A stretch of 59,875 bases of DNA from Actinomycetota bacterium (GTDB lineage Bacteria > Actinomycetota > Thermoleophilia > RBG-16-64-13). The first letter of the stretch is position 1. Each line of letters opens with the position of its first letter. Made by a program: the position numbers and the translations under genes. Below, piece after piece: positions 1-59,875 of this stretch. Where the stretch lies: contig DAIRFC010000003.1 of assembly GCA_036795215.1 (NCBI GenBank), forward strand, positions 17,600 to 77,474, read 5' to 3'. The notes under the pieces are model-generated. The model did no database searches, was not told where the DNA came from, and was given only the letters and a program-made list of their open reading frames with translations.

Positions 1-261
1 CCCATCAAGGCTGCGGCGGCGGGAACGGTGATCTCCTCGGGCTGGCGGGGCGGATACGGCAAGTGCATAGTCGTTTCGCACGGTGGGGGGCTGGCCACCC
101 TGTACGGGCACGCCTCGGAGTTGCTGGTCTCGGCCGGAGACAAGGTCAAGCGGGGAGAGGTCATTGGCAAGGTGGGGAGCACCGGGTATTCTACCGGTCC
201 GCACCTTCATTTCGAGGTGCGGGTGGATGGCTCCCCTGTCGATCCCCTGGGATATCTGTGA
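1..261 (+). CDS. M23/LytM-family metallopeptidase, C-terminal fragment (5' end off-window)
   Basis: Frame 1 is open from nt 1. The motif GDKVKRGEVIGKVGSTGYSTGPHLHFEVRVDG is typical of the LytM/M23 catalytic domain (HxH). Confidence 0.85.
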   Translation, partial: PIKAAAAGTVISSGWRGGYGKCIVVSHGGGLATLYGHASELLVSAGDKVKRGEVIGKVGSTGYSTGPHLHFEVRVDGSPVDPLGYL

Positions 262-264
262 CGT

Positions 265-1602
265 ATGCCTAGCAGCTTGAGAACGGCTCTCCTGGCTTTC
301 ACCGGGTTGGTGATCGCCGCCCTCTTGGTCTTGTGTGGGTTCCTGTTGGGGGCCAATCCCAAGGCGCGTGACTGGCTTCGGGATCTTGTTCCCCAAGGTT
401 GCGTGGTGGAGTCCGCGGGTTCTGACTTCGAGTACGAGCTGCAGGAAGAGGTGCTCCGCAGGCTGCAGTCGACCTACTACAAAGAGGTCGATCCGGCGGC
501 GCTCGAGACCGACGCTATCGACGGCATGATGGCCGCGCTCGGCGATCCCTACACCGTCTACATGGAGCCGGAAGAATACGCGTCGTTCTTGGAAGACACC
601 TCGGGGTCTTACAGTGGCGTGGGAATGGTGGTGGAGTTGAAAGACCGGCTGGTCACCATCGTCTCCACCTTCAAGGACAGCCCGGCGGAGATCGCGGGCA
701 TACGGGCGGGCGACATCATACTGGCGGTAGATGGAGAATCGACCGCCGGGCAGAACCTCGACGAGGTGGTGGGGCGGATCAAAGGCCCCGAGGGAACGAC
801 GGTGGTGCTGACGATGTACCGGCTCCCGTCGGCCACTACCACGACCGTGGCGACGAGCGGCGACGATGGCGATGAGGGTGCCGGCGGGGACGAGGAGTCC
901 GAAGCCGGGTCGAACACCGCGGACATCTCGCATCTGCCGGCTGGAGGCGAGACCACGGATTACACTCTCACCCGCAAGACGATCGCCATCCCGGTGACCG
1001 AGCGGGACACTCTCACAGAAGACGGCAAGAAGGTGGCTCACATCAGCTTCTTCACCTTCTCCGATGGGTCCGCGGACCTACTGCGGGAGGAGGTGCGGCA
1101 GGCGGTGGAGAACGACCGCGTGGACGCCATCATCCTCGACCTGCGCAGCAACGGCGGCGGCCTGTTGGACGAGGCCATAGAGGTGGCGTCGATCTTTCTG
1201 AGGAGTGAGACCATCGTGAGCACCGAGGGCCTGCACTCTCCCGAACAGGTCTTCAAGGCCGGTGGGGACGCCTACGTGCAGGTGCCTCTCTACGTGCTCA
1301 CCGACCCCTATACGGCGAGCGCCTCTGAGATCGTGTCCGGGGCGCTGCAGGACCATGAGCGGGCCATCTTGGTGGGTGAGACTACCTTCGGCAAGGGGCT
1401 TGTCCAGAGCCTGGAACGACTCTCCAACGGCGGGGCCATCAAAGTCACCACTGCCGTATACCTTACGCCCGACGGGCGCGACATCAACGAGACCGGTATC
1501 GAACCCGACGTGGTCGCCCCGGATGATCTCGAGACCTTGGACGCCGACGAGTGCGTGGAAGCGGCGCTCGACCTCATCACGGGCGAGGCTGCTCTACCCT
1601 AG
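265..1602 (+). CDS. ctpA: S41 C-terminal processing (tail-specific) peptidase with PDZ domain
   Basis: N-terminal membrane anchor. PDZ-like segment SPAEIAGIRAGDIILAVDG. S41 core motifs LDLRSNGGG and TASASEIVSGALQD..GETTFGKG. Carries a Thr/Asp/Gly-rich insert. Confidence 0.85.
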   Translation: MPSSLRTALLAFTGLVIAALLVLCGFLLGANPKARDWLRDLVPQGCVVESAGSDFEYELQEEVLRRLQSTYYKEVDPAALETDAIDGMMAALGDPYTVYMEPEEYASFLEDTSGSYSGVGMVVELKDRLVTIVSTFKDSPAEIAGIRAGDIILAVDGESTAGQNLDEVVGRIKGPEGTTVVLTMYRLPSATTTTVATSGDDGDEGAGGDEESEAGSNTADISHLPAGGETTDYTLTRKTIAIPVTERDTLTEDGKKVAHISFFTFSDGSADLLREEVRQAVENDRVDAIILDLRSNGGGLLDEAIEVASIFLRSETIVSTEGLHSPEQVFKAGGDAYVQVPLYVLTDPYTASASEIVSGALQDHERAILVGETTFGKGLVQSLERLSNGGAIKVTTAVYLTPDGRDINETGIEPDVVAPDDLETLDADECVEAALDLITGEAALP

Positions 1603-1640
1603 GCGGGCCGCCATTGTCTGGCTTTCGTCCTCGCTTCTTC

Positions 1641-2423
1641 ATGCTCGACACCGGTGCGACCGGGGGCGCCGCGGCCGGCGGCGCCGATGCCGGGGCGGGT
1701 GACCTGTGCGACACGGAGCTCTTACTCAGCGCTGAGGATTCCCACCATGCCTCGCGCGTCCTTCGTCTGCAGCCTGGCGACCAGTGCGAAGTGGTGGTGG
1801 GGGCCGCCGTTTACGCGGCCACGGTGTCGGCGGTCACTGATCGCGTGCGGGTGAGACTCACCACGCGTCTGGAAGGGCCGAGCGCGGGGGCCTCCTATGA
1901 CATCCAGGTAGGTATAGTCCAGGCCCTCGGCAGGCCGGCCGCCATGGACTACGTACTCGAAAAGGGGACCGAGGTCGGCGCTTCGTTCTTCTGGTTCGTC
2001 AAGGCCGCCGGGTCGCCCAAACAGGCCGGCGGGGCGCAGAACGACCGTCTGACCAGATGGCTCCGTATCGTGCGCGAAGCGGCCAAGCAGAGCAAGCAGG
2101 TGAACATCCCCGATATCAGGGTCGCATCTTCGGTCGAGGAGGCTCTGGCAGGTCTGCAGAACGATGGCGCGTTCTCAGTGGTGCTCGATCTGGGGGCGGC
2201 CGAGGGGCTCGACCGGGCGGTTGCCGCGGGCTTCCCCGATGCTCCGCGACCCTCGCCGGTGGCTCTGTGGGTAGGGCCCGAGGGGGGTTGGAGCAATGCC
2301 GAACTCGAGCGGTTCGCTGCCGCGCGACTCTCTGTCGCCCGCTTGGGTAGGAGCGTTCTGCGCACGGAGACGGCGGGGCCGGTGGCGGTGGCCGTGGCGC
2401 GTCTTGCCCTGAGGGATTGGTAG
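1641..2423 (+). CDS. rsmE: 16S rRNA (uracil1498-N3)-methyltransferase RsmE (SPOUT family)
   Basis: C-terminal motifs LWVGPEGGWSNAELE and LGRSVLRTETA are typical of RsmE. ATG 1641 chosen because the listed ORF start at 1551 overlaps ctpA. Confidence 0.8.
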   Translation: MLDTGATGGAAAGGADAGAGDLCDTELLLSAEDSHHASRVLRLQPGDQCEVVVGAAVYAATVSAVTDRVRVRLTTRLEGPSAGASYDIQVGIVQALGRPAAMDYVLEKGTEVGASFFWFVKAAGSPKQAGGAQNDRLTRWLRIVREAAKQSKQVNIPDIRVASSVEEALAGLQNDGAFSVVLDLGAAEGLDRAVAAGFPDAPRPSPVALWVGPEGGWSNAELERFAAARLSVARLGRSVLRTETAGPVAVAVARLALRDW

Positions 2424-2437
2424 TATAATGAGCATCC

Positions 2438-2776
2438 ATGGACGACTGCCTATTCTGTAGGATCGCCAGAGGTGACATCCCAAGCGAGATCGTGCTGCAA
2501 GACGACGATTTCGTCGCCTTTCGCGATATCAATCCCAAAGCTCCGCAACACGTTCTCGTGGTGCCGCGCGAGCACTTGGTGTCGTTGAACGACCTAGAGG
2601 GACGGCAGGGGGGAGAGGGCCATGCGCTGCTGCAGTTCATCGTGCGCGTGGCGAGACATCTAGGCATCGCCGAGAGTGGCTACAGGGCGCTCACCAACGT
2701 GGGACCCGACGGGGGTCAAGAAGTGCAGCATCTGCACTTCCACATCTTGGGTGGCGAAGAACTGGGGGACTTCTAG
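2438..2776 (+). CDS. HIT-family (HinT-like) nucleotide hydrolase
   Basis: Histidine-triad motif HLHFHILGG. N-terminal CLFCRIARGDIPS is typical of the HIT family. Confidence 0.9.
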   Translation: MDDCLFCRIARGDIPSEIVLQDDDFVAFRDINPKAPQHVLVVPREHLVSLNDLEGRQGGEGHALLQFIVRVARHLGIAESGYRALTNVGPDGGQEVQHLHFHILGGEELGDF

Positions 2777-3219
2777 TGAGCATCCTCACCGAACTTCAAG
2801 AGTCGGTCAAGACTGCGCTCAAGAGTGGAGACAAAGAGCGTGTAGTGGTTCTGCGAATGATCGTCTGCGAACTGCAGAACGAGGCCAAGCGGACGCAGCA
2901 GGAGTTGGACGAGGCGGCCGAACAGGCCGTCCTACGCCGGGAGCTCAAGAAGCGGCAGGAGTCCATCGAGGCGTTCAAAGCCGGCGGGCGCGACGATCTG
3001 ACGATCCACGAGGAGATGGCAGCCGGCATCCTCGAGGAGTTGCTCCCCAAGCAGCTGGATGAGGCAGAACTGTCCGCGCTCGTAGAGCGGATCATCGCCG
3101 ATACGGGCGCGACCTCGGCCCGCGACATGGGCAAGGTCATGGCCGCCGTGATGGCGGAGGGCGGTGTGCGAGTAGATGGCAAGGTGGCTTCGCGCCTTGT
3201 CAAGGAGCGTTTGACCTGA
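2776..3219 (+). CDS. yqeY: GatB/YqeY domain protein
   Basis: 147 aa with the typical YqeY pattern (LKSGDKERV..LR, EL..Y LPKQL, ARDMGKVMAAVM). GTG start overlaps the HIT stop. Confidence 0.8.
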   Translation: MSILTELQESVKTALKSGDKERVVVLRMIVCELQNEAKRTQQELDEAAEQAVLRRELKKRQESIEAFKAGGRDDLTIHEEMAAGILEELLPKQLDEAELSALVERIIADTGATSARDMGKVMAAVMAEGGVRVDGKVASRLVKERLT

Positions 3220-4265
3220 GCGCTAAAGGCTCCACCAAGGAGATCGAACTCGACAACCGTGTGGCCGCGCTCTTGGTCGGCGAACACGATGCCCACCTGC
3301 GCGCGCTCGAAGGCCTGCTCAAGTGCGACATCAGCCTGCGCGGCAATCGTCTGACGCTGGATGGAGCCGCGGCGGAGGTGGAAAAGGGCGAGGCCCTCGT
3401 GGGCGAGTTGTTGGAGCTCATCAAGTCCGGAGAGAGTCTGGACGAATCCACAGTCGAGCTGGCCGTCTCGCTCAGGGACGACCAACCCGATCGGGCCCGG
3501 CCGTTGGGCGATATCGTGAGCGACGTCATCTTGGAGCACCGGGGACGGCGCATCAGGCCGAAGACGGTCAACCAGAAGGCCTACGTGGATGCGATCCGCA
3601 AGAACACCATCACCTTCGGTATCGGTCCGGCGGGCACCGGCAAGACGTACCTGGCCATGGCCATGGCCACGTCTGCGCTGCTGTCCGGTGAGGTCGCCCG
3701 CATCATCCTGACCCGGCCCGCTGTCGAGGCCGGTGAGAAGCTGGGCTTTCTCCCCGGCGGGCTCATGGAGAAGGTCGATCCGTACCTGCGTCCTCTGTTC
3801 GATGCTCTCTACGACATGATGGACAGCGACAGGCTCACCGAGCACCTCGACCGGGGCACCATCGAAGTGGCTCCCCTTGCCTACATGCGCGGCCGCACGT
3901 TGAACGATTCGCTCATCATCCTCGACGAGGCGCAGAACACCAGCCCCGAGCAGATGAAGATGTTCCTCACCAGGCTGGGGTTCGGGGCCAAGATGATCGT
4001 GACCGGAGACATCACTCAGATCGATCTGCCTCGAGGCCAGCACTCCGGGCTGGTGAATGTGCGCGAAGTGCTCGCCGACATCCCGGATATCGCCTTTGTG
4101 TTCTTCGATAGCCAGGACGTAGTACGTCACAAGCTGGTGCAGGACATCGTGTCCGCCTACAAGGCCTACGGTGAGCAACACCAGCCTGCTCGCAAGCCGG
4201 CGCCCCGCGCGGCGGGGGAACGACGTCGTGGCGGCCGGAGGAGCGCCGCGGCGGCCGATCAGTAA
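3216..4265 (+). CDS. phoH: PhoH-like ATPase (PhoH/YbeZ)
   Basis: Walker [16 protein letters not shown] and GDITQIDLP motifs. The conserved N-terminal segment TKEIELDN lies upstream of the first GTG (3261). The only near-cognate start is CTG 3216, 8 nt after AAGGAG and overlapping the yqeY stop as CTGA. The start call is tentative. Confidence 0.85.
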
Positions 4266-4279
4266 CGGAGCGGTATCCC

Positions 4280-6559
4280 ATGGGTAGAATCGGCTTCGTA
4301 TTGCGTGAACGTATGGGCCAAGTTCGGGAGTGGCTTGACAAACGCAGCCCCCGACGCTTCAGGCTCGCACTCCTTGCCTGCCTTCTTGTCGGTCTGACTG
4401 TGATCATAGGTACCGAATACCTCCCGACTCTGCGGGGCTTCTCCGAAGGCAAACCGGCGCCTCGGTCGGTGTCTGCGGACGAGACGGTGACGGTGCTCGA
4501 TATTGCGGCCACCGAGGAGCTCAAGTCCTTTGTGGGTGGCCTGGTGGAGCCGGTCTACACTCCCGATCCGGGTGCTCTTGCCGAGGCCACCACCGACCTG
4601 GTCACTTTCTTGCAGAAGATAGAGCAGGCTCGTCCCGACATCCTGGCGGGGGCCGATCTGGACGAGGCAATGGCCCGTATCAGTGCTGCGGCGCCGGCCA
4701 CCGCGTCGGACGAGACTCTCCGCTACCTGCTCACGACCGGCTCTCGCACCTACACCATGGTGAAAGACCAGTCTCTCGGAGCTCTCCAGACCCTCTATGC
4801 CGGCCGTATTACCGAGGGATCCCTCAACACGACCCTGCTCACCCTGCGGAGCATCGCGGATGCCTTGGCGGTGTCCACGGCCACTGCCGATGCGGTGTAC
4901 GAACTCACTGCGGCCTACGTGAGGCCCAATCAGACGATCGACGAGGAGCAGACTGAGGTCCGGCGGCGCGCCGCCATGGAGCAGGTGGCCCCTGTGGTGC
5001 TCACGGTCGCCAGAAGCACTCTGGTCGTCGGCGCGAGCGAGACCGTCACCGACCAAGATCTGTTGATTCTGGACGCCCTCGGCCTGACCGAGTCACGATC
5101 GGGATGGAAAGTGTGGTTGGGCATCTTCCTGCTTATGGCCCTGGAGACGCTCATCTTCTCCCAGTTGTTGCGCCGTCTGAACAAGACCGTTGAGGAGTTC
5201 CGTAACAACATGTGGCTGGTGTTGACGGTGCTGCTTCTCGGGTTCACGCTCCTCGCCCGTCTGCTGGTCATCGAACCCTTGTCTGCGTATCTCATCCCGG
5301 CTGCGAGTCTGGGCATGGTGGTCACCGTGATACTCAACTCCCGCAGCGCTCTGTTGCTGGTCGGCCTGCTCTCGGTGAACATCGGCCTTCTGACCGATCT
5401 CGACATGCGCTATGCGGTGGTGGCGTTTTTGGTCGGCTGGCTGTCTCTCTATCTGGTCTCGCGCATCACGAAGCGCATGGTGCTTCTGGGCGCCGGTCTG
5501 GTGAGCATGTTCACGGCGGCCCTCGCCATCTTCTCCGTGGAGCTCTTCACGGAAGCGTCGGTCGGTGGGGCTCTGGAGCTATGTCTGTGGGGCCTTGCCA
5601 ACGGCTTCTTGGCGGCGGTGCTCACCCTTCTTCTGGTGATGGTCTTGGAGACAGTCTTCAACCTGACCACGCCGCTGCGACTGCTGGAGCTCGCCGATCC
5701 ATCCCACCCGCTTCTCAAGAAGCTGTTGCAGGTGGCGCCAGGAACCTACAACCACAGCATCCAGATGGCCAACCTGGCCGAATCGGCTGCCGAAGCCATC
5801 GGAGCGGATCCTTTGTTGGCCCGGGTAGGGGCCTACTACCACGACATCGGCAAGACGGTGCGCCCCGAGTACTTCGTGGAGAACCAGATCTACGTGGACA
5901 ATCCGCACGACCGTCTCAGTCCCAACCTCTCCAAGCTGGCCATCACCGCGCACGTGCGCGACGGTGAGCACTTGGGCAGACTGTACGGGCTACCACAACC
6001 GGTGATAGACATCATGAAGCAGCATCACGGGACCTCCGTGCTTGCGTACTTCTATCACAAGGCCCAGGAAGGCTCACAGGGAGCCGTCTACGAGGAGAGC
6101 TTCCGTTACGAGGAGCAGAAGCCCCGCTCGAAGGAAGCCGCCATCATCATGCTGGCCGACAGCGTCGAGGCGGCGGTCCGCACCATGGAGAACCCCACGC
6201 GGCGCAAGATCCAAGGGCTCATCCAGGAGATCGTCAAACAGAAGATGGACGACGGCCAGCTGGACGAATCTGCTCTTACCCAGAGCGATCTGCACAAGGT
6301 CATCGAGTCTTTCGACCAGAGTCTGCTCGGCTTGGTGGGTCACCGCATCCGGTATCCCGATCGGAACGGTGAAACAGGTCGCCAGGGCGCGCGTGGCAAG
6401 GAGGCGGGAGGTGCGCCTGTCCCGCCGAGCGCCTTCTTGAACCAGCAGCTGGAAAGAGCGGCCGTTCCGCCTTCAGAGCCGGGACAGCCCGAAGCCGCCG
6501 GTGATTCCGGCCCCGTCTCGGAACGCAGTCCGGGAGACGCCGCCGACGGTGCGAAGTGA
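4280..6559 (+). CDS. pgpH: 7TM-HD membrane phosphohydrolase (YqfF/PgpH-type, cyclic-di-AMP phosphodiesterase family)
   Basis: N-terminal extracytoplasmic region, a block of about 7 TM helices, and a C-terminal HD domain (YNHSIQMANL, YYHDIGK, HHG). Sits in the conserved phoH-pgpH-ybeY position. Confidence 0.85.
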   Translation: MGRIGFVLRERMGQVREWLDKRSPRRFRLALLACLLVGLTVIIGTEYLPTLRGFSEGKPAPRSVSADETVTVLDIAATEELKSFVGGLVEPVYTPDPGALAEATTDLVTFLQKIEQARPDILAGADLDEAMARISAAAPATASDETLRYLLTTGSRTYTMVKDQSLGALQTLYAGRITEGSLNTTLLTLRSIADALAVSTATADAVYELTAAYVRPNQTIDEEQTEVRRRAAMEQVAPVVLTVARSTLVVGASETVTDQDLLILDALGLTESRSGWKVWLGIFLLMALETLIFSQLLRRLNKTVEEFRNNMWLVLTVLLLGFTLLARLLVIEPLSAYLIPAASLGMVVTVILNSRSALLLVGLLSVNIGLLTDLDMRYAVVAFLVGWLSLYLVSRITKRMVLLGAGLVSMFTAALAIFSVELFTEASVGGALELCLWGLANGFLAAVLTLLLVMVLETVFNLTTPLRLLELADPSHPLLKKLLQVAPGTYNHSIQMANLAESAAEAIGADPLLARVGAYYHDIGKTVRPEYFVENQIYVDNPHDRLSPNLSKLAITAHVRDGEHLGRLYGLPQPVIDIMKQHHGTSVLAYFYHKAQEGSQGAVYEESFRYEEQKPRSKEAAIIMLADSVEAAVRTMENPTRRKIQGLIQEIVKQKMDDGQLDESALTQSDLHKVIESFDQSLLGLVGHRIRYPDRNGETGRQGARGKEAGGAPVPPSAFLNQQLERAAVPPSEPGQPEAAGDSGPVSERSPGDAADGAK

Positions 6560-7053
6560 AGACGGCTATCGAGGTCGTCGATCGCGTGGGCATGGGGCGC
6601 CTGATCCAAGGCCCTGTCACCGATCTTGCCGAGGCGGTGCTCGAGGCTGAGGGCTGCGCCGGCGCGGTGACGATCGCGTTTGTTGACGAGCTGCAGATGA
6701 CGCATCTCAACGGCTGCTATCGTGGCCTGGATGAACCCACCGATGTGCTTTCCTTCAGAGACGCCGACGGCGAAAGCTGGGCCGGGAGTGTCGCCGGCGA
6801 AGCTGAGATGGAGTCTGACCTGGGCGAGATCGCGGTGTGTCCGTCGGTCGTGTCTCGTTACGCCGTCGAGGAGGGTGCCGATCCGCGCAGACAGATGGGC
6901 TGGACGTTGATCCACGGGCTGCTCCACCTGGCCGGTTATGACCACGAGACCGATGATGGCGAGATGCGCCGTCGTGAGCAAGAACTCCTGGTGGCGCTCA
7001 AGACTCTCATCGACGCTCTGCCCGCTCCGGGGGAGGGGTCAGATGGCTGGTAA
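6556..7053 (+). CDS. ybeY: rRNA maturation endoribonuclease YbeY
   Basis: Zinc motif HGLLHLAGYDH. 4-nt overlap with pgpH. Confidence 0.9.
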   Translation: MKTAIEVVDRVGMGRLIQGPVTDLAEAVLEAEGCAGAVTIAFVDELQMTHLNGCYRGLDEPTDVLSFRDADGESWAGSVAGEAEMESDLGEIAVCPSVVSRYAVEEGADPRRQMGWTLIHGLLHLAGYDHETDDGEMRRREQELLVALKTLIDALPAPGEGSDGW

Positions 7054-7780
7054 CGGCCGCAAGACGAACCTTCTGCGTAGCTTGAACCATGCCTTCCAAG
7101 GGCTCGTTCACACGGTCCGGTACGAACGGAATATGCGCATCCACCTCTTCGTGGGGGTGTGCGTGCTCGTGGGCAGCATCTTTCTCAACCTCAGCCGGCT
7201 GGAGCTGGTGGCCGTGCTGGTGTCCATCTCCTTTGTTCTCGCGATGGAGCTCATCAACAGCGCGATCGAACGGGTGGTGGATATCATGACCGACTCCTTC
7301 GATCCGCGGGCCAAGGCGGCTAAGGATGTGGCGGCCGGCGCCGTGCTCATTGCGGCCATCAACGCATTGGCGGTGGGGTACCTGGTCTTGGCCGACCGTC
7401 TGACGGGGGTGTCCTTGGATCTGGTGATCGCCATCCGTCGGTCTCCCATCCACCTCACCGTCGTAGCACTGGCGGTTGTGATCGCCGTCGTGATAGCCAT
7501 CAAGGCCATCCACAAGAAGGGGACTCCTCTTTCGGGAGGACTCCCGTCGGGTCATGCGGCCCTTGCCTTCGCCGGCTGGACGGCGGTGACATTCGTGATG
7601 GGATCTACTGCGATAGGTTCCACCAGGGAGGGCCTGTTGGTGAGCGTCATCGCACTCATCATGGCCTTCCTGGTGGCTCAGAGCCGAGTGGAGACGGGGG
7701 TCCACACTCTCTTCGAGGTGCTCGTGGGGGCTCTGGTTGGCGTGCTCATAACTACCGTGATCTTCCAGCTTTGGTTCTAG
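7043..7780 (+). CDS. dgkA: Fusion of DgkA-type (diacylglycerol/undecaprenol) kinase with a PAP2-type phosphatase domain
   Basis: N-terminal half matches prokaryotic DAGK (NHAFQGL, ELINSAIERVVD, AKDVAAGAVL). C-terminal half carries PAP2 motifs PSGHAA and SRVETGVHTLFEVLVG. ATG 7043 overlaps the ybeY stop. Confidence 0.75.
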   Translation: MAGNGRKTNLLRSLNHAFQGLVHTVRYERNMRIHLFVGVCVLVGSIFLNLSRLELVAVLVSISFVLAMELINSAIERVVDIMTDSFDPRAKAAKDVAAGAVLIAAINALAVGYLVLADRLTGVSLDLVIAIRRSPIHLTVVALAVVIAVVIAIKAIHKKGTPLSGGLPSGHAALAFAGWTAVTFVMGSTAIGSTREGLLVSVIALIMAFLVAQSRVETGVHTLFEVLVGALVGVLITTVIFQLWF

Positions 7781-7795
7781 AAAGGGGGCCGCGGA

Positions 7796-8176
7796 GTGTA
7801 TGAGGACCGGCTGAATCCCCGATTGGGGCGTCTGATCGATATGGCCAAAGCCGCGTCACTACGAGCGGGTGCGGAAGCCTCCGTTGCCGAGGGGGTCGCG
7901 CTGCTCACCGAGAGTGAGTCGATATACGTGGGCCATGCCGGCGGGGATGCGGATCGCCCAGGCGCCTCCGCGGCCGAGGCCGCCCTTGCCGCGGCGCGGC
8001 AGGCAGACGGAGAGAAGATCGTCGCGGCCGCCGTGGCGGTCGCCAACGATCGCAGCGCCAGCGTGCTGCCGAGCCAAGAGAGTCGCAGGTGCTTGGCCGG
8101 ACTGGACCCAGATCTTCCGCTGGTCGTCAAGCAGCGGGGGCGCTGGGTCCTCATACTCCTTTCGGAACTGTCTTGA
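7796..8176 (+). CDS. Cytidine-deaminase-like protein lacking the zinc ligands (probable pseudoenzyme)
   Basis: Size, position (after dgkA) and alignment by eye to Cdd. The CAE motif reads SAAE and PCGxCRQ reads PSQESRR. GTG start 7 nt after AAGGGGG. Confidence 0.55.
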   Translation: MYEDRLNPRLGRLIDMAKAASLRAGAEASVAEGVALLTESESIYVGHAGGDADRPGASAAEAALAAARQADGEKIVAAAVAVANDRSASVLPSQESRRCLAGLDPDLPLVVKQRGRWVLILLSELS

Positions 8177-8195
8177 GCGTCGCGAGAGGTTCCCG

Positions 8196-8687
8196 GTGAA
8201 GCCTACCGAGCTCGACGCGAAGCGCACGGTCGATGGATTCTCCATCGGGCGGATCTTCCACGCCGACCACGATCTGCTCGTCACCCTCGAGGAGTACGAC
8301 CGCGAGGTCTTTGGACCCACCGGGCTCCGCACCTACGATCTTGCGGTCGTCACCCAGGCCGGAGCGGTCTATCTCGCCCGGGTGGACGATGAGATCGTGG
8401 GCAGTTGCCAGTTTCTTCGTATGGTGGATGAGCCCGACTTCTTCTATGTGGTGGGTTTCTACATACGACCTCAATGGCAGGGCCATGGTCTGGGGCGGGC
8501 TTTTCTGCAGGAGGTCGCCGCGGCGATCCAGAAGCTTGGCGCCGCGGGCATGATCCTGACGGTCGATCCGGGCAACACGGCCGCTCTTGGTCTCTACAAG
8601 AGCACTGGGTTCGAGGACCATACGTTCGTTCGCGACTTCTACGGCGAGGGGCACGATCGGTACATCATGCGCTGGCGCTTCGCCTAG
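8196..8687 (+). CDS. GNAT-family N-acetyltransferase
   Basis: Acetyl-CoA motif RPQWQGHGLGRAFL and LYKSTGF. GTG 8196 is preceded by GAGAGG. The listed ORF start at 7869 overlaps the previous gene. Confidence 0.8.
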   Translation: MKPTELDAKRTVDGFSIGRIFHADHDLLVTLEEYDREVFGPTGLRTYDLAVVTQAGAVYLARVDDEIVGSCQFLRMVDEPDFFYVVGFYIRPQWQGHGLGRAFLQEVAAAIQKLGAAGMILTVDPGNTAALGLYKSTGFEDHTFVRDFYGEGHDRYIMRWRFA

Positions 8688-8769
8688 GGAAACGTCGCCA
8701 TCCAGCAGCCCATCAGGGGGCTTGCATGGCAGTGTATGATAGATGGTCTACGGAGGAGGTAAGTAGGCT

Positions 8770-9465
8770 GTGAGAGTCGAAGAGCTCGCCAAGACCATTG
8801 ATAGTACGCTCCTGGAGCCCACCAGTACCACCACGGCTGTTGAAGCACTGTGCCGTGACGCGATCTCGTACCATTTTGCGTCGGTCTGCCTGCTTCCTTA
8901 CTGCGTCCCGGTGGCCCGGCAACTGCTCCAAGGCTATGACATAAAGGTCGGCACGGTGGTCTCGCACCCGCTGGGGGCCGACTCGCAGCGCACCAAGATC
9001 GTGGGAGCCGAGCAGGCGGTGGCCCTGGGGGCCGACGAGATCGACGTGGTCTTGAACATCCCGGCCATGCTGTCGGGCGACTTCAGGTACGTACGTGACG
9101 AGCTGCGCAGCGTGGTCCGCACCGTACGCATGACGAGCGTCAACACCGGAAGGGGCTTGGTGCTGGTGAAGGCCAACGTCGAGGCCTACTACCTCGACGA
9201 GAAGCTCAAGCGCCTGGTGTGCAAGATCGTGGAGGATTCGGGGGCCGACTTCATCAAGACCTCCACCGGGGCGGCTCCAGGTGGCGCGACCGCCAAAGAC
9301 GTGGAGCTGTTCCGCGATCTTCTCCCCGAGAGTGTGGGAGTGGACGCGGCGGGAGGCATCCGGACCGCCGAGGACGCGGAGCTCATGATAAACGCCGGCG
9401 CCGCCCGTATCGGCACGTCCCGCGCAGTGGACATCATCAAGGAGTTCTCCTCCGACAAGGAGTGA
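8770..9465 (+). CDS. deoC: Deoxyribose-phosphate aldolase
   Basis: GADEIDVVLNI and DFIKTSTG (Schiff-base Lys) motifs; about 230 aa. Confidence 0.85.
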   Translation: MRVEELAKTIDSTLLEPTSTTTAVEALCRDAISYHFASVCLLPYCVPVARQLLQGYDIKVGTVVSHPLGADSQRTKIVGAEQAVALGADEIDVVLNIPAMLSGDFRYVRDELRSVVRTVRMTSVNTGRGLVLVKANVEAYYLDEKLKRLVCKIVEDSGADFIKTSTGAAPGGATAKDVELFRDLLPESVGVDAAGGIRTAEDAELMINAGAARIGTSRAVDIIKEFSSDKE

Positions 9466-9575
9466 CGGAGCGCGGCGGCCGGCACGGCGAGGGCCGGCGC
9501 GGCCGGGGACGGCGCGGGCGATCCAAGATCGGCGCCGAGGGTCGGTGCCCGCGCTGACGGCCGGGAGGGATTTCG

Positions 9576-10292
9576 GTGAGTTCCCGCTTCTTCACCACTG
9601 AGGCGCTTGTCATCGGTTCTATGCGCTACCGCGAGGCCGACCGCATCGTGACGCTCTACACGCGCGAGCGGGGACGGCTGGGCGCGGTTGCAAAGGGGGT
9701 CAGGCGCACCAAATCCAAGGTCGGCGGCCGCCTGGAGCCCTTCACGTTGATCCGGGCCAGTCTGTACACGGGACGGAATCTCTACACCATCGTGGGCGTG
9801 GACACCCTGCGGACCTTCCAGGGAGTCCGCGACGAACTGTATCGCATGCAGGAGGGGGCGCGGCTGTTCACCGTCGTGCGCCACCTGTTTCCCGCGGAGG
9901 AGGGGAGCGCGCCGGCCTTCAACCTCTTGGTGCGCGGCATCGCTCGGCTGGCTGAGGCTCCCGATCCCGCCAGGGCGGCCGGCGTGGTGCTGGCGACGCG
10001 CCTGAAGCTGCTCGCATTACTCGGCTACGCCCCAGAGATGACGCAGTGCGCCAACTGTGGCTGTGAAGGGCCGTTCTATGGGTTCTCACCCGGCTTGGGT
10101 GGCGTGGTGTGCGAGTCGTGCGCCTCGGCCGGGGCCGCCTCATGCTTCGCGCTGAGCAACGGCGCCGTGTGCACGCTGCAGACTCTGCTGTCTAATCCTC
10201 TAGCTGAGGTTGATGGTTACGAGCTGGACGAGCGCGCAATGGCCGAGGTGGAGCAGGTGGTGGCGCAGACGCTGGCCTATCACGGGCACTGA
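9576..10292 (+). CDS. recO: DNA repair protein RecO
   Basis: N-terminal OB-fold pattern (EALVIGSMRYREADRIVTLYTRERGRLGAVAKGVRR) and C-terminal Cys4 zinc motif CANCG...CESC. Confidence 0.9.
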   Translation: MSSRFFTTEALVIGSMRYREADRIVTLYTRERGRLGAVAKGVRRTKSKVGGRLEPFTLIRASLYTGRNLYTIVGVDTLRTFQGVRDELYRMQEGARLFTVVRHLFPAEEGSAPAFNLLVRGIARLAEAPDPARAAGVVLATRLKLLALLGYAPEMTQCANCGCEGPFYGFSPGLGGVVCESCASAGAASCFALSNGAVCTLQTLLSNPLAEVDGYELDERAMAEVEQVVAQTLAYHGH

Positions 10293-10297
10293 GTGGT

Positions 10298-10331
10298 CGG
10301 CCGGGAGGGTCTCGCCTCCTGCGCCCGGCCG
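10298..10331 (+). terminator. GC-rich hairpin 6 nt after the recO stop (candidate intrinsic terminator, no U-tract)
   Basis: CGGCCGGG (10298-10305) pairs with CCCGGCCG (10324-10331) around an 18-nt loop. Confidence 0.35.
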
Positions 10332-10446
10332 GAGCCACACTACCCGGTTCCGCTTGCACTCGCGGGTACGCAAAAGCCGCTCCACCGGGCAGCGTGGCTC
10401 CGGATGCGGGAGGGAGCCCCTCCCGGCCTCTTCCTCATGGGAGGGG

Positions 10447-10612
10447 GTTGCTGAGTGCCCCGTCCTCACGGGTAGGGCTTCAGTGAGTGGCCTCGCCTTC
10501 GGCATCGGCGAACCGGCAGGTTGTTGCTGAGTGGCCTCGCCTTCGGCTTTGGCGAACTGGAGTGTTGTTGCTGAGTGGCCTCGCCTTCGGCATCAGCGAC
10601 ACGGCGGGTGTG
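10447..10612. repeat. Tandem repeat, 44-bp period, three full units plus one partial unit
   Basis: TTGTTGCTGAGTGGCCTCGCCTTCGGC occurs at 10521 and 10565. The core TGAGTGGCCTCGCCTTCGGC occurs at 10484. A partial GTTGCTGAGTGCC occurs at 10447. The 17-19 nt between cores is also similar (ATCGGCGAACCGGCAGG / TTTGGCGAACTGGAGTG / ATCAGCGACACGGCGGG). Confidence 0.9.
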
Positions 10613-10615
10613 GTA

Positions 10616-11051
10616 CTACGCCTCGGTAGGGTCGGCCAGGATCCCCAGGGCGCGGGCAACCTCGGCCAGACGGGCGTCGAAAGTAGCCAGGGGCACGTCC
10701 AGGGCCAGCGCCACTTGGAGGTATGATGCGTCATACGCCGATAGGTTGTGTTCGCGGGCGAGTTGAACGACCTCGGGCCAGGAGGGCGCGATCGTTCTTA
10801 GAGGCACTCTCAGGCTCTCCGCGAAAGCCGCCTCGATCAGCAAGGCCGTCCTGAGCTCTGCGGTTGAGCTTGCTCACCGCGATCTGAGCAAGCTCATGCC
10901 GTAGTAGTGCCGGGGCAAGAAGACGCCGCGAGCGAAGGAGCACGAGTGCTCGGTCGGACTGAGACTCTCCAAAGACCAGCGCCGCGAGCACCGAGGCGTC
11001 GCAGACGATGGCGCTACGAAGAGGCCGGATACCGGCTATCACGGAGCTCAC
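10616..11051 (-). pseudogene. vapC: PIN-domain toxin VapC interrupted by a frameshift
   Basis: The N-terminal half (IVCDASVLAALVFGE...AVSKLNRRA) and C-terminal half (ELRTALLIEAAF...LSAYDASYLQVALALDVPLATFDARL) are in different frames. The switch lies between 10845 and 10873. Confidence 0.75.
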
Positions 11052-11265
11052 GGATCCAGGCGGTGCCTTCGTCGGGCGTGGACAGGCCTAGGCGGCGGAC
11101 GTATTCGGCCAGCTCGTCAACGGTGATCTCGGTGTCCTCGAGAGCGGCCGCCTCGACGATAGCCAGCAACTCGTTCTGAAGCGACCGGTGGTTCCGCCGT
11201 GCGCGGGCGCGCAGGCGCTGTGCCACCTCCTCGGGCACGTTCTTGATCGACAGGCTGACGGCCAT
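11014..11265 (-). CDS. vapB: Ribbon-helix-helix antitoxin (VapB/FitA-like)
   Basis: 83 aa starting MAVSLSIKNVPEEVAQRLRARARRNHRSLQNELL, an RHH pattern. AGGAG lies 5 nt upstream of ATG 11265. The 3' end overlaps the vapC start. Confidence 0.75.
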   Translation of the reverse strand: MAVSLSIKNVPEEVAQRLRARARRNHRSLQNELLAIVEAAALEDTEITVDELAEYVRRLGLSTPDEGTAWIRELRDSRYPASS

Positions 11266-11544
11266 GAGGACTCCTGCCGCTGTGTGGTTCTGTATCAGCG
11301 TCATTCTAGCACCATCGGTTCGCGTGGTTGCCGGTCGGGGGAAAGCATCCCACGCCGGCGTCTCGTTCCTGTCCACCCTTCGTACTATCATGGGGTCGGC
11401 GGAGACTCCGAAGGTGCTGGCTCTGAAGGGACCGGCCCCCCTCGCCTGGTATTGGCTGGGTAGCACGATTGCGCGCAGTGACACGTCGACCGGGCCGATC
11501 GGCATGGAGCAACGGCAAAGGGACTCGTGAAGGAGGTCTCTGAC

Positions 11545-11898
11545 ATGGGTGAGAAGAAGCCGAAGGCCGACGGCGAAGCCGAGGTGCTCGCGACTATCGC
11601 CGCGATGCCGGACGCCGACCGCGGGATGGCCCAGCGACTGCATGAGATCATCCGGGCCAACGCGCCGGACCTGTTGCCACGACTTTGGTATGGGATGCCC
11701 GCTTACGCTCTGAAGGGCAAGGTCGTGTGCTTCTTCCAGAGCGCGGACAAGTTCAAAACGAGATACGCGACACTCGGCTTCGAGCACGAGGCGCACCTGG
11801 ACGAGGGCTCCATGTGGCCGGTCGCCTTCGCGCTCAAGGAGTTGACCGCCGCCGACGAAGAGAAGATCGCCGCGCTTGTGAGGAGGGCGGTGAGCTGA
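11545..11898 (+). CDS. DUF1801 (YdhG-like) domain protein
   Basis: Pattern [33 protein letters not shown] resembles the YdhG/DUF1801 family. AGGAGG lies 8 nt upstream of ATG 11545. Confidence 0.6.
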
Positions 11899-12623
11899 TG
11901 GGCGGCGGTCGCCCCGAGTGGTTGTTCGACGAAGCGGCACACGTGGGCGTCGACTACGCGGACAGAGGCGTGGTCGCCGGCTACGACGCGCAGCACGAGG
12001 GCTTCAGGGACTACGAGGGGGAGGCTGAGAAGATCGTCGCGGCTCTCGGCCTATCGGAGGAGTCGACCGTGCTCGACATGGGCTGCGGCACCGGCGGGCT
12101 GTCGGTGGGCCTCGCACGGAGGTGCCGGCACGTCTATGCCGTGGACGTCTCTCAGGCGATGCTCGACGTCCTCGCAGGCAAACTCGAAGCTCTGGGACTC
12201 AGCAACGTCACCGCCCGCCCGGCCGGATTCCTCACATACGAGCACGTGGGGGAGGCTCCCGACGCGGTGGTCGCCAACATCACGCTCCATCACCTGCCCG
12301 ATTTCTGGAAACAGATCGCCCTGTGTCGCCTTCGCGATCTGCTCAAGCCCGGTGGCAAGATGTATCTCGCCGATGTCGTGTTCGGTTTCGAGCCGAGGGT
12401 CTACCAGGAGGCCATAGGTGCCTGGCTCGACGGCATGCGGGAACTCGCCGGCCCTCGGATGGCCGACGAGTCGGTCGTTCACGTCCGTGACGAATTCAGC
12501 ACGTGGGAGTGGGTGATGGCGGGGATGCTCGAGCGGGCAGGGTTCTGCATCGAGGAATGTCTGGACACGATGCCACAGGTGCGCACATACATCTGCTCGA
12601 AACCCGCGGAGGCGGCCGCATGA
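11898..12623 (+). CDS. Class I SAM-dependent methyltransferase
   Basis: SAM motif I VLDMGCGTGG and post-I VYAVDVS. The start overlaps the previous stop (TGATG). Confidence 0.8.
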   Translation: MGGGRPEWLFDEAAHVGVDYADRGVVAGYDAQHEGFRDYEGEAEKIVAALGLSEESTVLDMGCGTGGLSVGLARRCRHVYAVDVSQAMLDVLAGKLEALGLSNVTARPAGFLTYEHVGEAPDAVVANITLHHLPDFWKQIALCRLRDLLKPGGKMYLADVVFGFEPRVYQEAIGAWLDGMRELAGPRMADESVVHVRDEFSTWEWVMAGMLERAGFCIEECLDTMPQVRTYICSKPAEAAA

Positions 12624-12772
12624 GCGCGGATCTGCCCGCCACGACCGGGCTCGTCGCCGATCTGGCGGAGCTGCGCAGACAACTCTGTAAGGGCGCGATC
12701 CAGAGGGCCTACGTGGCGATCATCACCCACATGTCGGGACTACGCACCCGCCTCTCAGAGTCGATCGTGTAG
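12620..12772 (+). pseudogene. 50-codon N-terminal fragment of a conserved hypothetical protein (truncated)
   Basis: ATGA overlap with the methyltransferase. The peptide ...LRRQLCKGAIQRAYVAIITHMSGLRTRL looks like the start of a longer family I only vaguely recognise. The frame ends abruptly and overlaps antisense ORF debris. Confidence 0.3.
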
Positions 12773-13087
12773 ACGAGGGTGACCGAGCCGATGACCAGGA
12801 ACACGGCGTTCGCAACGGCAACGGCGAATAGTGGTGGCCATGCTCCAGCCAACCCGCGGCGGATGCGCCTGGGCTGACGTGTCTGCGCACGCCCGCGATC
12901 GAACAGGCCAACGTTGCAGTGGAGAAGACCAGCGTCGCCACGCCGGCTGCCAGAGCCGTTGGTAGAACGGTCACGCCGGGCTCCCCACCCATGTTGGTGG
13001 CGATCGGCCCGCTTATCCATGACTCGATCCAGAAGCCGTCCACCGCGACGTTTCCTTGGACGACTTCCCCTATGCCGTGGTCGTGCG

Positions 13088-13369
13088 ATGGTGCGTCCAC
13101 GAGGGAGAGAGACTCTGACAAAGGACGAGTCATATGCTCGGGCCCTGGCGATAGTCGACGAAGAGGGGTTGGCGGCGCTGACCATGAGGCGCCTGGCCTG
13201 CGATGTCGGCGTCAAGGCGCCGTCTCTCTATAACCACGTACCGAGCAAGGAAGCTCTCATAGATGGGATGCTGGCCCTCATGCGGTCAGAGGTGCGGCTG
13301 CCTGATCCGCCTCCCGGCGACTGGATGGAGTTGACGGAGCTGATATTCCGGGAGGCGCAAGGCCTGACC
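13088..13369 (+). pseudogene. TetR-family regulator, N-terminal HTH fragment truncated at the island boundary
   Basis: TetR HTH pattern ALAIVDEEGLAALTMRRLACDVGVKAPSLYNHVPSKEALIDGML. After about 90 codons the frame runs antisense into the well-supported convergent gene 13370-13918. Confidence 0.55.
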
Positions 13370-13918
13370 CTACGCCTGCTTGTAGTACTCCATCTCCGGT
13401 TCTGGCTCCAATATGAGGCTTGGCTCGTCGGGATCGGGAATATGAGCATACTTGGGATCGCGGCTCACATGCTGATACAGCCTCGGCCCGTTTGAGCACG
13501 AATAGAACAAGATGGGGCGATCGACCCGGTTCCATCCGAAGGGGCAGTGCCAAGTCTTGGGGGGGACGGCGATGACGCAGGCCTGGTCGTACGTGTGTTT
13601 CTCGTCTTCGATGTAGATGAAGAACTCGCCCCCCAGATTGTTCTGGTCGTTCGGATCGGTGCTGAGCAGGATGATGTACTCCATGTGGTCATGGTAGTGA
13701 GGTTTTTCAGTGGGACTGCTCTTTGGGGGCTCAAGCACCATCCCGCCGCTGAAATACATGCCCCCTTCTATCGCCCTATCATCCAGATAGACCTGGAATA
13801 TCTCGGGCCGGTCCAGATCTCTATGCAGGGGGTTGGGTTCTGTCCGAAAAACGAAGCACTTCCCGAACTTCGTATTCGGATCACCGCTCTTGGTCGCGCC
13901 GTACTTGGCCTCTTCCAT
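13370..13918 (-). CDS. Cupin-fold protein of unknown function
   Basis: Cupin-like His/Glu motif KPHYHDHMEYIILL..GGEFFIYIEDEKH..VPPKTWHCPF. Visibly lower G+C than the flanks. Confidence 0.6.
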   Translation of the reverse strand: MEEAKYGATKSGDPNTKFGKCFVFRTEPNPLHRDLDRPEIFQVYLDDRAIEGGMYFSGGMVLEPPKSSPTEKPHYHDHMEYIILLSTDPNDQNNLGGEFFIYIEDEKHTYDQACVIAVPPKTWHCPFGWNRVDRPILFYSCSNGPRLYQHVSRDPKYAHIPDPDEPSLILEPEPEMEYYKQA

Positions 13919-13946
13919 GATCGTCTGAGTCTCCTTTTCGCCACCG

Positions 13947-14705
13947 TTATCCGTTGATGTACTCTTGCCGTATCTCTTCCATGATCTTAGTAGCGAAGGG
14001 CCCCCTTTCTTCTTCCGTCATCGAGAACATCGGGAGCTCCCAGTCCATCTCGGCCAGGTTATCCAGCAGCATGGCGGTGAGATCGTAGGGAACGGATATG
14101 AGCAAGAGGCCTTCCGGCAGCAGCTTCTGGATCTTGAGGCCGTATCCCAAGCCGGTGACAGTGTAGTTCACGCTGCCGGTCGTGTAGGGGTAGGCAAAGA
14201 CCCAGGCGCACGTGAGGACCGGGGTCATGGTCGTGGTCAGCGGTTTGCCGGTGGAGTAGCTCAGAGCTCTGAGTATGACCTCGGCCTGGTCGGGCCGTGC
14301 GGTGATCACGAGAACGTCCGGATCGAAGGGGGCCTCGTCTATCCGCGAGAAGGCGACGTAGCGCACCGTGCCCGGCGATATCTTGGGTATGTGCTGATAG
14401 ATCCTCCGGTTCGCCCGGGCATCCTGATAGATGCGCTCTTTAGCGCCGATCTGCCCACTCTCGTAGATCGGTTCTGGGTCCATCAATCCCAGCACGAGCT
14501 GATCCACGCACGCGAAGTCCTCGGGCCCTGCATAGAAGGGCCGGCTGTCCTGGGCCTCGCGGAACATACGACATATCGGTAACCTCTTGCCCAGTCTTTC
14601 GATCCCCTCCGGCTTGTTGAGGAGGAATCTGACTGCGACCGGACTGTAGAGGAATTCGAACCGTTGCAGTATGGAGAAATCTCTCGGTCGTCGGTCCATG
14701 AACAT
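13947..14705 (-). CDS. DUF169-family protein
   Basis: Pattern SPVAVRFLLNKPEGIERL...C...TARPDQAEVILRAL is typical of DUF169 (COG2043). AAGGGAG lies 5 nt upstream of ATG 14705. Lower G+C. Confidence 0.65.
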   Translation of the reverse strand: MFMDRRPRDFSILQRFEFLYSPVAVRFLLNKPEGIERLGKRLPICRMFREAQDSRPFYAGPEDFACVDQLVLGLMDPEPIYESGQIGAKERIYQDARANRRIYQHIPKISPGTVRYVAFSRIDEAPFDPDVLVITARPDQAEVILRALSYSTGKPLTTTMTPVLTCAWVFAYPYTTGSVNYTVTGLGYGLKIQKLLPEGLLLISVPYDLTAMLLDNLAEMDWELPMFSMTEEERGPFATKIMEEIRQEYING

Positions 14706-14866
14706 CAATCTCCCTTCATCACCCCGGAGAGCCAGAGGCGTATCTCGGGGCAACTTCTCTGTTGCTACGGCGGCCTATATGCATGCAGGCACTAGCTGTT
14801 CGCAACACCTATGTTGCCAATGTAGTACCTTGCCGCGTGAATCACAAGGAAGTTGTAGGTGATCCC

Positions 14867-16486
<1,620 letters not shown>

Positions 16487-16496
16487 CTACGGCACC

Positions 16497-17156
16497 ATGA
16501 GCATCGACACTGTGATATTCGACTTGGACGGCGTCATCATCGACTCCGAGGAGGAGTGGAACGCCGTGCGCCACCGCGTAGCGGAGGCGCACGGCGGTCA
16601 TTGGGACCCCATGACCGACCAGGCGTTCCTCATGGGCGACAACTCCATGCAATGGGCCGCCCGGATGCGTGAGACCAACGGCGTGCAGCTCTCCGACAAG
16701 GAGATCTACGAGGCCATCGTGGAAGGCCTGCGAGAGAAGTACGTGCGTCGTTTGCCACTGATCTCCGGCGCCCGGGAGGCGATAGCCAGCCTATCGCTCG
16801 AATACCGTCTCGGATTGGCCTCGTCGTCGCCCCTGGAGCTGATCGAGTACGTGCTCGAGTTGGCCGGGCTGAGTGGCGATTTCCGCGCGGTGGTCTCTTC
16901 GGATGAGGTGTCTCGCGGCAAGCCCGAACCCTATGTCTACCAAGAGGCCTGCGCCCGGTTGGGCGCCGCGCCCGCGCACGCCGCGGCGGTGGAGGACTCC
17001 ACTAGTGGCATACAGGCCGCGGCCGCGGCGGGATTGGCGGTCATCGCCATTCCCAATCCCGCGTTTCCGCCTTCGGATGCAGTCCTCGACCTGGCCGACG
17101 TGGTGCTCGCCTCGATCGTACAGCTCGACCGCTCCGTCGTGGCCTCGCTCAGGTGA
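16497..17156 (+). CDS. HAD-superfamily hydrolase (beta-phosphoglucomutase-like subfamily IA)
   Basis: HAD motifs [22 protein letters not shown] and [11 protein letters not shown]. Confidence 0.8.
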
Positions 17157-17160
17157 CCCC

Positions 17161-17586
17161 ATGGTGTTGGTGTCGGAAGATCTGGAGATCCCAGAGACGG
17201 AGTTCTCTTTCACCACCTCTCGCAGCAGCGGCCCGGGGGGGCAGAACGTCAACAAGGTGAGCACCCGCGTGACCCTACTCTGGAGCGTGAAGGAATCGCC
17301 GAGCCTGAACGACCAGCAGCGGGAGCGCGTGTTCCAGCGCCTCCCCGGGCGCATCAACCGCGAAGGGATCCTGCGGGTGGTGTCGCAGCGCCACCGCACG
17401 CAGCTGGCCAACCGCGAGGCCGTGGTGCGGCGTTTCGGTGAGCTGCTGCGCGAGGCCCTGTCCGACGCGCCCGAGCGTATTGCCGTGAAGGTGCCCAAAG
17501 CGGTCAACGCAAAGCGCATCGAGGGGAAGCGGCGCCGTGGCCGTCTCAAGCGCGACCGGGTGGTCGATCTCAGCGACGAGTACTAG
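17161..17586 (+). CDS. arfB: Alternative ribosome-rescue factor ArfB (GGQ-domain peptidyl-tRNA hydrolase)
   Basis: 141 aa with SSGPGGQNVNKVSTRV and a basic C-terminal tail (KRIEGKRRRGRLKRDR). Confidence 0.85.
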   Translation: MVLVSEDLEIPETEFSFTTSRSSGPGGQNVNKVSTRVTLLWSVKESPSLNDQQRERVFQRLPGRINREGILRVVSQRHRTQLANREAVVRRFGELLREALSDAPERIAVKVPKAVNAKRIEGKRRRGRLKRDRVVDLSDEY

Positions 17587-17663
17587 CCGCTGACCCGCAG
17601 TGCACGCAGCCGGTAAGCCTCGTAATCGATAGCAGACAGACTCGGGCGTAGTGTCCCCCGGCG

Positions 17664-17704
17664 ACCTCTGCATTGTGCGCACAATGTGCGCACAATGCAG
17701 AGGT
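17664..17704. repeat. Perfect 41-nt palindrome (20-bp arms) containing two copies of the self-complementary decamer TGTGCGCACA 11 bp apart
   Basis: ACCTCTGCATTGTGCGCACAATGTGCGCACAATGCAGAGGT, with decamers at 17674-17683 and 17685-17694. Lies between the convergent 3' ends of arfB and the eis-like gene. Confidence 0.95.
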
Positions 17705-17821
17705 ATCGAGAAGGCACCGATGCGCACGAGGGTTCGGGGCCGCCGGTCTCTGACTCGACTCGTCTCGTCGGGCTAGGAAGCGGGCCAGGTCGGCCTCGCT
17801 CAACTGCCTCCGCTACAGGCC

Positions 17822-19093
17822 CTAGAACTCGACCACGCAGTAGGGGGCAGGGAGGGAGGAGAACATCCGGTCGGCGAGTTTGACAGCTCCGGGTGTCAGT
17901 TCTCGCAGCTTTCCGGCGGCCGCGAGGGTCGCGAACGACACGCCGCCAAGGTACACCGCGCCCAGCATGTCCATGGTAAGAGTGAGGTCGGGGGCCCGGG
18001 TGGTCAGGGTGCATTCGGCCACCGTGTGAGGCTCCGGTCCCGTTGCCGGCTCGGCTCCCGACTCCGCGCGCAGCAGGTAGCAGGTCCTCCTGAGGGTGGG
18101 GAAGGGGTCGGTGACCTCAAGGACGAGTTCGCCGGGGACCTCGTAGGTCCGGGCGGCCAGTGCCCGCGGCACGTCCAGCAGGCGCAGCCAGAGAAAGTCG
18201 GCAACGGCATCCACTTTGAAACGGCGCCGGTCGGCCAATAGCCAACGCAGTGGTTCGTCCACCCGGCCCCGCCAACAGGTGATTGTCTGGCACAGGTCCA
18301 TGTCGAGCAAGAAGCCCCAGAGAGCCCGGTAGACGTGGCGATCGGCGGCCTGCAGTTCGACCACCTGGACTTCGTTGGCCGGAGTCTCTCCCTTCCAATC
18401 GTTCTTCACCCGGTAACTCACGTAACCGTCGGGCACGCCTGGGATGGTCTCGTGGACGCAATGGTGCATCGCTCCGGCGCCCTCCCGCGCGGAGGGAGCG
18501 TCACCCAGGTATTCGGCCCACATTCCCGGAGTCCGGCCGACGGCTCCCGGCTGTCGCAGCCGGAGGCTCTCGTAGACAGGGGGCAGCTGCGAGGCCGCCT
18601 CGTCGGTGCTGAGCAGGCGGATACGGCCGGCGGCGCCGGTGTCTTGTGGATCGGTGAAGGCGGCGAAGGCCCGCTCCACGCCGAAGCTGGCGAAGTGAGT
18701 GGCCGGTCCGTAGCCGAAACGGCCGTAGATGTTGGCCTCCGAGGCGCCCAGCCCCGAGAGGATCTCGCCCCGCGCGGTCATGTCGGTGATCTGCGCGGTC
18801 ATGAGCCGGCGGAGTAGGCCGCGACGGCGATGCGTGGGAAGGGTGGCTATCCAGGTGACGCCACCCATGGGGACGACCGATCCGCCGGGCAGGGTGAGTT
18901 CCATGGACAGGACCCCCGAGGAGGCCACCAATCTGCCCTCTTCGAACGCGCAGAGAGAACGGTCGAAGGGAAAGCCCGCGCGATAGGCCTTCGCGTCTTC
19001 TTCCGTGGCCCCTTCACCGAACGCAACGCACACAAGTGCGAGGATGGCCGGGAATTCATCCTCCCGGATAGGGCGTATCTCGATGCCGTCCAT
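17822..19093 (-). CDS. eis: Eis-like GNAT acetyltransferase (GNAT + SCP2-like C-terminal domain)
   Basis: IRPIREDEFPAILALV...THRRRGLLRRLM...GASEANIYGRFGYG is typical of Eis-family proteins. ATG 19093 lies 11 nt after the upstream stop. Confidence 0.75.
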   Translation of the reverse strand: MDGIEIRPIREDEFPAILALVCVAFGEGATEEDAKAYRAGFPFDRSLCAFEEGRLVASSGVLSMELTLPGGSVVPMGGVTWIATLPTHRRRGLLRRLMTAQITDMTARGEILSGLGASEANIYGRFGYGPATHFASFGVERAFAAFTDPQDTGAAGRIRLLSTDEAASQLPPVYESLRLRQPGAVGRTPGMWAEYLGDAPSAREGAGAMHHCVHETIPGVPDGYVSYRVKNDWKGETPANEVQVVELQAADRHVYRALWGFLLDMDLCQTITCWRGRVDEPLRWLLADRRRFKVDAVADFLWLRLLDVPRALAARTYEVPGELVLEVTDPFPTLRRTCYLLRAESGAEPATGPEPHTVAECTLTTRAPDLTLTMDMLGAVYLGGVSFATLAAAGKLRELTPGAVKLADRMFSSLPAPYCVVEF

Positions 19094-19104
19094 AGTCTTG
19101 CCGC

Positions 19105-22100
19105 CTACCGCAGCAGGCAGCCACCCTCTTGCAGATGGGCTTGCCATTCGGCCTCGCTCGGCTCGCCGCACTTGCGGAGCAGCCGTTCCCACTCTTCTTC
19201 CACCCAGGCCTCGAGCATCTGGAGTTCGTCCTCGAAGCCCTGTTTGAAGAGGTGCGCGAAACGTCCCTGACGCTTGAGCCACGGCACCAGAGGGAGCTTA
19301 TGATGCGGCCGGTAGGTCAGCCGGTACTCGCCGTCTTCGTACTCGAACAGCGGCCAGTAGCACGTGTTGACCGCCTCGCGGGCCAGATCGATGCTCTCCG
19401 CGCCGTCCGAGCGCCACCCGCGCGGGCAGGGGGACAGCACGTTGAGGAAGGACGGACCGTCGGTAGCGAGAGCCCTGGCGGCCTTCCGCACCAGGTCGCG
19501 CGGGTCGTGCGGAGAGGCCTGGGCTACATACCCGATGCCGTGGGCGATCATGAGCTCAGTGAGGTTCTTGCGGTTCTGCAACTTTCCCCCGGACTCCTTG
19601 CCCACGGGGCTGGTCGTCGTCCAAGCGCCCACCGGGGTCGCTCCGGAACGCTGGAAACCGGTGTTCATGTAAGCACCGTTGTCGTAGCAGACATAGAGCA
19701 TCTTGTGACCGCGCTCCATGGCGCCCGAGAGCGATTGCAGACCGATGTCATAGGTACCGCCGTCACCGCCGAAGGCGATGAACTTGACGTTGTCGTCGAT
19801 GAGACCCTTCTTCTTGAGCGCCCGGAAGGCGGTCTCGACACCGCTGATGGTGGCGGCTGAGTTCTCGAAGGCCGTGTGGATGAACCCACCCTTCCACGAC
19901 GTGTAGGGGTAGATGGTCGTGCTCACCTCAAGGCAGCCCGTCGCCGAGCCGACTACCACCGGGTCGTTGGTGCCCATGAGGACCTGCCGCACCACGATGG
20001 GGGCTCCGCAGCCTGCGCACATGCGGTGGCCGCCGGCCAACCCACTGCCTTGGCCCACCAGCTCGAGCCACCGGCGGCGCGCTTCTTCGAAGTGGTTGGT
20101 CTCTTGCAGGGCGTCGACCGGACAGACGTCCACGCATTCCCCGCAGAGTATGCAGCGGCTCTCGTCCACCGAGAACGACTTCAGCGTCCGCTGGTTGAAG
20201 GTAAGCGCGCCGGTGGGGCAGGCGCTCACACAGCGGCCGCAGCTGATGCAGTCGGCCAGTTGGAGTGCTTCGCTGTAGGGCGTGTCGACCTTGATGGCGA
20301 AACCACGACCCGTGAAGTCATAGCAGGCCGGCCCCGCCACGTCGCGGCAGACCCGCACACAGCGGCCGCAGGCGATGCAGCGCTGCATGTCGCGCCGGAT
20401 GAACGGGTGCTCGTACTGCGGCTCGACAGTCCGCACTCGACTGCCTTTGGTGACCAACTCGTTGCTGGTGATGTTGTATTCCACGCCCAGCTTCTGCAGC
20501 TCGCAGTCACCCGAGGTGGGGCAGACGCACTGCAGGCAGCGCTTCGCCTCTTCTTGAGCGGCGGCCAGACTGAGTCCCTTCTCGACCTCCACGTCGAGGG
20601 CGGAGAGCCGCTTGGCCTTGGAGGCTTTGGGCATGGTGGCGCGGGCCGCTGTCTCGGCGGCCGCTCCCATCTTGAGCCACACCGGCGCGCGCTCGGCAAG
20701 ACGCCGGCCGAGCGCCCCCATCTGAGGCTCGACCTTGAGCTGTTCGAGGTACGGTAGCGCACTGTGCGCGGTCAGCTCTTCTTCAAGGCAGGCGAGATCG
20801 GCGCCGCGCAGCCAGGCGTCGATGGCGAGCGCCGTGCGCTTGCCGGCCGCGACCGCATGAATCGCGGAACCCCGGCCCGCGCCGGCGACTGCGTCGCCGG
20901 CCGCGAAGACTCCCTCCCGGGAGGTGCGTCCGGTGAACCTGTCGGCTTCCAGGTGTCCACCCTTCGGCTCGTCGGCGACGATGACCGTGTCTGCGCCCGT
21001 ACGCGCCGCCGGCGCGCCGAACTCGAACGTGACGCCTTCTTCCCGAGCCGCCGCGACGGCGCGGCGGCCGGCGGGCATGGTGTCTTCTTCATAGCGGGTC
21101 GCGACCACGACTTCCGAGGCTCCGGAGCGGAGAGCAGTGCGGGCCGCATCCACCGCGGTGATGCCGTCGCCGTTCACCACGACCTTGCCCGAGAATTCGA
21201 CGGGACGCCCTTCGCGCGTCCGTCGCAGCACGTCGGCGCCGGTGAGGGCCGCGGCGGCCGTGCCGGCGCCGCCCGCCTTCTTGGACTTCTTGCAGGTACC
21301 GGTGGTGACGACCACTGCGTCGAAGCCCGCTCCGAGTAACTCGTCAGGGCCCTCGTCGCGGCTGTAGGGTGAGTCTCCGAAGAAGCGCACTCCTGCGTCC
21401 CACAGTGGGCGTAGTTCGCGCTCGAGGACCTTCAGGGGCAACCGGAACTCGGGGACTGCGTACCGCAGGAGTCCGCCCGGCTCTCCGTCGGCATCGTAGA
21501 TGGTGACCTGGTGTCCACAAGCCACGAGGAACCAGGCTGCGCTCAGTCCTGCCGGGCCGGCCCCGATCACGGCCACCCGCCTGCCGGTGCTCTTGCCCGG
21601 CTGCAGCACATGGGAGTGTGAGCCGGATGCGGCTGCGTCCGCGGGAGCGTGGTCGGCAAGGGAGCGGTGCAGGTCGCAGATGGCTATGGCCTCGTCGACG
21701 CCGGCACGTCTGCACACCGGCTCGCAGTAGCGCGGGCAGATGCGTCCCAGGATGCCGGGGAAAGGCAGTTCGGTGCGGACTATGGCGGCCGCGCCGGCGG
21801 CGTCGCCGGCGGCCAGCGCCGCCATGTAGGCCGGGATGTCGATGTGGGTGGGGCAGGCGTGCGAGCAGGGCGCCTCACAGTAGGCGTTGTGGTCGGAGAG
21901 GTACATCTTGAGGTAACTCTCGCGGCGCGCCCGGACCCGGGGGGTGTCGGTCTTTGCCACCATGCCCTCGGCGACCCAGGTGGTACAGGCGGCCTGGAGC
22001 TTCTGGATGCCCTCGATCTCCACCAGGCACAGGCGGCAGGCGCCCCACGCGGCCGTCTCGGAGATGTGGCACAGGGCGGGGATGTGGATGCCCTCGCGGC

Positions 22101-22191
22101 GGGCCACCTCTAGGATGGTCTCGCCCTCGCGGGCGGTCACGTTCTTTCCATCGATGGTGAGCTTCACGCCGGTCTTCACTCGGGTGCTCAT
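19105..22191 (-). CDS. porB: 1028-aa fusion: 2Fe-2S ferredoxin domain + GltD-like NAD(P)H flavoprotein + 4Fe-4S domains + PFOR beta (TPP-binding, PorB) domain
   Basis: Domain map by eye, in residue numbers.
- Residues 1-95: NuoG/HydA-type 2Fe-2S (LCH..C..C..C).
- Residues 100-465: GltD-like (CEAPCSHACP, GRICPRYCEPVC, VAVIGAGPAGLSAA, GVFAAGD).
- Residues 549-700: Cys clusters (CIACGRCVRVC, CISCGRCVSACP, CILCGECVDVCP).
- Residues 715-1028: PorB-like (GHRMCAGCG, FGGDGGTYDIG, YDNGAYMNTGFQ, SPCP). Confidence 0.85.
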   Translation of the reverse strand: MSTRVKTGVKLTIDGKNVTAREGETILEVARREGIHIPALCHISETAAWGACRLCLVEIEGIQKLQAACTTWVAEGMVAKTDTPRVRARRESYLKMYLSDHNAYCEAPCSHACPTHIDIPAYMAALAAGDAAGAAAIVRTELPFPGILGRICPRYCEPVCRRAGVDEAIAICDLHRSLADHAPADAAASGSHSHVLQPGKSTGRRVAVIGAGPAGLSAAWFLVACGHQVTIYDADGEPGGLLRYAVPEFRLPLKVLERELRPLWDAGVRFFGDSPYSRDEGPDELLGAGFDAVVVTTGTCKKSKKAGGAGTAAAALTGADVLRRTREGRPVEFSGKVVVNGDGITAVDAARTALRSGASEVVVATRYEEDTMPAGRRAVAAAREEGVTFEFGAPAARTGADTVIVADEPKGGHLEADRFTGRTSREGVFAAGDAVAGAGRGSAIHAVAAGKRTALAIDAWLRGADLACLEEELTAHSALPYLEQLKVEPQMGALGRRLAERAPVWLKMGAAAETAARATMPKASKAKRLSALDVEVEKGLSLAAAQEEAKRCLQCVCPTSGDCELQKLGVEYNITSNELVTKGSRVRTVEPQYEHPFIRRDMQRCIACGRCVRVCRDVAGPACYDFTGRGFAIKVDTPYSEALQLADCISCGRCVSACPTGALTFNQRTLKSFSVDESRCILCGECVDVCPVDALQETNHFEEARRRWLELVGQGSGLAGGHRMCAGCGAPIVVRQVLMGTNDPVVVGSATGCLEVSTTIYPYTSWKGGFIHTAFENSAATISGVETAFRALKKKGLIDDNVKFIAFGGDGGTYDIGLQSLSGAMERGHKMLYVCYDNGAYMNTGFQRSGATPVGAWTTTSPVGKESGGKLQNRKNLTELMIAHGIGYVAQASPHDPRDLVRKAARALATDGPSFLNVLSPCPRGWRSDGAESIDLAREAVNTCYWPLFEYEDGEYRLTYRPHHKLPLVPWLKRQGRFAHLFKQGFEDELQMLEAWVEEEWERLLRKCGEPSEAEWQAHLQEGGCLLR

Positions 22192-24104
22192 CTACGCCTC
22201 CCTTCGGCCGGTGTGAGTATCCCCGTCTCGACCCGCACGGCATCGAACCGGCAGGCTTGGCGGCATGCATCGCACTTGATGCACAGCTTCTGGTCGATGC
22301 GATGTGGCTCCTTGCGTTCGCCGGTGACTGCCCCCGACGGGCAGGCGTTGAGGCAGGCGCGGCAGCCTGTGCAGGCGTCTTTGTCGATCGTGTAACGGAT
22401 GAGCGGCCGGCAGACCTTGGCAGGGCAGCGCCGCTCGAGCACGTGGGCCTCGACCTCTTCTCTGAAGTAGCGGAGGGTGGCGAGCACCGGGTTGGGCGCG
22501 CTGCCCCCGAGGGCGCAGAGCGACCCCTCGACCACATCGTCGGCCAGTCTCTCGAGGAGGTCCAGGTCGTCCATGGTGGCGAGGCCCGCGGAGATGCGCT
22601 CCAAGATCTCGAGCATCCGAGTCGTCCCGACACGGCAGGGCACGCACTTGCCGCAGCTCTCCTCCGCGGTGAACGTGAGGAAGAACTTGGCGAAATCGAC
22701 CATGCAGGTGGTGTCGTCGACCACCACCATGCCGCCGGAGCCCATCATGGAACCGGCCGCCACCAGGCTCTCGAAATCGATGGGCTCGTCCAGCAGCGAA
22801 GCAGGCAGGCAGCCGCCCGATGGTCCGCCCAACTGGACGGCCTTGAACTCGCGACCCGGGAGCATGCCGCCGCCTATCTCGAAGATGACGTCGCGCAGGG
22901 TGGCCCCCATGGGCACTTCGATGAGCCCTCCGTTGACCACCTTGCCGGTGAGCGAAAAGATCTTGGTGCCCTTGCTGGTCTTGGTGCCCAAGGAGGCGAA
23001 CTCCTCGGCGCCGCGGTTGATGATCCACGGCACGTTGGCGTAGGTCTCCACGTTGTTGAGGTTGGTGGGCTGAGCCCAGAGGCCCTGGGCCACGGTGCGG
23101 ATGTGCTTGCCGCGCGGCATGCCGCGCTGTCCCTCGATGGAAAGGGTGAGCGCCGTGGACTCGCCGCAGACGAAGGCGCCGGCGCCCTGGTTGATGCGGA
23201 TGTCGAAGTCGAACCCCGAACCGAGGATGTCTTTGCCAAGGAGATTGTGTTTCCGGGCCTGGTCCAACGCCCAGCGCAGGCGCTCGACCGCGAAGGGGTA
23301 CTCGTGACGGACGTAGACGTAACCGTCGACCGGACCGTTGTCCCAGCCGATGGCGAAGGCGGCGATGATCATGCCCTCGATCACGCTGTGCGGGTTGCCC
23401 TCCAGCACCGAGCGATCCATGAAGGCGCCCGGGTCGCCCTCGTCGGCATTGCAGACGACGTAGTGCTTCTCACCGGGGTTGGCCCGGCAGGAGCGCCATT
23501 TGCGCGCCGTGGGGAAGCCCGCGCCGCCCCGTCCGCGCAGGCCGCTCTTCTCGATCTCGGCGATGACGGCCGCCGGGTCGCCCGCGGCCAAGACTTTGGC
23601 CAGAGCGGTGTACCCGCCGTGGGCCAGATAGTCGTCGAGCGAGAAGGGGTCGATCTTGCCGTTGAGGCTCAGCACGATGCGCTTCTGCAGCGCGTAGAAG
23701 GGGATGTCCTTCTCGAGCGCGATGGGTTCGCCCGTGCGAGGATGCTTGTACAGCAACCGCTCCACTACACCGCCGCCCACGATGGTGGTCTCGACGATCT
23801 CGTCGATATCCTGCGGCCTCAGACGGGGGTAGAAGATTCCCTGGGGACGCACCACGATGATGGGTCCCTGCTCGCAGAAGCCGTGGCAGCCGGTCTCGAC
23901 CACCTTGACCTTATCGGTGAGGCCGCGCTCGGCGAGCGACTTGTCGACGGCCGCACGCAGAGACACCCGTCCCGACGCGTGGCAGGCGGTGCCGGCGCAG
24001 ATGCGGATCTCGGTCTTGGCGTCGTCGGCCAGGTATGCGTTCTTGTCGGCCGCGGCTTTCAGCGCGGCTTCGATCTTGGCGGCGAGAGTGGCGGCGGACA
24101 TCAT
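22188..24104 (-). CDS. NuoF/HydB-like NAD(H)-binding FMN Fe-S flavoprotein (BfuB-type)
   Basis: N-terminal thioredoxin-like 2Fe-2S (CAGTACHASG, CHGFCEQGP). GLRGRGGAGFPT FMN/NADH site. ESCGKCVPCR. C-terminal 2x CxxCxxCxxxC(P). AGGAGG precedes ATG 24104. The listed 855-aa ORF start is rejected. Confidence 0.9.
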   Translation of the reverse strand: MMSAATLAAKIEAALKAAADKNAYLADDAKTEIRICAGTACHASGRVSLRAAVDKSLAERGLTDKVKVVETGCHGFCEQGPIIVVRPQGIFYPRLRPQDIDEIVETTIVGGGVVERLLYKHPRTGEPIALEKDIPFYALQKRIVLSLNGKIDPFSLDDYLAHGGYTALAKVLAAGDPAAVIAEIEKSGLRGRGGAGFPTARKWRSCRANPGEKHYVVCNADEGDPGAFMDRSVLEGNPHSVIEGMIIAAFAIGWDNGPVDGYVYVRHEYPFAVERLRWALDQARKHNLLGKDILGSGFDFDIRINQGAGAFVCGESTALTLSIEGQRGMPRGKHIRTVAQGLWAQPTNLNNVETYANVPWIINRGAEEFASLGTKTSKGTKIFSLTGKVVNGGLIEVPMGATLRDVIFEIGGGMLPGREFKAVQLGGPSGGCLPASLLDEPIDFESLVAAGSMMGSGGMVVVDDTTCMVDFAKFFLTFTAEESCGKCVPCRVGTTRMLEILERISAGLATMDDLDLLERLADDVVEGSLCALGGSAPNPVLATLRYFREEVEAHVLERRCPAKVCRPLIRYTIDKDACTGCRACLNACPSGAVTGERKEPHRIDQKLCIKCDACRQACRFDAVRVETGILTPAEGRRR

Positions 24105-24904
24105 GCCACCTCCTGCTTGCGCAGCCTGCGGACCAGCCGGCGGGCCTCGGTGGGGCCCATTCGGCCGAACGTCTCGTCGGACCCCAGCCGTACCACGGGG
24201 GCCAGGGCACAGGCGCCCACGCAGTTGACCGTCTGCAGGGTGAAGAGGCCGTCGGCGGTGGTGCCGCCCACGGGGATCTCGAGCTCTTGGCTGAAAGCCT
24301 CGACCACCAACGGTGCGCCGGCCACGTGGCAGGCGGTACCCATGCACACGTCGATGACGTATTTGCCCACCGGCCTCAGCCGGAACTGGGAGTAGAAGCT
24401 CGCCACCCCGAAGACCCGCGAGAAGGGCAGGTGCATCTCTTCGGCGATGTTCTCCAGGGCCAGGCGGGGCAGGTAGCCGTAGACGTCCTGGGTCGCGTGC
24501 AGCGCCTCCACCAGGCCGGAGCCGGAGCGGATGCCGGCGATAACCGGATCGAAGAGCTTCATGTCGATCTCGGGAACGAACTCTGCCGGTGGCTCGCCCA
24601 TGACGCACGCCGAAGCGGCTCCGCAGCTCTCTCCCGGCAGCGTGGCCAGGGCGGCGGCCCGGGCGGCCTCGGCGTCGAACGGCTGCTCCGGGAACTCCGG
24701 GCAGTACTCGAGACGGATGGCGTCCACCGGGCAGGTGCGCTCGCACAGAGTGCACGAGTAGCAGCGATAGCCGCCGTCCTCGTTCTTGACCAGATCGAAG
24801 AGCCCGGTGCGGGGTTTCTTGCCTACCAGTTCGCGTTGCTCGAAATCGATGCCCTTGAGGACCTCATAGAGGGCAGAGCCCTTCGGTTCTTTGCCGTTCG
24901 CCAT
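24101..24904 (-). CDS. NuoE/HydC-like 2Fe-2S protein with an N-terminal ferredoxin-like extension (BfuC-type)
   Basis: C-terminal NuoE pattern (ALHATQDVYGYLP, FYSQFRL, VCMGTACHVAG, VNCVGACALAP). N-terminal CYSCTLCERTCP motif. ATG 24904 lies 10 nt after the porA stop and follows GAGGTGG. Confidence 0.85.
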   Translation of the reverse strand: MANGKEPKGSALYEVLKGIDFEQRELVGKKPRTGLFDLVKNEDGGYRCYSCTLCERTCPVDAIRLEYCPEFPEQPFDAEAARAAALATLPGESCGAASACVMGEPPAEFVPEIDMKLFDPVIAGIRSGSGLVEALHATQDVYGYLPRLALENIAEEMHLPFSRVFGVASFYSQFRLRPVGKYVIDVCMGTACHVAGAPLVVEAFSQELEIPVGGTTADGLFTLQTVNCVGACALAPVVRLGSDETFGRMGPTEARRLVRRLRKQEVA

Positions 24905-24914
24905 AGCCGCCACC

Positions 24915-26117
24915 TCAGTCTTCCCGCAGGTTGAGATAGCGGCGCTCCGTGGAGGTCCGCTTCTTGTCCTGCGCGGCTCGTTCGAGCACGGCGAAGGCCT
25001 GCTCGATGTTGTCGGGGAAGATGTCGCGCCCTCCAAGGCCGTAGATGAAGGGAAGCACCTGCGGCCTCGGGTCGTTGTCGTAGAGCGCCGAGCGTATCTC
25101 CATGAACAGGGGCCCGCCTTGAGCTCCGAAAGAATCGGCCCGGTCGAGGACCCCCACCACCTTGATATGCTCGAGCGCCTTCGCGTAGGCCTCGTACGGG
25201 AACGGGCGGAACACACGCAGGCGAACCATGCCGGCCTTGACACCCCTGGCACGCAACTTGTCGACCACCGTTCTCGTGGTCCCGGCCGTGGAGCCCGCTA
25301 CGACGATGGCGATCTCGGCATCTTCGAGGCGGTAGGGATCGAGGAGGCCGTAGTGGCGACCGCTGATCTCGGCATACTCGTCGGCGACGTCCTGGATGAC
25401 CTTGAAAGCTCGGTCCATAGCCCGGTTCTGAGAGACCTTGTGTTCGAAGTACCAACCGTGCAGACCGTCGAACGGCCCCACGGTGACAGGCCGCTTGGTG
25501 TCGAGCAGCGGATTGATGGCGTGGAAGGGCCCGATGAAGTCGCGGACCTTCTCGTCGGGCAGCATGACCAACGGCCCTATGGCGCCGCTGATGACGTACC
25601 CGTCGTACATGTGCATCACGGGCAATCGCACGTCCATGTGCTCGGCGATCCGGATGGCCTGGATGCAATTGTCGTAGGCCTGCTGGTGGTCTTCTCCATA
25701 GATCTGGATCCAGCCGGTGTCGCGCCCCCCCATGCTGTCGCTGTGGTCGCAGTGGATGTTGATGGGGCCCGAGAGAGCCCGGTTGACCATGGTCATCACG
25801 ACGGGGAGCCGGTAGCTGGAGGCCACGTAGAGCAGCTCCCACATGAGCGCGAAGCCCTGCGAAGAGGTGGCCGTCATGGTGCGCGCGCCGGCGGCTGCCG
25901 AGCCGATGACCGCGCTCATGGCCGAGTGCTCCGATTCCACGGTGACGAACTCCGAGCTCACCTTGCCGTCGGCGACCATCTGGGCGTAGAGCTGGACCAC
26001 TTCCGTCTGGGGAGTGATGGGGTAGGCGCAGACCACGTCGGGGTCTATCTGGCGCATGGCTTCCGCGGCGGCTTCGTTGCCGGTGACCGCGACCGTTGCG
26101 ATGATGTCCTCGGTCAC
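24915..26117 (-). CDS. porA: Pyruvate/2-oxoacid:ferredoxin oxidoreductase alpha subunit
   Basis: GNEAAAEAMRQ..VCAYPITPQTE..ESEHSAMSA..GAR..TATSSQG is typical of PorA; 400 aa. Confidence 0.9.
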   Translation of the reverse strand: MTEDIIATVAVTGNEAAAEAMRQIDPDVVCAYPITPQTEVVQLYAQMVADGKVSSEFVTVESEHSAMSAVIGSAAAGARTMTATSSQGFALMWELLYVASSYRLPVVMTMVNRALSGPINIHCDHSDSMGGRDTGWIQIYGEDHQQAYDNCIQAIRIAEHMDVRLPVMHMYDGYVISGAIGPLVMLPDEKVRDFIGPFHAINPLLDTKRPVTVGPFDGLHGWYFEHKVSQNRAMDRAFKVIQDVADEYAEISGRHYGLLDPYRLEDAEIAIVVAGSTAGTTRTVVDKLRARGVKAGMVRLRVFRPFPYEAYAKALEHIKVVGVLDRADSFGAQGGPLFMEIRSALYDNDPRPQVLPFIYGLGGRDIFPDNIEQAFAVLERAAQDKKRTSTERRYLNLRED

Positions 26118-26121
26118 CTCG

Positions 26122-26445
26122 TCACTCCTTGTGTTCGGTCTTCATGACGATGGCGTCCGCGGGGCACTCGCGGGCGCAGATGCCGCAGCCCTTGCAGTGC
26201 TTGAGGTCGACGCCCACCGCCTTGCCGTTCTCGATGATGATGGAGGCGTCGGGGCAGTAGAAGTAGCAGAGCATGCAGCCCGTGCACTTTTTGGCATCGA
26301 TGACAGGCACCTGCGAGCGCCAGCCGCCGGTCTCGAAATCCTCGGAGTTGCCCGCGACAGGGATGGTGGCTCCCAGTTCGTGTCTGTCGGGGCCCCAGGT
26401 ATCGATGTCGCTGACGTCCCAGCGAGGCTTCTTCGCGGCGCTCAT
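26122..26445 (-). CDS. porD: PFOR delta subunit (2x[4Fe-4S] ferredoxin)
   Basis: CTGCMLCYFYCP and CKGCGICARECP motifs; 107 aa. Confidence 0.9.
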   Translation of the reverse strand: MSAAKKPRWDVSDIDTWGPDRHELGATIPVAGNSEDFETGGWRSQVPVIDAKKCTGCMLCYFYCPDASIIIENGKAVGVDLKHCKGCGICARECPADAIVMKTEHKE

Positions 26446-27059
26446 TCGCCTCTGACCTCCTCGTAGGCGCGGGTGATGGCCAAGATGTTGCCTTCCACCA
26501 CCTTGGGCGGGAACTTCTTGCCGAAATCAACGCGCAGGAAATCGACCACGTTCTCGATGGGGAACAGCCCCGTGATGCGGGTGAGAGCGCCGACCATGGG
26601 TGTGTTGGGGATGGGACGGCGTATGGTCTCGACTGCTATACGGGTGGCGTCGATGGTGAAGACCCGGTTGCCCTTGAGCCCATAATGCTTGCGCAACTCG
26701 GCCGGCGCCATCTCGCTGTTCACCAGCACGATGGCATCGGACGGCGCTCCCTTGGTGACATCCACCGTACTGAGCAGGGATGGGTCGAGAACGACGACGA
26801 TGGCCGGATGCTCGATGCCGGCATACACCTGGATAGGCTCGTCGCTCACCCGCGTGAAAGCTACGATGGGAGCGCCTGAACGCTCCGGGCCGTACTCGGG
26901 GAAAGCCTGGAAGTGCTTACCCTGGCCCAGCGCCAACTCGGCTACCATCTTGGCCGCCGTCACGGCTCCCTGGCCACCTCGGGCGTGCCAGCGTATCTCG
27001 GTGAGGCCCTGAGTCGTAAGGTCATGTTCTTTAGCGGCGGCCTTCGCGGGCACAGTCAT
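26442..27059 (-). CDS. porG: PFOR gamma subunit
   Basis: EIRWHARGGQGAVTAAKM...QAFPEYGPERSGAP. ATG 27059 gives an N-terminus of normal length. ATGs at 27104 and 27128 are possible alternatives. Confidence 0.85.
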   Translation of the reverse strand: MTVPAKAAAKEHDLTTQGLTEIRWHARGGQGAVTAAKMVAELALGQGKHFQAFPEYGPERSGAPIVAFTRVSDEPIQVYAGIEHPAIVVVLDPSLLSTVDVTKGAPSDAIVLVNSEMAPAELRKHYGLKGNRVFTIDATRIAVETIRRPIPNTPMVGALTRITGLFPIENVVDFLRVDFGKKFPPKVVEGNILAITRAYEEVRGE

Positions 27060-27175
27060 CCCCCCCACACTAGAGATGTCAAGGAAACTGCCAACGGTTG
27101 ACATCGCCGGTGTCTCCGCACAGCCCATGGAGCAGGTATCACCGCGTCACTCGCAACCGGGGCGAACGACGATTG

Positions 27176-27181
27176 ATTATA
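27176..27181 (-). promoter_or_regulatory. Candidate -10 box (TATAAT, preceded by TG) for the por operon
   Basis: The minus strand reads CCTGTATAAT about 50-120 nt upstream of the candidate porG starts. No convincing -35 box. Confidence 0.25.
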
Positions 27182-27212
27182 CAGGAAGGGTTCTGTCTAC
27201 GCTCCCCCGATA

Positions 27213-27242
27213 GGGACAAAGAGCGGTCCGGCGGTGTATAAT
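27213..27242 (+). promoter_or_regulatory. Candidate promoter of the thiamine operon (GGGACA - 18 nt - TATAAT)
   Basis: -10 box TATAAT at 27237-27242, about 20 nt upstream of the riboswitch. The -35-like box is GGGACA at 27213-27218. Confidence 0.3.
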
Positions 27243-27260
27243 CCGGCCGTATCCAACATA

Positions 27261-27350
27261 CCTTGCTAGGGGAGCGTACAGCTGAGAGTGTGGCTTTGCC
27301 ACAGACCCTGCGAACCTGATCTGGGTAATGCCAGCGAAGGGAAGTAACGG
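27261..27350 (+). promoter_or_regulatory. TPP (THI-box) riboswitch
   Basis: CUAGGGGAGCG..GCUGAGA..ACCCUGCGAACCUGAUCUGGGUAAUGCCAGCGAAGGGAAGU matches the universally conserved TPP aptamer core almost base for base. Followed by thiamine genes. Confidence 0.92.
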
Positions 27351-27451
27351 TGATCTGCCTTAGCCCGACCAGTCCATGACCGCCGTTTGGCGGCGCGGGC
27401 AGGTCGTCACTCCCAAGTCGTCTCCCTTGGCGCTCGAACGAGGAGTGGACC

Positions 27452-28090
27452 ATGCACGTGGTCATAGTGGCCGGCTCGAGTCTGGCGGGAGAGCTCGACG
27501 CCTATCTGTTCAATGACGCCGATCTCGTGGTCGCCGTGGACGCCGGGGCCGAGGCGCTCACGAGAGTGGGCCTGACGCCCGACGTACTGATCGGCGATAT
27601 GGATTCCATCAGCGTGGCCACCCGCCTCATGATGGAAGCACGGGGTGTGGAGGTGGTGCTTCTCGAGACGGCCAAAGACGAGACCGACACGGAGGCTGCA
27701 CTGCGCCTGGCCGTCGACCGGGGCGGGGAGGCCGTGACGGTGTATGGAGCGCTGGGCGGGCCGCGCCTGGACCATCTCATGGGCAATCTGATGCTGCTCG
27801 CCTCGCCCTGGCTGGAGGGCGTGGGCGTGCGCATGGTCGACGAGCAACACGAAGCGTTCTTGGTAGGGGGAGACGTCATATTCGGAGGGCGGGAGGGCGA
27901 CATCGTATCGTTGTTGCCGTTGACCCCCGAGGTGGCGGATGTGCGGACCATGGGCCTGCGCTATCCCCTCAACGGCGAGACCCTGTTTCGAGCCGCGACC
28001 CGAGGGGTCAGTAACGCCATGACCGGCCCCGAGGCGCGGGTGACCCATGGAGAAGGCGTGCTTCTCCTGATCCACTATCGAGGGAGGTAG
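27452..28090 (+). CDS. thiN: Thiamine pyrophosphokinase
   Basis: VAVDAGA..PDVLIGDMDS..KDETDTEAAL..GALGGPRLDH is typical of TPK. GAGGAG lies upstream of the ATG. Confidence 0.85.
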   Translation: MHVVIVAGSSLAGELDAYLFNDADLVVAVDAGAEALTRVGLTPDVLIGDMDSISVATRLMMEARGVEVVLLETAKDETDTEAALRLAVDRGGEAVTVYGALGGPRLDHLMGNLMLLASPWLEGVGVRMVDEQHEAFLVGGDVIFGGREGDIVSLLPLTPEVADVRTMGLRYPLNGETLFRAATRGVSNAMTGPEARVTHGEGVLLLIHYRGR

Positions 28091-28092
28091 AC

Positions 28093-28437
28093 ATGGCGAA
28101 AGTAGACAAAGGACCCGGATATATGAGCCAGGAGGTCATGGGCTGCCAGTTCTCCATCTATCCCCTGCGGCAGACGGATATCGGCGTGCCCATCAGGGAG
28201 GCCGTCGAGGCGGCCCGCGCTGAGGGTTGCTCGGTGAGGGTGGGCAATCTGAGCACCCTTCTCACCGGCAGTGAAGACCAGGTCTTCGCCGGGCTGCGGG
28301 CGGCGTTCCGCGCCGCGCAGCGGCACGGCTCCACGGTGATGGCCGCCACCTTTGCGGCCGGCATCCCCACGGACGAGCTGGTGGGTGAGATCCAAGAGCA
28401 GGTCGACGCCGGCCCGGCGCACCATGAGGGCGCGTGA
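28093..28437 (+). CDS. ykoF: YkoF-like HMP/thiamine-binding protein (single ACT-like domain)
   Basis: CQFSIYPL...start and size fit the YkoF/MTH1187 fold. Sits in a ykoFEDC-type operon behind a TPP riboswitch. Confidence 0.65.
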   Translation: MAKVDKGPGYMSQEVMGCQFSIYPLRQTDIGVPIREAVEAARAEGCSVRVGNLSTLLTGSEDQVFAGLRAAFRAAQRHGSTVMAATFAAGIPTDELVGEIQEQVDAGPAHHEGA

Positions 28438-29087
28438 GGTTGGCCATGGCTCGGTTCTTCGACATGATGCGGCGCGGCGTCGCAGCCGCCGCGCGCGGCG
28501 TCGGTCTCACCTTCAAAGAATGGACCACCCGCGAACTGGTGGTGGCCGCCGTGTTGTCGGTGGCCGTGGGGGTCATCTTCTGGGCCTGGGGTCTCTTGTG
28601 GACCAGCGTCTTCAGCCTCATACCCTTCCCCTTTCACTATGCGACCGTGGGAGTCTGGATGACCGGAGGCCTGCTGGTGCCCTATGTGGTGCGGAGGCCC
28701 GGCGCCGCTCTCGTGGGCGAGATCGTCGCGGCCTTCGTGAGCATGGCCCTCGGCAATCAGTGGGGCATCCTCACCATGGCGAGCGGAATCGTGCAGGGAG
28801 TGGGGGCGGAGATCGTCTTCGGGGCCTTCAGGTGGAAGCGCTTCAAAGGCGTGGCGCTCTACGGCGCCGCGGGCTTGGCCGGTTTGTTCAGCATCATCCT
28901 CGACACGTTCGTCTACAGCTACTACGCGATGTATTCCGGCAGTAGCATCCTGGTGGCGGCGGTTCTCTGCATCGTGAGTTCGGTGGTGCTGGGTGGAGGC
29001 TTAGCGCTGCTCCTGGGGGAGGCGCTTGCCAAGACCGGCGTGCTCTCGGGCCTGGAGATCTCGCGGGGGAAGGTGAAGAGGGTCTGA
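28434..29087 (+). CDS. ykoE: ECF-type transporter substrate-capture (S) component, YkoE family (HMP/thiamine)
   Basis: Polytopic membrane protein (WTTRELVVAAVLS..., about 6 TM helices) between ykoF and the duplicated ATPase. Start is GTG 28434 (GTGA overlap) or ATG 28446. Confidence 0.7.
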   Translation: MRLAMARFFDMMRRGVAAAARGVGLTFKEWTTRELVVAAVLSVAVGVIFWAWGLLWTSVFSLIPFPFHYATVGVWMTGGLLVPYVVRRPGAALVGEIVAAFVSMALGNQWGILTMASGIVQGVGAEIVFGAFRWKRFKGVALYGAAGLAGLFSIILDTFVYSYYAMYSGSSILVAAVLCIVSSVVLGGGLALLLGEALAKTGVLSGLEISRGKVKRV

Positions 29088-30892
29088 ACGATTCTGACGC
29101 TCCACCTGAGGTAGAGTCTGCGGGACTGTCGTTCACGTACGCGTCCCGGCTACTGCCGGCACTCACCGATCTGTCGTTCGTCCTGCAGCCCGGTAAGACC
29201 ACGTTGGTATTGGGTCCCAGCGGGTCGGGCAAGAGCACGCTGACCCTCTGTCTGGACGGCCTGATACCGCACGTGGTGGAGGGCGACTACTCCGGGCGGG
29301 TGAGCGTTGCCGGCCTGCTGGTGGGCGACACGCCCGTGCACGTATTGGCTCAGCAGGCCGGCTTGGTCTTTCAGGACCCCGACGCCCAGTTCTGCACCCT
29401 CACAGTGGAAGATGAGGTGGCCTTTGGTCTGGAGAACCTTGGCCGGGCGCCCGGGGACATCGAGGCCGCGATCGACGCGGCGCTCGATTCGGTGGGACTG
29501 GCCGGGTATCGCGGGCGCCGGTTGGACATGCTCTCGGGCGGCGAGAAGCAGCGCGTGGCGTTGGCGGCCGTGCTGGCCATGGGTCCGCGGCTGCTGGTGC
29601 TCGACGAGCCCTCGGCCAACCTCGATCCCCGGGCCACGTCGGAGCTCTTCACCCTGCTGCGTGGGCTGGCTCACGACCGGCGGCATACCGTGGTCATCAT
29701 CGAACACAAGCTCGACGACGTGATCGACTGGGTCGACCGCGTGCTGGTGCTGGACGCCCACGGGCGTCTTCTCTGTCAGGGCGATGCGCGGGAGGTCTTC
29801 TACGCGCACGGCGGCGCGCTCCAGGCGGCCGGGGTGTGGCGGCCGCAGACGGTGGAGTTGGTGACGGGCCTGCGCGAGGCCGGCTGGGAGGTGGAGGGTA
29901 GCCCGCTGGGAGTGGCTGAGACCGCGGCCGCCTTGGCTGCGACGCCGGGGCTCACCGGCCGCCTGCGGGAGGCCGCCGGCTCCCACGGTGGGAGCGGCGG
30001 CGCCCCGCCCGGTCCGGACGAGCCCCTCCTCGCCGTGAAGGACCTCACCTTTCGCTATTCCAACGCCAAGGAGATGCCGGCCGCGCTCACTGAGGTGACC
30101 ATGTCCATGCCTCGGGGAGCCTTCCTCGCCATCGCGGGAGCCAACGGGGCCGGCAAGAGCACCCTGGGGGCTCTCATGACGGGCGTGCTCCGGCCTCCTC
30201 GGGGCCACGTGTTCCTCGAAGGCGAGGACGTGACGGACAGTGGTCCACATGCTCTGAGCAGCCGTGTGGGGTACGTGTTCCAGAATCCCGAGCACCAGTT
30301 CGTCAGCGACACGGTCGTGGGCGAGCTTGCCTACAGCCTCTCGCCCAAGGCAGCCCGCAAAGGAGCCCGGCATCTCACCGACGCCCAACGGGGGCTGACC
30401 GAGACGTGGCTCGACCGCCTCGGCTTGTTGAACCTGGCTCAAGCCAACCCCTTCACCCTCAGCCAAGGGCAGAAGCGCAGGCTCAGCGTGGCGGCCCTTC
30501 TCATCCGCGGGCAGTCGGCGCTGGTCCTGGACGAGCCCACCCTGGGCCAGGATGAGTCCCAGGCCGGCCGGATGATGGCCATGATGCAGGAGTTCCGGGC
30601 CGCGGGTGGCACCGTGGCCATGATCACCCACGACATGAGGCTGGTTTCCGAGTATGCGGATTCGCTCCTTGTCCTTTCACATGGCGGCGTGATGTACTCG
30701 GGCGCCCCCGCCGGCTTCTTCGCCCGCCCGGAACTCGTGGAGGCAAGTGGTCTCGCGGTGCCCGCCATAGGCCGGGTGTGCACTCATATGCACGCGCCGG
30801 CGGCGTTCTCGAACGGTCTGCTGACGGTCCGGGCGTTCCTGGAGACGGCCGGCGCCGGGCCGGGCCGGGGGATAGGACCTGGTGGCGAGTGA
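29084..30892 (+). CDS. ykoD: ECF transporter duplicated ATPase (YkoD-type, two ABC domains)
   Basis: Two sets of ABC motifs: GPSGSGKST / LSGGEKQRV / LVLDEP and GANGAGKST / LSQGQKRRL / LVLDEP. The ABC N-terminus (VESAGLSFTYAS...) lies upstream of the first TTG (29204). Proposed start is CTG 29084, in a CTGA overlap 7 nt after AAGGTGA. Confidence 0.85.
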   Translation: MNDSDAPPEVESAGLSFTYASRLLPALTDLSFVLQPGKTTLVLGPSGSGKSTLTLCLDGLIPHVVEGDYSGRVSVAGLLVGDTPVHVLAQQAGLVFQDPDAQFCTLTVEDEVAFGLENLGRAPGDIEAAIDAALDSVGLAGYRGRRLDMLSGGEKQRVALAAVLAMGPRLLVLDEPSANLDPRATSELFTLLRGLAHDRRHTVVIIEHKLDDVIDWVDRVLVLDAHGRLLCQGDAREVFYAHGGALQAAGVWRPQTVELVTGLREAGWEVEGSPLGVAETAAALAATPGLTGRLREAAGSHGGSGGAPPGPDEPLLAVKDLTFRYSNAKEMPAALTEVTMSMPRGAFLAIAGANGAGKSTLGALMTGVLRPPRGHVFLEGEDVTDSGPHALSSRVGYVFQNPEHQFVSDTVVGELAYSLSPKAARKGARHLTDAQRGLTETWLDRLGLLNLAQANPFTLSQGQKRRLSVAALLIRGQSALVLDEPTLGQDESQAGRMMAMMQEFRAAGGTVAMITHDMRLVSEYADSLLVLSHGGVMYSGAPAGFFARPELVEASGLAVPAIGRVCTHMHAPAAFSNGLLTVRAFLETAGAGPGRGIGPGGE

Positions 30893-31689
30893 TGTCCGCG
30901 GCGGCGTCAGTGTCAGGTTATCTGCAGAAGCTGAACCCGAGCGTCAAATTGCTGGTGGTCGCCCTGGTGGGCCTGTGTCTCACCTTTCTCTACGACCCCG
31001 TGACTCCGGCCATACTCCTGCTGGTCGTTCTGCTGGCCGGGCGTGTCCTGGGGGGTCTAAGACTCTGGTCGCAGTTGAAGCCGCTCTGGGTGTTCCTCCT
31101 AGCCGGGATAGCCATCCTGGTGGCCAACATCCTCTTCAACAAGGAGAACCAGACCGCCGAGGCCATCTTCTATCTCGGTTCGGTGAAGATCACGGGTCCG
31201 GCTTTGTGGGCCGCCGGGACCCTGTGGGTGCGCCTGCTCTGTTTTGCGCTGCTGTCACTCGTCTTCGTCAAGACCACCGAGCCGCAGCGGCTCATCCTCA
31301 GCTTGGTCCATCAGCTGCATCTGAACTACCGGGTGGCCTACGGCACCATGGTGGGCTACCGGATGCTGCCTCTGTTCCAGACCGACTACCAGACCATACG
31401 CGCCGCCCAGAGGGTGAGGGGCGCCCGCGAGGCCACGGGCCTCCTGCATCTGTGGTCGCGGACGCGGCGTTACACCATCCCGCTGTTGGCCGGGGCGGTG
31501 CGCAAGGCGGGACGGATCGCCCTGGCCATGGATGCCAGGGCCTTCGGCGCTCTGCCCGAACGCACTTACCGTGAACGCATGGTCGTGCGGCGCTCCGACT
31601 GGGTGTTCTTGGCCTGTGCGGTGCTGTTGGTCGCTGTCGTGGTGCTCGCTTGCTGGGCCTGCGGCATAGCGAGGTTCGCCATAGAGTGA
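30892..31689 (+). CDS. ykoC: ECF transporter transmembrane (T) component (EcfT/CbiQ, YkoC)
   Basis: Polytopic, with the EcfT-type ARAFG motif (AMDARAFG). TGATG overlap with ykoD. Confidence 0.8.
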   Translation: MSAAASVSGYLQKLNPSVKLLVVALVGLCLTFLYDPVTPAILLLVVLLAGRVLGGLRLWSQLKPLWVFLLAGIAILVANILFNKENQTAEAIFYLGSVKITGPALWAAGTLWVRLLCFALLSLVFVKTTEPQRLILSLVHQLHLNYRVAYGTMVGYRMLPLFQTDYQTIRAAQRVRGAREATGLLHLWSRTRRYTIPLLAGAVRKAGRIALAMDARAFGALPERTYRERMVVRRSDWVFLACAVLLVAVVVLACWACGIARFAIE

Positions 31690-31733
31690 CAGGCCGGCCT
31701 GTGCCGAGGGGCTCGGCGGCCGTTTCGGCCGGG
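31690..31733. terminator. Convergent intergenic spacer with short GC hairpins (candidate bidirectional terminator)
   Basis: CAGGCC/GGCCTG, CCGAG-GGG-CTCGG and CGGCCG-TTT-CGGCCG (31717-31731). Confidence 0.3.
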
Positions 31734-33455
31734 CTACTTGTAGAAGGTGATCTCGGAGATCTCGACGCCCCAGCGGTTCTCGGTGAGCGGCACGAGTTCG
31801 GTGAACCAGAACCGTCCATGGTCGATGGGGGAGCTCAGCGAGATGATCTGGTTCGACTGGCCGTCGAGCGTACGTAGCTTCGAGAGGCCGCCGGAGTCGA
31901 GCGGCTGCAGGAGCTCGCCCTTCCACCCCTCCACCAACGACGAGATCTCGATGATGGTGACCTCCTCCTCGAGCTCGAACTCGAGGCCCACACCTGTCTT
32001 CAGCCCGCCGAAGGCCTCGGAGCGGTAGAGCTCCGTGGACCAGGTGGTGTTCTGCTTGCCATCGTAGAGATTCGGAAGACGGTCGGGATTCTCCACGTTG
32101 TCTCCCTCGGGGTCGTAGTCCACCATGCTCACGACCACGACCTCCTCGGGCTCCCTGGTCACGGTGAGCCGCAGGATGTCGTCGGGCGAGTCCTGGCCTT
32201 CGACCGGGTCTTGGTCTTGCACGACGCCCGCCTCGTCGGTGAACGACGGCACCTGGTCGATCACCTCGACCTCCATGCCGGCGCTCTCGGCCAGCTCCTT
32301 TGCTTCGTCAAGAGTGAGCCCTCTCACGTAAGGGGTCCCGTCTCCGGACAACATGAGGGCCAGCACCACGACGGCGGCCACCACCAGGGCCAGCGCCGCG
32401 ACGGCCCCCAGTATCTTCCAGCGCCGCTTGGTCCGCCGCTGCTTGGCCAGCACCCTGGCCTGTTCGCGAGCCCAGAGGGTGTCGTCGGCATCGTCGCCGT
32501 GCCCCGTGGTCTCTCCGGCCGCCGCACCCGCGCGCGGGCGGCGGGCGGCGCGGTCGTCTTCGTCACGGCGGCCGTGGCGTCTGCGGGGTGCGCTCACCTC
32601 CTGGACCCGCTGAGGAGCATAGAGGCCGAGGCCCACGAGGGCGCCGAGCAGTTCGTCCATTGAAGAGAAGCGGTCCTCGGGGAGTTTTTCCAGGCAGCGC
32701 ATCACCACCTTCTCCAGCCCGTCGGGCAGGTTGGGCCGGATCTCTCCCAGGGGGGCCGGCGTGGCGTTGAGGTGCATCCTGGCTATCTCGGGCATATTGG
32801 TGCCGTCGAACGGCGGCTGGCCGGCCAGCATCTCGTACATCACGATGCCCAGAGAGTAGATGTCCGAGCGGGCGTCCACCGGTTTGCTGCGGATCTGCTC
32901 GGGAGACATGTAGCGGGCGCTGCCTATGATCGATCCGGCGCGGGTGACACGGGTCCAATCGGGGCCGGTGGCTATGCCGAAATCGGAGACCTTGGCGTGG
33001 CCGTTGCGGTCGATGAGGATGTTCTGCGGCTTTACGTCACGGTGAAAGATGCCGGCGAGATGGGCCGTCGCAAGCCCCTCGGCCACCTGGCCGGCTATGC
33101 GGCCGAACTCACCCACACCCATGAGCCCCTCGCGGATGAGGTCTTTGAGCGACCGCCCCTCGACGTATTCGAACACGAGGTAGTCCTCGTTGTCACTGGA
33201 GCCTCGGTCGATGAGCGTCACGAGGTTGGGGTGGGAGAGTTGCGCGAGCGCGCGGCCTTCGCGGTCGAACCTGGCCCGGGTACGCGGGTCTTCGCTCAGG
33301 AGAGGGTCGAGACGCTTCACAGCCACGTTGCGTTGCAGGCGCGTATCCCAAGCCTGGTAGACGATGCACATGCCACCGCGACCCAGCACCCGGCCCAATC
33401 GATATCGGTTCTTTAGGAGCGGTCCCGCTCCGGTTTCGTCGCTCGTGTCAGTCAT
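31734..33455 (-). CDS. Hanks-type Ser/Thr protein kinase with TM helix, one PASTA domain and a C-terminal beta-sandwich (discoidin/galactose-binding-like) domain
   Basis: Kinase motifs GRGGMCIVYQA, VAVK, HRDVKPQNIL, DFG and SPEQ. TM segment ILGAVAALALVVAAVVVLALML. PASTA-like VRGLTLDEAKELAESAGMEVEV. C-terminal ...NPDRLPNLYDGKQNTTWSTE.... Start is ATG 33455 or 33509. Confidence 0.85.
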   Translation of the reverse strand: MTDTSDETGAGPLLKNRYRLGRVLGRGGMCIVYQAWDTRLQRNVAVKRLDPLLSEDPRTRARFDREGRALAQLSHPNLVTLIDRGSSDNEDYLVFEYVEGRSLKDLIREGLMGVGEFGRIAGQVAEGLATAHLAGIFHRDVKPQNILIDRNGHAKVSDFGIATGPDWTRVTRAGSIIGSARYMSPEQIRSKPVDARSDIYSLGIVMYEMLAGQPPFDGTNMPEIARMHLNATPAPLGEIRPNLPDGLEKVVMRCLEKLPEDRFSSMDELLGALVGLGLYAPQRVQEVSAPRRRHGRRDEDDRAARRPRAGAAAGETTGHGDDADDTLWAREQARVLAKQRRTKRRWKILGAVAALALVVAAVVVLALMLSGDGTPYVRGLTLDEAKELAESAGMEVEVIDQVPSFTDEAGVVQDQDPVEGQDSPDDILRLTVTREPEEVVVVSMVDYDPEGDNVENPDRLPNLYDGKQNTTWSTELYRSEAFGGLKTGVGLEFELEEEVTIIEISSLVEGWKGELLQPLDSGGLSKLRTLDGQSNQIISLSSPIDHGRFWFTELVPLTENRWGVEISEITFYK

Positions 33456-33541
33456 GCGATAGGATGAAGACTCGTGGCTCTTGGACACAAAGTAACGAGA
33501 CACTATCATAGAACTTGTCGGAGGATGGGAGGTGACGCTGA

Positions 33542-33742
33542 GTGATCTACTACGTGATCCCCCGCGAGCTGGCAGACAAGTACTACAAAGAATTCCAGAA
33601 GCGCTTCGCCGGGGTCGAAGGTGTGGAAGTCATAATCGACCGGCGTGAGATCGACCGGCGCGTGCAGAGCGAAGGAGGAGGCAAGCGGGTCGTCCGCGAC
33701 CGGCGCCGCCGTCGCATGAGTGGTACTTTTCCGGACGTGTGA
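33542..33742 (+). CDS. Small (66 aa) protein with Arg-rich C-terminus, unknown function
   Basis: GTG start 8 nt after GGGAGGTGA. GTGA overlap with the next gene. C-terminal DRREIDRR...RVVRDRRRRR. Confidence 0.5.
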   Translation: MIYYVIPRELADKYYKEFQKRFAGVEGVEVIIDRREIDRRVQSEGGGKRVVRDRRRRRMSGTFPDV

Positions 33743-34455
33743 TCATGCCCCCATCTGGCCTCAGGCTGGATCTTCACAACCACACATCCTACTCCGCCGA
33801 CGGGCTCATGCCGCCGGCCGTGTTGCTTGCCACAGCCAAGGCCAAGGGTATCCATTGTCTGGCGGTGACCGATCACAACACCGTCAAGGGAGCGCTCGAG
33901 GCGGTGGCTCTGGCCGAAGCGGATCTGGAACTCCCGAGAGTGATCCCCGGCATAGAGTTGACGACCGCGGTCGGAGAGATCATCGGATTGTACGTGTGGG
34001 AGGATATCCCCAGGGGTCTTTCTCTATTCGAATCGGTTGACCGCATCAGAGGCCAGGGCGGCGTGGTGTATCTCCCTCATCCCTATGCCTTTTTCAGACG
34101 GGGGGCCATCTCTCGGGGCGCGCGCCTGCAGGCCGCCGAGCTGTCCGACATCGTCGAGGTGGTCAACGGACGCTCCCTGGGACCGCACGCGGCCAAGAGG
34201 TCACGGGCGTTGGCGCGCAAGACCGGTAGGCCGGGCGGCGCCGGGAGCGACGCTCACCGGGAGGCTGAGGTGGGCACGGCCTGGGTCACCGTGGAGGCGT
34301 ACCCTGCGCGAGACATCCTGGTCCAGTTGGTCGCCGAGGGCGTCATCGAACACGATCTTGGTGTGCGGCAGTACGTGATGAATCTGGGGATGCAGAACCT
34401 GGCTCCGGTGACGCGGTTGCGCCGCCGGGTCTCGGGAGAGCTATCGAGGAGGTAG
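33739..34455 (+). CDS. PHP-domain metal-dependent phosphoesterase
   Basis: LDLHNHTSYSADG...AVTDHNT...LPHP...GSDAH is the PHP His/Asp ligand pattern. Confidence 0.8.
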   Translation: MIMPPSGLRLDLHNHTSYSADGLMPPAVLLATAKAKGIHCLAVTDHNTVKGALEAVALAEADLELPRVIPGIELTTAVGEIIGLYVWEDIPRGLSLFESVDRIRGQGGVVYLPHPYAFFRRGAISRGARLQAAELSDIVEVVNGRSLGPHAAKRSRALARKTGRPGGAGSDAHREAEVGTAWVTVEAYPARDILVQLVAEGVIEHDLGVRQYVMNLGMQNLAPVTRLRRRVSGELSRR

Positions 34456-34460
34456 CAACG

Positions 34461-35510
34461 GTGGGCGGAGTCGAGCCCGCGCAACCGGTACGGGCGGCGC
34501 TCTGGAGCAAATGGCGGGGTGGTCCACGCGTCCATTGTTTTCTCTGCGCGCATCACTGCCTCATCGCACCCGGGGAGCGGGGCCGATGCGGGGTACGCGA
34601 GAACCGCGATGGGGTCCTGTACACACTGGTGTACGGACGCGCGGTCTCCACGGCCGTCGATCCTATCGAGAAGAAGCCCCTCTTCCATTTCTTGCCCGGT
34701 AGCAGGACTTTCTCGCTGGCCACGGTGGGCTGTAACTTCGTCTGCGATTTCTGTCAGAACTCCGATATCAGCCAGATGCCTCGCGAGCGGGGCGCCATCG
34801 TCGGAGACCTGCATCCTCCGGAGGAGATCGTGCGGGCGGCGCTCGAGACCGGCTGCCTCAGCATCTCCTACACCTACACCGAACCCACCGTCTTCTACGA
34901 GTATGCCCGGGACTGCGCACGCCTGGCCGTCGAGAACGGTCTGAAGAACGTCTTCGTGACCAACGGGTACATGACGGGTCAAGCGTTGCAGGATATCGAC
35001 GGCCTTCTGCACGCGGCCAACGTAGATCTGAAGGCCTTCTCCGACGACTTCTACCGGTCCTTTGCCGGTGCGCGACTCAAACCGGTGTGCGACACCATAC
35101 GCCGCATGTGGGACATGGGGATGTGGGTGGAGGTCACCACGCTCCTCATACCGGGCCGCAACGACGGGGCGGACGAACTGCACTCGCTGGCGGCCTTCCT
35201 GGCGTCGGTCTCGCCCGACATCCCCTGGCACGTTTCGCGCTTCTACCCCGCCTACGGCTTGCTCGATACACCGCCCACGCCGGTGACCACCATCGAACGA
35301 GCCCTCGCGATAGGTCGCGAGGAAGGCCTGAACTACGTCTATGGCGGGAACATCCCAGGACACGACTCGGAATCGACCGTTTGCCCGGGTTGTGGGGAGG
35401 TCGTGATCGAGCGGCAAGGCTACAGAGTGGCGAGAAGACCGGTGAGTGGAGGCAAGTGTCCGCGCTGCGGCCGGTCCATAGCCATGCGTGAGAGAGAGGT
35501 GGAGTCATGA
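34461..35510 (+). CDS. AmmeMemoRadiSam-system radical SAM enzyme
   Basis: CxxxCxxC cluster CNFVCDFCQN preceded by DPIEKKPLFHFLPGS. N-terminal CFLCAHHC..RCGVREN and C-terminal CPGCG...CPRCG are typical of this family. Confidence 0.85.
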   Translation: MGGVEPAQPVRAALWSKWRGGPRVHCFLCAHHCLIAPGERGRCGVRENRDGVLYTLVYGRAVSTAVDPIEKKPLFHFLPGSRTFSLATVGCNFVCDFCQNSDISQMPRERGAIVGDLHPPEEIVRAALETGCLSISYTYTEPTVFYEYARDCARLAVENGLKNVFVTNGYMTGQALQDIDGLLHAANVDLKAFSDDFYRSFAGARLKPVCDTIRRMWDMGMWVEVTTLLIPGRNDGADELHSLAAFLASVSPDIPWHVSRFYPAYGLLDTPPTPVTTIERALAIGREEGLNYVYGGNIPGHDSESTVCPGCGEVVIERQGYRVARRPVSGGKCPRCGRSIAMREREVES

Positions 35511-36346
35511 CACTCGTGGGCTGCTTCGTGACGCCGCACCCCGCCATCATCGTGCCGGAGGTGGGGCAGGAACACATCTCGGAGGTCCGCTCGACCGTGG
35601 ACGCCATGTTGGAGGCGGGGGAACATGCCGCCGCCCTGGCTCCCGAGACCATAGTGTTGCTCTCTCCCCACGCATCCATAGCCGGCTACCGGATGGGGAT
35701 CTCCCCGGCGCGTGCCTACAAGGGCTCTTTGGCCTACTTCAGGGCGCCTCACGTCCGTCTGGAGTGTGAAGGCGACCAAGTGCTGGCCCAAGCGATCCTG
35801 GACGAAGCGACGCAACACGGCGTCCCGGCCGTCGCCACCACCTCTCCGGCCGAGGTGGTCGACCTCGACTGGGGCGCACTGGTGCCGCTCCTCTACCTCA
35901 CGGGCGCGATGCAGAAGCCCTGTGCGCTGGTGCTGCTGTCGTTCTCGGGCCTGAGCATCGAGGAGCACGTCCGGTTCGGCGAGTTGGCCGGCCGCGCGAT
36001 GTGTGAGGCCTCAAAGCGGGTGCTGTACGTCGCGAGCGGCGACCTCAGCCACAGGTTGATGCCGGGTGCTCCGGCCGGTTTCGACCCGAAAGGCGCCGAG
36101 TTCGACAACGAGATCGTCGAGTCGTTCGCCGCCGGGGACTGGGACCGTCTGTTGGGCATCCGCTCAAGCCTGGTGGCAGCCGCGGGAGAGTGCGGCTATC
36201 GTTCGTTGGCGGTGCTGTCGGGGGTGGTGGCCGCGGCTGAGGCCGGCGGAGCCGCGACCAGCAACCGCGTCCTTTCGTACGAAGGACCGTTTGGAGTAGG
36301 ATATCTGGTGGGTGAGGTCGAGGTCTCGCAAACGTCACAGGAGTGA
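35507..36346 (+). CDS. LigB/Memo-superfamily protein (class III extradiol dioxygenase B-subunit-like)
   Basis: PHPAIIVPEVG, LLSPHAS, DWGALVPL, SGDLSHRL and GECGYRS. ATGA overlap with the radical SAM gene. Confidence 0.7.
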   Translation: MTLVGCFVTPHPAIIVPEVGQEHISEVRSTVDAMLEAGEHAAALAPETIVLLSPHASIAGYRMGISPARAYKGSLAYFRAPHVRLECEGDQVLAQAILDEATQHGVPAVATTSPAEVVDLDWGALVPLLYLTGAMQKPCALVLLSFSGLSIEEHVRFGELAGRAMCEASKRVLYVASGDLSHRLMPGAPAGFDPKGAEFDNEIVESFAAGDWDRLLGIRSSLVAAAGECGYRSLAVLSGVVAAAEAGGAATSNRVLSYEGPFGVGYLVGEVEVSQTSQE

Positions 36347-36357
36347 GGGGCCGTACG

Positions 36358-36894
36358 ATGACTGGCGCCGCAAAGACCGGGGAAGACCCGCTGGTGAGCA
36401 TCGCGCGACAGGCGATAGAGACCTATATCCGCGACCGTACCGTCATCGAGCCTGCGCAGGTCTTGGGGCTCAAACCGCGCCGGGCGGGCGTCTTTGTGTC
36501 TCTGCACCTGCCCGACGGGTCGCTCCGGGGGTGCATCGGCACGACCGAGCCCTACCAGCCCGACATCGAGCAGGAGATCGTCGCCAACGCCATCAGCGCG
36601 GCCACCAAGGACCCACGGTTCTATCCGCTCGAAGCGAGTGAGCTCGACGGTCTCGATATCTCTGTGGACGTCTTGGAGGCGCCCGAGGAGGTCGGCGGGC
36701 CGGAGGACCTCGATGTGAAGGAGTACGGCGTCATCGTGAGGGCTATCGACGGGCGTCGCGGGCTCCTCCTGCCCGATCTGGATGGCGTGGAGACCGTCGA
36801 TCAACAGATCCGCATAGCGTGTCGCAAAGGCGGCATCGACCCGGTGGAAGAGCAGTACAGCATCTTCCGGTTCAGGGTGCAGCGCCACCATTAG
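36358..36894 (+). CDS. AMMECR1-domain protein (AmmeMemoRadiSam system protein A)
   Basis: GVFVSLH...GSLRGCIGT...AISAATKDPRF...GLLLP signature. Start is ATG 36358 after GGAGTGAGGGG, or GTG 36343 (GTGA overlap). Confidence 0.85.
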   Translation: MTGAAKTGEDPLVSIARQAIETYIRDRTVIEPAQVLGLKPRRAGVFVSLHLPDGSLRGCIGTTEPYQPDIEQEIVANAISAATKDPRFYPLEASELDGLDISVDVLEAPEEVGGPEDLDVKEYGVIVRAIDGRRGLLLPDLDGVETVDQQIRIACRKGGIDPVEEQYSIFRFRVQRHH

Positions 36895-36984
36895 GATGCC
36901 GGCGGCCGACACATGGTTTGCCGGTATGGCGGGCTGCGGTATGATATCTACCAGTATGACCAACCGGACCAGCGGGGAGTCGTA

Positions 36985-37464
36985 GTGCAGAGCAACGGTT
37001 CAGGTGTAACGGTCGTGGGTCCTCGTTACCGCTACAAGCGGCGGCGCTCTCTCGCCGGCCGCGTGGTGTGGGGCGGCCTCCTGCGCGTCTTGCAGCGCAT
37101 CACCCATTACAAGCACGGCGATCACTTGGAGTTCAAGCTCAGCTTCTCGGTGCGCGATCTGGTCACCGACAAGGGACGTGCGGTCAAAGACCAGATGGAG
37201 TCCTTGGTCCGGGCGGTGCAGAAGGCCGGTTCGTACCAGGCAAGGGACGAGGCCGCCCGAGCGGTGCATGCGGTCATGGACGGCATGAAGGGCTGGGTCC
37301 CGCCCGACGCGCTCTCGAAGATGTCGGAGTCGGCGCCGGTCCGAGAGGCCGCCCGCCTCGGCCGGGCCGCGGCGCAGCGGCTGCAGAAGGGCGAGACCGT
37401 GGGTGCCGAAGAGGCCGAGGCGGTCTCCGGCGAAGGCCCTTCGAGCGAGGCCCAGAAGGTCTAG
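36985..37464 (+). CDS. Hypothetical protein
   Basis: Open frame with GGGGAG 5 nt upstream of GTG 36985. No recognisable domain. Confidence 0.35.
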   Translation: MQSNGSGVTVVGPRYRYKRRRSLAGRVVWGGLLRVLQRITHYKHGDHLEFKLSFSVRDLVTDKGRAVKDQMESLVRAVQKAGSYQARDEAARAVHAVMDGMKGWVPPDALSKMSESAPVREAARLGRAAAQRLQKGETVGAEEAEAVSGEGPSSEAQKV

Positions 37465-37477
37465 CCACCCCGGGCGT

Positions 37478-38908
37478 TCAGCCCTTCACGACCCCCAAGG
37501 GCCGCAACCGGGCTACTTTGGGCGAGATGCCCGCGCCGTGCATCACGCCTACCACCGCCTCTACATCCTTGTAGGCCTCGGGCATCTCTTCTGCCAGCGT
37601 CTTGCGGCCCTGAGAGCGCACCCAGATGCCTGCCGACTGGAGCTCCCTGTCGATGGCTCTGCCCTGGGCCCGTTTCAGAGCCTGCGAACGGCTCATCACC
37701 CGGCCCGCTCCATGGCATGTGGAGCCGAACGTCTCGGTCATGGCCCGGTCGGTGCCCCTGCACACGAAGGAGGCCGTGCCCATGTCGCCTGGTATGAGGA
37801 CGGGCTGCCCGACCGCCCGGTAGCAGTCGGGGACCTCCGGCCGCCCGGGCCCGAACGCCCTGGTCGCTCCCTTGCGATGGACGCAGGCGTCGACGCTCGA
37901 ACCGGATACCTCGTGCCTCTCCAGTTTCGCGATGTTGTGGGCTACGTCGTAGACCAGGCGTAGGTCGAGGGTCTTGGGGGAGATGCGCAGGGCATGGAGC
38001 AGGGCCTGCTCGGTGAGGTGCATGATCATCTGCCGGTTGGCCCAGGCGTAGTTGGCGGCGCAGGCCATGGCGGAGAGGTATCGCCGTCCCTCCGGAGAGG
38101 TCACCGGCGCGCAGGCCAGTTGACGGTCGGGCAGGTCGATGTGGTACCGGCGGGCGGCGCCGGCCATGACCTCCAGGTAGTCCTCGCATACTTGATACCC
38201 GAAGCCACGCGAGCCGCAGTGGATCATGACGGTGATCTGACCCTTGTCGAGACCGTACGCCGCCGCTGCCACGGGGTCGAAGACCTTGTCCACGCACTGG
38301 ACCTCGAGAAAGTGGTTGCCCGAACCCAGGGTGCCCACCTGATCCTGGCCTCGAGTGTAGGCCCGCTCGCTGATGGCGGCCGGGTCGGCTCCCGGCAACG
38401 CCCCGCCGTCCTCGGTCCGCTCCAAGTCGTCCTTGCGACCATGGCCGTGTTCGACGGCCCAAGCGGCTCCCTTCACCAGGACCTGCTCGAGCTCCCGGCG
38501 CGATAGCTTCGCGATCGCGCCGCTCGACCCCACCCCCGAAGGCACGTCGCCGAAAAGCCGGTCGACCAGCCGGGGGATCCTGCCCCTGACGTCGTCCTCG
38601 TGCAGGCCGGTCGCGATGAGTCGCACGCCGCAGTTGATGTCGTAGCCCACGCCGCCCGGCGAGACCACTCCTTCATCCACGCTGAACGCGGCCACTCCTC
38701 CTATGGGGAACCCGTAGCCGAAGTGGATGTCGGGCATGGCCATGGAATACAAGAGTATGCCCGGTAGGTGAGCTACGTTGGCCACCTGGGCGAGACTCTG
38801 GTCGCCGCTCAGCCCGTCCATGAGCCTCCGGTCGGCGTAGACGCGGCCCGGAACGCGCATACCGCCCGTCTGCGGCAGTTCCCAGATCCACTCGCTTATG
38901 CGTTGCAT
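37478..38908 (-). CDS. rtcB: RNA 3'-phosphate/5'-OH ligase RtcB
   Basis: MPDIHFGYGFPIGG, GYDINCGVR, GSGNHFLE, HCGSRGFG and PGDMG motifs. ATG 38908 follows AAGGTGAGGGA. Confidence 0.92.
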   Translation of the reverse strand: MQRISEWIWELPQTGGMRVPGRVYADRRLMDGLSGDQSLAQVANVAHLPGILLYSMAMPDIHFGYGFPIGGVAAFSVDEGVVSPGGVGYDINCGVRLIATGLHEDDVRGRIPRLVDRLFGDVPSGVGSSGAIAKLSRRELEQVLVKGAAWAVEHGHGRKDDLERTEDGGALPGADPAAISERAYTRGQDQVGTLGSGNHFLEVQCVDKVFDPVAAAAYGLDKGQITVMIHCGSRGFGYQVCEDYLEVMAGAARRYHIDLPDRQLACAPVTSPEGRRYLSAMACAANYAWANRQMIMHLTEQALLHALRISPKTLDLRLVYDVAHNIAKLERHEVSGSSVDACVHRKGATRAFGPGRPEVPDCYRAVGQPVLIPGDMGTASFVCRGTDRAMTETFGSTCHGAGRVMSRSQALKRAQGRAIDRELQSAGIWVRSQGRKTLAEEMPEAYKDVEAVVGVMHGAGISPKVARLRPLGVVKG

Positions 38909-38943
38909 CTCGTCCCTCACCTTCTTGACGAGACCTCTGCTCT

Positions 38944-39414
38944 TCACACGTCCAACAGCACGGTCGCCCTCCATCCGCCTTCGGCCGTCTTCTCGACTGT
39001 GAGCTGGTGATAGGTGACCGCCTTGACTTCCGTGAACAGGGTGTGGCGCCGCCGGTCGACGATCTCGCCGTCCAAGCGGGCGGTGACCCCCACTTCACCG
39101 GCCGGCCGGGTCTGCACGTCTATCTCGGCGCGTGCCGCCACGAACCCCTCGGTGGAGAACAGGTAGAGAGCCTCGGCCAGCAAAGACCGTAATACGGCCG
39201 CAGCGTCCGGCCCCTCCACGGTGATGACCTCTTCGTGCCCCGTGCCGAACCCCGCGAGCTCCGCGATGTGGTCGTAGAGGGCGAAGAGCGCGTTCTCGAA
39301 GACCACGGAGAGATCGTCACCCCATATCTCCAGAAAGACGTCCGCGGGGTGATCGAGGTCCGCGTAGGCCTCGTTGCGGCTATCCGGCTCCCATCGTCTA
39401 GGCCGATCCGCCAT
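38944..39414 (-). CDS. Archease (RtcB activator)
   Basis: 156 aa with HPADVFLEIWGDDL...FTEVKAVTYHQLTV is typical of archease. Directly upstream of rtcB. Confidence 0.85.
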   Translation of the reverse strand: MADRPRRWEPDSRNEAYADLDHPADVFLEIWGDDLSVVFENALFALYDHIAELAGFGTGHEEVITVEGPDAAAVLRSLLAEALYLFSTEGFVAARAEIDVQTRPAGEVGVTARLDGEIVDRRRHTLFTEVKAVTYHQLTVEKTAEGGWRATVLLDV

Positions 39415-41890
39415 CTTCGCTTACCACGCAGGCCGAGCGCGCCCGCTGCTTCTTGGGGGCGACGAGGATCTGGTCGAGCACCGAACTCACGTGTTCTACG
39501 TAGCAGAACTGCAGGCCCTCGAGCAGGTCTTCGCCGCGGATCTCCTCCACATCGGCCCGGTTGCGGTCGGGGAGGAACACCCTGGTGATCCCCGCCGCCC
39601 GCGCCGCCAAGACCTTCTCCTTGATGCCGCCCACGGGGAGCACCTGGCCGGTGAGGGTGACTTCCCCGGTCATGGCAACGCCGGAGTCGACGGCCCGCCC
39701 TGTCATCATGCTGGCCAGAGCGACGGTCATGGCCACGCCCGCGGACGGCCCGTCTTTGGGGACCGCTCCCGCCGGGACGTGCACGTGGACGTCGTGCTTC
39801 TGGAAGTATTCCGCATCGGCGCCCAGCTTCTCGGAGGCGCTCCGCACGTAGGTGAGCGCGGCCTGGGCCGACTCCTTCATCACGTCGCCCAACTGGCCCG
39901 TCAGGGTCAGCCGGCCGGTGCCCGGCATGGCCCGCGCTTCGATGAAGAGGATGTCGCCGCCTGTGGGCGTCCAGGCCAGGCCGGTGGAGACACCGGGATC
40001 GCTGGTGCGGCGCTTGGTCTCGCGAAACACCTTCTGTCTGCCCAGGAACTCCTTTACCTGCCGCTCGCCGATGGTGATGCGCTTGCGGCTCTCCTCGGCC
40101 ACCATGCGGGCGAACTTGCGGGCCAGACTGCCGATCTGCCGCTCAAGGTTGCGCACCCCGGCCTCACGAGTGTAGTTCTCGATGACCAGGCGCAGGGCCT
40201 TGTCGGTGATCTTGAATTGCCCGGGCCTCAGGCCGTTGCGCTCCAATTGCCGCGGCACCAGGTAACGCCGGGCGATGTGGAGCTTGTCCTCCTCGGTGTA
40301 GCCGGCTATGGAGATGATCTCCATGCGGTCGCGCAGGGGGCCGGGGATGGTGTCGAGCACGTTGGCGGTACACACGAACATGACCTTCGACAGATCGAAG
40401 GGCAGATCGAGGTAGTGGTCGCGAAAACTGCCGTTCTGCTCGGGGTCGAGGACCTCCAGCATGGCGCTGGACGGGTCGCCCCGCCAGTCGGCGCCCATCT
40501 TGTCTATCTCGTCGATCATGAAGACCGGGTTGCTGCTGCCGGCGTCGCGTATGGCCCTGATGATGGTGCCGGGCATGGCGCCCACGTAGGTGCGCCGGTG
40601 CCCGCGGATCTCGGACTCGTCGCGCACGCCGCCCACGCTTATGCGGATGAACTTGCGTCCCATGGCCCGGGCTATGCTCTTGCCGAGGCTCGTCTTACCC
40701 ACGCCTGGAGGGCCGACGAAGCACAGGATCGGCCCGGTGGCTCCGCTCTTGAGTTTCTGCACTGCCAGGAACTCGAGTATGCGGTCCTTCACATCTTCGA
40801 GGTCGTAGTGGTCTTCGTCCAGTACCTGGCGGGCGTTACCGATATCCAGGTGGTCCTCGGTGAGCACCGACCAGGGCAGCGAGAGTATCCAGTCCAGATA
40901 GGTGCGGATGACCCCGTATTCGGCCGCGGCCGGAGGCAGTTTGGCAAGGCGGTCGAGCTCCCGGCGCGCCTGTTTGTCCACCTCTTCGGGGAGTCCGGCC
41001 TGGTCGATGCGCTCGCGCAGCTCGTTCGCCTCGGCCTGGGTCTCGTCGGTCTCGCCGAGCTCGTCCTGGATGGCCTTGAGCTGTTGTCGCAGCACATACT
41101 CACGCTGGTTCTTGTCCATCTCCGATTGGACTTGGTCTTGTATCTTCGAGCCCAGTTCGAGGACCTCAAGCTCGCGGTTCATGAGCGCGGTGAGTCTGCG
41201 CAGGCGCTTGGAAAGGTCGACCTCTTCGAGGAGTCCCTGCTTCTCCTCGGTCTTGATGCGCATTGTGGAGGCGATGAAATAGCCGAGCATGGCCGGATCT
41301 TCGATGCCTGCGGCCGCCATCTCGAGCTCGTCGGGCAGGTAGGGGACCAGTCCGATGATCTTCGTGTATACCGTGACCAGGTTGCGCTGCAGCGCCTCAA
41401 GCTCAGTCCCTTGCTCCACCACGTCGGGGAGTTCGTCGACTTCCGCCACCAGATAGGGCTCCTCGGTCACGAAGCGCTCGATCTTGATGCGGCGGATGCC
41501 TTGAGCGACTATGCGCAGCGTGCCGTCCGGAGCTTTTATCATCTTCTGGATCGTGGCCAGCACGCCCACCATGTGGATGTCATCCGGGCCCGGTATCTCG
41601 ATATCCGGGTCTTTCGTGGCGACGAGGCCGACCTGCCTGTCTCCGCGTAGGATGTCGTCGATGAGGCGCACCGAGCGTGGTTGCCCCACGGCCAAAGGCA
41701 TCATGGTCTCCGGAAAGACCACGGTGTCCTTGAGTGGCAGGATGGGCAGACCGGCTGGGCCGACCGTCAGGGAAGCGTCGGCAGGCTCTTGCGAGACGAT
41801 TATGAAGTCCTGTCCTGCAGCGAGGATCCCGACATCCAAGGGATCCTGCATGTGCAGAAGCGGGCCGTTGTAAGTTTCGCGGGCCGTCAT
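39398..41890 (-). CDS. lon: ATP-dependent Lon protease (LonA)
   Basis: LON N-domain, AAA+ motifs GPPGVGKTS and DEIDK, and protease PKDGPSAG with catalytic Ser. Confidence 0.95.
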   Translation of the reverse strand: MTARETYNGPLLHMQDPLDVGILAAGQDFIIVSQEPADASLTVGPAGLPILPLKDTVVFPETMMPLAVGQPRSVRLIDDILRGDRQVGLVATKDPDIEIPGPDDIHMVGVLATIQKMIKAPDGTLRIVAQGIRRIKIERFVTEEPYLVAEVDELPDVVEQGTELEALQRNLVTVYTKIIGLVPYLPDELEMAAAGIEDPAMLGYFIASTMRIKTEEKQGLLEEVDLSKRLRRLTALMNRELEVLELGSKIQDQVQSEMDKNQREYVLRQQLKAIQDELGETDETQAEANELRERIDQAGLPEEVDKQARRELDRLAKLPPAAAEYGVIRTYLDWILSLPWSVLTEDHLDIGNARQVLDEDHYDLEDVKDRILEFLAVQKLKSGATGPILCFVGPPGVGKTSLGKSIARAMGRKFIRISVGGVRDESEIRGHRRTYVGAMPGTIIRAIRDAGSSNPVFMIDEIDKMGADWRGDPSSAMLEVLDPEQNGSFRDHYLDLPFDLSKVMFVCTANVLDTIPGPLRDRMEIISIAGYTEEDKLHIARRYLVPRQLERNGLRPGQFKITDKALRLVIENYTREAGVRNLERQIGSLARKFARMVAEESRKRITIGERQVKEFLGRQKVFRETKRRTSDPGVSTGLAWTPTGGDILFIEARAMPGTGRLTLTGQLGDVMKESAQAALTYVRSASEKLGADAEYFQKHDVHVHVPAGAVPKDGPSAGVAMTVALASMMTGRAVDSGVAMTGEVTLTGQVLPVGGIKEKVLAARAAGITRVFLPDRNRADVEEIRGEDLLEGLQFCYVEHVSSVLDQILVAPKKQRARSACVVSEDGGSA

Positions 41891-42363
41891 GGCTTGCGTT
41901 CCTCCGCGTCCTCGTCCGAGGCTGTGATGGGGATGCGCTTCTTCTCCGAGCGGGTCTTCACGGGCAGCACGATCTCCAGATATCCGCCAGCGTAGTTGGC
42001 CCTCGCCTTGCCGGAGTCCACCTCAGGAGGCAGAGACACCGCGCGCTCGAAGCGGCCGTAGGTTATCTCCATCTGCTGGTAGACGGCGTCCGGGTGATGC
42101 TGATAGGTGCGGACACCGCTGACCCGCAGCACGTTCTCGTCGACCTCGAGGTCTATCTCCCCAGGGTCGATGCCGGGTAGCTCGAGCTTCACCACCACGG
42201 CCTTCTGGCGCTTGTCGTAATAGACGTCGGCATTGGGCCGGAACGCGACCTTGCCACAACGAGGGGTGCGTTCTCCGCGCAGCAGTTCGAGGAACATCTT
42301 GTCCACCTCGTTCTGCAGCCGTCGCCTCTGGCCTTCTGTCTCGCTCTTGCTTCTGGCCTCCAT
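41887..42363 (-). CDS. Hsp20/alpha-crystallin small heat-shock protein
   Basis: Alpha-crystallin domain (VVVKLELPGIDPGEIDLEVDENVLRVSG...GRFERAVSLP..., ...YAGGYLEIVLP). GAGGAGG precedes ATG 42363. ATGA overlap with lon. Confidence 0.85.
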   Translation of the reverse strand: MEARSKSETEGQRRRLQNEVDKMFLELLRGERTPRCGKVAFRPNADVYYDKRQKAVVVKLELPGIDPGEIDLEVDENVLRVSGVRTYQHHPDAVYQQMEITYGRFERAVSLPPEVDSGKARANYAGGYLEIVLPVKTRSEKKRIPITASDEDAEERKP

Positions 42364-42373
42364 GCTTCCTCCT

Positions 42374-45277
42374 CTACTCCTCACCTGCCAGCGCGCTCAA
42401 GACCTCACCGAGAGCGTCGATCTGGTTCCCATACTCGGCCCAATCTCCCCGCTTGAGGGCCTCGTTAGCAGCTTCGTAGTATTGGCTGGCGAGTTCTATC
42501 AGCGCCGCCTTGTCGGCGGGCAGGTCGCCGCCTGGGACGGACGTGGTCGTCGAACTCGTGGTGGAGCTGGTAGTCGTGGTCGGTGGCGCGGTGGTGGTCG
42601 TGGTGGCCGGCGCCGTTGTCGTGGTGGCTCCGGGCACGGTCGGATCGGTACTGATGGGCTCGCCAAAGAGGGCGCTGAGTGCATCGCCGAGGCTGGGCTC
42701 CATGACCACATCATCGCCGTACGCCGCGATCACACGGGTGAGTTCCGGGATAGGGCTCTGCTCGGCCTGCAGATAGACCGGTTCGAAGTACATCACCGAC
42801 TGCTCTATGGGGACCACCAGCAGGTTGCCCCGGATGACCTGGCTTCCGCCCTGGCTCCAGAGCGTGAGTTGTGAGGAGATCACCGGGTCGTTCGAGATGC
42901 GTGCTTCCATCTGGGCCGGGCCATAGACCACTTTGTTCTTCGGGAAGTCGATCACCATGAGCTCCCCGTAGTGGTCGCCGTCCTGTCTGGCGACCATCAT
43001 GGCCACCATGTTCTTCTTGCTGAGGGGCGCGAAGGGCTGCAGCAGAGCGAACTCCGGCTCAGTCTCGCCTGGGAGGGCCAGCACTTCATAGTAAGGCACC
43101 ACCGGGATCTCATCCTGGGCGTAGATCTCCATGGGGATCTCCCACACGTCTTCTTTGTTGTAGAAGATCTGCGGGTCGTTCATGTGATAGGTGGAGAGCA
43201 CCGCGGCTTGGACGCTGTACATGTCTTCGGGGTAGCGCATGTGCCTGCGGAGGTCGTCGGGCATCTGATCTCCGGGAGTCCACAGGTCGTCGAAGACCTT
43301 GCCCCAGGTGTTCGCCACGGCATCGTCCGGGTCCATCTGATAGAAGGTGACCTTGCCGCTGAAGGCGTCGATGACCACTTTCACCGAATTGCGGATGTAG
43401 TTCACTCCGGCCCCTTGGGGCTGGGAATAGGGGAAGCGCTCGCTGTGGGTGTACGCGTCCCACATCCAGACCATGGTCCCGTCGTCGCGCGCGACCACGT
43501 AGGGATCGGAGTCGTAAGCCAGGAACGGAGCAAGTGCCTGCACCCGCTCCTGCAGCGTCCGCCGGTACATGATGCGCGACTCGTCGGTGAGCGAGCTGGA
43601 GAAGAACAGCTTCAGACTGTTGAAGCGGAAGGCGAACGCCATCCGGCGGGCGGTGCTCCCTATGGAGACACCGCCGTCGCCCTCGTACGACTCCACGAAG
43701 ACGTTGGTGTCACCCTTCGGGTAGTCGAATTCCGGGCTGGTGGTGTTCACCACCACGAAGTCGTTGCCCGACTCACCGTAGTAGATCTCCGGGCGGGTGA
43801 TCGGGATGTCGGTGTTGGTGATAGGCGGGATGTCGCGCACCAAGAGCAGGGGGAGTCCGTCGGTGCCCGCCTCGTTCACCGGGCTGAGCACGAACCCGTA
43901 GCCGTGGGTGTAGGTGAGGTGCTGGTTCACCCAGGTGCGCGACTGCGGTTGGAGCTGGGTCTGGTCGAGTTCCCTGGCGCTTATGAGCACCTGGCGGTAC
44001 TCGCCGTCGATGATGTACCTGTCGATGTCTACGTCGTTGAACGAGTAGTACAGTCTGATCTCCTGGATCTGGGCGTACGTGGAGAGGGCAGGGCGCGGCT
44101 CCCAGAGCCGGACGTTGCGTGTGGTGCCGGAATTGACTCTCACCTGTTCGGCCGTGAGGTTGATCGACGCCGGGCTCGAAACCGGCTTGATATCGGTGAG
44201 GCCGAACGCCCATCGTGTTGCGTCGATGTTCCTTGCTATGTACTCACTCTCGGCCGAGATCTCGTTGGGCGACACCCGGTATTGCTGGACGATGGCCGGA
44301 TAGGCTTTACCCGCTATGGCCCAGGTCAAGAACATGACGGCGATGGCGATGGCGGGGAGGCGCCATCCCTTGTAGCGGATGTTGACCAAGAAGAGCACCG
44401 CCGCGATGAGCGACACGATGGCCAGGAAGTGCAGCACCGGCAGTGTGGCGTGCACATCGGTGTAGCTGGCCCCGAAGGTCACGCCTCTCATGGAGTAGTC
44501 GAGCTCCCATGTCTGGAGCATGTAGTCGCCGGCTTTGGCCACCATCGCCAGGGCGAGGAGCGCCGACAGGTGCGCCTTCACGTGCGGAGCAAGGCTGATC
44601 CTATTCTTGTCATTCACCACCAAGGCTCGGTCGACCACGTAGGTGAAGGCCGTGCCGATGAAGGTGAACAGGACGGCGACCCCGACGAAGTTCACCAGCA
44701 TCGACCACAGCGGGAGAGTGAACACGAAGAAGGAGGCATCCTTCCCGAACTGCGGGTCGACGTATCCGAAGTCCACCTTGTTCAGGAAGAGGAGCACCTC
44801 TTCCCACCGGCCGCTGTAGCTGATGCCGAATATGATCGCGAGAACGAGGGCCGCGGCGAGCATGATACGGGCGCTCCAGCGCCGCTTCGTGGCCCACTCG
44901 AAGACATTGCTCTCTTCTTCGGTGGTGACCGGTAGTAACTTCGGCGAGATCTTCCGGGCCAGCCAGAGGCTGCCGTAGAAGATGGCGAAGAAGATCACCG
45001 CGAAGAACAGGCCCACGCACAAGCGGGCCCAGATGGGGGTCCAGAAGACGCTCGTGTAGCCGACTTCCTGGTACCACCAATAGCCTGTCCAGATGCGCGA
45101 GATGAGGTTGCCCAGGCCGAACAGGACCAGTAGGGCCAGGATGACGATCACCGCCCGGCGCACCATGCCCGGCTTCATCCGGGTGAGGCGTTCCAGCCAG
45201 TCCGGTCCGGCGTTCTTCTGGGCCGGTTTTTCTTCCTTGGTCGGTCGCTTGCTGTCTTCAGGTATCTCGGCCATCAC
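42374..45277 (-). CDS. UPF0182-family large membrane protein
   Basis: 967 aa with an N-terminal multi-TM region and a large extracytoplasmic body. Overall pattern is typical of actinobacterial UPF0182. Thr/Pro-rich linker near the C-terminus. Confidence 0.75.
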   Translation of the reverse strand: MMAEIPEDSKRPTKEEKPAQKNAGPDWLERLTRMKPGMVRRAVIVILALLVLFGLGNLISRIWTGYWWYQEVGYTSVFWTPIWARLCVGLFFAVIFFAIFYGSLWLARKISPKLLPVTTEEESNVFEWATKRRWSARIMLAAALVLAIIFGISYSGRWEEVLLFLNKVDFGYVDPQFGKDASFFVFTLPLWSMLVNFVGVAVLFTFIGTAFTYVVDRALVVNDKNRISLAPHVKAHLSALLALAMVAKAGDYMLQTWELDYSMRGVTFGASYTDVHATLPVLHFLAIVSLIAAVLFLVNIRYKGWRLPAIAIAVMFLTWAIAGKAYPAIVQQYRVSPNEISAESEYIARNIDATRWAFGLTDIKPVSSPASINLTAEQVRVNSGTTRNVRLWEPRPALSTYAQIQEIRLYYSFNDVDIDRYIIDGEYRQVLISARELDQTQLQPQSRTWVNQHLTYTHGYGFVLSPVNEAGTDGLPLLLVRDIPPITNTDIPITRPEIYYGESGNDFVVVNTTSPEFDYPKGDTNVFVESYEGDGGVSIGSTARRMAFAFRFNSLKLFFSSSLTDESRIMYRRTLQERVQALAPFLAYDSDPYVVARDDGTMVWMWDAYTHSERFPYSQPQGAGVNYIRNSVKVVIDAFSGKVTFYQMDPDDAVANTWGKVFDDLWTPGDQMPDDLRRHMRYPEDMYSVQAAVLSTYHMNDPQIFYNKEDVWEIPMEIYAQDEIPVVPYYEVLALPGETEPEFALLQPFAPLSKKNMVAMMVARQDGDHYGELMVIDFPKNKVVYGPAQMEARISNDPVISSQLTLWSQGGSQVIRGNLLVVPIEQSVMYFEPVYLQAEQSPIPELTRVIAAYGDDVVMEPSLGDALSALFGEPISTDPTVPGATTTTAPATTTTTAPPTTTTSSTTSSTTTSVPGGDLPADKAALIELASQYYEAANEALKRGDWAEYGNQIDALGEVLSALAGEE

Positions 45278-45930
45278 AGAGCGTGTTCCAGCACGATGGT
45301 AGTCCTTTCGGTCGGCAGAGTGCTCTTCGTGACTTCCAGCGTGGAGCCCCCGTCACGCTGTACTGTCTGTTGTGTCTTCAAGAAGGGGTCTACGGGGGAT
45401 ATGGGGAAGTCCACCTTGTCGGTCTTATAGTGCATGGGCACCACGATGCGCGGGTCCAGGCTTTCGATCACTCGGGCGGCTTCGTCGTGGTCTATTGTGA
45501 AGAAGCCCCCGACGGGGATGAGGACCACGTCCACGGGGCCGATGGCCTGGATGGCGGCCGCGTCGAGCGTGTGCCCCAGGTCGCCCAGATGGGCGAGCCG
45601 TACATCACCGTCGTCCACGACGATGATGGTGTTCTTACCCCGCTTCTCACCTCCGGCTTCGTCGTGGGCCGTATCGACTCCTTTGATGTGTACGGTCCCT
45701 ACCTTCTCGTCTTTGGGATGGACGAAAACGAGTGGTTCGCCGGGGATGGTGTCGGTGGCCCCGTGGTCGTCGTGAGTGTGGCTTGCCACCACCACGTCCG
45801 CCGTCTCATCGATCGGGCCGTACTTGACCGCGCCGTCGAAGCACCCATGGCGGTACGGGTCGAAGATCAGTCGTGTACCGTCTGCTGTTTGGAGTAGGAA
45901 GGATGAGTGGCCGAAGTACGTCAGTCTCAT
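45274..45930 (-). CDS. MBL-fold metal-dependent hydrolase (UPF0173-like)
   Basis: YFGHSSFLL...DPY...SHTHDDHG motif. ATGA overlap with the UPF0182 gene. Confidence 0.8.
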   Translation of the reverse strand: MRLTYFGHSSFLLQTADGTRLIFDPYRHGCFDGAVKYGPIDETADVVVASHTHDDHGATDTIPGEPLVFVHPKDEKVGTVHIKGVDTAHDEAGGEKRGKNTIIVVDDGDVRLAHLGDLGHTLDAAAIQAIGPVDVVLIPVGGFFTIDHDEAARVIESLDPRIVVPMHYKTDKVDFPISPVDPFLKTQQTVQRDGGSTLEVTKSTLPTERTTIVLEHAL

Positions 45931-46116
45931 AGCGGTCGCCTCCGCAGGCTCATGTGAGTCTTTTGAGATGCCTGCATAGGTTAGCGGATTCCTAGAATGG
46001 GTAACAATACGCGAACCGATCGAGGACCGCAGAAGGCGTGTTCACTCCGTCGGGTATGATGACGGTCAAGATGCGAGGGCCGGGCGACCGGCCCGCGAGT
46101 AGAGAAGGAGAGCACA

Positions 46117-46443
46117 ATGAGCGATGGGACAGTCCAAGAAGTCAGCACCCAGGAATTCGACCAGATAGTAGGCGCGTCCACCGTGCCCGTTGTGGCAGAC
46201 TTCTGGGCTCCCTGGTGCGGCCCGTGCCGCATGGTAGGCCCTGTTCTGGAAAAACTGGCCGCCGATCACCCCGACACGGTCAAGGTGGTCAAGGTCAACG
46301 TCGACGTCAACCAAGAGTTGGCTGCCCGGTTCGGGATCATGAGCATCCCCACTGTCATCATGTTCAGCGGGGGCGAGGTCAAGAGCCAGCTCATCGGCGC
46401 CCGTGGCCAGAAAGACTACGAGAAAGAGTTCGGGTTGGCCTGA
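46117..46443 (+). CDS. trxA: Thioredoxin
   Basis: WAPWCGPC active site; 108 aa. Confidence 0.95.
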   Translation: MSDGTVQEVSTQEFDQIVGASTVPVVADFWAPWCGPCRMVGPVLEKLAADHPDTVKVVKVNVDVNQELAARFGIMSIPTVIMFSGGEVKSQLIGARGQKDYEKEFGLA

Positions 46444-46658
46444 TGGCTTCGTACGACCTCACATGCCGCTCATGCGGCAAGGACTTCGAGGTGTTCGTCC
46501 TTGGCTTCCTCAAAGAGGAGGCCAAGGTGTGTCCCGATTGCGGCAGCACCGACGTAGAGCAACGTTTCACCAAGTTCGGCGGCGTCATGGGCTCCTCGCA
46601 GTCGTGGTCCGGCGGCGGCGGAGCGGCGAGCTGCCGACCCTCATCCGGGTTCAGTTGA
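46443..46658 (+). CDS. FmdB-family zinc-ribbon protein (CxxC...CxxC)
   Basis: YDLTCRSCGKDFEV...CPDCGSTDVEQ with a Gly/Ser-rich tail. TGATG overlap with trxA. Confidence 0.75.
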   Translation: MASYDLTCRSCGKDFEVFVLGFLKEEAKVCPDCGSTDVEQRFTKFGGVMGSSQSWSGGGGAASCRPSSGFS

Positions 46659-46724
46659 GCAGGCTAGCGTAGGGGCCCGTGTGGCCCCCAACCACGTCCG
46701 TAACACTCCCGTGAGATAATCCCA

Positions 46725-46750
46725 CCGCGCCGTTCCTCGGAACGGCGCGG
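46725..46750 (+). terminator. Perfect 11-bp hairpin (candidate terminator)
   Basis: CCGCGCCGTTC-CTCG-GAACGGCGCGG, about 65 nt after the zinc-ribbon gene stop. No U-tract. Confidence 0.45.
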
Positions 46751-46779
46751 GGCTATCGGGCGAAGCGAGAAGGAGTTGC

Positions 46780-47604
46780 ATGCACCCGGAGCTGTTTCAT
46801 ATCGGGGGTTTCACCATGAACTCGTACGGGGTCATGATGGCCCTGGCCTTCATCTCCGCGGGCATCGTGGCCTACTGGCAGTTCAAGAAGCGCGGCGTGA
46901 GGCCCGACTTCATCTACCCGCTGCTCATCGCCACGGTCATCGGTGGCCTGTTGGGCGCGAAGATCCACTACCTCATCATCCATCCCGATGCGTGGCCGGA
47001 GAAGATGCTGAGCGGCCAGGGCCTGGTGTGGTTCGGCGGCCTATTCGGAGCCATCGCGGCCGTCGTCGTGGTGACCCTGGTCACCAAGGAGCGTCTTGCG
47101 GCGATCATGGACGCCGGCGGTCCGGCGGTGGCCATGGGGTACGTGTTCGGCCGGTTGGGTTGCTTCTTGAGAGGTTGCTGCTACGGCGTCGAGACCGATC
47201 TGCCGTGGGGGATGTCGTTCCCGAAGGGAGTGCCTCCGACCCCCGAGGGCGTGCAGGTACATCCTACCCAGCTGTACTCGAGTCTGGCCTCTCTGGTCAT
47301 CTTCGCGCTGCTGGTCTGGGCCATCGGCCCCCGTTTCAAGCGCGAGGGGCCTCTCATCTTCGCCTACGCCGTGCTGGCCGGCATCGAGCGCTTTCTCGTC
47401 GAGTTCATCCGCGCCAACCAGCCGGTCGTCGCAGGGCTCACCCAGCAGCAGTGGATAGCTCTGGCGATGGTGGTCGTGGGCGCAGTGGGCGTGTGGTGGT
47501 TCGGGACTCACGGCCGTCTGCGGCCGGTGGAGCAGGCGGGCGGGACGAATGTGAAAACATCTGTGGCATCCGCGAATGCGGGTTCAGGGAAAGGAAAGAG
47601 CTAA
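46780..47604 (+). CDS. lgt: Prolipoprotein diacylglyceryl transferase
   Basis: GFTMNSYGVMMALAF, GGLLGAKI, GRLGCFLRGCCYG and HPTQLY motifs. Confidence 0.9.
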   Translation: MHPELFHIGGFTMNSYGVMMALAFISAGIVAYWQFKKRGVRPDFIYPLLIATVIGGLLGAKIHYLIIHPDAWPEKMLSGQGLVWFGGLFGAIAAVVVVTLVTKERLAAIMDAGGPAVAMGYVFGRLGCFLRGCCYGVETDLPWGMSFPKGVPPTPEGVQVHPTQLYSSLASLVIFALLVWAIGPRFKREGPLIFAYAVLAGIERFLVEFIRANQPVVAGLTQQQWIALAMVVVGAVGVWWFGTHGRLRPVEQAGGTNVKTSVASANAGSGKGKS

Positions 47605-47608
47605 GACG

Positions 47609-48193
47609 ATGATGTTCATGAGAAAACGAAGCGGTGGCCGACTCGTTGCGATCGGCGCGCTCGCCGTCGCGATGAGCACTGCGCTCGTGCTTGTCACGAC
47701 GGTGCTGGCGGGCTGCGGCTCCGATGCCGACGCCGCCACCACCTCGCAGGGCTCCACGTCGCAGACCTCCACGTCGGCGACGTCGGGCGGCGCCAACCCA
47801 GGCGCGCCGGACTTCTCGGGCGAGACACTCGATGGGACGGCCGTGTCGTTGAGCGCATATCGGGGCAAACCGCTGGTGCTGGCCTTCATGGCCAGCTGGT
47901 GAGGGTCCTGCGGAGCAGAAGCCTCCGAACTCGATAGGTTCTATCGAGAGAACAAAGAAAAGGCAGGACTCCTGGTCATGGCAGTGGGAGATACGCGGGC
48001 GGCGATGGAGAAGTTCATGTCGGCCGGAGGATTCGATTTTCCGGTGATGATGTGTCCCGATGAAGTTGCGATGGCCTACCGGGTCCAGTACATCCCGGCG
48101 ATCTTCGTACTCGATGCGGAGGGCCGCTTGGCGGCGAAGCCCGACGGCTTGGTCACCGCGGCCCAACTGGCGGACATGGTGGCCGGTCTTTAG
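47609..48193 (+). CDS. TlpA/ResA-like thiol:disulfide oxidoreductase lipoprotein with in-frame TGA (47900-47902) at the first CxxC position: candidate selenoprotein (U-G-S-C), alternatively a nonsense pseudogene
   Basis: Signal peptide plus lipobox LAGC. The sequence reads ...GKPLVLAFMASW-TGA-GSCGAEASELDRFY.... The same frame stays open to TAG 48191-48193 and encodes the rest of the redoxin fold. Confidence 0.6.
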
Positions 48194-48306
48194 GGCCGCC
48201 TGCGCGCGGGATTCAGCCGGCGGCAACACCATGACCGATGGAACTGGGACTGTGGGGTGGCCGTCCTAGCGCCGTCGGGGTTGGAGGCCGGGACAGGGGG
48301 TTTGTC

Positions 48307-49491
48307 ATGTTGCAGGTGAAGAAGCACAAGGCTTGGACGGTCGTCACCGTGGGGTTTGTCATCCTGGGGTTGGCGGCGCTGCTCGGGACGGCGGCGTGCG
48401 GGGACGTCCAAGAATCCACTGTCGCCAAGGACTCCGCGCCGACCACGGCTGCTCCCGCCATGACCAGCACCACGTGGGCGGCGTCCGCCACGACCGTGGC
48501 TACGCCGGCCGGCTACCCCGACGATGACGGGTACTACTCCGGCGAGGCCGGCGGGGGGATCGACCAAGCCGTGGCCGGTACACTGACGGCGCTCCAAGCC
48601 GCGTCGGGCCAGAAGATCATCAGCAGCGCCCACCTAGAGATCGAGGTCGAGCAGGGCAAGTTCCAGATGGTCTTCGACCAGGCCATGATGCTGGCGGCCC
48701 GCTACGGCGGCTACCTGGTCAGCTCCGATGCCTATGCGAGTGGTGAAGAAGACAGCATGAAGAGCGGCACCGTGGCTGTGAGGGTCCCAAGCGGCTCCTT
48801 CGCAAAAGCACTCGACGACGCGACCAAGATCGGTACGCTCAAGAAGCACCAGCTCTCCACTGACGATGTGACCGAAGAGTATGTAGACCTGGAAGCCCGC
48901 ATCAAAAACGCCGAGGCCAACGTGAGTTCCCTGCTGGCGCTGCTCGAGAAGGCCGAGACGGTGGACGAGATCCTCTACGTGCGCTCGGTCCTTACATCCG
49001 CCCAGGGGGAATTGGAATCGCTCAAAGGCAGGATGCGCTTCCTCGAAGAGAACACGAGTTACTCGACCATCTCCATGAGCATCTATGAGGTCGGAGCCGA
49101 GACCTTGGAGGACGAGGAGGACTGGGGCTTCATCGCTGCCCTGAAGGGCGGGCTCCGCAACCTGGTGAAGGCGTTCAACGCCATCATCAGAGGTCTGGGG
49201 ATACTGATACCCATCCTCATAGTGCTGGCCATCATCGCCTACATCATCTACGCCATCGTGCGGGCCATAGTCCGCCGCAACCGGGCGCGCGAGCAGGCTC
49301 GATATCAGGCGTACCCGGAGGGTTGGAGGCCGCCGGCGACGGCAGGGATGACGCCCGCCGGTGGGCCGCAGGCGGCTCCTGCCGCGGCACCGGCCGCGCA
49401 GCCCGCCGGTCAGGCGACGGCAGAGGCGAAGCCCTCTACCGGTCAGGCGCCACAGGGCGAAGAACCGCGTGAACCCGGCAAGCAAGGCTGA
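48307..49491 (+). CDS. DUF4349-domain protein (possible lipoprotein, C-terminal TM, Pro/Ala-rich tail)
   Basis: The region from ...AHLEIEVEQGKFQ... to ...YVDLEARIKNAEANVSSLLALLEKA.., including ..YSTISMSIYE, is typical of DUF4349. N-terminal signal with ...TAAC. ATG 48307 follows CAGGGGG. Confidence 0.7.
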   Translation: MLQVKKHKAWTVVTVGFVILGLAALLGTAACGDVQESTVAKDSAPTTAAPAMTSTTWAASATTVATPAGYPDDDGYYSGEAGGGIDQAVAGTLTALQAASGQKIISSAHLEIEVEQGKFQMVFDQAMMLAARYGGYLVSSDAYASGEEDSMKSGTVAVRVPSGSFAKALDDATKIGTLKKHQLSTDDVTEEYVDLEARIKNAEANVSSLLALLEKAETVDEILYVRSVLTSAQGELESLKGRMRFLEENTSYSTISMSIYEVGAETLEDEEDWGFIAALKGGLRNLVKAFNAIIRGLGILIPILIVLAIIAYIIYAIVRAIVRRNRAREQARYQAYPEGWRPPATAGMTPAGGPQAAPAAAPAAQPAGQATAEAKPSTGQAPQGEEPREPGKQG

Positions 49492-49515
49492 GAGCAACTG
49501 ACTGCGGGTCGCCGC

Positions 49516-49554
49516 GGGGCGCGGGGAGCACCGATGTGGTGCTCCCCGCGCCCC
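49516..49554 (+). terminator. Perfect 17-bp GC-rich hairpin (candidate intrinsic terminator)
   Basis: GGGGCGCGGGGAGCACC-GATGT-GGTGCTCCCCGCGCCCC, 25 nt after the DUF4349 stop. No U-tract. Confidence 0.55.
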
Positions 49555-49696
49555 CGGTGTATACTCCCCACTTCGTGCCCGGCGGTGCGGCAGTGGCTCT
49601 CGTAGTTCCTGTCCGGCGGGCCGAGTACAATTCCATACAACACCCCTGCTCCGGCAATAAGGCCGGGGCCGCTCAGACCGCAGGAGGTGACCCAAA

Positions 49697-50059
49697 CTGA
49701 ACAGCTATGAGCTGGTTCTGATTCTGCGCACAGATGTGACGGATGAAGAACGAACCGCGGTGCTCGATCGCACCAAAGAGATCATCACGGGCGACGAAGG
49801 CGTCATCGTGAAGATCGACGAGTGGGGCAAACGGCGTCTCGCTTACGAGATCAAGGACTCTCCCGACGGCTTCTACTACATCTGGTACTTCGAGGCGCTG
49901 CCCAAGACCCTCGACGAAGTGACGCGGGTCCTCGGCATCACCGACACTGTACTGCGATTCATGCCCGTACGGCACGAGAAGCCGTTCGGCCCGGTGGAGC
50001 CCGCTGCTCCGGCCTCAGAGCCGGCGGAGGAGCCCGAACCGGTCGCTGAAGAAGCCTAG
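49697..50059 (+). CDS. rpsF: 30S ribosomal protein S6 (proposed CTG start)
   Basis: (L/M)NSYELVLILRTDVTDEE aligns with the S6 N-terminus (E. coli MRHYEIVFMVHPD). There is an in-frame TGA at 49688. CTG 49697 lies 9 nt after AGGAGG. The listed GTG 49736 would delete beta-strand 1. Confidence 0.85.
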   Translation: MNSYELVLILRTDVTDEERTAVLDRTKEIITGDEGVIVKIDEWGKRRLAYEIKDSPDGFYYIWYFEALPKTLDEVTRVLGITDTVLRFMPVRHEKPFGPVEPAAPASEPAEEPEPVAEEA

Positions 50060-50074
50060 GACAAAGGAGCAGAG

Positions 50075-50527
50075 ATGGCTCGCGGTATCGCACACGTGAC
50101 GCTGGTGGGCAACCTGACCCGCGACCCCGATCTCCGTCAGATCCCCAGTGGCACCTCGGTGTGCACGCTGGGCGTGGCGGTCAACTCCTCATACAAAGAC
50201 TCTTCCGGACAGTGGGTCGAGAAGCCCAACTTCTTCGACGTCATCGTCTGGGGGGCTCAGGCCGAGAACTGCGCCCGGTACCTCAGCAAAGGCCGCCAGG
50301 TGGCCGTCGACGGCCGCCTCGACCAGCGTTCGTGGGAGGCTCAGGACGGCACCAAGCGCAGCAAGGTCGAGATCATCGCCGATACAGTCATGTTCATCGG
50401 CGGTCCGAACGAAGCACAAACACGCGAGCCGGTCGCCCGGGGAGGCGCGCAGGCGCCCGCGGCGGGCGCGGCCGCGCAGGACGATTTCCGTGACATCGAT
50501 TTCGGGGGCGACGACATACCGTTCTAG
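50075..50527 (+). CDS. ssb: Single-stranded DNA-binding protein
   Basis: OB-fold N-terminus ([14 protein letters not shown]). Gly/Ala-rich linker. Acidic tail DFGGDDIPF. Confidence 0.95.
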
Positions 50528-50550
50528 TCGGTCCCAGGGAGGTAGACGAA

Positions 50551-50808
50551 GTGGCGAATCTCAAGAAGCAGCCTAGGCGCACACGGCCCACCACGGGCTC
50601 GCGCCGCCGCAAATACTGCTTTTTCTGCAAGGAAGGCATAGAGGAAGTCGACTACAAAGATTTCACCACGCTGCGGCGTTTCATGTCCGAGCGGGGCAAG
50701 ATCCGGTCGCGTCGTACCACCGGCGCGTGCCGCCGTCATCAACGGCAGGTCGCCGTGGCCATCAAGCGGGCCCGTGAGGTCGCGCTTCTGCCGTACAGCA
50801 GTCGGTAG
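50551..50808 (+). CDS. rpsR: 30S ribosomal protein S18
   Basis: [15 protein letters not shown]...[22 protein letters not shown] is the S18 signature. Confidence 0.95.
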
Positions 50809-50855
50809 AAGGCCGTCCGTCAGGTTACCGCGGTCGACACATACGAGGAGTGACT

Positions 50856-51317
50856 ATGGAGATAATCCTGCTTCAGGATGTTGAAAAGCTGGGCAACAAG
50901 GGCGAAGTGGCCTCTGTGTCCGATGGATACGCGCGCAACTACCTGTTCCCGAGGAAGCTGGCCGAGATGGCGACGCCCGGCCGGATAGCCCAGGTTCGCA
51001 AGATGATGGAAGAGAAGGCTGCTCAGGTCCGTCGTGAGGCCGAGCGGGCCGATGAGACCAGAGATATGCTCTGCAAGACCGTCCTCACCATCGGGGCGGC
51101 TGTGGGCACCAGCGACAGGCTCTTCGGCTCGGTCACCAACCAGGACATCGCCGACGCCATCTACGCGGCTCGCAAGATCCGCATCGACAAGCGCAATATC
51201 GATCTGGAGGAGCCCATCAAGACGGCCGGTACCTACATGGTCAAGGTCGAAGTCCACTCCAGTGTGGAACCGGCCGAGGTGAAGGTCATCGTGGCCTCCG
51301 AGGAGCAGAAGGACTGA
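50856..51317 (+). CDS. rplI: 50S ribosomal protein L9
   Basis: MEIILLQDVEKLGNKGEVASVSDGYARNYLFPRKLA. GAGGAG lies upstream of ATG 50856. Confidence 0.95.
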   Translation: MEIILLQDVEKLGNKGEVASVSDGYARNYLFPRKLAEMATPGRIAQVRKMMEEKAAQVRREAERADETRDMLCKTVLTIGAAVGTSDRLFGSVTNQDIADAIYAARKIRIDKRNIDLEEPIKTAGTYMVKVEVHSSVEPAEVKVIVASEEQKD

Positions 51318-51348
51318 CCACCTCGTCCTCGGGGAGGGAGAGGCGCTC

Positions 51349-52728
51349 GTGAAAATGATGGCGGGCGGCGGAGGTAACGGGGGTCAGGGCCGGGACGACT
51401 ACATCATCCCGCAGAACCTTGACGCCGAACTCTCAGTCTTGGGCGCCAGCATGCTGACGCCCAACGTCATCCCCGGGGTCAGCGAGATCATCCGGCCTCA
51501 CCATTTCTACCGGCAGGCGCATCAGCACATCTTCGAGGTGATCGAAGACCTGTTCTCGCGGGGCGAGCCGGTCGATCCCATCACCGTGTGCGAGGCGCTT
51601 GCCAACCGGGCCGAGCTCGAGGCCGTGGGGGGCAGGACCTTCGTGCACAGCCTGGTGGCGGCCGTTCCGGCGGCGACCAACGCCCGCTACTACGCCGAGA
51701 TCGTCCGCGAGAACTACTACCTCCGCTCGCTCATACGGGTGGGAGGCGAGATCACCGAGATGGCGTATCGCCGTGAGCAGCCCCCTCTGGAGCTCATCGA
51801 CCGCGCGGAGCAGATGGTGTTCGACATCTCCCAGACTCGGGTGACGGGGGACTTCGAGCCCTTCAGCGAGCTCATCGATTTGAACTACGCCGAATTGGAG
51901 AGGGCGGCCACCGACGGTCACCTCATGGCGGGTTGCCGCACCGGTTTCCGCGACCTCGACGCCAAGATAGGCGGATTCCAGCCCTCGAACCTGGTGATCC
52001 TCGCCGCGCGTCCTTCCATGGGCAAGACCGCCTTCGCGCTTAACGTGGCGCGCAACGTGGCCGTGGAGCAGCAGAAGGCCGTGGCCGTGTTCAGCTTGGA
52101 GATGTCCAAGCTTGAGGTCGCCACCAGGATCATGTGCTCGGAGGCCCGGGTGGATCTGTGGCGGGTGCGGCAGAGCGTGATGCAGCCCCGGGACTGGAGC
52201 GACCTCGCCGCGGGGTGTACGGCGCTCCATAACGCTCCTATCTTCATCGACGACAGCTCCTCGCTCAACCTCATGGAGATCCGCGCGAAGGCCAGGCGCC
52301 TGCGGGCCCGGGAGAAGGATCTCGGCCTGATCGTGGTCGATTACCTGCAGCTCATGATGGGAGACCTGGGGGTCGAGAACCGCCAGCAGGAGGTCTCGAG
52401 GATATCCCGAGGTCTGAAGATCCTGGCCCGCGAGTTGGAGGTGCCGGTGCTGGCTCTCTCCCAGTTGTCCCGGCAGGTCGAGCAGCGGGCCGGCAACAAG
52501 CCGGTGCTCTCCGACCTGCGCGAATCGGGCTCCCTGGAGCAGGACGCCGACTTGGTGCTCTTCATCTATCGCGACGAGGTCTACAACCGGGCGGGCTCGG
52601 AGAGAAAGGGAGAGGCCGATATCATCATCGGCAAGCAGCGTAACGGCCCCATCGGGGAGTGCTCGCTGACTTTCGCGGAGAACTACACGCGGTTCTCCGA
52701 TCTGGACAAGCACCATCTGACCGGATAG
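51349..52728 (+). CDS. dnaB: Replicative DNA helicase DnaB
   Basis: PQNLDAELSVLGA, GFRDLD, Walker A ARPSMGKTAF, VVDYLQLM and SQLSR motifs. Confidence 0.95.
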   Translation: MKMMAGGGGNGGQGRDDYIIPQNLDAELSVLGASMLTPNVIPGVSEIIRPHHFYRQAHQHIFEVIEDLFSRGEPVDPITVCEALANRAELEAVGGRTFVHSLVAAVPAATNARYYAEIVRENYYLRSLIRVGGEITEMAYRREQPPLELIDRAEQMVFDISQTRVTGDFEPFSELIDLNYAELERAATDGHLMAGCRTGFRDLDAKIGGFQPSNLVILAARPSMGKTAFALNVARNVAVEQQKAVAVFSLEMSKLEVATRIMCSEARVDLWRVRQSVMQPRDWSDLAAGCTALHNAPIFIDDSSSLNLMEIRAKARRLRAREKDLGLIVVDYLQLMMGDLGVENRQQEVSRISRGLKILARELEVPVLALSQLSRQVEQRAGNKPVLSDLRESGSLEQDADLVLFIYRDEVYNRAGSERKGEADIIIGKQRNGPIGECSLTFAENYTRFSDLDKHHLTG

Positions 52729-52759
52729 CCGCCGGACGGCGCCGGCAAGGCGGTAGGGG

Positions 52760-54169
52760 ATGCAGATGCGGATGGACCAACGCTATGACGTCGTCATCGT
52801 AGGCGGTGGACCGGCGGGGATCTTCGCCGCGCTCGAGTTCTCACGGCGGCCGGGCCTCCGGGTTCTCCTCATCGAGCAGGGGGCGGATATCTCCGAGCGC
52901 CACTGCCCGGCGCGGACGGAGGGGTCGTGTCTGCACTGCTCGCCGTGCGATATCACCACCGGCTGGGGTGGCGCCGGGGCCTTCTCCGACGGCAAGCTCA
53001 CGCTCAGCCCGGAAGTCGGGGGATGGCTGGGGGAATACGTGGGCGCGGCGGCCATGGAGGGTCTCATAGCCGACGTCGACCGCGTCTACCGGGACTTCGG
53101 AGCCCCCGACCGGCTCTACGGCCAGGACCCAGAGGGGCATGACCGCTGGTCGGGCGTGGCGGCCAAGCAGGGGCTGCGGCTCGTGCGTTCGCCGGTGCGG
53201 CATCTCGGGACCGAGAGGGCGGGCGAGATCCTTGCCGCCATGAGGACGGAGCTCGAGGACAAGGTGGACATCGTGACCGGTACGGCCGTCGCGACGATCG
53301 TCACCGAAGAGACCGGGACGACGCGGGTGACCGGGGTGCAGACCGCGGGAGGCGCCTACTACCAGAGCCCGGTCGTGATAGCGGCGCCCGGCCGGGAGGG
53401 CTCCGCGTGGCTCAGCGCCGAGGCGGCGCGGCTGGGCATCCCCCTGGTCAGCAATGCCGTCGATATCGGGGTGCGTGTGGAGGTCGCCGCGGTCGTCACC
53501 GACGTCATCACCGACGAGTTGTACGAACCGAAGTTGCTCTACACCTCGAAGCACTTCGAAGACCAGGTGCGCACCTTCTGCATGAACCCCCAGGGCGTGG
53601 TCTGCACCGAGAGCTGGGGAGATGCGGTGACCGTGAACGGCCATAGCTACGCCGACGCCGGTCGCAAGACCGCCAACACCAACTTCGCGCTACTCGTGTC
53701 CACGCGCTTCACCGAGCCGTTCAAAGAACCCATCGAGTACGGCAAGTCCATCGCCCGGTTGGCGAACATGCTTGGCAAAGACATCCTGGTGCAGCGCCTG
53801 GGCGATCTGCGGGCCGGGCATCGCACCACGCCTGAGAGGTTGGCGCGCAGCGTGGTGCAACCCACGCTGCGCGCCGCCACCCCGGGTGACCTCAGTTTCG
53901 CCTTGCCCTACCGTCACCTCCGCGACCTCATCGACATGCTCGATGCCTTAGACGGCATGCTGCCCGGTATCGCCGGCCGCGACACGCTGCTCTACGGCGC
54001 CGAGGTCAAGTTCTACTCATCCAGGCTGCAGCTCGATGAGGGGCTGCAGACGCCGGTGCGCGGGTTGTACGCTATAGGCGATGGGGCAGGTGTCACGAGA
54101 GGCCTGGTGCAGGCTTCGGCGTCCGGTTTGGTGGCAGCTAGGGCGATCGCCGCCGCCGGCGAGGGATAG
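52760..54169 (+). CDS. FAD-dependent oxidoreductase (COG2509-like uncharacterised dehydrogenase)
   Basis: Dinucleotide-binding motif DVVIVGGGPAGIFAA. A Cys cluster HCP...CLHCSPC. C-terminal GLYAIGDGAG. Alternative ATG starts at 52766 and 52772. Confidence 0.7.
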   Translation: MQMRMDQRYDVVIVGGGPAGIFAALEFSRRPGLRVLLIEQGADISERHCPARTEGSCLHCSPCDITTGWGGAGAFSDGKLTLSPEVGGWLGEYVGAAAMEGLIADVDRVYRDFGAPDRLYGQDPEGHDRWSGVAAKQGLRLVRSPVRHLGTERAGEILAAMRTELEDKVDIVTGTAVATIVTEETGTTRVTGVQTAGGAYYQSPVVIAAPGREGSAWLSAEAARLGIPLVSNAVDIGVRVEVAAVVTDVITDELYEPKLLYTSKHFEDQVRTFCMNPQGVVCTESWGDAVTVNGHSYADAGRKTANTNFALLVSTRFTEPFKEPIEYGKSIARLANMLGKDILVQRLGDLRAGHRTTPERLARSVVQPTLRAATPGDLSFALPYRHLRDLIDMLDALDGMLPGIAGRDTLLYGAEVKFYSSRLQLDEGLQTPVRGLYAIGDGAGVTRGLVQASASGLVAARAIAAAGEG

Positions 54170-54177
54170 GAGAGGTC

Positions 54178-54312
54178 ATGAGACGCTATGCCGCATATGT
54201 CTCGCTGGCGGTCTTCATCGGGCTCACCGTCGCCGGGCTCTGTCTCGACGAGTTCCGCGCCGTGGTGGCCAACGCCATCAACATCTGTCTGAGCTGCATC
54301 GGCATAGGGTGA
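54178..54312 (+). CDS. 44-aa membrane peptide with C-terminal CLSC motif (CD1871A-like CXXC small protein), absent from the ORF track
   Basis: ATG 54178 directly follows GGATAGGAGAGG. Translation is MRRYAAYVSLAVFIGLTVAGLCLDEFRAVVANAINICLSCIGIG, stop TGA 54310-54312. The ending ...INICLxCIGIG matches my recollection of this family, which sits next to polyferredoxins. Confidence 0.6.
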   Translation: MRRYAAYVSLAVFIGLTVAGLCLDEFRAVVANAINICLSCIGIG

Positions 54313-54329
54313 GCGGGGAACCGTCCGAC

Positions 54330-55247
54330 ATGCATCTGACTGCCCGGGTCAGGCGGGTCGCCGATAGGCTCTCGCGGCGGCGCTGGATCCAGATACTCAG
54401 CCTGATAGTGCTCAACCCGGTGATACCCAATTTCTTTACCGGGACCATCGTCCAGGCCCGTTCCAAGGGCATCTGCGTGCCGGTGCTCAACTGCTACTCG
54501 TGCCCGGCGGCGTTGGGGGCCTGCCCCATCGGCTCTCTTCAGCACACCTTCGCGGGCATACGCACCCGGCTCTCGCTGGGCGAGCTCCAGCTGGGCCTCT
54601 ACGCGCTGGGCTCCATCGGCATCGTGGGCAGCCTGGTGGGCCGCTTCCCCTGTGGCTGGTTCTGTCCTTTCGGGCTCCTGCAAGAGTTGCTCTACAAGAT
54701 ACCCGGTCGCAAGGTCCGGATCCCCAAGATCTTGCGGTATCTGAAGTATGTGGTGCTCGTGCTGACGGTCTTCGTACTGCCGGCTTTGGTGCTGAACGCG
54801 GTGGGGTTCGGCGACACCTGGTTCTGCAAGTGGATATGCCCGGCAGGCACTCTGGAGGCCGGCCTGCCGCTGGTAGCCGCCAATGCCGGCATCCGGGGGA
54901 TGGTGGGGCTGCTCTTCGTATGGAAGGTGGCCCTGCTGGTGCTGTTCTTGCTCTGGATGATCGTGAGTTACAGGCCGTTCTGCCGCACGATCTGTCCCTT
55001 GGGGGCTCTGCTTGGCCTGTTCAACAAGATCAGCTTCCTTCGGCTCAAGATCGACCAGAGCCACTGTACCTCCTGCGGCAGCTGCAGCCGTGCCTGCCCG
55101 GTAGAACTGGATGTCCCCACGCAGGCCAATAGTCCGGAGTGCATCCGCTGCCTAAAGTGCGTGAAGGCCTGCCAGGTCGGCTGTCTCGACTATCAGTTCC
55201 CTCTACATGAGAGCCGCCCCGAGCCGGCGGGCGACCCCGAGATCTGA
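54330..55247 (+). CDS. Membrane-bound polyferredoxin (NapH/COG0348-like 4Fe-4S binding protein)
   Basis: Repeated CxxxCP(x)G motifs in TM context (CYSCPAALGACPIG, CGWFCPFG, CKWICPAG, CRTICPLG). Also a C-terminal CTSCGSCSRACP...CIRCLKCVKAC. Confidence 0.8.
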   Translation: MHLTARVRRVADRLSRRRWIQILSLIVLNPVIPNFFTGTIVQARSKGICVPVLNCYSCPAALGACPIGSLQHTFAGIRTRLSLGELQLGLYALGSIGIVGSLVGRFPCGWFCPFGLLQELLYKIPGRKVRIPKILRYLKYVVLVLTVFVLPALVLNAVGFGDTWFCKWICPAGTLEAGLPLVAANAGIRGMVGLLFVWKVALLVLFLLWMIVSYRPFCRTICPLGALLGLFNKISFLRLKIDQSHCTSCGSCSRACPVELDVPTQANSPECIRCLKCVKACQVGCLDYQFPLHESRPEPAGDPEI

Positions 55248-58062
<2,815 letters not shown>

Positions 58063-58125
58063 GTCGCAGCCGCCGTGGTGGGCCGGATCCCGGCCGGGCA
58101 GGCCATGACTGCGAAAGGGGAGGAC

Positions 58126-58641
58126 ATGCCGGATCAGCCGTTGGTGGGCGTCTTGATGGGCTCGCAGTCCGACGCTCACGTCATGGACGACGTGGCTACG
58201 GAATTAGAGGCCCGGGGTATCGCGTGCGAAGTGAGCGTGCTCTCGGCTCATCGCAACCCGGAGGCGGTGCGTGAATACGCTCTGACCGCCGAGGCCCGGG
58301 GTCTGAAAGTGATCATCGCCGGAGCCGGCAAGGCCGCCGCGCTGGCAGGGGTCGTGGCTTCGATGACCGATCTGCCCGTGATAGGCGTGCCCATGCGCAC
58401 CACCGACTTGGGCGGGCTTGACTCGTTACTCTCCACGGTGCAGATGCCGCCCGGCGTGCCGGTGGCCACCGTCGCCATCAACGGAGCCCGCAATGCCGCC
58501 ATCCTGGCCGCGAAGATACTGCGCATCGCCGGACTGGCGGATACGGCCGCCGGCGCCGCCGCCGGGGGCGCGGCGACGTCTGAGCCCGGCGCGGCCGCGG
58601 CGCCCGCGGCGGGCCCGGCGCCCGAGGGGGCCCCGCGATGA
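58126..58641 (+). CDS. purE: N5-carboxyaminoimidazole ribonucleotide mutase
   Basis: [14 protein letters not shown] and [18 protein letters not shown] motifs. Ala/Gly/Pro-rich C-terminal tail. ATG 58126 follows GGGGAGG. Confidence 0.9.
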
Positions 58642-59875
58642 TCGAGCGCTACTCCACGCCTGAGATGGCGGCGGTCTGGACCGACGAGGCCCGTATGGCC
58701 GCTTGGCTCCAGGTCGAGCTGGCGGTGTGCGAAGCCTGGACCCGTCTGGGCCGCATCCCCGACGACGCCCTGCTCGAGATCAAGGCCAAAGCCGCGTTCG
58801 ATGTCGACAGGGTCTGCGAGATCGAGCAGACGACGCAGCACGACGTCATCGCTTTCGTCAGTTGCGTAGCCGAGAACGTGGGTGAGTGCTCCAAGTACAT
58901 CCATTACGGACTGACGTCGTCCGACGTGCTCGACAGCGGGCTGGCCTTGCAGCTCAGGGCGGCCGGGGCGCTTCTCGAGGAGGAGACGGTCAAGCTGGGC
59001 CGCATCCTCCAGAAACGGGCCCTGGAGCATCGCGACACCCTCATGATGGGCCGCACGCACGGCGTGCACGCGGAGCCCATCACGTTCGGCATGGTGCTGG
59101 GGCTGTGGGCCTTCGAGGTGCAGCGCGGACTGCGCAGGCTACAGAGGGCGGTACAGCAGGTCGCGGTGGGCAAGATCTCCGGTGCGGTGGGCAACTACGC
59201 CAACGTCGACCCGGAGGTGGAGCGCATCGCCATGTCCGTGCTCGATCTGGGATCGGCTCCCATCTCCACGCAGGTGGTGCAGCGCGACCGTCATGCCGAG
59301 TTCATGGCCGCCTTGGCCCTGCTGGCCGCCACCATCGAGAAGATCGCCCTGCAGGTGCGTCACTACCAGCGCACCGAGGTGCTGGAGGCGGAAGAGTATT
59401 TCGCACCCGGCCAGAAGGGCTCGTCGGCTATGCCGCACAAGCGCAACCCCATCATCTCCGAGCGTCTCTGCGGCCAGGCCCGCGTCATACGAGCCAACAT
59501 GCTGGCCGCCTTCGAGAACGTGGCTCTGTGGCACGAGCGAGACATCAGCCATTCCAGCGTGGAAAGAGTCATCCTGCCCGACAGCACCATCCTCCTGCAC
59601 TACATGCTCAAGAAGGCCTGTTGGCTGGTGGAGAAGTTGAACGTGTATCCGCAGAACATGGCCGCCAACCTGGAGAAGAGCTACGGCCTGCTCTACAGCC
59701 AGCGGGTCCTGCTGGCTTTGGTGGAAGCCGGGATGCTGAGGGACGACGCGTACGCGGTCGTCCAGCGCAGCGCCATGAGGGCCTGGGAAGAGAAGACCTC
59801 GTTCAAAGAGCTCCTCAGAGCCGATGCCGAGGTGATGGACCATCTGGCTGAGGCTGAGCTTGAGGCTTGTTTCGA
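58638..59875 (+). CDS. purB: Adenylosuccinate lyase (3' end off-window)
   Basis: My translation of frame 3 from ATG 58638 reads [14 protein letters not shown]...[11 protein letters not shown]...[10 protein letters not shown]...[11 protein letters not shown]. It is not in the ORF track because no stop lies inside the window. ATGA overlap with purE. Confidence 0.9.

Follow-up and report, generated by a model that had tools for sequence, protein, structure and literature searches.

A probable selenocysteine codon in the redox motif of a predicted redoxin lipoprotein from uncultured Actinomycetota

Thioredoxin-fold selenoproteins and the redoxin gene downstream of lgt

Thioredoxin-fold proteins with a UxxC active site are the commonest kind of computationally discovered selenoprotein, and the DsbA, DsbG and thiol:disulfide interchange enzymes are normally extracytoplasmic. 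The UxxC selenoproteins of this fold are well catalogued (PMC13188914, PMC1794560), and the listed selenoprotein families include some that take their names from DsbA, DsbG and thiol:disulfide interchange proteins (PMC13188914, a 2026 review of prokaryotic selenoproteomes). The examples cited in 2006 came mainly from Deltaproteobacteria and Clostridia (PMC1794560). The bacterial SECIS element has been described as a hairpin whose upper stem of 4-16 bp carries an apical loop of 3-9 nt (PMC13188914, Fig. 2A), with a G within the first two positions of the loop and, as a rule, G or U after it, a distance of 16-37 nt from the UGA to the apical loop, and an MFE of -7.5 kcal/mol or lower (PMC13188914).

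The gene described here lies in a window of 59,875 nucleotides (the whole stretch of DNA that was analysed) from a bacterium of the Actinomycetota. It resembles the catalogued UxxC selenoprotein genes in several respects: the product carries the AhpC-TSA and Redoxin Pfam domains and would have Sec in place of the N-terminal Cys of CxxC, the candidate SECIS element lies within the coding region, homologues with a Cys form coexist, and the identification is computational only. Unlike the examples cited in 2006, it belongs to uncultured Actinomycetota, and the predicted lipoprotein is encoded in an lgt-linked housekeeping neighbourhood. The gene is a new member of the UxxC thioredoxin-fold group, or possibly one that is already listed (WP_010940744.1, MGB1650493.1 and HEU0032618.1 are among the catalogued references). 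A sequence-only reading of the window had considered the export of a selenoprotein unusual; in view of the catalogued DsbA-, DsbG- and thiol:disulfide interchange-named families, this was overstated.

The coordinates of the features are collected in Table 1. The same reading had proposed that a frame opened by an ATG directly after lgt, with a signal peptide and the lipobox LAGC, meets a TGA at the W-C-x-x-C position of the redoxin and then continues for 96 sense codons to a TAG, and these observations were confirmed, the N-terminus being signal-peptide-like. When the TGA was read as Cys, the Pfam models AhpC-TSA (2e-19) and Redoxin (5.5e-16) matched residues 66-175, a segment that spans the TGA. 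A hydrophobic segment followed by [LVA][AGSV][GA]C, taken by pattern match only as an export signal or membrane anchor with a lipobox, was found in 34 of the 42 Sec orthologues described below. The Sec orthologues lacking this pattern mostly lie on short contigs or run off the available DNA. The predicted mature form has a mass of ~16 kDa, and the predicted Sec-containing tryptic peptide would be ...MASW-U-GSCGAEASELDR.

Table 1. Features of the redoxin locus and its neighbours, in coordinates of the window
Feature	Position	Strand	Remarks
Cytoplasmic thioredoxin gene	46117..46443	+	Conserved upstream neighbour
FmdB-family zinc-ribbon gene	46443..46658	+	Conserved upstream neighbour
lgt (prolipoprotein diacylglyceryl transferase)	46780..47604	+	Pfam LGT 1e-53; ends 4 nt before ATG 47609
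Proposed selenoprotein gene, complete	47609..48193	+	585 bp, from ATG 47609 to TAG 48191-48193 with in-frame TGA 47900-47902; predicted 194-residue prolipoprotein, ResA/TlpA-type thioredoxin fold, U98-G-S-C101 active site
Signal-peptide-like segment and lipobox L33-A34-G35-C36	47609..47716	+	Read from sequence; Cys36 (47714-47716) is the predicted lipidated residue
UGA, proposed selenocysteine codon U98	47900..47902	+	Aligned with the N-terminal Cys of W-C-x-x-C; W97 codon (47897-47899) directly 5', followed after the TGA by G-S-C
Second Cys of U-x-x-C, C101 (TGC)	47909..47911	+	Cys codon TGC/TGT in all family members, an invariance partly imposed by the metagenome search pattern and also seen among the peptide-pattern matches
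Helix 1	47911..47927	+	Between the UGA and helix 2; in the window CGGAG (47911-15) pairs with CUCCG (47923-27)
Helix 2, proposed SelB-binding SECIS hairpin CUCGAUAG-GUU-CUAUCGAG	47930..47948	+	8 bp, 47930-37 with 47941-48; GUU loop, 47938-40
DUF4349 protein gene	48238..49491	+	Frequent downstream neighbour; own lipobox-like motif TAACG

Gene order was compared across the loci with enough flanking DNA. In all of them lgt lies directly 5' of the redoxin gene, within the kept order UPF0182, a metallo-beta-lactamase-fold gene on the opposite strand, thioredoxin, FmdB zinc ribbon, lgt, redoxin, rpsF and ssb. The DUF4349 gene is usually found between the redoxin gene and rpsF and is missing in a few loci; its product is a putative second lipoprotein. 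The redoxin loci are orthologous, since they share this order wherever enough DNA is present. The FmdB neighbour was inspected because its family is listed as a UxxU selenoprotein, and it was rejected as such, having the Cys form in all loci. A search of the window for genes of cytochrome c maturation, msrAB or ccdA near the redoxin gene found none.

Orthologues, translation beyond the UGA and a two-helix RNA element

Relatives were collected in two scans. The genome scan covered one genome per GTDB species using peptide patterns that end at W97, before the next codon, and is therefore unbiased with respect to codon 98. It produced 23 loci, of which 19 have W-TGA-x-x-C with the frame continuing, two have W-TGC/TGT-G-P-C (L024 and L029, the latter looking degraded), and two are unrelated redoxins. 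The metagenome scan of JGI contigs relied on a DNA pattern that stops with the second Cys codon, ahead of any hairpin, and yielded 66 loci; about half were chance matches without a redoxin frame and the rest were family members. The total came to 42 distinct TGA-form sequences, the window counted in, with the hairpin described below present in every one, as against TGC or TGT (TGY) at the same codon in four relatives (L001, L002, L024 and L029); part of the alignment, F-M-A-S-W-TGA and TGY, owes its invariance to the search patterns. A Sec/Cys pair of this kind at one codon is a criterion for bacterial selenoprotein genes. The sequence-only reading had counted orthologues with TGC and no hairpin as evidence against selenocysteine. 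Such orthologues turned out to be a minority of the relatives, those that have lost the hairpin.

Within the UxxC motif, the two central residues vary freely (GS, SS, ST, GA, PS, GT and others). The hosts are MAGs of uncultured 'Actinomycetes', 'Thermoleophilia' and 'Actinomycetota' from anaerobic digesters, sediments and Danish soils, and the closest relative of the window sequence, L001, shares 70% identity with it and has TGT at the codon. An initial protein search by word index had returned four homologues; an exhaustive search returned a TlpA-like superfamily of 64,359 representatives and added nothing specific.

In every complete member the frame runs for 96-99 codons past the UGA to a stop at the same place. 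The median pairwise dN/dS was 0.37 after the hairpin versus 0.18 before the UGA, the reading frame being conserved and purifying selection being found on both sides of the codon. This comparison indicates that the region after the UGA is translated and under purifying selection. The open frame of a single sequence is not decisive, because by our own estimate a 96-codon open frame after a stop has a ~8% chance of occurring at 65% GC; the comparative evidence is decisive.

Two hairpins had been noticed downstream of the UGA in the sequence-only reading. The positions of both were borne out, while the second proved to have a stem of 8 bp instead of 7, and the register given for the first does not hold for the family as a whole. 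Helix 2, the more distal of the two, begins 27 nt from the UGA and encodes the residues L-D-R-F-Y-R of helix alpha-1. The stretch GAA, CUC, GAU, AGG, UUC, UAU, CGA and a final G is essentially invariant at the nucleotide level in all TGA forms. Each residue of E-L-D-R-F-Y-R is encoded by a single codon (those just listed, in the same order) in 95-100% of the sequences, as opposed to other equally conserved residues of the same protein, which use 2-5 codons each with the commonest at 40-75%. The frozen codons are non-preferred ones for a GC-rich genome. Across the 42 sequences, helix 2 is paired in 99.7% of cells. Two of its pairs have changed on both sides, C-G to U-A in L027 and L067 and A-U to G-C in L067, and these compensatory changes leave the two covarying variants with MFEs of -9.4 and -7.7. 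G-U wobbles occur in L039, L067 and L082, and the sole break is a G to A change of the loop-closing base in L037. None of 500 column shuffles reached the observed covariation score, and controls in which the pairing was slid along the alignment were 29-50% paired. Every orthologous locus has one copy of helix 2, and no other copy was found in the window at 3 or fewer mismatches, the palindromic self-match aside. This pattern of substitution indicates that an RNA structure is under selection.

Helix 2 was compared with the published bacterial consensus. The GUU loop has 3 nt, or may be written as G-GUU-C, matching N1-G-[G/U]-N-N2, on a stem of 8 bp; the loop starts with G-U in all 42 sequences; the spacing from the UGA is 35 nt (47903-47937) and constant in all members; and the MFE is -9.5 kcal/mol against the threshold of -7.5 kcal/mol. 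A check for a SECIS element at this place, as the sequence-only reading had proposed, thus finds helix 2 within the consensus (PMC13188914). As in bacterial SECIS elements of the E. coli fdhF type and of the bSECISearch consensus, helix 2 is a coding-sequence hairpin a short distance 3' of the UGA, it has a small apical loop with G then U, and its stem, spacing and stability lie inside the accepted ranges. It differs from the typical element in that its loop, 35 nt from the UGA, is near the upper limit, and from other bacterial SECIS elements in that its sequence is near-invariant across an order-level clade. No Rfam family matched the element, a permissive scan of 47850-48010 giving chance-level matches only. 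The only Rfam match at gathering level in the window is a TPP riboswitch.

The other helix starts ~10 nt after the UGA. The register seen in the window is shared by L011, L047 and L057, and was rejected as the family-wide structure: it is paired in 64% of cells across the family, versus 89.5% for a register shifted by one position (window-equivalent 47913-17 with 47922-26). One pair of helix 1 (alignment pair 29-42) is G-C in 25 sequences, A-U in 11 and G-U in 3, and it joins the second base of one codon to the synonymous third base of a Pro codon. The linker between the helices has 2-3 nt and ends in AA (GAA in the consensus register). Measured against the SECIS consensus, helix 1 has a GARN loop without G/U as the second base, is 15 nt away from the UGA and takes a different register in the window; by this comparison it fits less well than helix 2. 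Helix 2 is therefore taken as the likely SelB-binding part, and helix 1 would then be a spacer or positioning element. The element as a whole is unlike the E. coli fdhF-type SECIS, in that the stretch from the UGA to the hairpin is occupied by a second helix that also covaries. The minimal hairpin of E. coli fdhF occupies roughly the position of helix 1. The assignment of SelB binding to helix 2 is tentative, since helix 1 is at the position of the fdhF hairpin and helix 2 is near the spacing limit.

Readings of the UGA

TGA is the commonest stop in the window and ends 30 of its 56 likely genes, including rplI and the thioredoxin gene; the code is therefore standard and the recoding local. The best explanation of the UGA is SECIS-directed selenocysteine insertion into the U-x-x-C site of an exported lipoprotein thiol-disulfide reductase, which we consider very probable. 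The nature of the inserted residue is inferred from the Sec/Cys pattern at the catalytic Cys and from the fit to the SECIS consensus.

The alternative that retains most weight, with a small chance in our estimate, is read-through without selenium, in which the hairpins promote decoding of the codon as Cys, Trp or some other amino acid, for example through a near-cognate or suppressor tRNA or a Sec-like system loaded with Cys. Neither the signs of translation nor those of RNA structure by themselves identify the residue, and the ~1 Mb searched contained no Sec machinery. ARAGORN found no tRNA at all, and hence no tRNA-Sec, in the window or in 25 loci. A tblastn search with E. coli SelA, SelB and SelD gave no match in 0.98 Mb comprising the window and related loci, and no sel genes came up when the window and the DNA just past its downstream end were annotated with Pfam. 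The absence of sel genes says little, because ~1 Mb is a small and mostly syntenic part of each genome. Selenium-free read-through is also at odds with a UGA whose position is precisely that of the catalytic Cys and whose only alternatives in relatives are Cys codons, the signature by which selenoproteins are defined, and with a hairpin that obeys the bacterial SECIS rules for the loop (G then U) and for spacing. In addition, Rubrobacter is among the Actinobacteria with documented use of Sec (PMC1794560).

Neither the window nor the related loci yielded a second selenoprotein gene. An all-versus-all selenoprotein scan was swamped by out-of-frame conservation in GC-rich DNA, and after filtering on codon-position GC only this redoxin family recurred. 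A GGUUC-topped hairpin that follows a TGA inside lgt of L028 and L073 was rejected, the TGA being out of frame.

Gene calls in all the public assemblies examined divide the gene into two nameless fragments of 97 and 71 residues, the first ending at W97 and the second starting at ATG 47978, and each is on record from ~20 contigs. These calls are exactly what would be expected of two separate products, a 97-residue lipoprotein and a 71-residue protein, a reading that we regard as improbable. Neither fragment is a complete thioredoxin fold, and both the structural model and the ResA alignment need the two halves. All orthologues conserve, in frame, the 25 codons from the TGA to ATG 47978, and truncation, by severing CxxC at its first residue, would leave the product with no redox centre. 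Sequence matches that span the UGA were obtained with S. pneumoniae Etrx2 (2yp6; 6.6e-16) and B. subtilis ResA (4.5e-15), and in both the UGA aligns with the first Cys of CxxC. The AlphaFold model of a 70%-identical Cys orthologue, P0001, has a pLDDT of ~90 over the domain. In the PDB it comes closest to ResA (TM 0.79, rmsd 1.9 A), with StoA, DsbF, SdbA and Etrx next, and helix alpha-1 begins at residue 95, directly after W93-C94. The modelled protein is thus of the TlpA/ResA type, with a predicted thioredoxin fold and W-C-x-x-C at the start of helix alpha-1.

The sequence-only reading had left room for a recent TGC-to-TGA nonsense mutation, the downstream frame being then the decaying remnant of a pseudogene. 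The TGT of the closest relative and the modest chance of an open frame of this length are compatible with it. In a neighbour-joining tree, however, the Cys forms L001, which is that closest relative, and L002 are placed inside the Sec clade, with L024 basal; the change from Sec to Cys is therefore the derived direction for these two. At the place homologous to the hairpin, the four Cys forms have no hairpin (0 to -2.3 kcal/mol), and they use GC-preferred codons there (GAG AUC GAC ... UAC). As judged from the tree and the alignment, Sec is ancestral for the lineage of the window, and UGA has changed to UGY at least twice, with the hairpin decaying each time. Together with a TGA shared by 42 distinct orthologues, a conserved stop position, a dN/dS of 0.37 and a hairpin whose synonymous sites are frozen, this refutes the recent mutation, and a pseudogene has only a very slight probability.

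An error at the A of 47902, in sequencing or in assembly, was another worry of the sequence-only reading. It has nothing in its favour beyond the general prior of single-base errors and can be dismissed: the 97-residue fragment is recorded from ~20 contigs, and the 585 bp recur without change in six independent assemblies of this species. Five of these derive from ENA samples and the sixth is an NCBI MAG; all were reached through the neighbouring Lgt protein, and over 20.8 kb they depart from the window at 35-80 positions. The six assemblies represent different samples and different assemblers. The UGA is best read as an old, conserved selenocysteine codon, neither an error nor a recent mutation. 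The Sec-containing extracytoplasmic thiol oxidoreductase that had been suggested from the single sequence gains support from the fixed TGA, the 42 orthologues, the dN/dS after the codon and the restriction of the hairpin to the TGA forms.

Proposed function and meaning for the clade

Under selenocysteine insertion, the UGA would be decoded under the direction of an mRNA element inside the coding sequence, composed of a variable covarying helix, a short linker and a near-invariant 8-bp hairpin with a G-GUU-C top, which would bring in SelB together with its Sec-tRNA(Sec). After export, the protein would receive its lipid at Cys36 from Lgt, whose gene lies directly 5', and would be held at the external side of the membrane. 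In this location, the selenol/thiol pair U98-x-x-C101 may act as a reductant on disulfides of envelope proteins, or on their oxidised Cys or Met residues. By homology, selenocysteine would be the attacking residue of a reductase of the ResA/TlpA/Etrx type, and electrons may be supplied through a membrane protein of the CcdA/DsbD type. We infer the redox direction and the substrate class, that is, a reductase acting on envelope proteins.

The protein is like B. subtilis ResA and StoA, S. pneumoniae Etrx1 and Etrx2, S. gordonii SdbA and mycobacterial DsbE and DsbF in its modelled fold (TM ~0.79, rmsd 1.8-2.0 A), in the position of W-C-x-x-C at the start of helix alpha-1, and in an extracytoplasmic location, which is predicted here. 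Etrx1 and Etrx2 are lipoproteins, as predicted for the window protein. Unlike it, all of these proteins use Cys. The NCBIfam model of the ResA subfamily, NF002854, gave 71.2 bits against a cut-off of 170, and by this score the protein resembles ResA and falls outside the ResA subfamily proper. NF041054, the 'ResA-like WAxxUGC motif-containing protein', is also a ResA-like selenoprotein family; its model gave 22 bits against a cut-off of 300. The 'UGSC-containing protein' model, NF041046, had no match in the NCBIfam search of the window protein, with which that family shares the letters UGSC. The UGSC of the window is a coincidence, since the two middle residues of UxxC vary freely in the redoxin family.

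A broader proposal, which we put forward tentatively and consider rather doubtful, is that the element represents a two-part SECIS class, in which a variable helix ~10 nt after the UGA sits at ribosome-entrance distance and the invariant hairpin at 27 nt is read sequence-specifically by the SelB of the lineage, and that the protein, as a surface-anchored selenol reductase, is the main or only selenoprotein sustaining the Sec trait in this anaerobic clade of uncultured Actinomycetota.

Nothing here overturns current understanding, and the main value of the finding lies in the correction of annotation across the clade, in an example of SECIS constraint and its decay, and in the two-helix signal. 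The two-helix layout raises the concrete question of which part SelB reads. In the lineages where UGA has become UGY, the hairpin has been lost and the codons have reverted to the GC-preferred ones, making the dual constraint of coding and RNA directly visible. The invariant 22-nt block GAACUCGAUAGGUUCUAUCGAG may serve as a search marker for such genes and, by implication, for members of the clade that use Sec. Reading the UGA as Sec would restore a complete, conserved envelope redox enzyme across a clade of uncultured Actinomycetota from digesters, sediments and soils.

Divergence of a cysteine-form relative at the lgt–redoxin junction

The closest relative of the window that was found, L001, encodes the cysteine form of the redoxin, and its positions 1-1736 were compared with 46767-48500 of the window. 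The Lgt proteins share 93% identity, but the neighboring redoxins share just 70%, and nucleotide identity falls from about 90% to about 70% close to the 3′ end of lgt. Taken together, the contrast between the two proteins and the drop in nucleotide identity suggest either a recombination breakpoint or a redoxin that diverged fast in connection with the switch from selenocysteine to cysteine.

The gene that follows the redoxin in the window codes for a DUF4349 protein, which likewise has a lipobox-like motif; two genes for putative lipoproteins thus come after lgt. Its start differs between the public gene calls, which place it 23 codons downstream (394 aa), and the longest open reading frame (417 aa).

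Two other cysteine-form loci showed individual features. In L029 (about 9900-10503), a stop lies in frame ahead of the active site (D*AGKPLV) and the redoxin frame ends just 47 codons past the active-site cysteine codon; this gene is probably a decaying copy. In L002, the UPF0182 gene and the metallo-beta-lactamase-fold gene are separated by an inserted small gene (5127-5390, minus strand) that belongs to the 'Se_S_carrier' family (PF11823), and the window has no gene at the matching position.

RNA ligase, RF-1-domain and redox genes of the window

The RtcB RNA ligase gene (37478-38974, minus strand), which adjoins an archease gene, differs by a 1-base indel from its counterpart in one strain (L007, 700-2129), where the called product is shortened to 315 residues. 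This difference is probably a frameshift specific to that strain. The RF-1-domain protein resembles ArfB-type ribosome rescue factors, and a gene for a full-length release factor is found in the locus L032.

Features of the window and of L032
Feature	Location	Strand	Remarks
RF-1-domain protein, 237 residues	window 16873-17586	+	sole domain RF-1 (peptidyl-tRNA hydrolase)
Full-length release factor gene	L032 1972-2994		PCRF and RF-1 domains; just upstream of window, beside secA
Two very large fused redox genes and neighbors	window 19105-27128	-	
2-oxoacid:ferredoxin oxidoreductase subunit genes	window 24915-27128	-	adjoin fused redox genes
TPP riboswitch	window 27258-27359	+	Rfam RF00059, 67.7 bits
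Genes downstream of riboswitch	window 27452-31689		thiamin pyrophosphokinase, YkoF-family, ECF-type transporter
DUF4349 gene	window 48238-49491	+	immediately downstream of redoxin; LLGTAAC-GD

The domain fusion layout of the two large redox genes is unusual. The first product (1028 aa) combines 2Fe-2S, GltD-like FAD/NAD, 4Fe-4S and TPP-binding domains, and the second (855 aa) a NuoF-like FMN domain and ferredoxin domains; a lookup of the exact 855-aa sequence in a protein collection returned no record.

Thiamine genes

The transporter encoded after the TPP riboswitch comprises ABC_cobalt, two ABC_tran domains and CbiQ. The riboswitch and the genes that follow it are probably an operon for thiamine salvage and uptake.
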